Shown: positions 1 through 64,000, numbered from the stretch's first letter. The stretch: DNA of 64,000 nucleotides from Myxococcales bacterium (GCA_045863395.1 BTVJ01000003.1:195172-259171); one strand, 5' to 3'. Notes: generated by a model not told the origin, from the letters alone. Numbers and translations are program-made.

Positions 1-419
1 CCGATGGCGTCCTCCAGCGACCGCCCCCGCACCAGACGCATGACGTACCACGGGCGCCCCGACGGGCTCTCCCCCGCGTCGTAGACCGGGACGATGGCCG
101 GGTGCTCCAGCAGGGCGGCGATGCGTGCCTCGCGGTTGAGCCGGGCGTCGGCGCTGCCGGGGTCTGCCGCCGGGTGGGCCTCCTTGAGCGCCACGTCGCG
201 ACCGAGGCGTGCGTCGCGGGCCACGAGCACGCGGCCCATGCCGCCCGCGCCCAGGAGGGACCGCCGCTCGTAGCGACCGTCCTCTGCTGCCGGTCCCGGC
301 GCCGAAGCCCACCCGACGTCGGCGACGCTCCACAGGGGCGCGCTGTGCGGCGCGGCGCCCGCCTCACCCCGAGGTGCGACTTCCCCAGGGCGCCCGGACT
401 CGGTGTTGTCGCGGCCCAC
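1..419 (-). CDS. Hanks-type Ser/Thr protein kinase, N-terminal part (runs off window start)
   Basis: Manual reverse translation: RYERRSLLGAGGMGRVLVARDARLGRDVALKE...LEHPAIVPVYDAG...PWYVMRLVRGRSLEDAI (kinase subdomains I-V). GTG at 419 is in frame, 6 nt after the upstream stop; start uncertain. Confidence 0.85.
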   Translation of the reverse strand, partial: MGRDNTESGRPGEVAPRGEAGAAPHSAPLWSVADVGWASAPGPAAEDGRYERRSLLGAGGMGRVLVARDARLGRDVALKEAHPAADPGSADARLNREARIAALLEHPAIVPVYDAGESPSGRPWYVMRLVRGRSLEDAI

Positions 420-425
420 GGGGGC

Positions 426-1346
426 CTACACCTCGTCCACGGTGACGTCGCGGGGGTGCAGCACGACCTCGAACACGCCCGTGCCGCTGGCCCGCACCAG
501 ATCGGGGCGCACCCGGGCGCGGCGCAGGCGGTCTCGCAGCCGGAACATGGCGACGTCGAGCTTGCGCCGCAGGCTGTCCCGCCCCTCGTCGTGCCCCCAG
601 AGCTCACCGGCCAGGGCCTCCCAGGACATGGGGCGCCCGGCCGCGATCAGCTCGCTCAAGATGCGCGCCGACAACCCGGTGATCACGACGGTCTCACCGT
701 CGCGGGCGATGTGGACCGTGTCGTAGCGCGCGACGATGCGGAGCGGTCCGGCGAGGCGGCTGGCGGCTGTCGCATCCGTGATGGAGGCGACCGTCGGCAC
801 GGCGACCGCCCGGAAGGCGCGGCCCTCCGCCGTGAACGCATCCCCGGGAAGGAGGGGGCGCGGCGGCTCGGAGCCCAGCCGGAGCGTGAAGCCGAGGCCG
901 CTCGACCAGATCACGGCGGCGGCCGCCGGGTGGACGCTGGGCTCGAGGGACGGGCGAGGTCGGAGCACCAGGGAGCAGGCGCTGTGCAGCACCTGCCGCG
1001 CCAGCCCGTCGCCCTCCAGCGCCAGGACCGCCTCGGGGAGGGTGACGTCCTCCACCGTCAGGTCAAGGCCCGGGGCCAGGCTCACGACGAGCCCGGGGGT
1101 CAGCTCCACCTCCCCGAGCCAGTGCCCTCCGACGCCGATGCGCCCCCGCAGCCCGACGAGGCGGAGCTCACCGCCGCGCAGGCTCACCATGGCGTGGGCC
1201 TCCGACACCCGCGGGTCGTCGAGCTGGAGCCGCGCGGACCACAGCCTTCCGATGAGCTCACCGTGGCCCAGGGTGGCTGACTCGCCGGTCGGCAGTCGGA
1301 ACAGTGCCTCTACGCGCATCACGGGGGAGGACTCTAGCGGGGCCAC
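426..1346 (-). CDS. FHA-domain protein with C-terminal winged-helix DNA-binding domain
   Basis: FHA motifs IGRLWSA and DPRVSEAHA; C-terminal OmpR-like wHTH (LAGELWG...LDVAMFRLRDRL). Co-oriented with the kinase. Start may be ATG 1319. Confidence 0.75.
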   Translation of the reverse strand: MAPLESSPVMRVEALFRLPTGESATLGHGELIGRLWSARLQLDDPRVSEAHAMVSLRGGELRLVGLRGRIGVGGHWLGEVELTPGLVVSLAPGLDLTVEDVTLPEAVLALEGDGLARQVLHSACSLVLRPRPSLEPSVHPAAAAVIWSSGLGFTLRLGSEPPRPLLPGDAFTAEGRAFRAVAVPTVASITDATAASRLAGPLRIVARYDTVHIARDGETVVITGLSARILSELIAAGRPMSWEALAGELWGHDEGRDSLRRKLDVAMFRLRDRLRRARVRPDLVRASGTGVFEVVLHPRDVTVDEV

Positions 1347-1494
1347 CCCAGGCGATCAACGCGGGCCATGTAAGAAGCGCGCAGGGACATCGGGGCCGTC
1401 GCCGCCGCTACAGTGCAGGCTCAAGCCAACATGCGACGGTCTCGCCCGCAAGGATCGTGCGGCCGTCGCTCCAGAATCACGACGAGAGGTCACC

Positions 1495-4308
1495 ATGAGC
1501 ACGTGGAACGAGATGCGCACCCGCCGGGGACCGGGCTCCCCGAGCGGGCGGTTCGGGCGAAGCCTCACCCTCTGTCTTGCGCTCGCGCTCGCAGGCAGCC
1601 TCTCCGCCTGCGAAGACGAGGCGGCCTCTCCAGCGGGCGGGGGCGGGACGGACGCGGGCACGATCACCACGGACACCGGAGGCACGGGGGCAACCGACGG
1701 CGGCGGCGGAGGCGGTGGGACGGACGCGGGCACGATCGCCACGGACACCGGAGGCACGGGGGCAACCGACGGCGGCGGCGGAGGCGGTGGGACGGACGCG
1801 GGCACGATCGCCACGGACACCGGAGGCACGGGGGCAACCGACGGCGGCGGTGGAGGCGGTGGGACCTCGGACACCGGGAACGGCTGCGCAGATGGGCTCC
1901 GGTGGAGCGGCGGGAGCTGCGTGGACATCGACGAGTGCGCCGAGGGCGGTCACGACTGCGACGCCAATGCGACGTGCACGAACACTCCGGGGGCCTTCAC
2001 GTGCAAGTGCAAGTCGGGCTTCGGGGGCGACGGCAAGACGTGCGTCGAGGGCGCCTGCGACCCCGGCTACAAGAAGAGCGGGTCGGGCTGCGCCGACATC
2101 AACGAGTGCAGCGAGGGGCTCCACGACTGCCACGCCAACGCGTCCTGCACCAACCTGACGGGCTCGTACTCCTGCGCGTGCAAGTCGGGCTACACCGGCG
2201 ACGGCAAGACGTGCGCCGAGATCCCCTGCGACCCGGGCTTCAAGAAGAGCGGGACGATCTGCGTGGACATCAACGAGTGCAGCGAGGGCCTCCACGACTG
2301 CGACGTGAACGGGACCTGCACCAACTCCACCGGGTCGTTCTCGTGCAAGTGCAAGACCGGCTACACCGGCGACGGCAAGACGTGCGCCGAGATCCCCTGC
2401 GATCCGGGCTTCAAGAAGAGCGGGACCATCTGCGTGGACATCAACGAGTGCACGGAGGGCCTGCACGACTGCGACCCGAACGGGTCGTGCAGCAACATGA
2501 CGGGATCGTTCACGTGCAAGTGCAAGTCTGGCTATGAGGGCGACGGCAAGTCCTGCACCGAGATCCCGTGCGCCCCGGGCTACAAGAAGAGCGGCTCGGG
2601 CTGCGTGGACATCCACGAGTGCAACGAGGGGCTGCACGACTGTGACCCGAATGCCTCCTGCTCGAACTCCACCGGCTCCTACTCCTGCAAGTGCAAGACG
2701 GGCTATGAGGGAGACGGCAAGAGCTGCGCGGACATCGACGAGTGCGCCACGGGCACCCACACCTGCGACGCCACGACCTTCTGCAAGAACACGGTGGGCG
2801 CCTTCACCTGCGACTGCGCCCCGGGCTACTCGAAGGCCGGCTCCAAGTGCTTCGACATCAACGAGTGCCTGGACGGTACTGACGACTGCGTGGCGTGGTG
2901 CCAGAACGTTCCGGGATCATTCAACTGCATGTCGACGGTGGCGGATGAGACCAGCCCCTACTATACGAAGACCTGCGACCCTGACTTCTCGTTCCACCAG
3001 TACAACTGGAAGGGCACGCCGCCCAACGAGACCTACGAGTACCAGACCAAGCTGATCGCGGACTGCCGGTGCGGCAACAACCGCATGCCCGTGCCGCTTG
3101 GCGGCCTGGCCATCTGCCAGAACCCGCTGGAGCTGCCGATGAGCTACGGGTTCGGGGCGGGCCCGACCATCCGCGAGCTCCCGAACGCGGGCATCCTGGG
3201 CGGCACCTTCGACCCGGAGACCCGCCTGATGTATGTGGGCATAGAGTGGCAGGGCACCTTCTACGAGGACCAGGGCGCCATCCTGGCCATCGACGCCGAC
3301 TCGGGCGACCGGACCATCATCTCTGGGCAGTGGCTGGACCCGGCCAACGGCTACGCGACCTACGGCGAGTCGGACCCGACCGACAAGACCTTCTGGACGG
3401 ATGACATCATCGGCGGCCCCGCCTACAAGAACCCGCTCGGGCGCGTGTACCACGTGCGGCTCGGCCAGGACGGGTATCTCTACGCCTTCACCGGGGACAA
3501 GGACAACTACGCACACATCGTCCGCGTCGACATCGCGACGGGCAACCGGAAGGTCATGTGGACGGAGAAGCGCTTCCTGGACCCGAAGAACCAGAACGAG
3601 CCTGCCCACGTCCAGTGCCCGAACGGCATGAAGCTCGAAGGGTCCACCACCTGGGCCCAGATCTACGACTACGGCGGCTTCGAGCTCGACGCCAACGGCG
3701 ACTACCTGGTGACGGTCCTCCAGAACGGCACGACCAGCAACATCACGCCCAACGGCATCATTCGCATCAAGAAGGACGGCACGGACTGCCAGTGGGTCAC
3801 CCGATTCGGCATGGGCACCAACAACGAGTTCTACGGCCAGACCATCGGTACGGGCCCGCTGGCACAGTTCTCCTTCGACGCGCTGTACCTCCACCAGGGG
3901 TTCCTGTACGCCGTGACCTCCAGCAACGCCATCGCCTTCAAGATCGACCCCACCACGGGCAACCGCACCATCGTCGCCAGCGACGCGGTCGGCACGGGGG
4001 CGCTCGTCGGCGTGGACTGGCTGAGCTGGGACCCGACCCGCAACATCATGTGGACCGGGGGCACGGGAGCGGGGACGACCATCGTCTCCTGGGACCTGGT
4101 GACGAACCAGCGGTCGAGCCACATCGGCCTCAAGGTCGCCAAGCCCAAGCAGTTCCAGACCGCGTCCGGGCCGCTCGACACCTGCTGCATGATCCACCTG
4201 CCGGGCTGGGTGGACACCGCCAACGGGCACCTGCTCGTCGGCTTCAGCAAGTACGCCATCCTCCGCTTCGAGCCCGAGTCGGGCAACTCCGTCATCCTGT
4301 CGCTGTAG
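1495..4308 (+). CDS. Lipoprotein with Gly/Thr linker, about 7 calcium-binding EGF-like repeats and a C-terminal beta-rich domain
   Basis: ATG 1495 after GAGAGG; lipobox LSAC; repeated DI(N/D)EC...C...C.N..GS(Y/F).C.C..GY.GDG..C; C-terminal region with D..(S/T)G(N/D)R units suggesting a beta-propeller. Confidence 0.85.
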   Translation: MSTWNEMRTRRGPGSPSGRFGRSLTLCLALALAGSLSACEDEAASPAGGGGTDAGTITTDTGGTGATDGGGGGGGTDAGTIATDTGGTGATDGGGGGGGTDAGTIATDTGGTGATDGGGGGGGTSDTGNGCADGLRWSGGSCVDIDECAEGGHDCDANATCTNTPGAFTCKCKSGFGGDGKTCVEGACDPGYKKSGSGCADINECSEGLHDCHANASCTNLTGSYSCACKSGYTGDGKTCAEIPCDPGFKKSGTICVDINECSEGLHDCDVNGTCTNSTGSFSCKCKTGYTGDGKTCAEIPCDPGFKKSGTICVDINECTEGLHDCDPNGSCSNMTGSFTCKCKSGYEGDGKSCTEIPCAPGYKKSGSGCVDIHECNEGLHDCDPNASCSNSTGSYSCKCKTGYEGDGKSCADIDECATGTHTCDATTFCKNTVGAFTCDCAPGYSKAGSKCFDINECLDGTDDCVAWCQNVPGSFNCMSTVADETSPYYTKTCDPDFSFHQYNWKGTPPNETYEYQTKLIADCRCGNNRMPVPLGGLAICQNPLELPMSYGFGAGPTIRELPNAGILGGTFDPETRLMYVGIEWQGTFYEDQGAILAIDADSGDRTIISGQWLDPANGYATYGESDPTDKTFWTDDIIGGPAYKNPLGRVYHVRLGQDGYLYAFTGDKDNYAHIVRVDIATGNRKVMWTEKRFLDPKNQNEPAHVQCPNGMKLEGSTTWAQIYDYGGFELDANGDYLVTVLQNGTTSNITPNGIIRIKKDGTDCQWVTRFGMGTNNEFYGQTIGTGPLAQFSFDALYLHQGFLYAVTSSNAIAFKIDPTTGNRTIVASDAVGTGALVGVDWLSWDPTRNIMWTGGTGAGTTIVSWDLVTNQRSSHIGLKVAKPKQFQTASGPLDTCCMIHLPGWVDTANGHLLVGFSKYAILRFEPESGNSVILSL
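1645..1860 (+). repeat. 3 x 72-bp near-perfect tandem repeat encoding GTDAGTI(T/A)TDTGGTGATDGGGGGG
   Basis: Units begin at 1645, 1717 and 1789 (gggacggacgcgggcacgatc...); in-frame linker. Confidence 0.95.
1918..2930 (+). repeat. cbEGF coding repeats (central units 171 bp / 57 aa)
   Basis: Near-identical units such as AEIPCDPGFKKSGTICVDINEC.EGLHDC. Confidence 0.9.
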
Positions 4309-4337
4309 GGGTCGGGTCGCCCATCGACGGGGGCGGC

Positions 4338-4366
4338 TTGTCGAGGCCGCCCCCCTGCGCTACCCT
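4338..4366 (+). promoter_or_regulatory. Putative sigma70-type promoter, probably leaderless, with the -35 inside a hairpin loop
   Basis: TTGTCG(4338)-17 nt-TACCCT(4361), ATG 7 nt later, no SD; stem 4329-4337/4346-4354. Confidence 0.5.
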
Positions 4367-4373
4367 GCGGCCC

Positions 4374-5048
4374 ATGGAAGACCTCTACTTTCGTCAGATC
4401 CCTGTCGGCCCCATGTCCAACTTTGCCTACGCCATCGGCTCGCTCTCGACGCGCGAGTGCGTGCTGGTGGACCCGGCCTGGGAGGTCAGGGCGCTCCTCG
4501 ACCAGCTCGACGAGGACGGCATGACCCTGACCGGCGCGCTGGTCACCCACTACCACCCGGACCACTGCGGCGGCTCCATGTACGGCTTCGCGGCGGAGGG
4601 GCTGCCCGAGCTGATGAAGCTCCGGCCGGTGCCGGTCCACGTCAACGAGCACGAGGCGGAGGGGCTCCGGCGGGTGACGGGGCTGTCCGCGTCGGATCTG
4701 ACCCGGCGCGCCTCGGGGGACCGGGTGGTGGTCGGTGGGGTCGAGCTGACCTTCCTCCACACCCCGGGTCACACGCCAGGGAGCCAGTGCTTCCTGGTCG
4801 GCGACCGCCTGGTGAGCGGCGACACGCTGTTCCTGCAAGGGTGCGGCCGCGTGGACCTGCCCGGCGGGGACGCGGCCGCCATGTACGAGTCGCTGACACA
4901 GCGCCTGTCGGCTCTCCCCGACGACACGATCCTCTACCCGGGCCACCTCTACTCCCCGGAGCCCCACGCCCCGCTCCGCGACGTCCGCCGCACCAACTAC
5001 GCGCTCCTGGTGCCGACCCTGAAGGACTGGCTGCGGATGATGGGGTAG
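4374..5048 (+). CDS. MBL-fold metallo-hydrolase (glyoxalase II-like)
   Basis: THYHPDHCGG, HTPGHTPGS, SGDTLF, GCGRVDLPGG, YPGH motifs. Confidence 0.9.
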   Translation: MEDLYFRQIPVGPMSNFAYAIGSLSTRECVLVDPAWEVRALLDQLDEDGMTLTGALVTHYHPDHCGGSMYGFAAEGLPELMKLRPVPVHVNEHEAEGLRRVTGLSASDLTRRASGDRVVVGGVELTFLHTPGHTPGSQCFLVGDRLVSGDTLFLQGCGRVDLPGGDAAAMYESLTQRLSALPDDTILYPGHLYSPEPHAPLRDVRRTNYALLVPTLKDWLRMMG

Positions 5049-5081
5049 GGGGCCGCGACGACGGATGTCAGCGCGCTGGAG

Positions 5082-5483
5082 TCAGTCCGTCGTTGGCAAC
5101 ACCCTCACGGTGATCTCCCGGCACCTCGTGAGGTCGCCGTCGTTGCTCAGATAGGCCGAAGCCTCCCAGGCGATGGCCGTGGCGAGGTGGATGGCGTCGG
5201 GAACCTTGAACCCGTACCTTGCGCGGAGGTCTGTGGCGATGTCCACGACCCGGCGGTCGATCTCGACGGCCGGCAGGCCGCCATCGAACAGCGCGTTGTA
5301 TCTCTGGACGAGGTCCAAGTCTCCATCCCGAAGCGGCTTGACTCGGCACTCGATGCGGGTGAGCTGTGACGTGAAGAGCGGAACGGGGTCATAGCCTGCG
5401 ACGAGCGTTCGTGCAGCCTCGCGTACTTCAGGCTCCCCTTCCGTCAGATAGATGATGATGCAGGAGTCCAGGTAGACGCTCAT
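5082..5483 (-). CDS. vapC: PIN-domain VapC-family toxin
   Basis: 133 aa; VYLDSCIIIY, TRIECRV, PDAIHLATA, LSNDGDL acidic PIN motifs. Confidence 0.9.
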   Translation of the reverse strand: MSVYLDSCIIIYLTEGEPEVREAARTLVAGYDPVPLFTSQLTRIECRVKPLRDGDLDLVQRYNALFDGGLPAVEIDRRVVDIATDLRARYGFKVPDAIHLATAIAWEASAYLSNDGDLTRCREITVRVLPTTD

Positions 5484-5689
5484 TCAGAGTCCCACGAGTC
5501 CCGCGCCTCCCGGAGCTGCTCGTCAATCTCCCCGCGCGACCGCTGCCCCTGTGGCAGTTGCGCCAGAAGATCGTAGATCGTGCGGGATGCACCACGGATC
5601 ATCAGTCTCGCGTCATTTGGGGGAGGCAGGAGCTGCAAGTATGGCCGAGGGGAGCGCGGCTCGATGAATCGCGAGGGCAACGCGGTCAT
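5480..5689 (-). CDS. Putative antitoxin for the VapC
   Basis: 69 aa, 4-nt overlaps with both neighbours; C-terminal RSRGEIDEQLREARDSW resembles VapC-partner tails. Confidence 0.6.
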   Translation of the reverse strand: MTALPSRFIEPRSPRPYLQLLPPPNDARLMIRGASRTIYDLLAQLPQGQRSRGEIDEQLREARDSWDSE

Positions 5690-6681
5690 TGGACTCTCCC
5701 ATGAATCAAGGCAGCCAGGTCTGCGCTGGCGTCCGGGGTCAGGTCAAGGCGGCCCTGCTTGAAGAGTCTGGCCATGGTGGCGTGTTCGTCGACCCACACG
5801 AGCCTGTCCTCTAGCCGCAATCCGGCGAACCCAGTGTGCTCGAATCGTCTCCGCAGACGCTCTCTGACGAGCTCCGGAGCCTCCGTGCGGCGGTTGACGA
5901 CTGGCACCACCGTCGGGAGCTGCTGACGAAGCGCCACGAAGGCCTCCATGGCGGCGAAGAGGTCTGAGCGGTCGGCGCCGGTCACCAGGAATGCACGGAC
6001 GTCCAGTCGTTGTCCCGAGTCGAGGGACGGAAAGCCCGTTGGTAGGGGTCTGTGCCCGTGGATGTGCGCGCAGAGCGACAAGACCTCGGTCGCAAAGCCG
6101 AAAAGCCCCGGAGACAGGTCGATGACGACATGGGTCGTCTCCGGCATCTGCTCTGCGACACTCGCGAGAATCCAGGCGAACCGCCGGGTCCAGGGCCCCA
6201 AGGGCTCCGTCACCGGCAGCCAGGCCAGCGCTTGTCCGACGTCCCGCGGGAGCGACGACGACGGGAGGTAGGCCACCCCGTCATCGGGATCGGACCTCCA
6301 GACGGCGCTCGCGATGAAGCACTCCTGCTCCGGGTAGGCCCCTCGATAGCCGAGCACATCGTTGAAGAATGGGGGGGGAGGTGCTTCCCCGTCTGTTGCG
6401 AGACCCCGGGCGTCACGGGCTGCCAGGGTCTCTCCCCGCGACATCCAGGCCCCCGTGGGCGGTGCACTCAGGTCCAAGGCACCGGCTGCGGTCCTCATGC
6501 TGCGTGGTGCGCACAGGTCGAGACCGTCGGCGAGCGATGTGCCGGTCAGGTCGCCGTCTACCACGAGCGGACGGCCGCCCGTCGCAGACAGGACCTGTGA
6601 CAACCCCACAGCCAGCGTCGACTTGCCGACGCCGCCCTTGACGGAGCACAGAACCCAGACATGGAGGGGGGGGACGTTCAC
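5686..6681 (-). CDS. ParA/MinD-family ATPase
   Basis: Deviant Walker A KGGVGKST, LVVDGD, VVIDLSPG, VVNR. Confidence 0.85.
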   Translation of the reverse strand: MNVPPLHVWVLCSVKGGVGKSTLAVGLSQVLSATGGRPLVVDGDLTGTSLADGLDLCAPRSMRTAAGALDLSAPPTGAWMSRGETLAARDARGLATDGEAPPPPFFNDVLGYRGAYPEQECFIASAVWRSDPDDGVAYLPSSSLPRDVGQALAWLPVTEPLGPWTRRFAWILASVAEQMPETTHVVIDLSPGLFGFATEVLSLCAHIHGHRPLPTGFPSLDSGQRLDVRAFLVTGADRSDLFAAMEAFVALRQQLPTVVPVVNRRTEAPELVRERLRRRFEHTGFAGLRLEDRLVWVDEHATMARLFKQGRLDLTPDASADLAALIHGRVQ

Positions 6682-9600
6682 TCTATCTGCTCCAAGGCGG
6701 CAAGGAGCTGCCGCACTCGAACATCATGCTGCCAGGGGTCGCGCGTCGCAAGCCCGGCGAGGATGACGCGCGCCTCATCCCGCCCCGCGGGTGGCGCCTC
6801 CATTGCCGCAGAGCCGAGCGCCAACGCCACGGCGATCCGGTCTCCGCCGTTCTCTGCGACCAGGCGGTCCAGCTCGTCCACCTCGCCAGCGAGCTGGTCG
6901 GGACTGGAGCGAGCGGTCGCCAGCAGGTGACGTCCGGCAAAAGCCGCCCAGTTGGGGTGCTGTGCCCGAGCCGCAAGCAGGCGGTGCACTCCGGGGTCGA
7001 CGGGGATCCGGCCCAGGGCGTGGAGCGCCACTGACACGGCGAAATGAGCGACATCTCCCAGGGTCTCTGCGCCAGTGCGGTGGAGCACCTCGAGGGCCTC
7101 CAGCTCCGAGTCGCTCGCCTCGTCGATGGCCTGGGCGGCGGCGACGAGCACCACGGGTCTCACGGGATCTGGTGGTGTGTCGGGCAGGTGTTTGGGACGA
7201 CCGGCGTCCTTCAGCCAGCGCAGGCGGACGTCCGGCGCCAGGGAGGCCCACTGGTCGGAGTCCAGCCGCAGGAGGACGAGCATCGCGAGGTCTGGCACCG
7301 TGGCGGCGGGGCTCCAGTCGACCACGGCGTCCGTCCGCCCTCCACGTCGGTGCTCCCGCTCGTCGGGGGTGGGCTCGCGGCTCGCGAGCTCTCGCAGGAC
7401 GGCCAGCACACCTCGAGTGGCGACGCTGTGCAGCTCCGCGCCGTCCCGCGACCGGGCCAGCTCTTCAGACGAGCGCAGCGCGTGGAGCACTGCCATCGTC
7501 CGAAGCTGGCGCCCCCCGGCGTATCGCGCCGGGTCCGGGACGTCCGAGCTGTGCGGAGCCCCCCAGGCATCGAGCCCGTGCTCGTCCAGCCGCTGCATGA
7601 AGGCCTGCCGGGCCTCGAGAGGAGCTGCATCGAGCAGCGTGATGAACCAGGTCGCGAGGCGCCAGGTCAACCACATGCGCTCGCGAGGGGGAGCGTCGGC
7701 GCCGGCGAGGCTCTCGACCACCCGCTGGCACAGCCGCAGGATCTGAGGCTCGCGCCTCGCGAACCCTGGCTGCGCGCGGCGGGGCAGGGTCGCCGCTGCG
7801 TCGCCCGTGGGCGAGGTGGTTGGCACGAGCGTCCCGATCACGCCCTCCACGAGTCGGGGGAGCTCGGATCTCAGGTCGACCTGGCCGGCGGGGAGGTCCC
7901 AGACCGCCTTCTGCGCGGCAGCCGCCCGGAGCACGACGAGGCTCGCCGAGAGCCACCCCGTCGGGACGGAGTCTGGATCCCTCATGTGTCCGAGGGCCTC
8001 GTTGAGCAGCTCTGCGCTCCGCTCGTCCGCGTCAAGGAGTGTGGCAGACAGGTTCGCCAGCGGTCCCGGGATTCGCGCGAGCATCAGCAGGAGCTCCCAC
8101 TTGTCGCGGCGATGCGACCAGGCGCCCGTCGTGAGCCGGTCGCGCAAAATCTCGACGAGGGGGCCGTCCGGTAGGGGACCAGGCTCGGAGAGGATCTGTC
8201 GCAGCTCGTCGACGTCTTTCAGCGTCGCGAAGGGGACGCCCCCGAGCTGCCAGGAGAAGAGCCAGGATGGGTCCTGGCGCATGTGGCGCCACGGGGCGCG
8301 CGCGGCCGCCACCGCGGCCGCCTCGAGGCGCGCGCCATCAGCGGGGTCGCTGGCCGCACCCAGGAACGCATCGTGGAGGCGCCCGTCCAGCGGCCCGAAA
8401 CGCGCGGCGGCCCAGGTGGCCCATGTCCCAAGCGCTGAGGCGCCCAGGCGGAGGACGACGGCCTCCGCGGGGACCTCCGCAGCGACCGTCAGGCCCCCGG
8501 CGTCCTCATAGGTGAACTGAATGTCCCCGTCGGCGTCGACGAGCGCCCGAGGCTGTGCTTCCACGAGCGACACACACCGCTGCACGAGCTCCAGGAGCGA
8601 CACGAACCTCGTCCCACCGTCCCCGCTGACGCGCAGCCCGACGCGCTCCAGAGGTTGTTGCTCCCACTGCGAAGAGGCGATGACCAGGGTGGCGAGGGCG
8701 CCCCGCGTGAGGGCATGGGGCCCGGTGTCGGCGGCGAGCGCCAAGGTCGCCTGCTCGAGGCTCACCAGCTCGGGGGGCGGCCCCTCGCCCGAGTCCTGGA
8801 GGCGCGGGCCCATTGACACCCAGAGGTCGGAGAGCGCGCGCTGTGCGGGCTCTCGCCGAGACGGGGCTCCCTGGACCCACCGCCCGATGGCGGTCCACAT
8901 GCGGCCCGCCGGAGCGTCCATACTGCTCGCGTAGGCGTCGCCCTCACGCGTGAAGGCGGCGAGGGGGGTGCGCAGGGCTGCCAGGCCGAGGAAGACCAGC
9001 AGCGGCTGCGTCAGCGCTCCAGGGTCGGCGACGCTGGACGGCGGCGCGTCACTAGCGCTGTGTCGCGCCAGCAGGAGCGACTTGCCGGACTCCTCCGCCG
9101 TGTCGAGCAGCGCGCGCGTCAGCCTCTCGGCGGCTTGCAGGTCTGCGCCGTCCGGGAGCCACGTGTCTGCGAGGGCCGCTGCAAACGTCTGCGCCACGAA
9201 GAGGACGAGCGGCCCCTGCCCCAGGTGGGCCCGGCGGAAGGCGGCTGGCACTGCGGCGAGCAGACGCGCGGGTCTGCCCTGATCCAAGGTGGCGTACCGC
9301 CTCGCGAGCTCCTTCAGGAGGTCTGAGCCGAGCGCCTCGATGGTGCCGTGCTCGGCGAGCTGCTCTCGCTTGGGCATGGCCTCGGCCGGGGGGCACAGGC
9401 GGTCGACGAGGTCTGGAAGGTGGACCTCGCGCTTTCGCACGGACGTCCTCTCGTGATGGAGGGTCGAGGCCAACGACGGTAGGGGCGCCAGCGCTCTGGC
9501 GGCATCGAGGAGCGCCACCGGATGGAGGGCGCTGGCGGCGGCCTCCGCCACGAGGATGCGCCTCTGACCATTGCACCACCGCCAGCGTTGAAGCAGCTCC

Positions 9601-12600
9601 CTCAGATAGTCTGCTGCGAGCGGGTGTCGGTCGCGGACCTCCGGGTCATCGAGCTCTGGCACCGGCGGGCGGCTGTCCACGCGGATCCAGCCCTCCTGGC
9701 GTCCAAGCTGGAGCCAGGCGCGAAGGTCGCGGGCCGCGCGGTGCGCCTGAATGGCTAGCCTGTCGCGATCCCACCGGTCATCGATCAACCTCGCCGTCTC
9801 GGGGCCCACATGGACTGGAGTTGCGCGTACGAGCGCGTCCAGCGCGCCGGCGGCCTCGAATCGCCACAGGGGCGCGTAGCGGAGGACGACGGCGGGCGGG
9901 AGCAACCCCGAGGTGGGGCGCCCGTCGCCGAGCGCGCCTTGGATGATTTGCTCCGCCTGGTCGCGGGGCAAGACCCCCGCAGAGAAGAGGGCGCGGACCA
10001 GCGTCGCGGTGGAGAAGGCCCCGCTGGAGGGCTCGACTGTGTCATCGACGAGCACGGCTCCGAGCTGGATTGCCAGCGCCGTGTCCGAGTCGTCCGGACC
10101 CCGGTGAGCCGCGCCGGACGGCCGGTGCCAGTCGATTCCGGGTGCGTCGCAGGCTCTCGCGCGAATCTTCATCAGCGTGGCGTGCTCGGCGGCCGGTGGG
10201 ATCTCGATGGCCCGGACGGCCTGCTCGAAGACGTCCTCGAAGACCACGAGCCTCCAGCCTGGGCGCTGGTCTCGCAGCGCGTCGAGGAGCCCGAGATGGT
10301 GCAGCCACAGGATCTCCAGTGCTCCGACCAGGAGCTCCACCCCGGCGCTCGGGAGCGGATCGCTCTGCGGGTTGGGCAGCGGGGCAGGGTACGTGCCAGG
10401 CTCACTGCGCTCAGCGACGAGGTGCGCGAACAGCTCCGCCGGAGGCCGCCCCAACGCCGCACAGAGGAGCGAGAAGGGGACCGCTCCCTCGCGCCAGTTC
10501 TGCTCGGTGGCGGCGGCGGTGGCCGCACTCAGCCGAAGGAGGTCGAGCCCCACCTCCGCGGGTATCCGGGTGACGACGTCGCGCTGCGCGAGGGAGTCCA
10601 TGTCGGGTGGTGGGAGCTCGGCAGGCCAATCCAGCGCCGAGCAGACGCGAAAGTAGGCTCCATGCGCGGCTGGGTCCACCGTGGTCGCCAGCTTGTCGTG
10701 GAGCGCACGCCCCATGGCGATGAGCGTAGCCCTCCGGTCGACGCTCCCCGCCATCGCGAGCAGGATCCCGGTCGCGTCCCCGAGCTCCTTCGCGGTCAGC
10801 GCTGCCCAGCCTACGTGCCCGGCTCGCAGGATCGCCGCCTCGGCGTCACGCTCCTGCCCCCGCATCAGGTGCTCCCGGCCGAGCTGGATCCACGCCTGTG
10901 GCGAGTCCGTTGCGTCGGCGTAGCGGGTCCAGCAGGAGACTGCCTCTGCGGGGGCGACGCTGCTGGCCGCCAGGGCCCGTGCCTGGAGCACGTCAGGGCC
11001 TGTCTCATGCGCGAACGGAACGAGCAGCTCCCAGGCGCGCTGCAGGAGGCGGCGCGGCTCCTCTGTGCCGCTCGCCGCGCAGGCCATGGTCACGCCCGCC
11101 ACCCGACGGAACCGGGAGCACGGGAGAGCGGCGACGGCAGCCTCCATGTGTGGAACGGCAGCCTGGAGGTCGCCGGCGTGGGTCAGAACCTGAGCAGCGA
11201 CCCACTCGATGGGGCCACGGCCGGGCCACTGGCGCGCCAGCTCCTCTGCGAGCGGACGGGCCTCGTCGGGGTCTCGCTCCGCGACGCTCCCGACGGCCTC
11301 CAACCGACGCAGCCACGGATGCACGTCGAGCCTCGAGCCCAGCTCCGCGTCTGGTGCCGGCTCCTGCGGATACTCCGCCTGGAGGCGCCGGTGCAGCTCG
11401 GCGGTGCGCGGGTCCATCGTCAGCCATGCGTACCGCGTCTCCAGGCTGAGCCGCGCGCCTCTCAGCGGGCCTGGGAGCGTCTCGTCCGGGAGCTCGCGGA
11501 GAGACTCCTCGAAGCGGCGGACCACCTCCGGCCGCTCCGCCACGGGGATGGGCTCCTCCTGAGCGGGGAACTCCAGGACGGTCGCGGAGATGGCACGCAG
11601 CAGGCCGTCGAGCGCCGCCAGCCGCCACCGGGGCAGCGTCTCCTGATCGAGCGCACGCAGCATCAGTCGGGCGGCGGACCAGGCCCTGCCGCGGTCGACG
11701 AGGTGCCGTGCAGCAGGGAGCGTGACCATCAGCTCGTCTGCGAGCGGCTCGGGCATGCGCCCCTCGGCCAGTGCGAGGAGCTGGCGGGCGAGCGCAACGG
11801 CCCCGTCGCCCTGGGCGGGCAGCAGCGCCCTGGCGCTCTCCAGCTCCCGCACCTGGACCAGCCCCTGCGCCAGGACTCCTCTCCCCTTGTCGTCGAGCGG
11901 CTGAGGGTCCACGGCCAGGAGGACCTCTCGTGCCTCATCGACGCGCTGGAGACAGAGCAGGGAGGAGGCCACGTTGAGGCGCAACGCCTCGGCGTTCCTC
12001 CTGGTCTCGGCATCAGCCCTGGAGGGGAGGGCGTCGACCAGCTCGAGTGCGCGCCGATAGAGGGCAAGCGCTTCCTCGAACCGACCCTCGCCGAAGCGCT
12101 GGCGGGCGTCTCGCAGCTCGTGGGGCAGGTGCGTCACGACGACACGCGCGAGTCGCGTGCCAGAGCGCTGCGCCCGCCGGTCACGGGCCTTCGCGGCCAG
12201 CGCCTCGAGGAAGGGCGCGACCTGGTCGAGCGATGTGAGCCCGATCAGTCGCAAATGGCCGTCTGCCCTCGCCGTGACGAGCCGAGACGTCGGCTCGAGC
12301 CAGAACGGTCCAACTCGGTGGCCCTCGAAGTCAGCCAGGCATCGCGTGATCTCATCGACGAGGTGGGGGTCACCGTAGCCGTATCCGACCAGCAGGACCT
12401 GGCCCTGCGTGAGAAAAGCGCTCAACACCCGCCGCCAGGCCTCGGCATTGTGATACACGCCGCGGAAGTCCGCATGCGTCAGGACGAGGTCGTGGTGGCT
12501 CGCTGCGTCGCCGTGCAGCTTCAGCACGTGACCCACGTCAAACCGGGCGATGCGCTCCACCTCGCTGATGGTGCAGACCTCGGCGGGGCCGCCGCGCTCT

Positions 12601-13004
12601 CTGAGCGCCCGCTCGAGCAGGCCGTCGTAGTTCGTCGTGAGGAACGCGGCCCCCGGCAAGGCAGCCAGCGCCCGATGGGTGATGGTCGGCCGCAGCGTGG
12701 GGTCGGAGAAGCGAGCGGCGACCTGAGCCTTCGCCCAGCCCTCGGGGAGCAGGCTCGCCGCGGTGATCGGATTGCCGCACCTGGCTTCACGGCGCGCTTC
12801 TTCGGACGTAGCCGCGTCAAGCAGTCCCGCGGACTCCGCTTCGTCGGCGAGCTGCTCCACGAGCTCGCGCCACCCCGGAAGCCCGGGGGGCGCGTCGGAC
12901 TCGGAGTCCGCCCGGGAGGCCCCCGCCCCCACGACAACCAGCAGGCGGTCCGAGGCCGCGGCGTCGACGAGGTCCTCGGGGATGGGCGGAAGGTCTGGTG
13001 TCAC
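6678..13004 (-). CDS. 2108-aa SIR2-like (SIR2_2) NADase domain + TPR repeats + probable PIN-like region + long helical C-terminus
   Basis: VVVGAGAS, GLPGWREL, LTTNYD, LKLHGD, LVGYGYGD; TPR-like GRFEEALALYRRAL; PIN-like LLVGALEILWLHHLGLLDAL. GTG start preceded by AGGAG. Confidence 0.8.
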   Translation of the reverse strand: MTPDLPPIPEDLVDAAASDRLLVVVGAGASRADSESDAPPGLPGWRELVEQLADEAESAGLLDAATSEEARREARCGNPITAASLLPEGWAKAQVAARFSDPTLRPTITHRALAALPGAAFLTTNYDGLLERALRERGGPAEVCTISEVERIARFDVGHVLKLHGDAASHHDLVLTHADFRGVYHNAEAWRRVLSAFLTQGQVLLVGYGYGDPHLVDEITRCLADFEGHRVGPFWLEPTSRLVTARADGHLRLIGLTSLDQVAPFLEALAAKARDRRAQRSGTRLARVVVTHLPHELRDARQRFGEGRFEEALALYRRALELVDALPSRADAETRRNAEALRLNVASSLLCLQRVDEAREVLLAVDPQPLDDKGRGVLAQGLVQVRELESARALLPAQGDGAVALARQLLALAEGRMPEPLADELMVTLPAARHLVDRGRAWSAARLMLRALDQETLPRWRLAALDGLLRAISATVLEFPAQEEPIPVAERPEVVRRFEESLRELPDETLPGPLRGARLSLETRYAWLTMDPRTAELHRRLQAEYPQEPAPDAELGSRLDVHPWLRRLEAVGSVAERDPDEARPLAEELARQWPGRGPIEWVAAQVLTHAGDLQAAVPHMEAAVAALPCSRFRRVAGVTMACAASGTEEPRRLLQRAWELLVPFAHETGPDVLQARALAASSVAPAEAVSCWTRYADATDSPQAWIQLGREHLMRGQERDAEAAILRAGHVGWAALTAKELGDATGILLAMAGSVDRRATLIAMGRALHDKLATTVDPAAHGAYFRVCSALDWPAELPPPDMDSLAQRDVVTRIPAEVGLDLLRLSAATAAATEQNWREGAVPFSLLCAALGRPPAELFAHLVAERSEPGTYPAPLPNPQSDPLPSAGVELLVGALEILWLHHLGLLDALRDQRPGWRLVVFEDVFEQAVRAIEIPPAAEHATLMKIRARACDAPGIDWHRPSGAAHRGPDDSDTALAIQLGAVLVDDTVEPSSGAFSTATLVRALFSAGVLPRDQAEQIIQGALGDGRPTSGLLPPAVVLRYAPLWRFEAAGALDALVRATPVHVGPETARLIDDRWDRDRLAIQAHRAARDLRAWLQLGRQEGWIRVDSRPPVPELDDPEVRDRHPLAADYLRELLQRWRWCNGQRRILVAEAAASALHPVALLDAARALAPLPSLASTLHHERTSVRKREVHLPDLVDRLCPPAEAMPKREQLAEHGTIEALGSDLLKELARRYATLDQGRPARLLAAVPAAFRRAHLGQGPLVLFVAQTFAAALADTWLPDGADLQAAERLTRALLDTAEESGKSLLLARHSASDAPPSSVADPGALTQPLLVFLGLAALRTPLAAFTREGDAYASSMDAPAGRMWTAIGRWVQGAPSRREPAQRALSDLWVSMGPRLQDSGEGPPPELVSLEQATLALAADTGPHALTRGALATLVIASSQWEQQPLERVGLRVSGDGGTRFVSLLELVQRCVSLVEAQPRALVDADGDIQFTYEDAGGLTVAAEVPAEAVVLRLGASALGTWATWAAARFGPLDGRLHDAFLGAASDPADGARLEAAAVAAARAPWRHMRQDPSWLFSWQLGGVPFATLKDVDELRQILSEPGPLPDGPLVEILRDRLTTGAWSHRRDKWELLLMLARIPGPLANLSATLLDADERSAELLNEALGHMRDPDSVPTGWLSASLVVLRAAAAQKAVWDLPAGQVDLRSELPRLVEGVIGTLVPTTSPTGDAAATLPRRAQPGFARREPQILRLCQRVVESLAGADAPPRERMWLTWRLATWFITLLDAAPLEARQAFMQRLDEHGLDAWGAPHSSDVPDPARYAGGRQLRTMAVLHALRSSEELARSRDGAELHSVATRGVLAVLRELASREPTPDEREHRRGGRTDAVVDWSPAATVPDLAMLVLLRLDSDQWASLAPDVRLRWLKDAGRPKHLPDTPPDPVRPVVLVAAAQAIDEASDSELEALEVLHRTGAETLGDVAHFAVSVALHALGRIPVDPGVHRLLAARAQHPNWAAFAGRHLLATARSSPDQLAGEVDELDRLVAENGGDRIAVALALGSAAMEAPPAGRDEARVILAGLATRDPWQHDVRVRQLLAALEQIE

Positions 13005-13335
13005 CGATGTCTCCTGGCTCTCCCGTGTCGCGAGTACCCCGCAGACGCATCCAGAGTTCCCGAACGCGGCATGCGCGTCAACGCTAGCGCAGGACCAGCG
13101 CCCCGCCTCGCAGCCATCAGGGTTGAACCATGGCGCTGCTGCATCGTGATGGAAGATGTAGCCGCGCTCACCATCGAGCGTGGTTCCGCACCCTGGGGGG
13201 TCTTCTCGCTCCGGCAGCCCACGCCTCGGGGCTTGCTCTCCAAGGGCTGGTCCCCGCGTGGGCGACCGCGCTCACTTTGCCAGATGACACGCACCGGCAC
13301 CTGTGGTACGGTCCTGCATTCCCCGGAGGACAGCC

Positions 13336-14688
13336 ATGACGAGCACCCGCGCCCAGGCCGAGCGTCAAGCCGCCACGTCGCCCGTAGCCACTGATGTGAC
13401 CGCGCCAGAGGCCCCAAGCCGCGCCAACGGCTTGCTCGGGGGATTGGAGGGCTACGCGGCCCAAGCCGCCCGCCTCTCGCCCCAGGGGCAGGTGGGTGGC
13501 CAGCCTGTCGCCGCCCCGGACGCTGCCCACGGCGCCGCCACCACCACCCAGGTCGCCCCCTCGGTGACCACCGACGCCTCCCCCGTCGCCGAGCCTGCGT
13601 CAGCGGATGCGCCGGCCGGCCCGGAGGCGCTCAGCCCCATCCGCCAGGCGATCATCGAGCGCTGCAACGCGCTGGATGGCAAGGGCGTCGGCGACAAGGA
13701 GTTCGACGCCATCTGCACGGAGACGTGGTGGCGCGAGCGCCAGGAGCTGGAGAAGAACAACAAGAAGTACAACAAGGAGCAGCTCGCGACGGACGTCGCC
13801 AAGTGGGAGCGGGAGCGGTCGCAGCACGAGGGCGACAAGGAGTGGCTGAAGAAGCACCCCAAGCCCATGCGCAAGGACGACTCGCACTTCACGACGTGCA
13901 TCGCGGCGCAGAGCAAGGTGCTGGAGATGGCGCTCCAGGCGACGGGCACCGAGATCAAGGACTCGAAGGTCCTCTCGTACGGCACCATGGGCCGGCTGGA
14001 GGCGAAGAAGCGCGGCGCCTGGGTGGAGGCGAAGGTCGGGATGTCCGAGCGCCCGAAGCCCGGAGACATCCTGGTGCTGGAGATGCGCGGCGCCCCCGAC
14101 AAGGTGCAGGCCGACATCGACGGCGAGAGCTCGGCCTACTCGCTCTTCGCGACGAACGTCAAGAGCCTCGAGAAGCAGCTCGCGCAGCAGCGCGCGGCCG
14201 CCCAGAGCACGACCGCGGCCATCGCTGCCGCCGCCACCGCGAAGGTGCCGCAGATCGAGCAGAAGCTGGCCGCTCTCCGGGCAGCCCACGACGCAAAGAT
14301 CGCCGCGCTGCAGGTCAAGCTCGACGAGGCCCGGCTCACGACGGCCGCCACGGCGGGCACCGAGCGGGCGCTCAAGGGCGGCAACCGCGTGGGGGGCCTC
14401 GAGTTCTCCCACGTGGGCATCTTCACCGGCAGTCAACCGGAGCTCGACGCCAGCGGGCTGCCCACCGGCCGCGAGATCTGGTCCACCTTCGATGGGGGCG
14501 CGCACGTCCCCGGCAAGGTCGACGACCAGGGCGCCAAGAGCGGCAAGCGCATCTACGATCCGCGCACCAACGAGATCGTGGGCGCGAAGACCGGGCCCGG
14601 CGGTATCGCGACCCAGGACGGCAAGACCCGGTGGCTCGGGGGCTGGACGAACGTGGACTCCCTGGTGACTCCGGCTCAGCGCCGCTAG
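13336..14688 (+). CDS. Hypothetical protein with possible papain-like (NlpC/P60/CHAP-type) catalytic motifs and a coiled-coil insert
   Basis: ATG 13336 after GGAGGA; FTTC, RPKPGDILVL, FSHVGIF, WSTFDGG in that order; strong codon bias. Confidence 0.55.
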   Translation: MTSTRAQAERQAATSPVATDVTAPEAPSRANGLLGGLEGYAAQAARLSPQGQVGGQPVAAPDAAHGAATTTQVAPSVTTDASPVAEPASADAPAGPEALSPIRQAIIERCNALDGKGVGDKEFDAICTETWWRERQELEKNNKKYNKEQLATDVAKWERERSQHEGDKEWLKKHPKPMRKDDSHFTTCIAAQSKVLEMALQATGTEIKDSKVLSYGTMGRLEAKKRGAWVEAKVGMSERPKPGDILVLEMRGAPDKVQADIDGESSAYSLFATNVKSLEKQLAQQRAAAQSTTAAIAAAATAKVPQIEQKLAALRAAHDAKIAALQVKLDEARLTTAATAGTERALKGGNRVGGLEFSHVGIFTGSQPELDASGLPTGREIWSTFDGGAHVPGKVDDQGAKSGKRIYDPRTNEIVGAKTGPGGIATQDGKTRWLGGWTNVDSLVTPAQRR

Positions 14689-14862
14689 GCAGGAGTCTCC
14701 CCGTGTGACAGAGGCCCGGTGGCGGTCGTCGCTGCCCGCGGGTGGGGAGACTCCAGGCAAGGCTGGTCCGGCGAGAGCCGGAGACAGGGGGCCGAATCCG
14801 CTCCAACGGGTGGGGGGCGCGGATCCGCGGGTGTCAACCGAGCCTGCAGCCCCCCGGCGGGG

Positions 14863-16581
14863 TCAGAGCTTCCCCGTCTTGATGTCCGCCAGGAGCTCGT
14901 CCGCCGCCGCGATGCCCGAGAGCGCCGCGCCCTCCATGTAGCCCTGCCAACTGTAGAATGAGTCCGTGTGCTCGCCGGCGAACTTGAGGGGGCCGGCAGA
15001 CTGGCCCTCCAGGCCGGCGATGGTCGTGAAGTAGCCGGGCTGAGGGCAGGAGTAGGACCCGAGGCTGTAGCGCTGGGAGGTCCAGTGCCCGCGCACGGCG
15101 ACGTAGCGCCCGCCCACCGTGGAGGCGCGGGAGGTCACGCCGGGCCACACCTGCTCCAGGTCCGAGAGGAACGCCCCGACCTGCGCCTGGACGGGGTCCG
15201 ACGGAGCGTCCGTCGGAACGGCGTAGGGGCTGCCGGTGTGGCAGCTCCCGCAGCTCAGGGTCTGGGAGCTGCCGCCGGGCAGGGGGGCCAGGGTCTGGAG
15301 CGCCGCGCCCCGGTTGCCGCCGGAGTAGTCGGTGAGCACGGCCGTGGCCCCCGCGGTGGTCCAGCTCGTCTCCCACGTCGTCTGGACATTGGGCTGGTCG
15401 GTGTAGACGGAGCCGTTACAGCCCTGCTCCGCCCAGGGGCGCCCGTCGAAGCCGATCATGGTCTTGGCGTTGGTCCCGTAGGGGAGGTCCTTGATGGCGC
15501 GGAGCTTGTCAGCCGACAGGCCGAGGGAGGGGTCGAGTACAACGCCATTCGAGTTCGGTGCCCGCAGCACGGAGAACGGCACGGTCAGCACCACCGCGTC
15601 CGCGAGGACGGAGGGGGCGCCGTCCGGCGTGCCGAACCAGAGCTGGTACTTGCCATCGCTGCCGCGCGCCAGCTTGCGGAGCCGCGCGCCCATGACGATC
15701 TGGCCCGGCATGGACGCCGCCAGCCCCGCCGGGATCCGGTCGTTGCCCTCCACGACGTGGTACCGCTCGTCGCTGAACACGCCGAAGGGGGTGAACTTGG
15801 AGCGCCGGTCGAAGTGGATGAAGCACATCAGGTTGAGGGCGCTCTGCTCGTGGATCTCGCGGCCGTACTCGATGGTGTAGGCCACGTCGAGGACCTTGCG
15901 GATGATGGGCAGGTCCCCTGCCTTCTGGTCGAGCCAGGTCGCGAGATCCGTGAAGTCCAGGGCAGCCTCCTGGGCGTTGTGCTTGAAGAACGTGGGCTTG
16001 CCGAGCTTCTTGAGGTCCGGCCGCGCGCGCCCCACCAGCTCCCGCCACTCGGCGACCACCTCGGCCTCGGTGCGCTTGGCGCCGCCCACGTGGTAGAACA
16101 CGTCGCCCGGCGCCTTCGCTACGTCTTCCAGGGTCAGCCCCAGGCCCTTCGCGTACCCGATCAGCGTCTTGTGGCCCGTGTCGATGAGCTCGCCGCCGCG
16201 CTCCGCCACCTGGCCTGGGAAGGCGTCGGTCGAGGAGATGCGCCCGCCGATGCGCGACGGGTGCGCCTCGTAGATGGTGGCCAGGATGCCCTTCTGGCGC
16301 AGGCGGTCGGCGCAGGCGAGGCCGCCCATGCCGGCGCCGATGATCGCGATGCTCGGGGCCGACGGCTGCTTCTTGGCGGCGAGGGCCTCCAGCGGCCAGG
16401 CGGCGCTGAGGGCGGCGGCGCCGGCGACGCCACGCAGGAAGTCGCGGCGCCGCATGTTGGCGCGGTGCTCCAGCGTCTGCGCCGCCTCGACGGCGTCCTC
16501 GGTGCGGAGGTGGCGCGCGTCGGCAAAGCGTGCGATGCGGAGCGCGCGGCTCAGGTCGGTCAGCAGCGGGGTTCTCGCCAT
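14863..16581 (-). CDS. Flavin monoamine oxidase family protein with internal Tat-like motif
   Basis: RRRDFLRG; IIGAGMGGLACA (GxGxxG); RIGGR; ERGGELID; FAGEHT; GYMEGAALSG. ATG 16581 after GGAG. Confidence 0.9.
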   Translation of the reverse strand: MARTPLLTDLSRALRIARFADARHLRTEDAVEAAQTLEHRANMRRRDFLRGVAGAAALSAAWPLEALAAKKQPSAPSIAIIGAGMGGLACADRLRQKGILATIYEAHPSRIGGRISSTDAFPGQVAERGGELIDTGHKTLIGYAKGLGLTLEDVAKAPGDVFYHVGGAKRTEAEVVAEWRELVGRARPDLKKLGKPTFFKHNAQEAALDFTDLATWLDQKAGDLPIIRKVLDVAYTIEYGREIHEQSALNLMCFIHFDRRSKFTPFGVFSDERYHVVEGNDRIPAGLAASMPGQIVMGARLRKLARGSDGKYQLWFGTPDGAPSVLADAVVLTVPFSVLRAPNSNGVVLDPSLGLSADKLRAIKDLPYGTNAKTMIGFDGRPWAEQGCNGSVYTDQPNVQTTWETSWTTAGATAVLTDYSGGNRGAALQTLAPLPGGSSQTLSCGSCHTGSPYAVPTDAPSDPVQAQVGAFLSDLEQVWPGVTSRASTVGGRYVAVRGHWTSQRYSLGSYSCPQPGYFTTIAGLEGQSAGPLKFAGEHTDSFYSWQGYMEGAALSGIAAADELLADIKTGKL

Positions 16582-16711
16582 GGGGACTCTCCACCAGCTC
16601 AGGTTGGGGTACGCGGGTGGCGGTACTCTCGCACGGCGCCCTCCAACCGGGCAAGGCAATTATGGTGATCCTGGTCTGTAGATCTGGTGCTGCGGTTGGC
16701 ACCGGACCGCG

Positions 16712-16741
16712 TTGACGGCCCGGCGTCCTCGTCTCTATGCT
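16712..16741 (+). promoter_or_regulatory. Putative sigma70-type promoter of the radical SAM pair
   Basis: TTGACG-18 nt-TATGCT; implies the start is GTG 16782 rather than ATG 16737. Confidence 0.5.
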
Positions 16742-16781
16742 GCCCGGGACCGGCCGAGCCGGGTGGCACAGGGAGAGAGAC

Positions 16782-17930
16782 GTGGTCGAGCCGCAGAGGC
16801 GCTGGTCGGACGAGGTCGCGAGGCACCTGCTGGCGCCGCTGCTGCGCACGCCCGTCTCCCGGTCGGGGTGGCGCCTCGTGAGCTGGGACGCCGAGCAGGG
16901 CATCTGCGTGTCCCTGGCCAAGGGGGACACGGTGCTCCTGGTGGAGCTCGAGGACCGAGACGACGCCCGCCCTTGCTTCGACCACACGCGCCTGTTCAAC
17001 GCCACCGTCCGCCGCCAGTTCCAGGCCACGGTCCCGATCACGGACGAGGATCGGGCGGTCACCGACGCGCTGCTCGCCATGGTGCGGCGCCGCGAGGCGG
17101 ATCTGGAGCTGCCCGAGCGCTCGGTCTCCAGTCGCCGCACCCACGTGCGGACCATCGAGGTGGACCGGGTGCTCATGCCCGAGGGGCAGGGCCACTACTA
17201 CCTGAACCCCTACGTGGGCTGCATGATCGGCTGCTCCTTCTGCTACGTGATGGACCGCGCCGATCTGTCGCGGCGCCTGGAGGGGCTGCCGGCCGTCCCC
17301 TGGGGGAGCTGGGTGGACGTCAAGGTGAACGCCCCGGACGTACTGAGAGAGGAGCTGCGCCGTCTGCCGCCGGGGCTCGTCCGCATGAGCCCCATCGTCA
17401 CCGACCCGTACATGCCGCTGGAGCGCAAGTATCGCGTCACGCGCCAATGCCTGGAGCTGCTGCTGCCGGCGGGGTTCCGCCCCGTGCTCCTGACCCGGGC
17501 GGCGCGGGTGGTGGACGACCTGGACCTGCTCCGGGCGTGGCCCAACGTCGCCGTGGGGCTGTCCATCCCCACCGACGACGACCGCTGGCGCGCCCTGTTC
17601 GAGCCCGGCGGCGACCCCATCGAGGAGCGCTTCGAGGCGCTGGAGGCGCTCGCCGCGGCCGGCGTCAGCACCTTTGCGGTCGTCCAGCCCATGCTCCCCA
17701 TGGACCCCGAGCGCCTCGCCGCCCGCATCGGGCCCCTGGCCCGGGCGGTGCGCGTGGACCGCATGCACGACCTCTGGCGCGTCCGGCACCTGTATGAGCA
17801 GGGGGGCATCCCCTGGGCTGCTGAGGACGCGTTCTTCGTGGAGACCGAGGCCGCGCTGCGGGCGAGCTTCGCGAGGCAGGGGGTTCCCGTCGACGACCTG
17901 GACGATCTGGCGCCGCTGGTGGCCGGGTGA
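16782..17930 (+). CDS. Radical SAM protein, spore photoproduct lyase-like/Rv2578c-like, with N-terminal extension
   Basis: LNPYVGCMIGCSFCY, VTDPYMPLE, LFEPG...ERFEAL. Confidence 0.8.
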   Translation: MVEPQRRWSDEVARHLLAPLLRTPVSRSGWRLVSWDAEQGICVSLAKGDTVLLVELEDRDDARPCFDHTRLFNATVRRQFQATVPITDEDRAVTDALLAMVRRREADLELPERSVSSRRTHVRTIEVDRVLMPEGQGHYYLNPYVGCMIGCSFCYVMDRADLSRRLEGLPAVPWGSWVDVKVNAPDVLREELRRLPPGLVRMSPIVTDPYMPLERKYRVTRQCLELLLPAGFRPVLLTRAARVVDDLDLLRAWPNVAVGLSIPTDDDRWRALFEPGGDPIEERFEALEALAAAGVSTFAVVQPMLPMDPERLAARIGPLARAVRVDRMHDLWRVRHLYEQGGIPWAAEDAFFVETEAALRASFARQGVPVDDLDDLAPLVAG

Positions 17931-17982
17931 GTGGGACTGTCCGGCGGACGCGGGCAGGGGCGCTGGGGCTCGCGGTGCCCCC

Positions 17983-19698
17983 GTGAAGTGCCTCATCGAG
18001 CTGGGGGACCGGTGCAACGACCGCTGCGCCTTCTGCGCCGTCGTCGGGGAGCCGCTCCTCGACGAGGAGACCGTCGGGCGCCACATCGACCGGGCCGCCG
18101 AGCTCGGGTGCTCCATGGTGGTGCTCGGCGGTGGGGAGCCCACCATCCGCCCCGATCTGCTGCGCCTGGCGTCCCGGGTCGCCGCCCGCGGCATGGACCT
18201 GGGGCTCCACACCAACGGGCGCATGCTCGCGGTGCCGGGGCTGCTCGAGCGCCTCTGCGCGCGGCGGCTGCGGCACGTCCAGGTGGGCGTACATGGCCTC
18301 GGGGCCGCCCACGACGCCATCGTGGGGGAGATTGCGTTCGCGCAGACCTGGGCGGGGCTCGTCGCCGCCGCCCGCCATGTCGCTGTGGACGTGCGGTGCG
18401 TGGTCACGGACCGGAGCGGTGACCTCGGGGCGCTCGTGCGGGCCGCCGAGGTCGCCGGCGCGCGGGTCACGCTCGCGCCCGTGGAGCCCGTGGGGGCGGC
18501 CTCCACCGCGATGCTGCACCCCGTGGAGGCCGCGCGCCGGATCCGCGAGGCGCTGGAGGGCACGGGCGCCCTGCACGCGGGGGTGCCGCTGTGCCTGCTG
18601 CCGGGGCTCGAGCACCGCGGCACCGACGCGCGTGCGCGCGGGGTCGCCTACGTCGCCCGGCACGAGCTGCGGGCCCTCGCCGAGGATCGCGTCCAGCCGC
18701 CGCCATGTACGGACTGCGCGCTGCGTGGCCGCTGCCCGGGGCTCCACCCCGAGGATCTGCGGCGCTGGGGGGCCGACATGCTCCGGCCCGTGCGCGGCGA
18801 GCGCTCCAACTCCTTCCACCTGACGCCCAGGGGCGAGCTCCCGTGGCCGGATGGCGCGCCCTGCCCGCTGCTGCGACGAGGCGTGGGCGCGCTGGACCCG
18901 CTGCGCCAGGCGCTGCTGCGGACAGCAGGGCGCCTCGTGCTCCACGAGACGCGCACCCGGGACTTCGCTCCAGCGGAGCTGGGTGCCGTCCGCGCCCGCG
19001 GGCAGCTCTACCTGGACGCGAGCGACAAGGAGGCCCCCGACGACTTCGCGACGGACCTGCGCAAGCTGGCCCCCGACCCGGCGTGTCCGCCGTGCCCGCT
19101 CCGCTCCGGCTGCCCCGGCGCGTGGTGCGTCCTCCCCGGCGACGTGTTCGGGCCCGACGACGCGGTGGTGGCGCGGACCGTGGCGTCCCTGCGGGGTGAC
19201 GTCCTGGACGTGGGGTGCGGCGACGGCCGCTACGGGGACGCCCTCGCGCCGCTCGTCGCCTCGGGCGCCATCCGCTATCGGGGCCTCGACCCGGACGGCG
19301 CGCGCATCGCCGGCCTCCGCGAGCGCTGGCCATGGGCCACCCTGGAGGTCGCCTGCGCCGAGGACGTGCCCCTGGACCCCGCGAGCCTGGACCACGCCCT
19401 GCTCCTGCGGAGCTGGAACCACCTGGCGGATCCGCGCGCCGTCGTCGAGCGCCTGCTCGCGGCGCTGCGCCCGGGCGGGACCCTCCTCGTCGCGGACAAC
19501 GTGGCCTTCGGGCTGCTACGGACCCCAGCCCAGGCAGCACGGGCGGAGGCCGGAGGCGCCGCCTTCGAGCACTGGCGCAACGACGGTGCGGCGGAGGCGG
19601 CGGCGCGCCTCGTGGGGCTCCCCCTGCGAGAGCTGCTGCGACGCGAGGTCGGCCCCGGGACCAGCAACCAGTGGGTCCTGCGGTGGGAGCGCGCCTGA
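17983..19698 (+). CDS. Radical SAM + two Cys clusters + class I SAM methyltransferase fusion
   Basis: CNDRCAFC, GGEPT, HTNGR; CTDCALRGRCPG and CPPCPLRSGCPG; VLDVGCGDG and LRPGG. Confidence 0.8.
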   Translation: MKCLIELGDRCNDRCAFCAVVGEPLLDEETVGRHIDRAAELGCSMVVLGGGEPTIRPDLLRLASRVAARGMDLGLHTNGRMLAVPGLLERLCARRLRHVQVGVHGLGAAHDAIVGEIAFAQTWAGLVAAARHVAVDVRCVVTDRSGDLGALVRAAEVAGARVTLAPVEPVGAASTAMLHPVEAARRIREALEGTGALHAGVPLCLLPGLEHRGTDARARGVAYVARHELRALAEDRVQPPPCTDCALRGRCPGLHPEDLRRWGADMLRPVRGERSNSFHLTPRGELPWPDGAPCPLLRRGVGALDPLRQALLRTAGRLVLHETRTRDFAPAELGAVRARGQLYLDASDKEAPDDFATDLRKLAPDPACPPCPLRSGCPGAWCVLPGDVFGPDDAVVARTVASLRGDVLDVGCGDGRYGDALAPLVASGAIRYRGLDPDGARIAGLRERWPWATLEVACAEDVPLDPASLDHALLLRSWNHLADPRAVVERLLAALRPGGTLLVADNVAFGLLRTPAQAARAEAGGAAFEHWRNDGAAEAAARLVGLPLRELLRREVGPGTSNQWVLRWERA

Positions 19699-19709
19699 CG
19701 CCCACCGCC

Positions 19710-19733
19710 AGCGCGCTCCGTAGGGGGCGCGCT
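19710..19733. terminator. GC-rich hairpin between convergent genes
   Basis: agcgcgctcc-gtag-ggggcgcgct, 10-bp stem with one G-U pair; no U tract. Confidence 0.4.
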
Positions 19734-19764
19734 CCGAACGCGGGCCACAGCGCCGCGGGTGACG

Positions 19765-21042
19765 CTACCTGCGGCGCCGTCGCAGGCCAAGCCAGGCGGC
19801 GAGGAGCGCGATGGCCGCCGGGGCGACGCCGACCGGGGGCGTGGCGGCACAGCCTGCGGGGGGGGCTCCCCCGCAGTCGCCGGCAGCGCAGGTTGGAGCG
19901 CCCGGCCCCGGGGTGTTCGCGGTGCCTGCGTCGGGTCCCGGCGCAGGGGCGCTCGGCCCATCCCCCTGCGTGTCTGCACCAACCGGACTGGGCGCCGTCA
20001 CCTGCACGGGGATGATCGCCACCTCGGCGGGAGGCGTCGCCGAGAACCGGACGACGCGCCGGTCCTGGCCGCTCGGGCTCACGAGCCTCATGTCGTCTGC
20101 GACCTCGAGCCGGACGACCTCCCACTGCGACGGCACCTCGACCTCGACCTCGAGGGGCACCGGGGCGTCCTGACCCGTGACGCGGAGGTGGATCTCGCCT
20201 GGCGGTCCCGGGAGCGGCTCCACGAGCGCCGCATCCCGGGCGCGCACGTAGTCGGCGACCTCCACGAGCGGCGCGACCCACACCTGGGGTCCCAGGGCGG
20301 CCAGGTGGTCGAGGGCGGCCGCGTAGACGGCCACGGGGACCGGCTCCCACCCCTCCTGGGTTGGGCTGAGCGGCTCGTCCGGGTCGCGCAGGCCGTGCAC
20401 CCCCACGACCAGCCACGCGCCCTCGTCGAGGGTGAGGTCGATCCACCCTTGGATCTCGGTGGCCTCCGTGTCGGACAGGGGATGAAGCGACCGCACCAGG
20501 AAGAGATCGTCGGGCGAAGGCGGGTTGAGGTCGGAGAGCCCAGTGCGCGCGGCCTGGTAGCCAGCGGCGGCGACAGCGGCCACGGCGGCGGGGCTGGTCT
20601 TCGAGAACGGGAAGGCGAGGCTGCGCCCCTGCGTCGCCCCGAAGTGCTCGACGATGGCCTCGCGGGAGGTCTGGACCTCCTGCGCAAGCGCCTCGGGAGC
20701 CAGGGCGTCGAGCGCGACGTGCGTCACCGAGTGCGAGCCGATCTCGTGACCGCCGTCGGATAGCGGCCGCCATGCCTCCCACTGGTCCTCGTCGTCGAGC
20801 CAGCTCGTCACGACGTAGAAGGTGCCGCGGAACCCCCGGTCCTCCAGCAGGCGCCGCATGAACACCCGCTGGCTCACGTAGCCGTCGTCCATGGTGATGC
20901 TGACGGCCGCCTTGGCTCCGCCCCGCCAGGGGAGGAGCGTCGTGTCACCGGGCGCCCCACCGGCTGGGCCGGAGGCCATCGAGAGGGCCACCCCCATCGC
21001 GGCGCCCAGCGCGGTCCGACGACGTGCTCCAGCTACTCTCAT
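19765..21042 (-). CDS. Secreted polysaccharide deacetylase (NodB/CE4) with MYXO-CTERM-like tail
   Basis: Signal peptide; SITMDDG, HEIGSHSVTH, AFPF; C-terminal GC...hydrophobic...RRRRR. Confidence 0.85.
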   Translation of the reverse strand: MRVAGARRRTALGAAMGVALSMASGPAGGAPGDTTLLPWRGGAKAAVSITMDDGYVSQRVFMRRLLEDRGFRGTFYVVTSWLDDEDQWEAWRPLSDGGHEIGSHSVTHVALDALAPEALAQEVQTSREAIVEHFGATQGRSLAFPFSKTSPAAVAAVAAAGYQAARTGLSDLNPPSPDDLFLVRSLHPLSDTEATEIQGWIDLTLDEGAWLVVGVHGLRDPDEPLSPTQEGWEPVPVAVYAAALDHLAALGPQVWVAPLVEVADYVRARDAALVEPLPGPPGEIHLRVTGQDAPVPLEVEVEVPSQWEVVRLEVADDMRLVSPSGQDRRVVRFSATPPAEVAIIPVQVTAPSPVGADTQGDGPSAPAPGPDAGTANTPGPGAPTCAAGDCGGAPPAGCAATPPVGVAPAAIALLAAWLGLRRRRR

Positions 21043-21213
21043 GGGTCGTCTGCTCCTCGCGACGGGTGCCAGCCACTGAGTGGGGAGGCTGCACCCGCGC
21101 CGAGCCAGTGTATCGGATGAACGGGCGGGGATCCTTACGCAGACGTGTGACCGGGAGTGACCGTGACGAGCGGGAAGGCCGGCGGGGCCCGCTGCGTGGC
21201 CGCCCGGCGCCCG

Positions 21214-21243
21214 TTGACGCCCGCGGCGAGTCGGCGCTACGGT
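21214..21243 (+). promoter_or_regulatory. Putative sigma70-type promoter
   Basis: TTGACG-18 nt-TACGGT upstream of AAGGAG and ATG 21285. Confidence 0.4.
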
Positions 21244-21284
21244 GGGGACCTCACGCTACCGGCGCCGCCGCCCAAGGAGCACCA

Positions 21285-22898
21285 ATGACCGAGTCCTTCG
21301 CAGCCCTGTTCCCCCGCAGCCTGGACGACGTCCCCCCAGAGCACCGGCTGGAGCCCATCGAGCAGCGCGAGTGGCTGGTCGGGGGTGAGCTGCGCACCTG
21401 GGAGGGGCCCGTGCAGCGGGTCCGGTCCGTCGTGTGCGCAGGCCCCGACCTCCAGCGCGTCGACCTCGGCAGCACCCCACAGCTTGGGGCGGCCGAGGCC
21501 CTCGCCGCGCTGGACGCGGCGGACCGCGCGTGGGACCTGGGCCGCGGGGCCTGGCCGACCATGCCGGTCGCGGAGCGCATCCGCTGCGTCGAGGAGCTGG
21601 CGCGACGTCTCGCCGAGCGGCGGGAGGAGGTAGCGCGGATCCTGATGTGGGAGGTGGGCAAGGCGTGGACCGACGCGCTCAAGGAGGTGGATCGGACTGT
21701 CTCGTATATCCGCGACACGGTCACCGCGCTCATGGAGCTCGACCGGAGGTCCGCCTGGCCCGTCGTCGAGCAGGGCGTGTTCGGCCAGATCCGGCGCGCG
21801 CCGCTCGGGCCGACCCTGTGCATGGGGCCCTTCAACTACCCCCTCAACGAGACGTTCACGACGCTGGTCCCGGCGCTGATCATGGGGAACCCCGTGATCT
21901 TCAAGCCGCCCAAGCTCGGGGTGCTCCTGCACCGGCCCCTCCTCGAGGCCTTCCGAGACGCCTTCCCGCCGGGGGTCGTCAACACGGTCCATGGGGACGG
22001 CTCCACGGTCGTGGGGCCGCTCATGCAGAGCGGGCGCCTCGCGTGCCTCGCATTCATCGGCTCGAGCCGGGTCGCCGGCATCCTGAAGCACCAGCACCCG
22101 AAGCCGCACCGGCTGCGCGCCGTGCTCGGCCTCGACGCGAAGAACGCCGCCATCGTCCTCCCCGACGCCGACCTGGACCTGACCGCCCGCGAGTGCGTGA
22201 CCGGCGCGCTGACCTTCAACGGGCAGCGGTGCACCGCCCTCAAGCTCCTGTTCGTCCACCGGAGCATCGCGGAGCCGCTGCTGGAGCGCATGGCGGCGGG
22301 GATCGACGCCCTCCGAGGGGGCATGCCCTGGGAGCCCGGCGTCGGGATCACGCCGCTCGCCGAGGACGACAAGGCCGCGTGGCTCGGGGAGCTGGTCGCC
22401 GAGGCCGTCGCATCTGGCGGTCGCGTCGTGAACCGGCGCGGCGGGGAGTCGGCGGGCACTTATTTCCAGCCCGCGCTCGTGTGTCCGGTCGCGCCGTCGA
22501 CCCGGCTCTGGCGGGTGGAGCAGTTCGGGCCCGTGGTGCCGGTGGTGCCCTATGACGACGTGGAGGAGCCCCTGCGCCACGTCGTCGAGTCTGACTTCGG
22601 GCAGCAGGTCAGCCTCTTCGGGCAGGATCCGGCGACGCTCGGGGCGCTCATCGACCCACTCGTCAACCAGGTCTGCCGCGTCAACCTCAACACGCAATGC
22701 CAGCGCGGCCCCGACACCTTCCCATTCACCGGGCGCAAGGACTCCGCGGAGGGGACTCTCTCTGTCTCCGATGCGCTTCGTGTATTCTCCATCCGCAGTC
22801 TCGTCGCTGCGAGGGCGGACGACGCGGGCAAGGAGACCGTCCAGCGGATTCTGCGGGCGCGCACGTCGAAGTTCCTGTCGACGGACTTTCTGATGTAG
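21285..22898 (+). CDS. Aldehyde dehydrogenase family, probably non-phosphorylating NADP-dependent GAPDH
   Basis: MGPFNYPLNE, FKPP, AFIGSS, LGLDAKNA, FNGQRCTA (catalytic Cys), EQFGP, FPFTGRKDS. Confidence 0.85.
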   Translation: MTESFAALFPRSLDDVPPEHRLEPIEQREWLVGGELRTWEGPVQRVRSVVCAGPDLQRVDLGSTPQLGAAEALAALDAADRAWDLGRGAWPTMPVAERIRCVEELARRLAERREEVARILMWEVGKAWTDALKEVDRTVSYIRDTVTALMELDRRSAWPVVEQGVFGQIRRAPLGPTLCMGPFNYPLNETFTTLVPALIMGNPVIFKPPKLGVLLHRPLLEAFRDAFPPGVVNTVHGDGSTVVGPLMQSGRLACLAFIGSSRVAGILKHQHPKPHRLRAVLGLDAKNAAIVLPDADLDLTARECVTGALTFNGQRCTALKLLFVHRSIAEPLLERMAAGIDALRGGMPWEPGVGITPLAEDDKAAWLGELVAEAVASGGRVVNRRGGESAGTYFQPALVCPVAPSTRLWRVEQFGPVVPVVPYDDVEEPLRHVVESDFGQQVSLFGQDPATLGALIDPLVNQVCRVNLNTQCQRGPDTFPFTGRKDSAEGTLSVSDALRVFSIRSLVAARADDAGKETVQRILRARTSKFLSTDFLM

Positions 22899-22951
22899 GT
22901 TCGCGCCAGCAGAGTCTCGTGTCGCACCAGGGGGGGGAGGGGAGACTGGCC

Positions 22952-25900
22952 ATGACGGGGAGCGCGGTGGCAGGTGGCGGGGGCGCGGCGCCGGGGCGCC
23001 TCGACGTCGAGGCGGTGCGGTTCGCGGGGGAGATTGCCTACGCGAGGGCGCTCGAAGAGACGGGTCTGGTGGCAGCCCTCGGAGAACGCCTCGCCACGCC
23101 AGACGGAGAGCGGATCCGGCGGACGCTGATGGCGCGCTCGCTGCGCCTCACGGAGGGCATGGCGCCCGAGCCCTATGCGGCGGCGAGGTGCTGCGCGGCG
23201 CTGTTCGGGATCGACCGACCCATCGAGATCTATCAGGCCGCCGGCGAGGAGAACGCGGCCATGCACCTCGTCGACTCGCCCGTCCTGCTGGAGATTCGCG
23301 GGCGCCTGCTGTCCCTGCTCGACGAGCCGGGCCTGGTCTCGGTCATGGGACACGAGCTCGGGCACTACCTGGCGCACGGCCTATGGAATCCCCACCAGGG
23401 CGCGGCGTCGTTGGCCAACGGGATCCTCGCTGGGGGCGACGCGCCGCCGGAGCTGCTCTCTCTGGCCTCGCGCATGAGCATGGCGCGCGAGATCACCGCG
23501 GACCGCTTCGGCCTGATGGCTTGCAAGGACCTGACCGCCGCGCTGCGCTGCGAGATGGTGGTGACCACCGGGCTCTCGGCCGGGTCCCTCACGTGGGATA
23601 CGGTCGCCTACCTGGCGCAGTGCCGTGAGCTGATGGAGGCCACCCTCGCAGAGGGCGGCACGGCCCTCGGCGGCACCCACCCGGAGCACAGCCTGCGGGC
23701 CTGGGCGCTGTGGCTCTTCAGCGAGACGGACGTGTATGCCCGGTGGGCGGGGACCGGTAGCGGGAGCCGCGCGCTCGCGCAGGTCGACGAGCTGCTGCTC
23801 CGGGTGCTGGGGCGCGACGACGTCTCGGTGGGGACTCCCGCCGCGCTGGAGGAGCCCGTCCGCGAGCTGCACGAGTGCGCCCTGGCGTGCTGCGTTCTGG
23901 TGGCGCTCTCGGACGGGGAGCTGCACGACACGGAGGCGGAGGCCATCGAGCGGGTCTTCGCGACGCTGGTGCCCGACTGGCGGCGTTACCTCGACTGGGA
24001 CATCGCCTGCGAGCGGTTCGCCGAGACCGCCGTGGTGGTGGCGGCCGCCGGACCCTCGGCCCAGCGCTCGCTGCTCTCCCTCATGGTGCACGTGCTCGGG
24101 GCCGACGGCACCGTCGAGAGCCTCGAGCTGGACGTGGTGTGCGCCATCGGGGACGCCCTCGGGTGCGGGCCCCTGTTCCGGCGGCTGCTCCCGCTGGCCC
24201 TGCGTGCCTTGGGGGTGGAGGTGCCGGACCTGGAGGGCCGCAAGGCACCCCCCATCCCCATGCCGGCGCGGCGCGACGAGGCGCACGCGGCGCTGGCGGT
24301 GTTCTTGGAAGGGGTCGCTCGGCGCGGTGGGGGAGAGGTCACGTTGCGGCGCCTGCTGCGCCTGCTCGGGGAGCGGCAAGCGAGCGACCAGGCGCTCGCG
24401 ACGGTGCGATCCGCGCTGCGGCGCGCGGACCTGCGCTGCGAGCCGGAGCCGAGCGACCGCCTCGACGAGGTGCTCCGGCTCGACCCCACGCCGGAGGCCA
24501 GCGCCCGACGGCACGGGCGGCCTCCGGCGCCGGTGCTCGGCGCCGACCAGGAGACGCTGCGCCGCGCGCTGCTCCGCCTCCGCGAGAGCCTGGTCTCGGG
24601 GGACGGCCGGAGCCCCGCCATCCGGTTGCGCCAGGCGCGGACCGGGCGGGCCTTCGACCTCCATGACCTCGAAGCGGTCTCGATGGGCCTCTCGGAGCGC
24701 GCGCTGGCGCTCGTGCGCGGCGGCAAGGAGGCCCGGCTCGTCGACGCGGCGGAGGTCGGGCGGCACGATGGGGCGAAGGCGGTCGCCCAGGAGCTGATCG
24801 CCATGGAGCGCGAGCACAAGCTGCGATTCGAGGAGACCGGGGCCCGGGACCTCTACGTGGGCTACCCGTTCCTGGCCGGGCAGGCAGCGGGTTACCTGGT
24901 GCGGGCGCCGCTCGTCCTGTACCCCGTGGAGCTCGTGCGCAGTGATCGTGGGGCCCGGAGCTTCTCGCTGGCGCCGCGGCGCGACGAGCCGCCCATCGCC
25001 AACCAGAGCGCCATCCGGCTCCTGTTCTCCAAGAAGGGCTATGCCCTGCCCGACGATCTGGTGGAGCGGCTCGACGAGCTGGCCGCCGACGGGCCCGAGG
25101 CGCTCCTCGGGGAGCTCGCGCGGCTCGGCGTGAGCCCCCGCGTGCTGACGGGGCAGCTCGGGCCGCTCACGGATCGCCTCACGGAGCTCCTCGCGTGGGC
25201 TGCGGACCGCCTGGACGTAGAGGAGGTGGCCGTGCTGGGGCTGTTCCCCCAGTCGAGCTCCGACCTGCTCCAGGACTACGACAGCCTGCTCGCGGCCCTC
25301 GCGGAGGGTGTCCACCCTGGTGAGGCGCTGGGCTGCGCGGCCGAGCTGCTGCCCGCGGACCTGCGGGAGCGGGTGACCGGTGGCGCGGCGCCCGCCAGCG
25401 CGCGCAACGAGCCGCTCACCCCTGTGCTCTACGCGGACCCGAGCCAGCGGGCGGTGCTGGCGCGGGCGCGGTCCGCCCGTGCGCTGGTAGTGGATGGCCC
25501 GCCCGGCACGGGGAAGAGCCAGGTGATCGTCAACCTCGTCGCCGACGCCGTTGCGCGCGGGGAGCGGGTGGCGGTCGTCTGCGAGAAGCGCGCGGCGCTC
25601 GACGTCGTGGTGCAGCGCCTCGAGAAGGTCGGCCTCCGCCACCTGCTGGGGCTCGTCCACGACGTCCACGACGACCGCCGCGGGCTCTACCGCCAGATCG
25701 CAGCGCGCCTGGAGGAGGCCGCGGACCGGACCTGGGACCAGGCCGAGGCCGCGCGGCTCACCCAGGAGGCAGACGCCCTGGGCGCGGCCCTGGACCTCCG
25801 GTCCGCGGCGCTCGCGCATCGGGCGGGGGCGCTGTCCGTCGGGGAGCTGCACACGTTTGCGTCGGGGCTCACCGTCACCGGCGGGGGCCCACTGGGCGCC

Positions 25901-28783
25901 ACCGGGGGGCCGAGGGTCGTCGCTCCACCCGCCCCGCCCGGCGTCCGGCAGACGGGGGCGGTCCCACTCCCCACGGTGGCAGGGCTGGGGCGCTTGGACC
26001 TGCGGGAGGCCGAGTCCCTGGCGGGGCACGTCGCGGGCCTTCGACCGTTCGCCGACCTGTTCGCCGCCGGGTCGCCGTGGCGGGCCCCCGATGGAGAGCG
26101 CCCGAGCGTGGCCGGGTGGGGCGCGGACCGCATCGACGCGGCCACCCGTGCCTTGGAAGGGGCTCTGGCGACGGCCCGCGCCTGGGAGGCGCACCGCGCC
26201 CGCATCCAACAGGGGCTCGACGGGTCGCACCGGGCGGCCCTGGTCGCGGTCAGGGACTCGCGGGACGCCCGGACCGACGGTGCCGCTCGCGAGGTCTTTG
26301 CGGCGATCCTGGCCGCGGGAGAGCGCTCCCGGGAGCACCTCGAGGTCGTCGCAGCGGCAGACGCTACCTGGGCGGAGGTCGGCGACGCGGTCGAGCGCGT
26401 GGGCGCGCGCATCGCCTTCGACCCGGGGCAGGAGCTCGAGGCCGCCCTGCCGGTGGCGTCGCGGTGGGCCGGGCGCCTGCTGCGGTTCTTCGCGCTGTCC
26501 TGGTGGCGGGCCCAGAGCGCGATCCGGCGAGCCCTCGCCGCCCACTGGCCCGAGCGTGCGGCCCAGAGGGTGGACGGGGGCCTGCTCGCAGAGCTCCGGA
26601 CGCGGCTCGCCGCCACGCGCGCCTGGAGGGCCCTCGACGCCGCCGCGGGGGTCCTCGGGCTGCGCGGCATGGCGGGTGGGCTCGACGGGGCCAGGGAGCT
26701 CGCGCGCCGCCTGGGCCCTGCCCTCCGGCGCGCGCTGCCCCTCCTGAGCCATCGCGCCCTGCTGCTGGGGGCTGGCGCCTGGCCGTCCCCTCCGAGCCCG
26801 GACGCCCTGGACGCCTGGGACCGGGAGGTCGACGCGCGGATCGCGCTGCTCGAGGCGCAGGAGGCGCACGCGCGGGCGTCAGAGCCGGTGCGCGCGCTGC
26901 TCCCGTGGACGCCGCCGCTGCCCTCCGCAGAGGCGGTCGCCCGCGCCCTGGATGCGTGGCGGCGCGACGCGTGGCGCCTCGTGGACGCTGACTCCCGGGT
27001 CGCCTCTGCGCGGGCGGTGTTCGATCAGGCAGGGAGCATGGTGTCGCTGCTCGCGGACGCGGGTGGCGACTGGGCGGAGCGCGTGCGGCTGGCGTGGGCG
27101 GAGGCCCGCATCGCAGAGGTGGAGAGGATCGCGCCGCACGTGCGCCTGCTGGAGACACCCGTCCCCCACGGTGACGAGCCCGCCGCAGCGGCCCGGCTGC
27201 GGGCCCTCGTCGACCAGATCGCGGCGAGAGAGACCGACCGCCTGCTGGCGAACCGCGACCGGACGGAGCTGCTCCGGGCCGTAGCGGAGCCGGGCAAGCG
27301 CCGCACTACCCTCCAGGCGGCGCGAGAGGCGATGCTCAAGGACGCGAAGAAGCAGCGCAACATCCTGCCGCTGCGCAGCTACGTCCGGCGGTTCGCGGGG
27401 AGCGGCCTGCTCGACGTGCTGCCGGTGTGGCTGCTCTCGCCCGAGACCCTCGCGGTGCTGTTTCCCCGGGAGCCTCTCTTCGACGTCGTGATCATCGACG
27501 AGGCCTCCCAGTGCACGGTGGAGCACGGGCTGCCCGTGCTGATGCGCAGCCGCAGGGTCGTCGTCGCGGGCGACGACAAGCAGATGCCGCCGACGTCCTT
27601 CTTCCAGTCCCAGGCTTCGGAGGAGCCGGAGCCCGACGACGAGCGCCGCGAGGCGCGCGACCTGCTGGACGCCGAGTCGCTGCTCGTGCTGGCGCGCACC
27701 CGGGTCGAGCGCGTGGGCCTGCGCTGGCACTACCGCTGCCTGTTCGAGGAGCTGATCGCGTTCTCGAACTTCTCCATGTACGGCGGTGGGCTGCACACGG
27801 TCCCCTCGACGGCGTCCCCCACCTCGGCGCCTGCGCTTCGCTGGGTGCAGGTGGAGGGCGCCACCTACGACCGGGGCGCCAACGTCGTGGAGGCCCGGCG
27901 GATCGTCGACCTGGTGCATGAGCTGCTGGCGCGCCCGGCGCGGTCGACCATCGGCGTCGTGACGTTCAACCTCGTCCAGCGGCGCGCCATCCTCGACGAG
28001 GTCGACACCCGGCGGGCCACGGACGCCGACTTCCGGGAGCGCTGGGACGAGGCGGCCGGCCGCGACCTCGTCGACGAGCGGCCCTTCGTGAAGAACCTGG
28101 AGTCGGTGCAGGGCGACGAGCGCGACGTCATCATCTTCTCGCTCGGGCACGCCCCCGTCGAGCGCTGCCGCAAGGACGGCCGGGTGGATCGCACGGTCCC
28201 CGCCCGCTTCGGGCCCCTCGGGCAGAAGGGCGGCGCGCGGCGCCTCAACGTGGCGATCTCGCGGGCCAGGCGCGAGACCTGGGTGGTGAGCTCCTTCGAG
28301 CCGTCCCTCCTGTCGGTGGCGAAGAGCCTCCACGACGGCCCGAGGCTGCTCAAGGCGTTCCTGGAGTTCGCGTGGCACCTGGCAGCAGGGCGCCGGGCGC
28401 AGGCGGAGCGGCTGCTCGCGCTGGTGCGGGACGGTGAATCAGGCACAAGCACGTCCTCGCGCCGGACCCTGCCAGGAGGCTACGTCCCCCTTGAGGCGCA
28501 GATCGCGCTCGCCCTCCAGGAGCGGGGCTTCGCCTGCGAGCTCAACGTCGGCAGCTCCGGGTTCCGGGTGCCGCTCGCCGTGGTGGATCCCAAGGACCCG
28601 GCCCGCTACGCGCTGGGCATCCTGTGCGACGACGGCGAGGTCGCCGAGCCCGCCTTCGAGCGCCACGTCCACGTCCCCACGGTCCTCGACGCCCGCGGCT
28701 GGCGCATCGTCCGCGTGAGCGCCCGCGAGTGGCACAGGCGGCGAGACGACGTGCTCGCGCGACTCCACGCAGCCATCGGCTGA
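22952..28783 (+). CDS. M48 metallopeptidase + TerB-like + DUF4011-like + SF1 helicase + Vsr/MTES-like nuclease-fold fusion (Hhe-like)
   Basis: GHELGH, REITADR, THP; ALSDGEL..E and LGADGTV..E; LYVGYPFL...APLVLYPVEL; GPPGTGKS, IIDEASQ, GDDKQMPP, WHYR, VQGDERD, RLNVAISRAR; C-terminal VGSSGFRVPLAV...GILCDD...RGWRIVRV. Confidence 0.85.
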   Translation: MTGSAVAGGGGAAPGRLDVEAVRFAGEIAYARALEETGLVAALGERLATPDGERIRRTLMARSLRLTEGMAPEPYAAARCCAALFGIDRPIEIYQAAGEENAAMHLVDSPVLLEIRGRLLSLLDEPGLVSVMGHELGHYLAHGLWNPHQGAASLANGILAGGDAPPELLSLASRMSMAREITADRFGLMACKDLTAALRCEMVVTTGLSAGSLTWDTVAYLAQCRELMEATLAEGGTALGGTHPEHSLRAWALWLFSETDVYARWAGTGSGSRALAQVDELLLRVLGRDDVSVGTPAALEEPVRELHECALACCVLVALSDGELHDTEAEAIERVFATLVPDWRRYLDWDIACERFAETAVVVAAAGPSAQRSLLSLMVHVLGADGTVESLELDVVCAIGDALGCGPLFRRLLPLALRALGVEVPDLEGRKAPPIPMPARRDEAHAALAVFLEGVARRGGGEVTLRRLLRLLGERQASDQALATVRSALRRADLRCEPEPSDRLDEVLRLDPTPEASARRHGRPPAPVLGADQETLRRALLRLRESLVSGDGRSPAIRLRQARTGRAFDLHDLEAVSMGLSERALALVRGGKEARLVDAAEVGRHDGAKAVAQELIAMEREHKLRFEETGARDLYVGYPFLAGQAAGYLVRAPLVLYPVELVRSDRGARSFSLAPRRDEPPIANQSAIRLLFSKKGYALPDDLVERLDELAADGPEALLGELARLGVSPRVLTGQLGPLTDRLTELLAWAADRLDVEEVAVLGLFPQSSSDLLQDYDSLLAALAEGVHPGEALGCAAELLPADLRERVTGGAAPASARNEPLTPVLYADPSQRAVLARARSARALVVDGPPGTGKSQVIVNLVADAVARGERVAVVCEKRAALDVVVQRLEKVGLRHLLGLVHDVHDDRRGLYRQIAARLEEAADRTWDQAEAARLTQEADALGAALDLRSAALAHRAGALSVGELHTFASGLTVTGGGPLGATGGPRVVAPPAPPGVRQTGAVPLPTVAGLGRLDLREAESLAGHVAGLRPFADLFAAGSPWRAPDGERPSVAGWGADRIDAATRALEGALATARAWEAHRARIQQGLDGSHRAALVAVRDSRDARTDGAAREVFAAILAAGERSREHLEVVAAADATWAEVGDAVERVGARIAFDPGQELEAALPVASRWAGRLLRFFALSWWRAQSAIRRALAAHWPERAAQRVDGGLLAELRTRLAATRAWRALDAAAGVLGLRGMAGGLDGARELARRLGPALRRALPLLSHRALLLGAGAWPSPPSPDALDAWDREVDARIALLEAQEAHARASEPVRALLPWTPPLPSAEAVARALDAWRRDAWRLVDADSRVASARAVFDQAGSMVSLLADAGGDWAERVRLAWAEARIAEVERIAPHVRLLETPVPHGDEPAAAARLRALVDQIAARETDRLLANRDRTELLRAVAEPGKRRTTLQAAREAMLKDAKKQRNILPLRSYVRRFAGSGLLDVLPVWLLSPETLAVLFPREPLFDVVIIDEASQCTVEHGLPVLMRSRRVVVAGDDKQMPPTSFFQSQASEEPEPDDERREARDLLDAESLLVLARTRVERVGLRWHYRCLFEELIAFSNFSMYGGGLHTVPSTASPTSAPALRWVQVEGATYDRGANVVEARRIVDLVHELLARPARSTIGVVTFNLVQRRAILDEVDTRRATDADFRERWDEAAGRDLVDERPFVKNLESVQGDERDVIIFSLGHAPVERCRKDGRVDRTVPARFGPLGQKGGARRLNVAISRARRETWVVSSFEPSLLSVAKSLHDGPRLLKAFLEFAWHLAAGRRAQAERLLALVRDGESGTSTSSRRTLPGGYVPLEAQIALALQERGFACELNVGSSGFRVPLAVVDPKDPARYALGILCDDGEVAEPAFERHVHVPTVLDARGWRIVRVSAREWHRRRDDVLARLHAAIG

Positions 28784-28941
28784 CTGAGGAAGGTCTGGCA
28801 GCGGGGCGACGTGTGGCGGACCCGGTCCAAGGGGCGGGGGTTCACAGAGCGCCACGTCGCGATGGGGGTCCACCTCGGGCTGAAGCCGAAGACGACCGAG
28901 GTGGGCGCCGAGGCGCTCATCAGCCGTATGAGTCAGTGGAA

Positions 28942-28985
28942 ACGAACCTTTACATTATACTTCAGCCAATGATATAATGGTTCGT
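28942..28985 (+). promoter_or_regulatory. AT-rich promoter with overlapping inverted repeat (putative autorepression operator) of hipBA
   Basis: TTTACA(28949)-18 nt-TATAAT(28973); arms acgaacc/ggttcgt and cattata/tataatg; ATG at 28986. Confidence 0.75.
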
Positions 28986-29276
28986 ATGTTTGACACGAAA
29001 ACCCCGCCAGACCTGGCGCGCGACGTGGGCGCGCGCCTGCGCGACCTCAGGCTTCAGCGGAACATGACCCAGATCGACCTCGCCCGGCGCGCCGGCGTGT
29101 CACGCCCAACCATCGGCTCCTTGGAGCGACGCGGTCAGGGAACCATCGAGACCCTGGCGCGCGTCCTCTATGTGCTTGGCAGGGAGCGCGAGCTCGAGGC
29201 GCTGCTTGCTCCCGACCCGCCCTCGACGCTGGAGGATCTGTCGCGGCGCAAGAAGCGCGAGCGGGCCCGGCCATGA
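28986..29276 (+). CDS. XRE-family HTH antitoxin (HipB-like)
   Basis: LRLQRNMTQIDLARRAGVSRPTIGSLE; ATGA overlap with the downstream kinase. Confidence 0.85.
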   Translation: MFDTKTPPDLARDVGARLRDLRLQRNMTQIDLARRAGVSRPTIGSLERRGQGTIETLARVLYVLGRERELEALLAPDPPSTLEDLSRRKKRERARP

Positions 29277-30538
29277 GTCTGCCGCTCCCACAAGGTGCGC
29301 GGCTGCGGGTCTTCTTGTCCGAGGAGGGGACGAGAGTGGGCCTGTGCGGCCTGGCGCGCGCGGGCCGCGGGCGCACCGCGCTCGAGTGGACGGCCGAGGC
29401 GCTCGCGCGCGGCGAGGACGCCGGCGCCAACCAGGTCGTGAGGCAGGCCCCGTTGCTCCCTGGCGTTCACGTGGCCGGCGGGCGGGAGCGAGGGGACTTG
29501 CCGGGCTTCCTGGCAGACAGCCTCCCCGACAGTTGGGGGCGACTGCTCGTGGACAGGCTGCTTCGCGCGCGTGGTGTGGAGCCGGCGTCGCTCACCGGGC
29601 TCGACCGCCTGGCCATCGTGGGCGACCGGGGCCCCGGCGCCCTGGGCTACGAGCCGGACGTTCCGCTGTCGAGGCCGCTGGATGGTGCGGTCGACCTGGA
29701 CAGCCTGGCCGCGGATGCGGAGATCGTCTTGACGGGCCGCGAGCCGGAGCTGCTCGACCGGCTGGTGCAGGCCGGCGGGAGCGCGGGCGGCTCGCGCCCG
29801 AAGGCGTGGATCGCGGAGGACGGGGCCGGGGGGCTGCGGTCCGGCGCGGGGCCCTTGCGGGTTGGGGAGACCGGCTGGCTGGTCAAGTTCCGTGCGCCGG
29901 ATCACGACCCCAAAGACGTCGGGCCGCTCGAGTTCGCGTATGCCCGCATGGCCAGCGCTGCGGGCCTCGAGGTCGCAGAGCCCCGCCTGTTCCAGGGCCG
30001 GCAGGGACGGTACTTTGGGAGCCGCCGCTTCGACCGCGACGGCCCGCGTCGCATCCACGTCTTGACTGCCGCGGCGCTGCTCGACGTCGCCCCGGAGCAG
30101 GCGCTGGCGGCCGACTACGCGGACCTGCTGAAGCTGACGCGCCACGTCACCCGGTCCGAGGGGGAAGCCGTGGAGGCCTACCGCCACGCCGTCTTCAACG
30201 TCCTCGCGCACAACCGGGACGATCACCTCAAGCAGTTCGCGTTCCGGCGTCTCAGCGGGGTGTGGCGGCGCACACCGGCCTACGACCTGCTGTTCAACGA
30301 AGGGCCGGGCGACGAGCACACGCTCCTGGTAGCGGGCGAAGGGCGCCGCCCAGGCCCGGAGCACCTCGTGCGCCTGGCCGCGCTTGCGGGCATCAAGGCG
30401 GCCGCGGCCCGGGACGTCGTGGAGCGGGTGCGCGACGCGGTGGCCCGATTCGAGGACTTCGCCGGGGGCGCCGGTGTGAGCGCCGCGACGACGGACGCCG
30501 TGGCGGAACGGCTGGGGATCGGCCGGACCCGGGCTTGA
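29273..30538 (+). CDS. hipA: HipA-family toxin kinase
   Basis: DSLPDSWG, GSAGGSRPK, WLVKF, RRFDR, HNRDDHLKQF, PAYDL. Confidence 0.9.
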   Translation: MSLPLPQGARLRVFLSEEGTRVGLCGLARAGRGRTALEWTAEALARGEDAGANQVVRQAPLLPGVHVAGGRERGDLPGFLADSLPDSWGRLLVDRLLRARGVEPASLTGLDRLAIVGDRGPGALGYEPDVPLSRPLDGAVDLDSLAADAEIVLTGREPELLDRLVQAGGSAGGSRPKAWIAEDGAGGLRSGAGPLRVGETGWLVKFRAPDHDPKDVGPLEFAYARMASAAGLEVAEPRLFQGRQGRYFGSRRFDRDGPRRIHVLTAAALLDVAPEQALAADYADLLKLTRHVTRSEGEAVEAYRHAVFNVLAHNRDDHLKQFAFRRLSGVWRRTPAYDLLFNEGPGDEHTLLVAGEGRRPGPEHLVRLAALAGIKAAAARDVVERVRDAVARFEDFAGGAGVSAATTDAVAERLGIGRTRA

Positions 30539-30636
30539 ACGGTGGAGGGCCGTGGAGCCAGCCCCGGCGCAGCCTCACCTGGGGGCGGCGCGGCGGCACG
30601 GTCCCCCTGCGCACGCCCCCCGTGGCGCCGAGGCGC

Positions 30637-32778
30637 TCACACCGCCTGCGGCCCGCCGACCTCCACCTCACCTGCCCACGCGGCCGCCCCCTCCACGTCG
30701 AGGAGCGCGTCGCGGAGCACCTCCTGCTCGGCCTCCGGGGGCAGGTGCTCCTGGAAGCTCGACAGGATGGCCGACCGCCTCTCCGTGTCGAACGTCGCCC
30801 ACGCGCCGAGGGGGGGGAGGCTGCCCGTTGCCAGCGCCTCGACGACGCGGAGCGCCGCCTCGCTCACCGCGCCAGCTGGCCCGCGGACGTGGACGGCGAG
30901 GTTGCTCGTCGTCGCGGTGAGGCCCGACAGGTGCTCCACGAGGAGGGCGAGGGTGCGGTTGATGCGGGCGCCGGCGAAGGTGTGCCAGGTCGTGCGGTCC
31001 TTGCCCGGGCGGACGGGGGAGACGCCCAGGGCGCCGGGGAGGCGCGCCCGGAGCCTCAGGGGCGCGACGGACTCCCGGGCCGCGCGGAGCCACCCCCGGC
31101 ACGTCGCGTCGAGGCCGCCGGGCACCTCCGTGCCGACCAGCAGCGCCAGGATGCGCTCGCAGACGGTGCGACTCAGCCCGGCCGGCCGGCCCGTCCACAG
31201 CGGCGCCTCCCCGCCCTTCGTCGGGATCACGCGCAGGATCGCCCGGTCCGGGTCCAGCTCCACCATCCGCCACCCGCGCCCCGCCAGCCGGAAGTCCGGG
31301 CGTCGCGGCCCGAGCTGGAGCGCAAACCACCGCTCCAGGGTGCCGACCTCCACGTCTCCGTGGCGCACCGAGACCGCCTGCGCCGTCTCGAACACCGCGT
31401 AGAGGCGGAAGAACTGCCGCCGGCCGTAGCGGCTCTCCGCGGCACGCCCGAGGACCAGCGCCCCGTCGGCCTCCTCGAGCCACCCCGTCGCCGTCAGGTG
31501 CGCGATCAGCCCGGCGAGCTCCCCGTCGCCGATCCCCGCGAACGACGGCACGAGCCGGAGCCGCCCGAACAGCTCGCCCCGCGTGAGCCCCCCGGCCTCC
31601 AGGACCGCGGCGAAGGCCTGGTGGACGGCCACCGTCCACGCCCTCCGCGACGGGCGCAGGGCCTCGACCCACCCCTCCCGGTGCAGGGACGCCAGGGACA
31701 GCGCCAGCAGCAGATCCTCCGGGCCGTCGACGGCGAAGGTCAGCCGCGCCGTGGCCCCGGCCCGCCGCCCCGTGCGCCCGAGCCGCTGGGCCAGCGACGC
31801 CACGGTGGCTGGCGGGTCCACCTGGACGACGTGGTCCAGGTCGCCGACGTCCACACCGAGCTCCATGCTGCTCGTCGCCACCAGCACCGCCCCCGCCGCG
31901 CCCTCGAAGGCCTGCTCCGCCTGGTCCCGCTCCGCGCGCCCCACGGCGCTGTGGTGGACGAAGGCGCGCTCCCCGAGGGCCTCCAGGGCCCGGCCCACGT
32001 CCTCGGCGCGGCCGCGTCCCTGGACGAACACGAGGCGCTTCGCCCCCTCGGCCTCCCGGACGCACTGCGCCACCTCCGCGACGTCTCGCGCCGCGCGGAA
32101 CCGCAGCTCCGGCTCCCCCGCTCCCCCGGGTGGGCTCACGACCACCGGCGCCGACGCGGCTCCGCTCCCCTGGAGCCACGCCGCCAGGGCTTCCGGGTCC
32201 CCGACCGTGGCCGACAGCCCCACGCGCTGGAGGTGCCGCCCGGCCCGCCGCTGGACCCGCTCCAGCAGGGAGAGCAGGTGCGCCCCCCGCGCGTCGCCGA
32301 CGAAGGCGTGGACCTCGTCGACCACGGCGACCCGCGCCCGCCCGAGCAGCCGCTCGGCGCGCTCCGGGGCCGTCATCAGCAGGACCTCCATGGACTCGGG
32401 CGTGATCAACAAGAGCGCCGGCGGCTCGGCCAGGATCGCCCGCCGCTCCCGCGCGCCCACGTCGCCGTGCCACTTCGCCGCCACGAGCCCCACCGCCTCG
32501 GCCATGCGGCCCAGGCGCGGCGCCTGGTTGTTCAGCAGCGCCCGCAACGGAGAGATCCACAGGACGGAGACCGGCTCCCACCGCTCGGTGAGGACCCGGC
32601 TGAGCACCGGCAGCGCCGCCGCCTCGGTCTTGCCCCCCGCCGTCGGCGCGAGCACCACCGCGTCGCGACCGGCGAGCACCGGCTCGACGGTCATCGCCTG
32701 GACGGGCCGCAGCGATGGAAACCGCAGCACCTCCGCAGCCAGCCACCGCACCGACGGGTGGAGGGCCTCGACGCTCAC
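30637..32778 (-). CDS. brxHI: Lhr-like DEAD/DEAH helicase (BREX BrxHI)
   Basis: APTAGGKTEAA, VVDEVH, GLSAT, VHHS, ATSSMELGVDVG, QRLGRTGRR; GTG 32778 overlaps the brxD stop. Confidence 0.85.
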   Translation of the reverse strand: MSVEALHPSVRWLAAEVLRFPSLRPVQAMTVEPVLAGRDAVVLAPTAGGKTEAAALPVLSRVLTERWEPVSVLWISPLRALLNNQAPRLGRMAEAVGLVAAKWHGDVGARERRAILAEPPALLLITPESMEVLLMTAPERAERLLGRARVAVVDEVHAFVGDARGAHLLSLLERVQRRAGRHLQRVGLSATVGDPEALAAWLQGSGAASAPVVVSPPGGAGEPELRFRAARDVAEVAQCVREAEGAKRLVFVQGRGRAEDVGRALEALGERAFVHHSAVGRAERDQAEQAFEGAAGAVLVATSSMELGVDVGDLDHVVQVDPPATVASLAQRLGRTGRRAGATARLTFAVDGPEDLLLALSLASLHREGWVEALRPSRRAWTVAVHQAFAAVLEAGGLTRGELFGRLRLVPSFAGIGDGELAGLIAHLTATGWLEEADGALVLGRAAESRYGRRQFFRLYAVFETAQAVSVRHGDVEVGTLERWFALQLGPRRPDFRLAGRGWRMVELDPDRAILRVIPTKGGEAPLWTGRPAGLSRTVCERILALLVGTEVPGGLDATCRGWLRAARESVAPLRLRARLPGALGVSPVRPGKDRTTWHTFAGARINRTLALLVEHLSGLTATTSNLAVHVRGPAGAVSEAALRVVEALATGSLPPLGAWATFDTERRSAILSSFQEHLPPEAEQEVLRDALLDVEGAAAWAGEVEVGGPQAV

Positions 32779-34109
32779 AGGTCGAAGCCCTCCGCCAGCG
32801 CGGCCTCCGCCGCCGCTACGTCGCCCCCCTCGAGGGCCGCCCGCTCCGGGGGCTCGAGGGGCGGCGCGTCGGCCTCCAACCGGAAGGCGTAGTGCCTCGC
32901 CGGGTCGTAGGCCGCGTGCTGCCGTGCTCGGCTCAGCACGCCGACCAGCTCCCGGAGGTAGCGCCGCGGCGTGACCTCCACGCGGCCCCCGAACGCGCCG
33001 GCCACCTCGCGGGCGAGCCGCTCGAGGAAGGCGTCGCCGACCCGCGCCGCGCTCCCCGGCCACCGCACGCCGAAGATGCCGCGCACCCGCCGCCCGACCT
33101 CGACCAGCCGCTCCACGTCGAAGGCGGGCAGCCGCACCTGGACGGCGGCCAGGTCCGGGAACGGCCCGTCGTCCAGGCGCCCGATGCGCTGCTGGAGCGG
33201 CTCGAGGAGCGGGACGCCCCGCGGGGAGTCGAAGAAGGTCGTCGTGCCGGCCACCACCAGCAGGAGCCCCGGGACCTGCCCGGCGTCCAGGGCGCCCATC
33301 CAGTTCTGGACGACCTCGAGGCCCGCCCGGCGCACGTCCTGCCGCGGCACCTTCACGAGCCGCTCCGCCTCGTCGACCAGCAGCACGAGGCCCCGGTAGC
33401 CCGCCTGGACGACGACCGCCGCCAGGGCCCGCAGCATCGGCAGGCCATCGGCGTCGCCCACCTTGCCCGCGAGCTGGGCTGCGCGCTTCGCCCCGGCCGC
33501 CACCTTGTCGTCGCCGCCGAGCCACTGGAGCATGGCCCGCGCCGCCGCGGCGTCGTCGTCGAGCGACGCCCTCACGTACGCCGACAGGGCCTGCGCGAAC
33601 ACGGGCGCCGCGTCGACGACCGGCCCGAGCAGCCGCCGCGCCTCGGCGTCCAGCGCCTCGGTGAAGCCCGGGTCGTCCGGGCCGAGGCCGGGCCCCGTCG
33701 CCGGGTCGCCCACCCGCTCGATGACGCCGAGCAGCCACTGGTCGAGCAGCTCCCGCAGCGCCCCGTCGGCGCGCGTGTGGACGCCGAGGCCCGCGCACGC
33801 CGCGCGGTACACCGCCGCGGGCCGGTGCAGCGGCACCTCGGGCCACGCGAGCCGCACGTAGCTCGCCGCGAAGCCGCGCGCCCGCGCGCGCGCCGCCAGG
33901 GCCCGCAGGAAGAAGGTCTTGCCGGAGCCGAACTCCCCCCGCAGGAACCGGTACCGCCCCCGCCGGTCGGCCACCCGCTCGAGCTCCTCGTCCAGCGCCG
34001 CCACGAGGCCGTCGATGCCCGTCGCGAAGTGCTCGAGCCCCACCTCGGGCACCTCGCCGGCCCGCAGGGACTCGATGACGATGTCCGCCGTCCGCGCGTC
34101 GAGCGCCAT
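32775..34109 (-). CDS. brxD: BREX ATP-binding protein BrxD
   Basis: SLRAGEVPEVGL, FLRGEFGSGKTFF, LLVDEAE, PRRYLRELV; position after pglZ. Confidence 0.9.
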   Translation of the reverse strand: MALDARTADIVIESLRAGEVPEVGLEHFATGIDGLVAALDEELERVADRRGRYRFLRGEFGSGKTFFLRALAARARARGFAASYVRLAWPEVPLHRPAAVYRAACAGLGVHTRADGALRELLDQWLLGVIERVGDPATGPGLGPDDPGFTEALDAEARRLLGPVVDAAPVFAQALSAYVRASLDDDAAAARAMLQWLGGDDKVAAGAKRAAQLAGKVGDADGLPMLRALAAVVVQAGYRGLVLLVDEAERLVKVPRQDVRRAGLEVVQNWMGALDAGQVPGLLLVVAGTTTFFDSPRGVPLLEPLQQRIGRLDDGPFPDLAAVQVRLPAFDVERLVEVGRRVRGIFGVRWPGSAARVGDAFLERLAREVAGAFGGRVEVTPRRYLRELVGVLSRARQHAAYDPARHYAFRLEADAPPLEPPERAALEGGDVAAAEAALAEGFDL

Positions 34110-34113
34110 CCCT

Positions 34114-36597
34114 CTACCTCCGTCTCCAGCGGATCATGAGCTCGTCGCCCTCCTCCACCTCGAAGGGCGCCGCCACGCCCGCCTGGTGGAGCACGTGCCG
34201 CAGCCGCGCGAGCTGGCCTTGGACGAGCAGCGCCTTCTTTCCGAGCAAGGTCGCGAGCTGCCCCGTGCTCAGGTCCCTCCGCTCCGCGAGCTGCTCCACC
34301 AGGGTCAGCATGTCCGGCGCAGACGCCAGCGCCTCCCGCACCTCCGCGGGCACCTGCGCCGCGCCCCACGTCGTCGCCACCACCGGCGGGGCCGCAGCCC
34401 GCATCGGGGCAGCGGGAGCCCGCAGCAGGTCACGCCGCGGCTCCGCCCGCGCCCCCTCGTCGGCCCACCACGCTGGCGGCGTCGGGCGCCCCTGGCCCGG
34501 CGCCACCGGGCCGAGGAGCGCCACGGGCACGGCGACCTCCTCCAGCGACGCCCCGCCGTGGAAGCCGCGCCGCTGCGTCCCGGCCCACGCGCCCGTCCGC
34601 CACAGCGCCCACAGCGCCCTGTCTCGGCGGGGACCCGCCTCGAAGCGCACGGCGCCGTCCAGCGGCTCGTCCCCGAAGCGCTGCCCCCGCGCCCCGGGGG
34701 CCACCTTGCGGGCGTTGTCCAGGTACGGCGTGTGCCCGTGGTCCGCCGTGACGACGATGGCAAAGCCCGCCCGCGCCGCCGCCGCCAGCGCATCGACGAG
34801 GCCTCCGCCGACCGCCCCCCACGACCACGGCCCGAGCGGCGCCGTCTGGTGGCTCGCCAGGGCGTCGTCCACGCCATTCCAGACGCCCACCACGAGCCGC
34901 AGCCGCGCATCGTCGAGCGCCTCGACGGCGGCGCTGCCGTCCGCCCCGAGGTCCCCCTTGAGCAGCAGCCGCTTCGGGATCCCCTCCAGCGCCCGGTTGC
35001 GCTCGAAGGCCGCCCGATCCGCCTTGGCGTTGGCGGCCTCGGCCTCGGCGTCGTCCAGGGCCGTGTTCCCGGGCGTCTCCCCCGCGAACAGGGCCCGCCG
35101 CGCGTGCGCCGTCACGGTCGGCACCGGCGCCGCCGCCACGAGCAGCGGCCCGAGCGCGCGCAGATCGTCGCCGAGGAGCCCGTCCACCGCCGGGAGCGCG
35201 AGGCCCGCCGGTCCCCCCGCCAGCAGCAGCTCGAGGAGCGTCGAGACGTCGCACCCGTCGAGGACGACCAGGAAGACCCGCTGGCCCTTGTCCAGCAGCG
35301 GCCGCAGCAGCGCCTTCGACAGGGCGTGCAGGGGCAGCGGCCTGCGCAGGTCACCCCGGCCCTGCACCGCGCTCTCGCCTGCCGCCAGCGCCTCCGCGAA
35401 GCGCCGGTTGACGGTGTCCCGCGCGGCCACCGCCCGCTCGACCACCTGCCGCGCCGGCGCAGCCAGCGCGCCCCCCACCGCGTCCGCGAGCCGCCGCGCC
35501 CGGCGCACCTCCAGGTCGGCCCACGCCGTGCTCGCGGCGGCCTCCCGGAGCAGCTCGTCCACCGCCTCGGCGGGCGGCTCCTCCCCGAAGCGCGCGAGCC
35601 GCCCCAGCGCGGTGACCAGCTCCAGGGCGTCCGCCCGCTCCGTCGCGTGCAGGCTCCGCCGCAGGGGCTCGAGCCGGTCCTCCCCCACGCTCCGGCCCCC
35701 GGCTGCCTCGGTCGCCAGCTCCAGCAGCGCCACGTCCAGCGCCGCCGCCACCAGGGGGAGCGCCCCCGCGTCGGCGGCCCCGACCCGCGCCGCGTGCGCC
35801 GCCGCCTCCGCCGCCCGCAGCGCCGCGCGCACCCGGTCTGGTGCGCGCCACGCCCGGCGCGCCGCCTGCTCGACCAGCGCTGCCACCACCGGGTCGGGCT
35901 CCACGCCCGCGATGGCCGCCACCCGCGCGCACCGCCCGACTGCACCCGCGAGGACGACGCCCTCCAGGTCCCCCAGCGCCCGCGCCAGCCAGGCGCCCTC
36001 GGCCCCGTGGGCCCGCCGCAGCTCCGCGTCCACGAGCGCGCGGTTCCGCAGCGCCGGCGTCCCCTCGACGATCCACCGCGCCAGCAGCTCCGCCGGCGCC
36101 GCGCGCTCCAGCCGCCGGTCCCACCCGACCTCCGCCGCCACCAGCACGCTGCGCAGCTCGTCCTCGGTGACGGTGTCGCCGCCGAGGGTCCACGCCCCGG
36201 CCGCTCGCCCCACCCACGCCGGGTCGTCGAGCACCGCCCGCGCCAGCGCCTCGTCCTGGAGCCGCGCGCAGGGCCGCCCGGCCGCCGCGGAGACCACGTC
36301 CTGCGCCTGCACGTCGAGCACCCGCCCGAGCCACGCCCGGTCGGTCAGGTCGAGCGCCAGCGGGGGCGCCCCCGGGGCCACCGCCGCCACGAGCCGCCCC
36401 CCGTCGAGGAGCGCCGCCCGCAGCGACAGCTCCCCGCCGACCCGTACGAGCCGCCACGGCCCCTCGGGCCGCTCCAGCACCGGCGACGCCCCGGCGATGG
36501 CCGCGTGGTCCCGCAGGAGCACGAGGTCCCCGCCCAGGGGGCGCTCCCGCTCGCAGCGCCGCAGGAGCTGCTCCACCACCGCGTCCCCGAGGCTCAC
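34114..36597 (-). CDS. pglZ: PglZ alkaline-phosphatase-fold protein
   Basis: FLVVLDG, PTVT...RRALF, VTADHGH, GFHGGASLEEVAVP; GTG 36597 overlaps the pglY stop. Confidence 0.9.
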   Translation of the reverse strand: MSLGDAVVEQLLRRCERERPLGGDLVLLRDHAAIAGASPVLERPEGPWRLVRVGGELSLRAALLDGGRLVAAVAPGAPPLALDLTDRAWLGRVLDVQAQDVVSAAAGRPCARLQDEALARAVLDDPAWVGRAAGAWTLGGDTVTEDELRSVLVAAEVGWDRRLERAAPAELLARWIVEGTPALRNRALVDAELRRAHGAEGAWLARALGDLEGVVLAGAVGRCARVAAIAGVEPDPVVAALVEQAARRAWRAPDRVRAALRAAEAAAHAARVGAADAGALPLVAAALDVALLELATEAAGGRSVGEDRLEPLRRSLHATERADALELVTALGRLARFGEEPPAEAVDELLREAAASTAWADLEVRRARRLADAVGGALAAPARQVVERAVAARDTVNRRFAEALAAGESAVQGRGDLRRPLPLHALSKALLRPLLDKGQRVFLVVLDGCDVSTLLELLLAGGPAGLALPAVDGLLGDDLRALGPLLVAAAPVPTVTAHARRALFAGETPGNTALDDAEAEAANAKADRAAFERNRALEGIPKRLLLKGDLGADGSAAVEALDDARLRLVVGVWNGVDDALASHQTAPLGPWSWGAVGGGLVDALAAAARAGFAIVVTADHGHTPYLDNARKVAPGARGQRFGDEPLDGAVRFEAGPRRDRALWALWRTGAWAGTQRRGFHGGASLEEVAVPVALLGPVAPGQGRPTPPAWWADEGARAEPRRDLLRAPAAPMRAAAPPVVATTWGAAQVPAEVREALASAPDMLTLVEQLAERRDLSTGQLATLLGKKALLVQGQLARLRHVLHQAGVAAPFEVEEGDELMIRWRRR

Positions 36598-39500
36598 GAG
36601 GCGCCCCCCCGCACCAGCGTCACGATCACCTCGTACTCCCCGCCGCCGGCCTCCCGCGCCGCGTCCCTCGCCAGCTCCATGGCGCGCGCGGGGACGTCCC
36701 TCGCCGCCACCGCGGCGGCGGTCCGCACGAACCTCCCGCCGCCCGGCGTCTCCTGCTCGGTCGCCGCGCGCAGGCGCTCGGCCTCCAGGCGCCGCGCGTC
36801 CGCCTCCGCCGCCGCTCGCTCGGCCTCCGCGCGCCGGGCCTCGGCCTCCCGGACCGCCTGCGCCGCCCGCTCGGCCTCCGCCGCCCGCTCCGCGCCCTCC
36901 CGCTCGATTCGCCGCCGCTCGTCGGCCAGGCGTAGCCGCTCGGCCTCCTGCTTCCCGCGCACCTCCTCCTGACGCCGCCGCTCCGCGTCGAGCCGCGCCA
37001 GCACCCCCCGCAGCAGCCGGTCCGCCTCGTCCTTCCACGGCTTGCCGTACGTCGCGAGCGCGCGCTCGTCACGCAGCAGGTTCTGGAGCGCCACGACGAC
37101 CTGGGACCTCTCCGCCTCGGTGCCGTGGTCGCGCACCGTCTCGAAGGTGGCCTTGCCGTGGCCGATGGCCTCGAGCCCCTGCGCCTCCGCCCCGAGCCCC
37201 CCGAGCGTCGCCGTCCACCGCCGGACCGCCCCGTCGTCGAGCCGCGCCAGCCGGCGCGTCCGGTCTGCGGGCTCCCCCGCGGCCGCCAGCTCGCGGAGCG
37301 TGTCCTCCAGGGCCCGGAGCCCCCGCACGCGCTCGGAGCCCGCAGCCTCCACCCCCGCCCACGCGCAGGTCGCCACCACCCGCTCCCGGTGCGCGACCAC
37401 GGGCTCGAGCAGCCTCGCAGCGGCCGCCTTGACCTCCCGCGCCAGCTTGTCCTGGGCCGGGCTCGTCGGCAGGTCCACCTTGTGCTGCACACCCAGCAGC
37501 GAGGTCGCCGTGCGTGTGGCCCGCTCCCACTCCACGGCCCCGACCACGTCCGCCTTCACGAGCTCGAAGTCGAGGGGCAGCACCTTCAGCTCGTCGACCG
37601 TGAGCGACGCGCCCCGGGAGCGCGCCTCGAAGCCGTCGATGTGCAACAGGATCATCAAGAAGAACCGGCAGACCTCGTCCGTGAACCCGAACCCGTCCTT
37701 GCCCTCGCCGGCCAGCACCCGGACGACCTCCGCCGCCTGGAGCCGCGTGCGCTCCCCCACCACGCGCCGGGCCGCGGTCAGGAACCGCCCGTCCAGGCGG
37801 TGGGTCACCGACGACTGGCCCACGTAGACGACCTCCAAGGGGAGCCCTAGCGCCTCCGCCGTCTGGCGGTCCTCCCCGCGGAGCTCGACGGCCTGCTCGG
37901 TCTTCGCCGCGCGGATCACCCACTCGGCCAGCCGCGCCAGCTCCGCCGGTCGGACGAGCCGCTTCAGTTCGGGGTGCTGCGGGAACCGGGCGTCGAGGAT
38001 CTCCTGCCCCAGCGCCGTCAGCGCCCGCGACCGGTCCTTGCCCACGAGCCGGACCTGGTCGAGCAGCTCGGAGCACCCGGCCACGAGCCCGCCGTCGAAG
38101 TACGCGCGGGAGATGGCCTCCTCGACCCGCAACTGCTGCGACGCGGCGAAGAGCTCCACCTCCCGCAGGATCTCTGGCACGTCGCGCGGGCTGTGCTCCG
38201 CCAGCCAGTGCCGCGGGTTGCCCTTGATCTTCTCGGCGGCCGCCACGTTGGCGAGGGCCGCCAGCTCCGTGTCGCGGAAGTGCTCCGGCAGCCACGCCAC
38301 GGTCCACTGGCGCCTCCTGTCCCGCGCCCGCTGCAGCGCCTCCTGGTCGTCCGCGCGCCCCTTGCCCGACTCCTCGTCGAAGGGATAGTCGACCAGGACC
38401 AGGAAGTCCGCGTCCCCTGCCGCAAAGTCGTTCTCCGCGCCCGCGTAGCGCAGCGTGCGGACGTTGGCGAGCCGCACCCGCCCCCTCCGCTGCGTGCCGC
38501 GCCAGGTGATCCTCGTCGCCGCCTCGTTCGCCGTCCCGAGCCCCAGCCCGAGCTGCTCGTCGACGAGCCTCCGCACGACGGCGAACCGGTCCGCGTGCGT
38601 CAGGCCGCTCTTCGGTGGCTCCATGACCCGGCCCAGGTCGAACCGGTCCGTGCGGATGGAGATCGCCGGGTCCGGCTCGCCGAGCGCCTTGACGCGCCCC
38701 CCCGACAACGTTGCGAGCTCCCCGAACAGGCGCGCGACCTTGGTCACGCCGCTCCGCTCGACGACGGTGTGGACCTCCGAGGCGTTGAGCCGCAGCACCA
38801 GGCTCGCCGTGACGCTCTCCCGCAGGGGCTTGCCCGACGTGAAGTACGGCTTCCACGAGAGCTGGCACAGGAGCACCGACTTGACCAGGCCCGCGAGCAC
38901 CTCGGGCCGCTCCCCGCCGCGGTGCGCCGCGTCCTCGACCTTGCCCGCGAGCGCCTCCCACACCTCGGCGGACTGGGCCAGGCGCCCCGCCAGCTCGCTC
39001 TTCTCCCGCTGCCTCGCCGTCGCCACCTGGTCCGGCGTGAACAGGAGCTCCCACAGGGCCCCGAGCGGCAGGGTCTGGCCGACCTCCCGCTCCCGGTGTT
39101 TGTCGAGGAGCCCGTAGAGCGCCGCCATGGCCGTGCGGCTCCGGGAGAGCGCCTGCGTCACGTCCACCAGCACCCGGAGCAGGGCCGGGTGGAAGGGGTA
39201 GAGCGCCCGCACCTCGGCGAGGTCCAGGTCCCCCGACAGCGCCCGGATCGCGTCCCCGTGCCGCGCGAAGGCCCGCTCGACCGCCTGCCCCCACGCCGCC
39301 TCAGCGTCCGCCCGCGGGCGCAGCACGCGCCGCTTCGCCACGTCGTAGAGGTCCTGCTCCTCCAGCATGAGGAAGGGCTTGAAGCGGTCCGAGACGAAGC
39401 CGAGCTGCCGCCGGAAGTCCGCCTCGGACAGATCCTGGGGGCAGGTCTCCGTGATGTCCTGCTGCACGGCGACCAGCACCAGGAATGGGAGCGCCCTCGG

Positions 39501-40340
39501 CACCTTGCCGTCCACGTCGACCAGCGCCGAGAGCGCGTTGATCTGCCGGACGTACTCCTCGCGCGCCTTCTCGCGGATCCAGATGATCAGCTCGTCGATC
39601 AGCCACACGACCGTCGTATAGCCCTGGTCCGCCGCGTGGCGCGAGATGCGCGCGAAGCCCTCCGCCTCGTCCACCCAGAGGGCGGCCTCGTCGACCTCCT
39701 GGCCGTGGTTGCGCCAGGTCAGCAGCTCTGCGGCCAGCGTGAGCTGCTGGCCCACCGTCCCCCCGCGGCGCTCGGCCCAGGACTCCTCGCTGCGGAGGAC
39801 TCCGTCGCCGACCAGCCGCCGGAGCAGCGCGTCGCGCCCACCGAGGCGCTCCGCGTCCCGGTCCACCAGGTCGAAGACCTGGTCGACGCTCGTGAACGTG
39901 ATCGGAGGAGCGCCGGGTGGGAGCGCCGCCCGGTAGGACTCGTAGAGCCCCCGCACCAGCGAGTCCTTGCCCATCATGTTGAGCCGCACGACGAGCGCCC
40001 GCTGGCGGTCGAGCCACGGGTGCGCCGCCCGCAGCCTGCCGAGCGCCGGGTCCCCCTCGGCGTAGACCCCCTCGTCGCGCTCGAGCATCTTGCCGAGCAC
40101 CGTCATCAGGTGGGACTTGCCCGACCCGAAGCTCCCGTAGACGAAGCGCCCCATGTCGCGCCCGTCGTCGAGGCGCTGGCCGGCCTTCGCCAGCAGGGCG
40201 TCGAGCTTGTCGTAGAGGTTGTCCGGCACGACGAACTGCCGCAGCAGCTCCTTGACCTTCTCCGGCCCGTCGGTCAGCCGGGCGATGAAGTCGTCGTTGT
40301 GGACGATGCGCGGGATCTCGAGGGCCTCTTCGAAGCGCAT
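36594..40340 (-). CDS. pglY: PglY/BrxC-family ATPase
   Basis: YGSFGSGKSHLM, WLIDEL, YPFHPAL, LVDYPFD; C-terminal coiled coil. Confidence 0.85.
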   Translation of the reverse strand: MRFEEALEIPRIVHNDDFIARLTDGPEKVKELLRQFVVPDNLYDKLDALLAKAGQRLDDGRDMGRFVYGSFGSGKSHLMTVLGKMLERDEGVYAEGDPALGRLRAAHPWLDRQRALVVRLNMMGKDSLVRGLYESYRAALPPGAPPITFTSVDQVFDLVDRDAERLGGRDALLRRLVGDGVLRSEESWAERRGGTVGQQLTLAAELLTWRNHGQEVDEAALWVDEAEGFARISRHAADQGYTTVVWLIDELIIWIREKAREEYVRQINALSALVDVDGKVPRALPFLVLVAVQQDITETCPQDLSEADFRRQLGFVSDRFKPFLMLEEQDLYDVAKRRVLRPRADAEAAWGQAVERAFARHGDAIRALSGDLDLAEVRALYPFHPALLRVLVDVTQALSRSRTAMAALYGLLDKHREREVGQTLPLGALWELLFTPDQVATARQREKSELAGRLAQSAEVWEALAGKVEDAAHRGGERPEVLAGLVKSVLLCQLSWKPYFTSGKPLRESVTASLVLRLNASEVHTVVERSGVTKVARLFGELATLSGGRVKALGEPDPAISIRTDRFDLGRVMEPPKSGLTHADRFAVVRRLVDEQLGLGLGTANEAATRITWRGTQRRGRVRLANVRTLRYAGAENDFAAGDADFLVLVDYPFDEESGKGRADDQEALQRARDRRRQWTVAWLPEHFRDTELAALANVAAAEKIKGNPRHWLAEHSPRDVPEILREVELFAASQQLRVEEAISRAYFDGGLVAGCSELLDQVRLVGKDRSRALTALGQEILDARFPQHPELKRLVRPAELARLAEWVIRAAKTEQAVELRGEDRQTAEALGLPLEVVYVGQSSVTHRLDGRFLTAARRVVGERTRLQAAEVVRVLAGEGKDGFGFTDEVCRFFLMILLHIDGFEARSRGASLTVDELKVLPLDFELVKADVVGAVEWERATRTATSLLGVQHKVDLPTSPAQDKLAREVKAAAARLLEPVVAHRERVVATCAWAGVEAAGSERVRGLRALEDTLRELAAAGEPADRTRRLARLDDGAVRRWTATLGGLGAEAQGLEAIGHGKATFETVRDHGTEAERSQVVVALQNLLRDERALATYGKPWKDEADRLLRGVLARLDAERRRQEEVRGKQEAERLRLADERRRIEREGAERAAEAERAAQAVREAEARRAEAERAAAEADARRLEAERLRAATEQETPGGGRFVRTAAAVAARDVPARAMELARDAAREAGGGEYEVIVTLVRGGAS

Positions 40341-40354
40341 GGGTTCTCCTCGCC

Positions 40355-44122
<3,768 letters not shown>

Positions 44123-44142
44123 GGGGTCCTCCGGGGTCGGGG

Positions 44143-47100
44143 TCAGGCGTCGGGGACGAGGCAGAAGGCCGCCATGTCCGGTGTGTAGGCGAAGGGGTGG
44201 CGCTCGTTGAGGCGCACCCGGCCGTCGTGGACGCCGCCGGGCAGCGCGAGCACGAACAGGCCGTAGCGGCCCCCCCGGGCGCGCTCGTAGAAGCCCGAGA
44301 GCCAGCGCACGAGGCCGAGCGTCCCGAGGAGCGCCGGGCGGGCGAGCACCGTCACCACGCCGGGGCGCGCCTCCGCCAGCGACGGGTCCTCCCCGGGCCC
44401 GAGGCCGAGGGCCGCGGCGTCCAGGGCCTGCAGGAGCGGCTCGTGGGCCCAGGTCCAGCGCTCCTTGGCGTGGCCCTCGCGGAACACCGCCTCCTCCCAC
44501 AGGCCCCCTGCCCGGAGCGCCGCGAGGATCGTCCTGTCCACGTCCACCTGGCGCACGCGCCCGCCGTCGGGCAGCGCCGCCCGGAGCGCGCCGGTCAGGC
44601 GGTCGGCCAGCACGTGGTGCCGCGCCGGGGGGAGCGCCACCACGCGGAAGCCTCCGAGGCGCGCCGCGGAGACCAGCTCGGAGACGTCCACCCCGCCGCC
44701 GTCCCGCACCACCTGGCGGGGGATCTCCGGGTCCACGACCGGGGCCGTCGGCGCCACGGGGAGCGGGGCGTCCGCCTCGACGACGAGGCCGTCGCGCCGC
44801 GCGAGCCCCACCGCGGCGAGGGCGGCCAGGAGCTCCTCGTCGTCGGCGGGCCCCGGGGTCCCGGGGACGGCGGCGCGGGCCAGGTCGAGGAGCGCGGCCG
44901 GCGTGACCCCGGTCTGGAGGCGCGGGCGCAGCCAGGCGAGCACGGCCGCGAGGGACTCGGGCGGCGTCATCAGGGCGCCGTCGTCCGTGCGGCGCACGTC
45001 GGGGAGCAGGCGCAAGAGCGCCGCGAGCAGCGCCGAGGCGTCGGCGCCGAAGCGGCGCAGCGCCCCCCGGGCCACGTCGGGGAGCGCGGCGAGGGCGACG
45101 GCGGCCGCGTCGTCGTAGGCGAGCGGGGGCCACCCGCAGGCGGCGGCCACGGCGTCCCGGGCGGCGGCGACGGTGGCCAGCGTCAGGGGGGCGCGGGCGA
45201 CCAGCTCGAGCCGGGGCGCGTCGGTGAGGCTCGGGGCCTCCGAGAGCAGCACCGCAGCGAGGCGCGCGAAGCCGAGGGGGTGGGCGTCGGGCCCCGGGGG
45301 GAGCCGCGCGCCGAGGCCGGCGGCCACGTCCTCCACCGGGGCGAAGCCCGCGCGAGGGAGCACGTCCTCCACGGTGCCGGCGAGCCAGGCGGCGGCGCTG
45401 GCGGGGGCGCGCAGGCGCTCCAGCGCCCGGTCCATGGCGGCGTCGACGGCCTGGCGGGTCACGCCGAGCAGCGCCGCGACGTCGGAGGGGCGGCGGGCCA
45501 CCCCGTCGGCGGCGCCGGCGAGCGCCGAGACGACGTCCCAGGTGCTCTTGAGCTCCGCGCGCAGCCGGGCTGCGAGATCCGCGAGCGTCGCCGGCGGCGC
45601 GGCGGCCCCCGCCAGCCGGTCGAGGGCGCGGGCGAGGGCGTCGATCTTCTTCGCCGCTACGCCGGGCAGGGCGGTCAGGGCGCTGCGGGGCGTCGCGGCG
45701 AGCTGCCCGACGGTGGTCACGCCGAGGGTGCCGAGGCCCCGCTCCACGGCGGCCGTGCAGGCGGCCCCTAGCGCGTCGAGGGGGCGCTCGTCGCCGGACA
45801 GGGCGGGGCAGAGGCCGCGGGACGGGGCGGGCGGTGGCTCTGCGGGCGTGCCCGGCCCCAGGGTGGCGGCGCGGGCCGCCAGGGCCAAGAGCTCCGCGCG
45901 GGTCTTGCGCCCCACGTTGCGGAGCGCCGGGTCGGCGAGCCGGGCGGCCACCCGGGGGACCTCTCCGACCGTGGAGACGCCGAGGCGCGCGAGGGCCGAG
46001 CGGGCGCGAGCCGACAGCGGCAGCGTGGCGATGGGCGTGCCGGCGCCGAGCGCCGCCTCGGAGGGCTCCGGGGTGAGCGCCGGGGCGGCGGCGTCCACGG
46101 CAGCGCCCGCGGCGGCGCCCAGGGCCGCGGCCAGGCGCGCGCGGGCGGCGGCAGCCGTCGCGGGGCGGCGGCCCGGGTCGGGGCCCAGGGCGTCCGTGAT
46201 CAGGGCCGCCAGGGCGCTGGCGGCGGGGGCCGGCAGCGCGTCGGGGAGCATGGCCGGGTCCAGCGCCCAGGCCGGGTCCGCCGCGGGGCGGTCGTCGAAG
46301 GGGTGGGCCCCGGTCAGCACCTCCGCGACGACGAGCCAGGCGGCGTAGAGGTCGGCGAGCTCGGTCCAGCAGCCCTCCTGCCAAAGCAGCGGGTCCTTGT
46401 ACGCGGGGCTGCCGACCGTCAGCTCCCCCGGCGTGCCCACCGTGCAGGCGAGGCCCAGGTCGATGAGCACGGCGGCGCCGTCCGCGCGCAGCAGCACGTT
46501 CGAGGGCTTGACGTCGCGGTGCAGGAGCCCCGTGGCGTGCAGGCGCTCGAGGCCGGCGAGCAGCCCGTCGGCGAAGCGGCGCAGAGCGTCGGGGGCGAGG
46601 GGATCTCCGGCGCCGGCCTGGACGGCGGCGTCCACCCCCGCAACGTCCTCGACGAGCAGCGCCCGGCCCGCAGGGACCGGCAGCAGGTCGCGGAAGCCGA
46701 CGACGTTCGGGTGCGGCCCCGCCTCGGCGACGGCCTGGAGCGCGGTGGCCTCGGCGTCCAGCATGGGGGCCTGGTCGGGGCCGGCGATCTTGGCGACGGC
46801 GGTGGAGCCGAGCAGGCGGTGGCGCACGCGCCAGACCGCGCCGCCCGCGCCGCCACCGAGGGCCTCCACCAGCTCCCACGGGCCGGTGAGCGGCTCCCCG
46901 CGGGCGAGGGGGCGGCGGCCCGCCGGGGCGGCGAGGAGCGCGTCGAGGACCTCCGCGACGGCCGCCGCGGACGCGGGGCGTGCGGACGGCTCGGGGGCCA
47001 GCAGCTCGAGCAGCAGGGCCCGCAGCGTCGGGGGCGCGGGGACCCCGTCCACCTCGACGGGCGGGAGGTCCACGGGGCGCAGGGCGTCCTCGGGCCGCTC

Positions 47101-48294
47101 GAACAGCGGGCGGCCGGACAGGAGCTCCACGAGCACGGCCCCGAAGGCGAACAGGTCGGACCGGGCGGTCGCCTCGCCGGTGCGCAGGGTCTCCGGGGCG
47201 AGCGGCGCGTCGGAGGCGGCCAGCGCCGACGAAGTGATCGTCGCGGCGCGGCCGGACAGGTCCCGGGCGAGCTCGAAGGAGCACACGCGCAGGTCGGTGG
47301 GCGGGGCGCCGTCGGAGACGAGCACCGAGGCGGGCGAGAGCGCCCGGTGGACGACGCCGCGGCAGTGGACCCAGTCGAGGGCGCGGGCGAGCCGGGCGGC
47401 GACGCGCAGGCGGTCCCCGAGGCCTGGCGTCGTGCGCTCCACCCAAGCGGGGAGCGGCAGCAGCCGCGCCGTGTCCTCGAAGACGAGCGCGATGGCCGGG
47501 GGGGCGTCGAGCACCACGTACGTCATGTAGCGCAGGAGATCCGGGCCACCCCGGAGCCCGTCGAGCAGGCTGGCCTCGCGCAGCGCGTGGACCCGGGCAC
47601 GCTGGCGGGCGCGCTCGTCGCCCCCATCGGTGGGGTAGACATGGAGCACGCGCCGCTCACCGAGCAGGTCCTCCCCGAGCCACGCATCGTGGGGGCGACC
47701 CTCCGACGGCAGGCGCTCGATCAGACGGTACTGCCCGAGGTGTGTCCGCGGCGCCGGGGCCTGACCGTCGAGGAGGGTGCGCTCCACGGCCCGGCGCTGG
47801 GCGGCGGTGAGCCGCTGCCCCTCGAGCCCCCAGGCCGCCGGGTCGGTCAGGGCGGAGACGACGTCGGCGCGGGTGCGCCCGACGGACGCGAAGCTGCCCC
47901 CGAGCTCCAGGGTGGCGTCGGGGCCGGAGACGAAGACGAGCCCCTGCACCCACACGTCCCGGAGCGCCCGGTCGTGGGCGGCGAGGCCGCCCTTGAGGGT
48001 GCGCGCCTTGTCGAGGGTCAGCGGGATGGGCGACTGCCGGGGGATGCCATCGGCCAGGGTCCAGCGGTCGCGGTTGCCCGCGATGGCCCCACCCCAGGAC
48101 TTGAGCTCGACCGTGAAGACCGCGTGGGGGGCGACGACCACCGCGTCGTGCTCGTAGAAGCGCCCGATGCGGCCCGCGGGCAGGTCCACGTTGGTGACGA
48201 CGAGGTAGTCGGGCGGCAGGCCCTTCACCAGGAAGTCGATGCCGCTCTGCTCGCCCTTGTGCTTCGCGGGCCCGATGGGGCGGTGCTCCGCCAC
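44143..48294 (-). CDS. pglW: PglW: NERD + pseudokinase + Ser/Thr kinase + alpha-CTD-like HhH + sigma4-like HTH + C-terminal alpha/beta domain
   Basis: EHDAVVV...VELKSW; HRALSP (degenerate) and HRDVKPSN/IDLGLA; LSARARSAL...NVGRKT; VAALLGVTRQAV. Confidence 0.88.
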   Translation of the reverse strand: MAEHRPIGPAKHKGEQSGIDFLVKGLPPDYLVVTNVDLPAGRIGRFYEHDAVVVAPHAVFTVELKSWGGAIAGNRDRWTLADGIPRQSPIPLTLDKARTLKGGLAAHDRALRDVWVQGLVFVSGPDATLELGGSFASVGRTRADVVSALTDPAAWGLEGQRLTAAQRRAVERTLLDGQAPAPRTHLGQYRLIERLPSEGRPHDAWLGEDLLGERRVLHVYPTDGGDERARQRARVHALREASLLDGLRGGPDLLRYMTYVVLDAPPAIALVFEDTARLLPLPAWVERTTPGLGDRLRVAARLARALDWVHCRGVVHRALSPASVLVSDGAPPTDLRVCSFELARDLSGRAATITSSALAASDAPLAPETLRTGEATARSDLFAFGAVLVELLSGRPLFERPEDALRPVDLPPVEVDGVPAPPTLRALLLELLAPEPSARPASAAAVAEVLDALLAAPAGRRPLARGEPLTGPWELVEALGGGAGGAVWRVRHRLLGSTAVAKIAGPDQAPMLDAEATALQAVAEAGPHPNVVGFRDLLPVPAGRALLVEDVAGVDAAVQAGAGDPLAPDALRRFADGLLAGLERLHATGLLHRDVKPSNVLLRADGAAVLIDLGLACTVGTPGELTVGSPAYKDPLLWQEGCWTELADLYAAWLVVAEVLTGAHPFDDRPAADPAWALDPAMLPDALPAPAASALAALITDALGPDPGRRPATAAAARARLAAALGAAAGAAVDAAAPALTPEPSEAALGAGTPIATLPLSARARSALARLGVSTVGEVPRVAARLADPALRNVGRKTRAELLALAARAATLGPGTPAEPPPAPSRGLCPALSGDERPLDALGAACTAAVERGLGTLGVTTVGQLAATPRSALTALPGVAAKKIDALARALDRLAGAAAPPATLADLAARLRAELKSTWDVVSALAGAADGVARRPSDVAALLGVTRQAVDAAMDRALERLRAPASAAAWLAGTVEDVLPRAGFAPVEDVAAGLGARLPPGPDAHPLGFARLAAVLLSEAPSLTDAPRLELVARAPLTLATVAAARDAVAAACGWPPLAYDDAAAVALAALPDVARGALRRFGADASALLAALLRLLPDVRRTDDGALMTPPESLAAVLAWLRPRLQTGVTPAALLDLARAAVPGTPGPADDEELLAALAAVGLARRDGLVVEADAPLPVAPTAPVVDPEIPRQVVRDGGGVDVSELVSAARLGGFRVVALPPARHHVLADRLTGALRAALPDGGRVRQVDVDRTILAALRAGGLWEEAVFREGHAKERWTWAHEPLLQALDAAALGLGPGEDPSLAEARPGVVTVLARPALLGTLGLVRWLSGFYERARGGRYGLFVLALPGGVHDGRVRLNERHPFAYTPDMAAFCLVPDA

Positions 48295-48297
48295 GGC

Positions 48298-49077
48298 TCA
48301 GGCCTCCCCGGGGTGCAGGCGCGAGGCGCCAGCCAGGTAGCCCTCCCGCAGCAGCCCCGCGGAGACGGCGGCGTCCACGCAGCGGGCGGCCCAGTCGGGG
48401 CGCGGCAGGAACAGGCGCGCGGCCAGGGAGTCGGTGCCGGCCCAGGAGGCGGGGGCCTCGGCGCGGCCGGTGGCGCGGAGCTCGTCGAGGAGCAGCCACC
48501 CGAAGGCGAGGGCCTCGGGCTCGGCCCGGTGGGCGACGGCGCCGCGGTCCCGGGCGGTGTCCAGCGTGACGACGCCCAGGCGCGCGAGGGTGGTCTGGAG
48601 CGTGGAGCGGGTCTTCTGGCGCGCCGAGGGCGGCGTGGGCGGCGCCACGTGCCGGTCCACGAAGGCGGCCCAGGCCGCTGCGGGGATCGCGGCCGCGGCG
48701 GTGGGGGCGAGCGGCGCCTCGGCGGCGGCGAGGGCGGGGGCCACCAGCTCGTCGAGGGCGCGGGTGACCCAGGCGCGCCGAACGTGGAGCCGCGCGCGCA
48801 GGAGCGTGCTGCGCCGGTGGGGCGAGCCCGCGAGCAGCCGGAGGAAGGTGGACCCGGCGACCGCGGCGCCGTCGTGGTCCAGGAGCTCGTCGCGCACCAT
48901 GCGGATCGTCTCCCGGCGGCGGGGGCGGCTCGGCTGCGGCAGGAGCCCGTCGCCGGCGGCCTCCCACTCCGGCAGCGGCATCCCCGGGCGGGCGGCGTCC
49001 AGCAGGGCGAGGGCGTCGTCCTCGTTGAGGGTCCGGGTCCAGCTCACCAGCGGGCCGGCCGCGGCGTCGGCGGTCAC
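48298..49077 (-). CDS. Hypothetical protein, possibly BrxA-like
   Basis: GTG 49077 overlaps the upstream stop; about 259 aa helical protein ending 3 nt before pglW; QKTRSTLQTTLARLGV and AFGWLL reminiscent of BrxA (weak). Confidence 0.5.
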   Translation of the reverse strand: MTADAAAGPLVSWTRTLNEDDALALLDAARPGMPLPEWEAAGDGLLPQPSRPRRRETIRMVRDELLDHDGAAVAGSTFLRLLAGSPHRRSTLLRARLHVRRAWVTRALDELVAPALAAAEAPLAPTAAAAIPAAAWAAFVDRHVAPPTPPSARQKTRSTLQTTLARLGVVTLDTARDRGAVAHRAEPEALAFGWLLLDELRATGRAEAPASWAGTDSLAARLFLPRPDWAARCVDAAVSAGLLREGYLAGASRLHPGEA

Positions 49078-49751
49078 ACGAGCCTCGCGTCGGGCAGCCC
49101 GGCCGCCAGGGCGCGGGCGTCCGGGTCCTCGGACAGCCCGAACACGCGGTCGAAGCGAGCGCCGGCGGCGAGCTCGCCCCCGAGGGCGGCGCGGGTCACG
49201 ACGCGGGGGGCGGCGGCCCGCAGCTCGACGGCGACCGCGCCGACCAGCGCCCGCTCGGCGTCGGTGTCCGCGACGACGGTGTACTGCCGCTCGAGGCCCA
49301 GCCCCTCGTAGCGCGCGCACTGGAAGGCCGCGATCCGCCCGAAGGACCCGGGCAGCTCCAGCACCCGGTGGTGGGGCTGCGGCCGCGGCAGCTCGGCGAT
49401 GGCGCCGCCGGTGGGCAGCCCGAGCGCGCGGGCGCAGTCCCGGAGGAAGGCGGTGGCGTCCTCGGCTTGCGGCGCCCGGGCCGCCTCGAGGAGCGGCGCC
49501 GCGGCGCCGTCGTCCAGCGCGGCGGTGGGGTCGACAGACCAGCGCGAGAGATCGAACGGGACGGGCCACGCCCCGGCCAGGTCCTCGCACAGGATGGCGA
49601 ACAGGTCCCGGAGCCCGAGCTTGCGCCGCACCCGCTCCCAGCGGGCGAGCACCGGATCCGTCAGCCGGGCCGGGCGCAGGCCGGCGCGCTCGAGGCGCGC
49701 GACGCAGCGCAGCGTCACGTCGAGGGCAGCGATGCTGGACACCTGGGTCAT
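49074..49751 (-). CDS. Hypothetical protein, first gene of the Pgl/BREX operon
   Basis: ATG after GAGGGG, downstream of a promoter-like sequence, coupled to the next gene; no family recognised. Confidence 0.7.
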   Translation of the reverse strand: MTQVSSIAALDVTLRCVARLERAGLRPARLTDPVLARWERVRRKLGLRDLFAILCEDLAGAWPVPFDLSRWSVDPTAALDDGAAAPLLEAARAPQAEDATAFLRDCARALGLPTGGAIAELPRPQPHHRVLELPGSFGRIAAFQCARYEGLGLERQYTVVADTDAERALVGAVAVELRAAAPRVVTRAALGGELAAGARFDRVFGLSEDPDARALAAGLPDARLV

Positions 49752-49784
49752 GCCGTACCCCTCCCCACAGCAGGGTGAGGCCCG

Positions 49785-49813
49785 AGGATAGGGCCGGTCC
49801 GCGGGGGGGTCAA
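49785..49813 (-). promoter_or_regulatory. Putative sigma70-type promoter of the Pgl/BREX operon
   Basis: Minus strand TTGACC-17 nt-TATCCT, 33 nt upstream of ATG 49751. Confidence 0.65.
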
Positions 49814-50010
49814 GCGGGTTTCGGGCGGCGCGGGCTTCGGCCAGGGAGCCGAACCCGCCGAGACCTTCGCGACGCCTTCAACGCAGGTGCCGAGGCGCTC
49901 GGGGCTGCCCTCGCCGGGCGCGGTATCGAGGTGCGCTCTCGCGACTACGTGCTCGCCCGCCTCCGCGCTGCCCTCGGTGGACCCACCCGGTCCCTGCCTC
50001 GCGGTGGCCG

Positions 50011-50613
50011 CTATGCCGACTCTCTTGCCCCAGGTGGGATCGATGCAGTCAGGCGCAGCGCCTTCTCCCTCGCGCCCTCAGGGTCGAGTCCGGTGACGTC
50101 CAGCGCGACGGTCCGGGCGGCGGTTCCCGCGCGCAGCGCCCGGCGATATCCCTCCAGGACCGCGCTGCCGAAGGTCGAGTCGAGCGTCTCCCGGTCGAGG
50201 GCCGTCGGTCCCCGGGCCCAGGGCCGGCGGGCGCGCTCCGCTGCGTCGAGGGTGACGCAGATGCACAGGTCCACCCGCGGGACATGCCGCCGGAGGGGTG
50301 TGAGCACACCGTCGACGCCCCGGGCGTGTGCGTAGGCCTCCGTGCTGGCCCAGTAGCGATCGATGATCACGTCTGCGCCCTGAGCGGCGAGAACGTTGGC
50401 CTCGCGCCCGACCGCGAGCACGGTCGAGGCATAGAAGAGGGCCCACGCCGGAGCCCATGGGCGCAGCGCGTCGTCCACGACGCCCCGAACCTCCCGCAGC
50501 GCCTCCGGCGGCGTGGTCATCCAGGTGGCCCCGAGAGCCTCGGCCACTCCTCTGGAGAGGGTCGACTTGCCGCCGCCGTCGAGCCCCTCGAACACGATGA
50601 TCCGTCCACTCAT
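50011..50613 (-). CDS. Thymidylate-kinase-family NMP kinase, CMPK2-like
   Basis: IIVFEGLDGGGKSTL, TTPP, ALFY, VIIDRYWASTEAY; ATGA overlap at 50610-50613. Confidence 0.85.
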   Translation of the reverse strand: MSGRIIVFEGLDGGGKSTLSRGVAEALGATWMTTPPEALREVRGVVDDALRPWAPAWALFYASTVLAVGREANVLAAQGADVIIDRYWASTEAYAHARGVDGVLTPLRRHVPRVDLCICVTLDAAERARRPWARGPTALDRETLDSTFGSAVLEGYRRALRAGTAARTVALDVTGLDPEGAREKALRLTASIPPGARESA

Positions 50614-51107
50614 TCGTCGTCCTCCGCCGCCGTGACGTCGATGTGAACCACCTCGATCTCCCGGACGGCGCTCCCCACCCGCAGCTCGCGGACCTCGCCG
50701 ACCTCGGCGCCGATCAGGGCGCGGCCGAGCGGGGAGTTGTAGCTGACACGCCCGCGTGCCGGGTCGCCATCGTCCCACCCGGCGATCCAGACGGTCTGCG
50801 GTTCTCCGTCCGTCGAGAAGATCACGCGGGATCCCACGGTGACGCAGATTGGCGCCTCGGGCACCGGTTGCACCACCGCGGCGCGCCCGAGCAGCCCCTC
50901 GAGGTCTCGCACCTGCCGGGCCTGCCAGTGCATCCGACGCTGGTTCTCCTCGTACGCGAAGTTGTCGTGCCAGACCGAGCTGTCGCCCGCCTCGGCTGCC
51001 GCCGGGTTGTCGTCGCACGTGGCCCTGTAGGCGGCGCGGGCGTCAGCCAGCCGGCGCTGGAGGCGCCGCACCCCTCCAGGGGTCAGCGTGATACGGTCGT
51101 CGCTCAT
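50610..51107 (-). CDS. GreA/GreB-family transcription elongation factor (variant)
   Basis: LTPGGVRRL, AGDSSVWHDNFAYEE, VTVGSRV, VSYNSPLGRALIGAEVGE. Confidence 0.9.
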   Translation of the reverse strand: MSDDRITLTPGGVRRLQRRLADARAAYRATCDDNPAAAEAGDSSVWHDNFAYEENQRRMHWQARQVRDLEGLLGRAAVVQPVPEAPICVTVGSRVIFSTDGEPQTVWIAGWDDGDPARGRVSYNSPLGRALIGAEVGEVRELRVGSAVREIEVVHIDVTAAEDDE

Positions 51108-51673
51108 GTGCGGTCACTCCGAAGTTGACTCATTGTGAGGTCTCGGACCCTTGCGGCTACGGCCTCCGGGGCTGCCTCCGACGTCGAGACCGGAGGCACC
51201 ACGCGCAAGCCCAGCCGCGTCGCCCACTGGAGGGCGCGCCGGTCCACCTCTCGAAAGAACCAGAAGTCGCCCGGCTCTGACTGGCGACGCCTCAGGATCT
51301 CCTCCGTCGCGGTCAGCGGGACGACCACGACGGGGCCCGCGGCTCGGGTGGCGGCGGTGACGGCCGGGAGCAGGCGAGTGACCACCTCCGGGCTCCGAAT
51401 GGAGGCGTATGCCAGATTCCCCGGGTGCCACGTCTCGACGATCCTCGAGCCCCGGCTCGACCAGAGGGCGTCTCTCTGGAGCTCGGCTCGGAACACCGCC
51501 TCATCGAAGCTCGGCTGCCGGTCGTCCGCCAGGGTCCCTGGAGGGCGTTCGCTCGGGTCCTCGGCGAGCGTCCGGCCGATCTCGTCGTGGACGGGGAGGT
51601 CGAGCATTGCCCCCAGCGCCCTGGCCGTGGTCGTCTTTCCCACACCATGTCCGCCCACGAGGATGATGTTCAT
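51104..51673 (-). CDS. P-loop nucleoside/nucleotide kinase-like protein (AAA_28/NadR-kinase-like)
   Basis: IILVGGHGVGKTT, EIGR, IVETWHPGNLAY, ILRRR; ATGA overlaps at both ends. Confidence 0.75.
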   Translation of the reverse strand: MNIILVGGHGVGKTTTARALGAMLDLPVHDEIGRTLAEDPSERPPGTLADDRQPSFDEAVFRAELQRDALWSSRGSRIVETWHPGNLAYASIRSPEVVTRLLPAVTAATRAAGPVVVVPLTATEEILRRRQSEPGDFWFFREVDRRALQWATRLGLRVVPPVSTSEAAPEAVAARVRDLTMSQLRSDRT

Positions 51674-52650
51674 CGGACCTCCTCCAGGAGACTCATCCAT
51701 GCCTCGCGGGCCCGAGGGAGTCCGCCATCACGCAGGGCGCCGACCAGGTCCACTCCCCGATCCGGTCGGTCCATGCACGGACGCAGCCACCCATCGTGGG
51801 ATAGACGGAGGGCATGGATCCCTTCGCGGCAGCGCGCCCTCGCAGGGCACTCGTTGCACGCGGTCCAGGGTGCCTGGTCGCCCAGCCGCTCACTCTTGAT
51901 CTCGACCGTCAGCCCATCTGCCCAGCGAAGGCGGAGTGTCGGGAGACTGAACGGGTCGGGCTCCAACCAGCGCGTCTCGGGCTCGCCACGGAGGGACAGG
52001 ACGGCCGCCTCGACCGCACGGGAGTCCAGGTCGGTGTTCGAGAGGTCGTCGAGCACATTCACCACGACAGGCTTGTCGGCGGCCCAGGCCAGGAACGCTG
52101 GCAGGTCTCCGGCTACCTCCGGGCCCGTGTAGACGTAGTTGAGCTTCGTGGGTCGCGCCGCCCCGAGGAGGGTCCGAAGGAAGTCGCCACGGAGCCGGTA
52201 GAGAGATTCGCCGCGAGCATTTCTGGCGAAGGCGTCTGGTGAAAAGCCGTGGATGCTCATGTTGGCCCTGGAGAGACCCGCGTCGAAGCAGGCGTCGAGT
52301 CGCCGCGCTGGGACCGCGCCGGCGGTGATCAGGGAGATGTCGAGCACAGGGTCAATGTCTCGGAGCGCGCGAATCAGGTCGGGCAGGTCTCGACGGGCCA
52401 AGGGCTCCCCTCCGAGGAGCTTCACCTTCCTCACCCCCAGCTCGAGACCGACCTGAGCGAGCGCTACGAGCTCTGTGATCGGCAGTCCGCCCTCGGCCCC
52501 GGCAGTTGCGGGGTCTCCCTCCATGTGGCAGAAGCGGCAAGCCATGGTGCAGCGCGTCGTGACCACGACACGCAGGTACGGGACCGTGGCCCTTGGGCCG
52601 GTTGGTGTGGGGCGGCTCCTCACGGAGGCCTTCGGTCGCGCGCCTGTCAT
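51670..52650 (-). CDS. MoaA-like radical SAM enzyme (non-canonical)
   Basis: YLRVVVTTRCTMACRFCHMEG, KVKLLGGEPL, RANMSIH, KLNYV; C-terminal CNECPARARCREG...RLSHDGWLRPC; ATG 52650 after GGAGGAG. Confidence 0.85.
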   Translation of the reverse strand: MTGARPKASVRSRPTPTGPRATVPYLRVVVTTRCTMACRFCHMEGDPATAGAEGGLPITELVALAQVGLELGVRKVKLLGGEPLARRDLPDLIRALRDIDPVLDISLITAGAVPARRLDACFDAGLSRANMSIHGFSPDAFARNARGESLYRLRGDFLRTLLGAARPTKLNYVYTGPEVAGDLPAFLAWAADKPVVVNVLDDLSNTDLDSRAVEAAVLSLRGEPETRWLEPDPFSLPTLRLRWADGLTVEIKSERLGDQAPWTACNECPARARCREGIHALRLSHDGWLRPCMDRPDRGVDLVGALRDGGLPRAREAWMSLLEEVR

Positions 52651-52835
52651 TGGGCTCCTCCAGGGTCTGCGAGGGGGTCGAGTCGACCAACCCTCCTCGT
52701 GAGACCGGCGGGCGCGGGCGATCTGACTGGCGCGGCGCTGGAGGCACGGGCAGGAGCGGAGACAGCGACGCCCGGTGGCGAGCGCCTTCGGAGGAGCAGG
52801 TGAGGCGAATGAGGCGCGATGCCCTTGACGGGGGG

Positions 52836-55800
52836 CTAGAGCGAGTGGATGACGGAGTTTCCGGTGCTGACCTCGAGGAGGACCACGCCGTAGCCGTCGT
52901 GGGAGAAGGTGACCAGATCTGGATCCTCGGGGTCGAACCAGAACCCGCCGTAGCCCTGGGAGAGCCCCGAGTCCAGGGACCCCGAGATGCAGGCGAGGCC
53001 CGGGACCCCCGGCGCGTCGTTGCACGAGATCGGGGTGCGGTTGCCTGTGGTCGGGTCGACCAGCACCACCTGGGTGCCGCCCTCGCGGCCGACCGTCCAG
53101 TACATCTGGCGGTGGGAGTCCCAGCGGACCCAGCGCTGCCCGATGCCCGAGGAGCCCGTCGGGCCGGCGCCCAGCGGGGCCGTCGTCGATGCGCTGGTGA
53201 CCCGTGAGCGGTCGCCCGTCGCAAGGTCGATGGCGTAGAGGGACAGATCGAAGGCGTTGAGGGCGAGCAGCTTGCCGTCGTGGAGCCCGAAGCCGTTGAG
53301 GGCGCCGGACGTGAACGCCCACCCGCCGCCCATGGGGCTCCCGAACCACGCGTTTCCGCTCATGGTCCCCGAGCGGGTGACGTAGCTGCACGTCTGCTGG
53401 GCGCCCGTCCCGGAGATTCGAATCACGCCCAGGCCCTCGCCCACCGGGCTCGTGTTGGAGAAGCCGATGAGGAAGCTCCCGTCGGCGTCGAGGGCGAAGC
53501 CGTCCGCCCGGGTCTGCACCGACTTGCCGTCCCGGCCGTTGTCGCAGAAGGCGAAGCCTGCGCCGTCCCGCTGCCAGACGAGGGTGCGCGCTCCGGTGGC
53601 CGGGTCGACGCGGACGATCTCGCCCATCAGGTTCGTGCCGCTCCAGACATACAAGTTGCCGTCGGGGCCCCGCTGCACGTCGACGACGTTCTTGAGGGTG
53701 TGCCCTGCGCCGACCTCCATCAGGCCGTTGACCGGGTCCAGGTACTGCCCGGAGACGAGGGCGCGGTCCCCGGTGGCCAGGTCCATGGAGAAGACGAAGC
53801 CCGCGTCGGGGGTGGCGCCGCTCGACCACGCAACGGCCGCGACGAGCGCGCCCGCCCCGGCGTCCACGAAGCCGCCGTAGATCTTCGCGCTGGGCTGGGT
53901 CGCGACGCGCGGTCCGGTGCCGAATGCGTTGCCGCCGAGGAACGCCTCGTAGGGCCGCCAGCAGATGGGCAGACCCCCGGTGAGGGCGCGGTTGGTCAGG
54001 CAGCGGCAGTCCGCGATGAGGGACGTCGGGTTGTCGATGAACTGCGAGAACGTGCACGCCTTCGTGTAGTAGGGGCTCTCCGGGTCGGCCACCGAGCTCA
54101 CGCACGTGGGGCCCGCGCCCTTGTCGACGCAGACCAGCCCCGGAGTGCAGGTGGAGACGACTCCGTCCACCACGTTGCACGCATTGACCGACACGATGGC
54201 TTGCTGCCCGAGATCGTCCGTCCCACACTTGGTCGAGACCGCGGGCGCGCAGGTCCCGCACACCGGGGTCGGGCCGCTGTCGACGCATGGCGCGGCCGCG
54301 TTGCACGTGACGTCGAGGGTCGGTGTGCCGCAGCTATCGAGCCAGACCACGTTGCCCTGGTGGCAGCCCTTGGCGGTCTTGGGCGTGCAGGCGCACCAGA
54401 AGCTGACGTTGTCGGTCGTACACTGCGCGCCGCCCGTGCAGGCCTCGACCAGAGAGAACCCCTTGCCCGTGGCGTCACACAGCCTGATCTCGCCCTTGTC
54501 GGCGCTGCACCACTTCTTGTTGGCGGTGCAGATGATGGCCGGGTCGGCCTGGCACGACGCGGTGCCGTCCGCGGCGAGGCAGACCTGGACCGCGGAGCAG
54601 GTGGCGAACACGAAGGTGCCAGTGCCGTCCGCCTTGCACTGGAGCACCTGCTTGCCGTCCGCCGAGCAGACGCGCTCGTTGGGAGTACACACCTTCGGGA
54701 CCTGGCAGGACGCCGTGCCGCCGCTCTCCACACACTGGGTCGAGGCCGAGCAGGTGGACGACACCGTGGTCCCGGTGCCGTCGGCCTTGCAGGTGAGCAC
54801 CTGCTTGCCGTCCGCCGAGCAGGACTTGACGTTGGGCGTGCAGACCTGCGTCGAGGGATCGAGCTGACAGGACGCGGTGCCGCCCTCCTCGACGCACTTC
54901 TGGGACGCCGTGCAGCCCAGCGACAGGGTGGTCGCCGTGCCGAGCGTGTTGCACTGGAGCACCTGCTTCAGGTCGGCAGAGCAGAGCTTCGTGTTGGGGG
55001 TGCAGATGATCTTCGAGGGGTCGGTCTCGCAGGTCGCCGTGCCGTCGGCCTCCACGCAGAGCTGGACGCTCGTGCAGGTCGTCTTCGTGAAGTTGCCCGT
55101 GCCGTCGCTCTTGCACTCGAGGACCTGCTTGGAGTCGGCCGAGCAGGTGCGGGTGCCCGGCGTGCACACCTTCGGGACCTGGCACGACGCGCCCCCACCG
55201 CTCTCGACGCAGATCATCGAGGTCGAGCAGGTGGACTGCACGGTGGAGCCCGTGCCGTCGCTCTTGCACACCAGGACCTGCTTGGCGTCGGCGGAGCAGG
55301 ACTTGGCGCCGGGCGTGCACTGCTGGGTGGCCGGGTCGAGCTGGCAGGAGGCGACCCCGTCCGTGACCACGCAGAGCTGGATGGCCGTGCAGGTCGACTT
55401 CACGGTCGTGCCCGTGCCGTCGCCCTTGCACTGGAGCACCTGCTTGGCGTCGCCGGAGCAGGACGTCTCGCCCGGGACGCACACCTGGGTCGCGGGGTCG
55501 AGCTCGCAGGAGGCGGTCCCGCCCGCCTCGACGCAGAGCTGGATGGCGGTACACGTCGCCTGCGCGAAGGTGCCCGTGCCGTCGGTCTTGCACTGGAGGA
55601 CCTGCTTGCCGTCGGGGGAGCATGACTTCGCCCCGGGGATGCAGACCGTGGGCGCCTCGCACGAGGCGCTGTCACCGGTCGCGATGCACACGGTCGAGGC
55701 GGCGCACGTGGACTGCACGATGCTGCCGGTCCCGTCGGCCTTGCACTGGAGCACCTGCGTGCTGTCGAGCGAGCAGGACTTCGCATCCGGGGTGCACTGC

Positions 55801-57155
55801 TGAGTCGTGGGGTCGGTCTGACAGGAGGCTGCCCCGTCCACCTCGACGCAGAGCTGGATGGCGGTGCAGGTCGACTTCACGGTGGTGCCGGTGCCGTCGC
55901 CCTTGCACTGGAGCACCTGCTTGGCGTCGGGGGAGCAGGAGGTCGTCCCCGGCGTGCACACCTGGGTCGCCGGGTCGAGCTGGCAGGAGGCTGCTCCGTC
56001 GGTCACCACGCACAGCTCGGTGGTGGCGCAGGAGGTCTTCACTGTGGTCCCCGACCCGTCGCCCTTGCACTCGAGGACCTGCTTGCCGTCCGTGGAGCAG
56101 GACGTCGCGCCCGGGGTGCAGACCTGCGCGGCTTGTGGCTCGCAGGTCGCGGCGCCGCCCGCCTCCACGCAGGTCTCGCTGGCGCCGCAGCTCTGCGCCG
56201 TGGTCGTGCCGCTGCCGTCCTCCTTGCAAAGGAGGACCTGCTTGCCGTCCGTGGAGCAGGACGTCGCGCCCGGGGTGCAGACCTGGGCCGCATCAGGCTC
56301 GCAGGTCGCCGTGCCGCCCGCCTCCACGCAGGTCTCGCCGGCGGCGCAGCTCTGCGCCGCGGTCGTGCCGCTGCCGTCCTCCTTGCACTGGAGCACCTGC
56401 TTGCCGTCCGTCGAGCACGTCTTCCTGCCGGCGACGCAGACCGGGGCCTCCGGGGCTCCACAGACGGGCGCGCCCGCCTTCACCACGCAGGTCTGGCCGC
56501 CTGGGCAGGCAGCCATCGTGGTGCCGGTGCCGTCACTCTTGCACTCGATGATCGAGGCGCCGTCCGGCGCGCAGGTCTTCTCTCCGGGGGTGCACTCGCT
56601 GCTCCCGGTCACGCACTCCGCCGAGTCCCCCAGCGCCTGGCACGTCGCCGCTGGGGCGCAGGTCTCGACGACGAAGGTGCCGCTGCCGTCCGCCTTGCAC
56701 TCGATGACCGTCGCGCCGTCAGCGCAGGTGCGCGCGCCCGGGGTGCAGGCAGGTTCGACCGAGCCGCCGACGCACGCCGGGGCGCCGTCCACCACCGCGC
56801 AGGTCGCTGAGCCGCACGGCTCCACCTCGAAGGTGCCGTAGCCGCCGGTCTTGCACTCGACGATGGCCTGGCCGTCCGAGGAGCAGGCGCGCTCCTTCGG
56901 GGTGCACACGGCTGCGGGGTCCCGGCACTCGGCCTTGGTCCCTACGGGCATGCAGGTCTCAGGCGCCTCGCAGGCAGCCAGCACCGAGGTCCCGGTGCCG
57001 CTCCCATTGCACTGCACCACCGCCGTCCCGTCGTCGCTGCACTGCACCGCCAGGGGCGTACAGTCTCCGCCACTGGAGCCGGCGTCGCAGCCGGCTCCGA
57101 GCGCCACCGTGATCATCAGCAAGGCGCGCGCGCCATGTCGCAGCCCGTCACTCAT
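52836..57155 (-). CDS. Large Cys-rich repeat lipoprotein with C-terminal beta-rich domain
   Basis: ATG 57155 (MSDGLRH...LGAGC lipobox); six-Cys repeats; C-terminus homologous to the 1495..4308 product. Confidence 0.85.
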   Translation of the reverse strand: MSDGLRHGARALLMITVALGAGCDAGSSGGDCTPLAVQCSDDGTAVVQCNGSGTGTSVLAACEAPETCMPVGTKAECRDPAAVCTPKERACSSDGQAIVECKTGGYGTFEVEPCGSATCAVVDGAPACVGGSVEPACTPGARTCADGATVIECKADGSGTFVVETCAPAATCQALGDSAECVTGSSECTPGEKTCAPDGASIIECKSDGTGTTMAACPGGQTCVVKAGAPVCGAPEAPVCVAGRKTCSTDGKQVLQCKEDGSGTTAAQSCAAGETCVEAGGTATCEPDAAQVCTPGATSCSTDGKQVLLCKEDGSGTTTAQSCGASETCVEAGGAATCEPQAAQVCTPGATSCSTDGKQVLECKGDGSGTTVKTSCATTELCVVTDGAASCQLDPATQVCTPGTTSCSPDAKQVLQCKGDGTGTTVKSTCTAIQLCVEVDGAASCQTDPTTQQCTPDAKSCSLDSTQVLQCKADGTGSIVQSTCAASTVCIATGDSASCEAPTVCIPGAKSCSPDGKQVLQCKTDGTGTFAQATCTAIQLCVEAGGTASCELDPATQVCVPGETSCSGDAKQVLQCKGDGTGTTVKSTCTAIQLCVVTDGVASCQLDPATQQCTPGAKSCSADAKQVLVCKSDGTGSTVQSTCSTSMICVESGGGASCQVPKVCTPGTRTCSADSKQVLECKSDGTGNFTKTTCTSVQLCVEADGTATCETDPSKIICTPNTKLCSADLKQVLQCNTLGTATTLSLGCTASQKCVEEGGTASCQLDPSTQVCTPNVKSCSADGKQVLTCKADGTGTTVSSTCSASTQCVESGGTASCQVPKVCTPNERVCSADGKQVLQCKADGTGTFVFATCSAVQVCLAADGTASCQADPAIICTANKKWCSADKGEIRLCDATGKGFSLVEACTGGAQCTTDNVSFWCACTPKTAKGCHQGNVVWLDSCGTPTLDVTCNAAAPCVDSGPTPVCGTCAPAVSTKCGTDDLGQQAIVSVNACNVVDGVVSTCTPGLVCVDKGAGPTCVSSVADPESPYYTKACTFSQFIDNPTSLIADCRCLTNRALTGGLPICWRPYEAFLGGNAFGTGPRVATQPSAKIYGGFVDAGAGALVAAVAWSSGATPDAGFVFSMDLATGDRALVSGQYLDPVNGLMEVGAGHTLKNVVDVQRGPDGNLYVWSGTNLMGEIVRVDPATGARTLVWQRDGAGFAFCDNGRDGKSVQTRADGFALDADGSFLIGFSNTSPVGEGLGVIRISGTGAQQTCSYVTRSGTMSGNAWFGSPMGGGWAFTSGALNGFGLHDGKLLALNAFDLSLYAIDLATGDRSRVTSASTTAPLGAGPTGSSGIGQRWVRWDSHRQMYWTVGREGGTQVVLVDPTTGNRTPISCNDAPGVPGLACISGSLDSGLSQGYGGFWFDPEDPDLVTFSHDGYGVVLLEVSTGNSVIHSL
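54100..57062 (-). repeat. 17 clear plus 2 divergent six-Cys coding repeats of about 50-54 aa
   Basis: Consensus CTPG..SCS.DGKQVLQCK.DGTGT....TC....LCVE..G.ASC. Confidence 0.9.
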
Positions 57156-57524
57156 CTCTGCTTTCCTCCCACTGTGTTCGAGCTCCCTCCGGCAGGCGCT
57201 GGGGCACGCCGCGAGGGGGCACTCGCCGACCGGACCTCGGCGGAGAGCGAAGCGACCGATTCTAGGGAGGCGCACCCCCGAATTCCAACCGGTTCGGTCT
57301 CACTTCCCCGTGGCGCCACCCCAGGTTGGAGTCCCCCCATCCTTGTCAATCAGGCGTTTGCACGGCTCCGAGGTCTGGTGGCGCGGCCAGCGCTCAGGAG
57401 CTCGCGGCCGTGGGGCGCGCGACGACCTCGGCGCCTGGCCACGGAGCATGGCCTCTCTGTCGGTGGACGGACCGTGTGGGAGGGAGCGGGGGTTCGCGTG
57501 CCCGCACCGCGCGGCCCCACCACT

Positions 57525-57553
57525 TTGACGCGCAGCGGGGGGACGGCTACTCT
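57525..57553 (+). promoter_or_regulatory. Putative sigma70-type promoter, probably leaderless
   Basis: TTGACG-17 nt-TACTCT, ATG 6 nt later at 57560, no SD. Confidence 0.65.
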
Positions 57554-57559
57554 CGGCCC

Positions 57560-59671
57560 ATGCTGAAGCTGGTTCGAGAGCACCTCGTGGCGAAGCTGTC
57601 GCTGCTCGTCCTGCTCGCCGTCGCGGCGGGCTTCGCGGGCTTCGCGACGCTGAGCGTCTCTGCCCAGGTGGAGACCATGCAGGGCATGAACCGCGACTCG
57701 GCGGGGGCACTCGCGCGGACCGTGGCCGCCGGCGTGCGCAACGCCATGCTCGCGGGGGACGGGCTGCGGGTGCGTGAGCTGCTGGACGACGTCAAGGGGG
57801 GGCTCCAGGGGGCGCACATCCGCGTCTTCGCGACGACCGGGGAGGAGGTGTTTGGGCCTCCGCCGCCGGCGCCGCCTCGGGACTCCCGCCCCCCGTTGGT
57901 GGCGCGCGCCCTGGATACCGCGGAGCCTGCGACGGACCCCGATGGGGCACGGGCCCTGCCCATCGCCAACGAAGGGGCGTGCAGGCGATGCCACTCGGGC
58001 GGCACCATCCGAGGGGTGCTCACCCTGTCTACCGCCGGAGCGACGGTGCCCCTCGACGGCGACCCGGCCGTCCGTGCGCTGACCTCCATCGCGGGCGCCG
58101 GCTTCGTGCAGATCATGACCGCCGAGCAGGCCTCCCACATGGACGACTACTTCGCGGAGCTGCCGCGCACCTCACCGGGCGTCCGCGGGGTCACCGTCTA
58201 CGGCACCGACGGGCGGCCGGCGTTTGGCGACCTGACCACCCGCCCCCCTGACGCGCTGATGGCGCGCGCGCTGCGCCCGGGACCCCTGCTCGTGGAGCGC
58301 GAGGGCGACGTCACCTGGGGGGCGCTGCCGCTGCCCAACGAGCCGCGCTGCCAGGGCTGCCACGGCGCCGAGCCGCCCATGCGGGGCGCCCTGCTCCTGC
58401 GGGTGGACGCGAGCGCCCTGGCCGGGGAGCGCACCCTGCTCGGTGTGACGGAGACCTCCCTCCGCCACGTGATGCTCTCGGGGCTCGGGCGGCTGCTCAA
58501 GGGGCTGCTCGACCGCATCGCCGCCACGGGCGCCGTGACCCGACTCACCCTGCACGACGCGGAGGCGCGGCTCTACCACGACGCGTTTGCCCGCTACGCT
58601 CCGCCGCCGGCCGTGCACCGAGCGCTGGCCGAGGCGCGGGACGTCACCGAGACGTCGGAGCACGGAGACGAGGGCGCCTTCCTCCTGGTCTCGCCGCTCC
58701 AGAACGAGGCCCGGTGCCAGCGCTGCCACGGCTCGGACCAGCCGCTGCGGGGGGCCATCGAGGTGACCCTGGACACGTCCGCCGAGGTGCGCTCGCGCAA
58801 GGCGCTGGAGCAGCGGAGCCTGGTGTTCGCCGGCGTGACCATCGTGCTGGTGGTGCTCGCTCTGAGCCTGACCCTGCGAATCACCGTGATACGGCCCGTG
58901 CGTGCCATGGGCGCAGTGGCCGACCGGGTGGGCGGCGGCAACCTGGACGTGGCCCTGGAGGTGGGCTCCCTCGACGAGATGGGGCGCCTGGCCAGGCACC
59001 TGAACGAGATGATCCGGGGGCTCCGCCAGAAGCTGGCGCTCACGCGCTTCGTGTCCCAGGAGACCCTGCGCTCCGTGGACGAGGCGGACGGCGCCGTGCT
59101 GCGGGGCGGCGAGCGTCGCTACATCGCGCTCCTCTTCTCGGACGTGCGCGGCTTCACCGCCTTCTCGGAGGTCCACCAGCCCGAGCAGGTCGTCGAAATG
59201 CTGAACCGCGTCCTTCAGGCTCAGGCGGAGGTGGTCGCGCAGCACGGCGGCGACATCGACAAGTTCGTCGGCGACGAGCTGATGGCCCGCTTCGACGGCC
59301 CGGACTGCGAGCTGCGCGCCGTCCGCTGCGCCGTGGACCTCATCGGCGCCGTCCAGGCGGTCCAGCTCCGCCACCGCGCCGCGGGCAGCGCGCTGACCAT
59401 CGGGGTCGGGGTCAACGCGGGCGAGGTCGTGCTCGGCGCCGTCGGGGCCGAGACCCGCATGGACTTCACGGCCATCGGTGACGAGGTCAACCTGGCGGCC
59501 CGCCTCTGCTCCGCCGCTGCCCCGGGGCAGGTGCTCATCCCCCAGCGCATCCGCGAGGCCATCGGGGACCCGGCCGACCTGGACCTCCGCCCGCTGCCCC
59601 CCATCCAGGTCAAGGGCAAGAAGGACCCGATTCCGCTCTTCGAGGTGCTCGACGCCCACCGGCGGGCCTGA
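57560..59671 (+). CDS. Membrane class III adenylate cyclase with three extracytoplasmic CxxCH motifs and a HAMP domain
   Basis: TM1; CRRCH, CQGCH, CQRCH; TM2; HAMP (DEMGRLA..LNEM); LFSDVRGFT, DKFVGD, DFTAIGDEVNLAARL, VKGK. Confidence 0.9.
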   Translation: MLKLVREHLVAKLSLLVLLAVAAGFAGFATLSVSAQVETMQGMNRDSAGALARTVAAGVRNAMLAGDGLRVRELLDDVKGGLQGAHIRVFATTGEEVFGPPPPAPPRDSRPPLVARALDTAEPATDPDGARALPIANEGACRRCHSGGTIRGVLTLSTAGATVPLDGDPAVRALTSIAGAGFVQIMTAEQASHMDDYFAELPRTSPGVRGVTVYGTDGRPAFGDLTTRPPDALMARALRPGPLLVEREGDVTWGALPLPNEPRCQGCHGAEPPMRGALLLRVDASALAGERTLLGVTETSLRHVMLSGLGRLLKGLLDRIAATGAVTRLTLHDAEARLYHDAFARYAPPPAVHRALAEARDVTETSEHGDEGAFLLVSPLQNEARCQRCHGSDQPLRGAIEVTLDTSAEVRSRKALEQRSLVFAGVTIVLVVLALSLTLRITVIRPVRAMGAVADRVGGGNLDVALEVGSLDEMGRLARHLNEMIRGLRQKLALTRFVSQETLRSVDEADGAVLRGGERRYIALLFSDVRGFTAFSEVHQPEQVVEMLNRVLQAQAEVVAQHGGDIDKFVGDELMARFDGPDCELRAVRCAVDLIGAVQAVQLRHRAAGSALTIGVGVNAGEVVLGAVGAETRMDFTAIGDEVNLAARLCSAAAPGQVLIPQRIREAIGDPADLDLRPLPPIQVKGKKDPIPLFEVLDAHRRA

Positions 59672-61556
59672 CGCGCCGCCGGGCCACCAGGAGCAGCATC
59701 AGCAGAGGGCTCCCCCCCGCCGCGCCGCAGCCGGACGCGCCCGGTGCGTCGTTCGCCCGGAGCGAGACCGTGGGGCCGATGGGGGTCGGGGTTGCTCCGC
59801 CGCCGTCCGGGTCGGTCGCGTCCGGTGGCGCGCCCCACGACACCTCGGGGTCACTCCTGTCACGCGGCGCGCCCCACCGGGGGGCTCCGCTTTCGTCGAT
59901 GGGCTCGGTGTCCCAGGGGCCTCCCGCTGCGGCTCCATCTCCCTCTGGGGCGGCGCCGTCGGGGGCCGCTCCTCCGTCCTCCGGGTCGTCCCCTTCACCC
60001 GGCCCGTCCGGCTCCGGATCGCAGGCGTCCCCGGTCCCGTCCTCGTCGCCGTCGCCCTGCGCCGGGTTCGCCACCTCCGGGCAGTTGTCCACGTCGTTGT
60101 CGATCCCGTCGCCGTCGAGATCCGGGTCGCAGGCGTCGCCCAGGCCGTCCCCGTCGCGGTCGGACTGGTCCTCCTCCGGCAGCGCCGGGCACGAGTCTGC
60201 GTCGTTCGGGACCCCGTCGCCGTCGAGGTCTGCGTCGCAGGCATCGCCGATCCCGTCGTCGTCCTGGTCCTCCTGCCCCGGGTCAGGAGTCAGGGGACAG
60301 AGGTCGACGTCGTCCAGCAGCCCGTCTCCGTCGTCGTCCTCGTCGCAGGCGTCGCCGAGCCCGTCCCCGTCCGCGTCCGCTTGGTCCGGGTCCGCCACGC
60401 CCTCGCAGGTGTCCTCGCCGTTGGGCACCCCGTCCCCGTCCAGGTCCGGGTCGCAGGCGTCGCCCTTGCCGTCCTGGTCCGTGTCCGCCTGGCTCGCGTT
60501 CTTCACGAGGGGGCAGTTGTCCTGCGAGTCGGGGACGGCGTCTCCGTCGTCGTCATCCTCGCAGGCGTCGCCCTTGCCGTCCCCGTCGGTGTCCTTCTGG
60601 TCCTCGTTGGCGGTCAGCGGGCAGTTGTCCTTCGTGTCGGCGACCCCGTCACCGTCGTCGTCGCCGTCGCAGGCGTCGCCCTTGCCGTCCTTGTCGGTGT
60701 CGGTCTGGGCCTTGTTGGCGGTCGTCGGGCAGTTGTCTTTCGCGTCCGCGATGCCGTCGTTGTCGTCGTCGCCGTCGCAGGCGTCGCCCTTGCCGTCCTT
60801 GTCGGTGTCGGTCTGGGTCTTGTTGGCGGTCTTCGGGCAGTTGTCCTTGGCGTCGGCCACGCCGTCGTTGTCGTCGTCGCCGTCGCAGGCGTCGCCCTTG
60901 CCGTCCTTGTCCGTGTCGGTCTGGGTCTTGTTCGCCGTAGTGGGGCAGTTGTCCTTGCCGTCGGCGACGCCGTCTCCGTCCGAGTCCACGGCGCAGGGGC
61001 CTCCACCGGGCCCCCCGCCCCACCACTCCCAGTGCCACGCCTCGCTGGGGACCGTCCGCTTGAAGCCATATTTGGCCCCGTTCTTGTCGAGCCACGCGTA
61101 GACCCCGCTCGACGACGTGTTCAGGTCCAGGGCGTGCCCGCTCTGGTGGTTGCTGTACCCGGGCTTCGCGGCGAGGTTGCAGTTGTTGCACGAGCAGTTC
61201 ACGTAGCAGTTGTAGAGGTACTGCTGCTCCGCCATGGTGCGGAACCCGCTCACCACCTTGAGCTGCACCCCCGCCTTGGACGCAGCTTGCGCCATCACGT
61301 AGTAGGCGTTGGCCGTCTGGACCTCCACCTTCTTGCCGTCCACGGTCACCACCTTGATGGTGAACGGCGTGCCGCTCTTGTACCCGGTGGCCGTGGACAC
61401 GGCGCAGTTGATGGTGGACAGCGCCCCCTCCACCGTGCCGAGCCCGTCGGGTCGCGGCGTGTCGCAGGAGTGGGGCTCCAGCAGATCCGGCGCCGCCGGG
61501 TCGCTGGCTGGCTCGCAGGAGACGCACAGCAGGGCGAGCAGCAAGGCACGGCGCAT
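59610..61556 (-). CDS. M15B (VanY-like) D,D-carboxypeptidase + thrombospondin type 3 repeats + MYXO-CTERM-like tail
   Basis: Signal/lipobox; SGFRT, PGYSNHQSGHALD, EAWHW; 9 TSP3 units; GCGAAG-hydrophobic-RRR. Confidence 0.85.
   Translation of the reverse strand: MRRALLLALLCVSCEPASDPAAPDLLEPHSCDTPRPDGLGTVEGALSTINCAVSTATGYKSGTPFTIKVVTVDGKKVEVQTANAYYVMAQAASKAGVQLKVVSGFRTMAEQQYLYNCYVNCSCNNCNLAAKPGYSNHQSGHALDLNTSSSGVYAWLDKNGAKYGFKRTVPSEAWHWEWWGGGPGGGPCAVDSDGDGVADGKDNCPTTANKTQTDTDKDGKGDACDGDDDNDGVADAKDNCPKTANKTQTDTDKDGKGDACDGDDDNDGIADAKDNCPTTANKAQTDTDKDGKGDACDGDDDGDGVADTKDNCPLTANEDQKDTDGDGKGDACEDDDDGDAVPDSQDNCPLVKNASQADTDQDGKGDACDPDLDGDGVPNGEDTCEGVADPDQADADGDGLGDACDEDDDGDGLLDDVDLCPLTPDPGQEDQDDDGIGDACDADLDGDGVPNDADSCPALPEEDQSDRDGDGLGDACDPDLDGDGIDNDVDNCPEVANPAQGDGDEDGTGDACDPEPDGPGEGDDPEDGGAAPDGAAPEGDGAAAGGPWDTEPIDESGAPRWGAPRDRSDPEVSWGAPPDATDPDGGGATPTPIGPTVSLRANDAPGASGCGAAGGSPLLMLLLVARRRVRPAGGRRAPRRAESGPSCP
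60015..60986 (-). repeat. 9 x 108-bp thrombospondin type 3-like coding repeats
   Basis: D.D.DG..D..DNCP...N..Q.D.D.DG.GDACD units of 36 aa. Confidence 0.9.
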
Positions 61557-61727
61557 GGGGGCCTCCACCTCCGGCGAGAGCCTCCGTTGTGCACCAGGAG
61601 CGCGAGGTCGTCAATGCTGCTCCGGTGGTGGCCGTCGGTGCGCTTCGGTTCGTCGCTTGGGCCGGGGCGTGGACGCCCGGCGCGCCCTGTGGCACCCTGC
61701 CGCGGACTTCACACGACGGAGGCGGCG

Positions 61728-63500
<1,773 letters not shown>

Positions 63501-63604
63501 TCACGGCACCCAGGTTCAGTAGGGTACCTCCCGCGGCAGTTGCCGCTCTCCCGCACAACCACAACCCGTTCGCGCCCGCGCGGTGCGTCTCGAAGAGGAG
63601 TCCC

Positions 63605-64000
63605 ATGAGCACGCTTGCACGCAGACAGGGAGAGGTCGTCGCGACCGGCGGTGACACGATCATCCGCAGCGCCGACGGTGCGGAGCACCTGCTGTCCCCC
63701 GAGGCCCTGGCGGTCTGGTCCGCCGCCGACGGCACCCTGGGCATCGAGTCCCTGGTGGAGGCCGCGCGCGCCGCGGACCCGAAGGCCACCCGCCAGACCG
63801 TCTTCGCCGTCCTGGACGACCTCGCCGCCGCCGGCCTCCTGGCGGAGCGGGTCGCGCCCCCGGCCATGCTGGGCCGCCGCTCCCTCTTCAAGACCCTGGC
63901 CGCCGGGGCCGCCGCCGCGGCCGTCCTGGCCCCGGCCATCGCGAGCTCCTCCTTGCCCTGCTTCTTCTCGACTGCCTTCATGTCCTTCTCGGACTCCTTG
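63605..64000 (+). CDS. PqqD/RRE-like domain followed by a Tat-like motif (no stop in window)
   Basis: Manual translation after GAGGAG: MSTLARRQ...HLLSPEALAVWSAADG...VFAVLDDLAAAGLL...LGRRSLFKTLAAGAAAAAVLAP. Confidence 0.7.
   Translation, partial: MSTLARRQGEVVATGGDTIIRSADGAEHLLSPEALAVWSAADGTLGIESLVEAARAADPKATRQTVFAVLDDLAAAGLLAERVAPPAMLGRRSLFKTLAAGAAAAAVLAPAIASSSLPCFFSTAFMSFSDSL

Follow-up and report, generated by a model that had tools for sequence, protein, structure and literature searches.

A giant sensor-effector protein, a ParA/MinD-type ATPase and an interchangeable toxin module are encoded together on the minus strand of a 64,000-nucleotide stretch of Myxococcales DNA (hereafter the window), and their combination looks, as far as sequence and predicted structure can tell, like an undescribed anti-phage suicide system. 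A role of the operon in defence is quite probable.

Organization of the operon

The operon comprises four minus-strand genes, i.e. the giant gene (6678..13004; 2,108 amino acids, GTG start), the gene of a ParA/MinD-like ATPase of a distinct subfamily (5686..6681; 331 amino acids), a gene for a probable VapB-type antitoxin that is the first in what we call the cargo slot (5480..5689; 69 amino acids), and a gene for a VapC-type PIN toxin (5082..5483; 133 amino acids; Pfam PIN, E 4e-15). The open reading frames and the sequences GTGA (giant/ParA), ATGA (ParA/69-aa gene) and ATGA (69-aa gene/VapC) at the junctions confirmed the 4-nt overlaps that had been reported in the preliminary description, and the less GC-biased codon usage noted there was also borne out, because the GC3 values of the operon (giant, 0.85; ParA, 0.79; 69-aa gene, 0.74; VapC, 0.81) lie below the 0.89-0.95 of the flanks in all nine flanking genes measured. 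Genome G000 (8.77 Mb) contains one copy of each operon gene. Contigs from a separate DNA run covered positions 1821-9924 and 9913-14858 without gaps across the locus, and since this run was independent, the operon frames are no assembly artefacts; the operon consists of four genuine, undamaged genes that are coupled. A promoter and terminator scan of the operon yielded none. Contigs from RNA libraries of two studies, which are not in themselves proof of transcription, span parts of the operon, and one of them crosses the giant/ParA junction.

Domain architecture of the giant protein

The giant begins with a SIR2 NADase-type domain (aa 1-~270; 12195..13004, minus strand) matched by Pfam SIR2_2 (E 2e-20), and ThsA (E 4e-12) is among the proteins in PDB that match it best. 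The motifs GAG, TTNYD (N125) and KLHG (H164), which had been said to look intact, are indeed so and align with those of ThsA/DSR2-type NADases, and the giant is very probably an active NADase. The domain is followed by a TPR solenoid (aa ~290-800; 10605..12137, minus strand), the predicted sensor, recognized by profile matches to TPR proteins along with further helical ones (E down to 2e-8); it is also here, at aa 756-759, that variants between strains are concentrated. A GreA/B-C domain was not matched by Pfam in the giant at E 0.1, and a profile of aa 280-800 found TPR and helical proteins and zero GreA/B chains. In agreement with this, an AlphaFold2 model of aa 770-1969, built on 20 rows (pLDDT 80.7, pTM 0.76), passes from helices directly to PIN. 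At aa 826-860 (10422..10529, minus strand) there is a weak, sub-cut-off match to HTH_upst_double_PIN (PF24407; E 0.13 and E 0.31, Atlas lead 0.82), a kind of match found in one of 11 members of the giant family.

The middle of the protein had been called PIN-like, a claim that is supported by fold comparison and not by Pfam, which gave no match there on the window protein. The AlphaFold2 model contains two alpha/beta units at aa ~885-1215 (9360..10352, minus strand), which we assign to tandem PIN-fold domains by fold and alignment: the top VIA rows for this region are PIN domains, led by EST1A (Z 8.2, rmsd 3.5, 130 aligned residues), and Nmd4, Rrp44, VapC and Utp24 are also among the rows. Because these scores (Z 8.2) barely exceed those of generic helical-repeat rows, the call also leans on the weak PF24407 match and on a sub-cut-off PF20698 match (E 3.7e-4) in one of ten giant relatives; PF20698 was sought in three genomes and found in 0/3. 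In the window protein both PIN units have a substitution at the first catalytic Asp (LLVGA and VVLRY), most relatives likewise lack this Asp, and several relatives have a deletion of half the first unit, which suggests that these units are probably not nucleases and that the double PIN of the giant is probably inactive.

The remaining ~880 residues (aa ~1230-2108; 6681..9317, minus strand) form a mostly helical region with numerous strongly conserved columns that belongs to no Pfam or PDB sequence family. Its profile retrieved a single row from PDB sequences (E 0.17), the VIA rows for it within the longer model are generic ARM/HEAT repeats (Z <=8.0), and Foldseek with the 1,200-aa model returned no match at E 0.001. 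Within it, aa ~1534-1913 constitute a core, here termed the ParA-partner domain, which is common to effector-less proteins encoded next to GAP1-N1 systems. The Walker A pattern [GA]x4GK[ST] occurs in 0/18 giant sequences or pieces, as expected from the earlier remark that no STAND Walker A could be seen, and a search with the single giant protein retrieved only itself. The domain parsing that had been proposed, carried out with AlphaFold2 and profile comparison, thus gave SIR2, TPR, a double PIN fold and a helical C terminus.

The N-terminal effector varies among the relatives of the giant, with five types represented: SIR2 (window, L152, L153, L176, P0162 and P0164), TIR-type (L164 by Pfam and L154 by homology), calcineurin-like (L167, L175 and L197), EAD1 (L001) and CHAT (L198 and L199). 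Such swapping of effectors on a constant body is the usual mark of a conflict system, and the sensor-effector architecture first suggested for the giant is supported. Most of the PIN region is lost in L152 and most of the TPR in L153, and both retain the C terminus and ParA. In L167 the 3' half of the giant gene is inverted, and no clean inverted repeats were found at this inversion. Judged by its domain content, the giant is a divergent relative of the TPR-GreA/B-C-PIN (TGP) proteins, a class of sensors directed against phages, and differs in lacking GreA/B-C and in being extended at the C terminus. A single-sequence locus scan confirmed 0/135 stretches.

The ParA/MinD-type ATPase

The ATPase has all its ParA motifs intact (KGGVGKS, DxD, D188 and N263), and its subfamily carries an insert of its own of ~90 residues. 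Among 71 sequences, K15 is conserved in 70, K20 in 71, D44 in 70 and D188 in 71, and such retention of the signature Lys, the Walker A Lys, the switch Asp and the Walker B Asp suggests that the protein is probably catalytically active. Its structure model (pLDDT 94.8) is matched to FlhG by Foldseek (E 4e-9), the nearest folds being FlhG/FleN/MinD/Soj at 12-18% identity. There are 150 relatives at E <=1e-10 (50%-identity representatives), and at least 357 clusters at E <=1e-30 among 8000 candidates scored; the ATPase represents a ParA/MinD subfamily of its own. The named homologues come mostly from Myxococcota (Polyangiaceae, Sorangium, Byssovorax and Myxococcales), with Sorangium strains So ce1182 and So ce341 (WP_437663268.1 and WP_437942735.1) among the carriers, and two are labelled Ca. 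Nanopelagicales. Carriers numbered 5/401 genomes in a phylum sample and 8/182 and 6/401 in two classes, counts that are floors because the first look was stricter. No match to this ParA was found in viral contigs or plasmids, and neither ParB nor MinC nor MinE was found among the 21 downstream ORFs scanned or the window genes. Scans based on alignment were swamped by ordinary ParAs through the Walker A motif; one of 69 genome loci and four of 76 metagenome loci belonged to the family, and the others were dropped.

Linkage of the ATPase to the helical domain

A survey that started from ParA comprised 22 loci with a ParA of this family, and in 18 of them the gene immediately 5' of ParA encodes the partner domain. 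The upstream gene is a giant in 11 loci, one of these giants (G476) being spread across two contigs with overlapping ends, and in seven loci (clade B) it encodes a 550-720-aa protein without recognisable effector; six of the seven clade-B cassettes stand back-to-back with genes of a GAP1-N1 system, and the contig of the seventh stops too early. The four remaining loci are the orphans L163 and L177, the broken L156, and L071, which has no upstream sequence. Homology between the 550-720-aa protein and the giant C terminus was established with hhalign (97.1%, E 5.5e-11, 333 columns); no Atlas lead obtained with the clade-B partner reached 0.9. Since L152 and L153 retain the C terminus and ParA, the conserved unit is the helical domain plus ParA rather than SIR2-TPR plus ParA. 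The linkage of ParA to giant homologues that had been anticipated is real and follows the C-terminal helical domain, not SIR2-TPR; it is further limited in that ParA also serves GAP1-N1 systems and that giants exist without ParA.

The latter became apparent in a survey that started from the giant, with a profile of its C terminus. Giants were present in 4/182 genomes of one class, with ParA adjoining in all (three of these genomes are in the profile), in 7/401 genomes of a second class, with ParA in three and absent in four, and in 3/380 genomes of a phylum sample, each previously in the set. In the six giant-bearing genomes outside the profile set, ParA is present in two and absent in four. 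Among the four ParA-less giants, one is N-terminally truncated and has part of an integrase gene beside it, another two, nearly identical to each other, are CHAT genes that are split and whose C termini are eroded, and the fourth (L197) is a full-length giant with a 2,254-aa frame that adjoins a type IIG restriction locus. ParA is thus nearly always accompanied by the helical domain, and the giant is not always accompanied by ParA.

The ParA and partner trees, the latter a quick version that is not finished, gave the same main groups. Pairwise identities of ParA and partner correlated with a rho of 0.74 over 17 pairs; in the giants rho was 0.73 (10 pairs, 0/5000 permutations) and in clade B 0.56 (seven pairs, not significant, 278/5000). 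Such co-variation is expected to arise through co-inheritance alone. A complex prediction with giant aa 1444-2108 and one ParA chain scored 0.00 in two runs and counts neither way. We consider it likely that ParA is functionally tied to the helical domain.

The cargo slot behind ParA

In 20/20 loci counted (L071 and L156 were left out), a gene starts between -5 and +14 nt from the ParA stop, and in 13 of the 20 the junction is a 4-nt overlap. This cargo falls into eight classes with tight start coupling in every class, and both orphan ParAs (L163 and L177) retain it. Pairs of a small gene and a PIN gene, of four different kinds, occupy the slot in the window, L163, L152 (a DUF6364-like gene plus PIN) and L153 (a 119-aa gene, presumably UPF0175-like, followed by DUF3368). 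Elsewhere the slot contains DUF5678 plus an aspartyl protease (L167, L176 and, by homology, L070), an extended Uma2 nuclease (L154, L164, L166 and L177), an unnamed pair (L001 and L175), or, in clade B, a ~165-aa gene plus a metallo-beta-lactamase-fold protein. Because the filling differs between loci, it is the slot that is conserved and not its VapBC filling; the VapBC of the window is one filling of a conserved slot. The preliminary description had regarded the toxin-antitoxin (TA) pair as attached, which needs correcting: this particular VapBC is not conserved, and what is kept behind ParA is a coupled module of the toxin type.

The window pair is arranged as a VapBC, in which a small gene precedes and is coupled to that of a PIN toxin. 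The 69-aa protein has a Pro/Arg-rich N terminus and a C-terminal EIDxxLRExRxSW motif that resembles, by eye, the upstream genes of two of three plasmid VapC homologues. It had zero family matches and no match when compared with plasmids, and it is a probable VapB-type antitoxin. The VapC contains the acidic residues D6, E45, D96 and D115, which are presumably catalytic by the PIN motif.

The N termini of the first cargo proteins are rich in Pro (13% vs 6% in 351 coupled host genes; 0/2000 draws), a figure to be read with the facts that the 20 N termini are non-independent (seven are from clade B and four from Uma2) and that this DNA, when read in its alternative frames, also yields 6-11% Pro. 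A common short motif in these N termini, examined with three regex patterns picked after looking, was rejected, as 37/200 shuffles and 28/200 sets of real genes scored equally high. It is conceivable, at somewhat below even chances, that ParA acts on the cargo.

Relationship to known systems

The nearest likeness is to the TGP proteins, which, in the portions of Kaur et al. 2021 (PMC8195603) that cover them, have swappable effectors including SIR2, TIR and EAD and are mostly encoded by standalone genes. The effector types of the giant relatives overlap the effector list published there, and the source-data rows covered also hold a calcineurin row and rows without GreA/B-C (PMC8195603). Full-length TGP rows in the covered part are mostly ~1,050-1,500 aa and PIN-terminated, and one entry, MBI4846278.1, has 2,304 aa with the order TM+SIR2+TPR+PIN+PIN+TM and no named neighbour (PMC8195603), a listed architecture that resembles that of the window giant. 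All 20 'ParA-Soj' entries seen in the source data lie outside the TGP table (PMC8195603), a count from 105 'para' matches that were partly covered. The family of the window giant shares with TGP proteins the variable N-terminal effector, the TPR body and probably the PIN region; it differs in that no GreA/B-C was found in the window giant, its PINs are degenerate and ~880 C-terminal residues are added, and also in having a dedicated ParA and a coupled cargo, whereas TGP genes are, in the part of the source covered, mostly standalone. One TGP protein, Agp of Bab/Agp, was tested and is described in the covered part of the report as a T5 sensor that triggers abortive infection (10.1101/2024.11.07.622273).

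Avs/AVAST and bacterial NLRs, with the order effector-STAND-TPR (e.g. Avs5 with SIR2), likewise combine an effector and a TPR sensor in one large protein, and in both cases the system includes a nucleotide switch. However, the NTPase of the window is a separate ParA/MinD-type protein, the giant has no STAND, and the Avs models did not match the window proteins. From its domains, the giant should work like a sensor-effector of the TGP or Avs type, while departing from the former in GreA/B-C and in the standalone gene and from the latter in STAND. Thoeris ThsA, DSR1/DSR2 and SIR2-HerA have the same class of SIR2 NADase domain, but this likeness is confined to the first ~240 residues of the giant, and ThsB, a DSR body and HerA are absent. 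The ThsA model was matched at positions 18-208 of 478 alone, Thoeris models did not match the other three window genes, and the Dsr2 model gave 21.5 bits (cut-off, 1400) over aa 98-181 alone. SIR2-HerA needs an ATPase of the HerA/FtsK type, whereas that of the window is of the ParA/MinD type by sequence and fold.

In a sister clade, the ParA and its partner domain adjoin a GAP1-N1 system, back-to-back with its genes for GASH, DO-GTPase and GAP1-N1, and the window locus differs in having no GAP1-N1 system. The description of GAP1-N1 double-GTPase systems in section 28 of Kaur et al. 2020 (PMC7159879) includes neither ParA nor the partner domain, and the ParA/MinD domains of VMAP and peptide-linked conflict systems are, in the covered passages of that paper, fused and called inactive (PMC7159879). 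Soj-ParB, MinD-MinE, McdAB and FleN/FlhG share with the window ParA the deviant Walker A and the fold, but no ParB or MinE was found here and the window partner domain has no known family. In toxin-antitoxin-chaperone (TAC) modules a third protein, SecB, gates an antitoxin that carries a C-terminal tag, and the window cassette is analogous to them in that a third protein would gate a tagged antitoxin. PADLOC 2023 and NCBIfam gave domain-level matches and no whole-system match, and in the literature covered, to which most subscription papers did not belong, neither TGP-like proteins nor TA cargo were described with a coupled ParA; the ParA module is apparently undescribed to date. The combination had been presented as unrecognised, which holds to the extent that no named system was found and has to be qualified for the giant, which has a precedent in TGP and in which SIR2 is one of five effectors.

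Proposed mechanism and alternatives

All contacts between the proteins of the cassette are inferred, as is the direction in which the signal would travel. The scaffold of TPR and degenerate double PIN would detect a phage product, and the giant would oligomerise on activation. SIR2 effectors in DSR and Thoeris deplete NAD+, and the N-terminal SIR2, with its intact motifs and in a family with swapped effectors, would then do likewise. The C-terminal helical domain would contact the ParA-like ATPase as its dedicated partner, in keeping with the linkage, the shared domain and the co-variation. ParA, in turn, would be an ATP/ADP dimer switch acting in trans, where Avs/NLR proteins carry a fused STAND, and would relay the activated state to the coupled cargo, here VapBC, releasing a second toxin. 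The chances that this whole chain, i.e. a two-output anti-phage abortive-infection cassette, applies are in our judgement about even. The patchy distribution of ParA, the GC3 lower than that of the host and the frequent broken copies are typical for defence genes; the ParA-linked cassettes lie mainly amid housekeeping genes, not in defence islands.

ParA might instead regulate the giant alone, holding it off or aiding its assembly, with TA-like modules piling up behind a defence operon. The partner domain-ParA linkage in 18/22 loci fits this reading, as do cargo genes that are unrelated and have no common motif, and TA modules are common hitch-hikers. However, the seven clade-B partners offer no recognisable effector to control, so that controlling a fused effector cannot be the only purpose of ParA, the full-length L197 giant without ParA argues against an obligatory inhibitor, and the coupling of the cargo start is held in 8/8 cargo classes and both orphans. 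For these reasons a relay from partner domain to ParA to cargo is favoured over pure inhibition of the giant, and regulation of the giant alone appears unlikely. The relay itself has the difficulty that one ATPase would have to recognise unrelated cargo families, and its widest form is doubtful: the helical domain and the ParA/MinD ATPase would be a portable immune relay serving two or more sensors of unrelated kinds, the TGP-like giants and the GAP1-N1 GTPase systems, and switching on interchangeable toxins whose first module protein would have gained an N-terminal tag.

A ParA that places the immune complex or its cargo on the nucleoid or membrane, as McdA, ParC or PomZ do, would agree with the FlhG/FleN/MinD/Soj-like fold, and a basic, disordered cargo N terminus could then be the activating peptide for ParA. 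ParA/MinD partners are described, in the covered part of PMC10241942, as binding via a disordered, positively charged N terminus, and the Pro excess of the cargo N termini would suit such a rule; the non-independence of these N termini and the Pro content of the other frames weaken the point, there is no evident reason for small toxins to be positioned, and we regard positioning as improbable. It is more improbable still that the cassette is a selfish, addictive one, in which ParA segregates a mobile element stabilised by TA and SIR2, rather than phage defence. The low GC3, an insertion site that differs in every genome and the TA pair in the operon speak for it, but no ParB was found in the downstream genes scanned, no integrase was matched in 50 flanking ORFs scanned at ParA-linked loci, ParA is unmatched in plasmids and viral contigs, and the effector swapping and the GAP1-N1 link indicate conflict systems.

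Standalone active ParA/MinD ATPases position DNA, division sites and organelles. If the proposed relay is true, an intact ParA subfamily that tracks one partner domain over two defence systems would be a new type of immunity switch, a positioning-type ATPase used as a signalling switch in bacterial immunity and the split counterpart of STAND, and ordinary TA pairs under the control of a sensor would be a new manner of wiring TA modules. A TGP-like giant without the RNA-polymerase-binding domain must, moreover, sense something else. Because two cultured Sorangium strains carry the ParA-type ATPase, the idea is testable.

Genomic context of the giant and ParA genes

The giants lacking ParA (L197, positions 1-4960; L198; L199, positions 11625-17975) were located next to a type IIG restriction locus, caspase/CHAT genes, an integrase and an AriAB-like gene, surroundings more island-like than those of the ParA-linked giants. 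The sister cassette, composed of the partner-domain gene, the ParA gene, a gene of about 165 aa and an MBL-fold gene, was found back-to-back with GASH/DO-GTPase/GAP1-N1 genes at six loci (L072, L073, L165, L178, L179 and L180), and was partial at L155 and L156. This association is absent from the GAP1-N1 section of Kaur et al. 2020 (PMC7159879).

Two genomes carried two cassettes each. Genome G507 harbored one cassette of each clade (L001 and L179), and G289 contained two divergent SIR2 cassettes (L152 and L153), one of them missing most of the PIN sequence and the other most of the TPR sequence.

Possible damage and variation in the giants

Frameshifts split the giants at L001 (positions 3365-9956), L176 (4769-11400), L198 and L199, which suggests either that function is often lost or that the assemblies contain errors. 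At L167 (6480-9460), a giant of the calcineurin type had its 3' half inverted with respect to its 5' half and to ParA, reflecting either natural inactivation or misassembly; no clear inverted repeats were found at the ends of the inversion. In the window giant, six clustered differences (10729-10749), present in three of the four runs compared, altered the closely spaced TPR residues 756, 757 and 759, possibly a variable sensor patch.

Other genes in the window and cultured carriers

About 10 kb from the cassette, a 2,028-aa plus-strand gene (22697-28783) combines DUF4011, an SF1 helicase and an MTES_1575 nuclease, an architecture known from the Hhe defence protein. A divergent 461-aa plus-strand gene with host-like GC3 (13303-14688) had no match in Pfam or NCBIfam. 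The region 426-4308 encodes a repeat protein that is rich in cysteine and contains a low-complexity Gly/Thr linker and, divergently from it, a 306-aa product without a Pfam match at 1e-6. The ParA is also encoded by the cultured strains Sorangium sp. So ce1182 (WP_437663268.1; homologue P0180) and So ce341 (WP_437942735.1; P0258).
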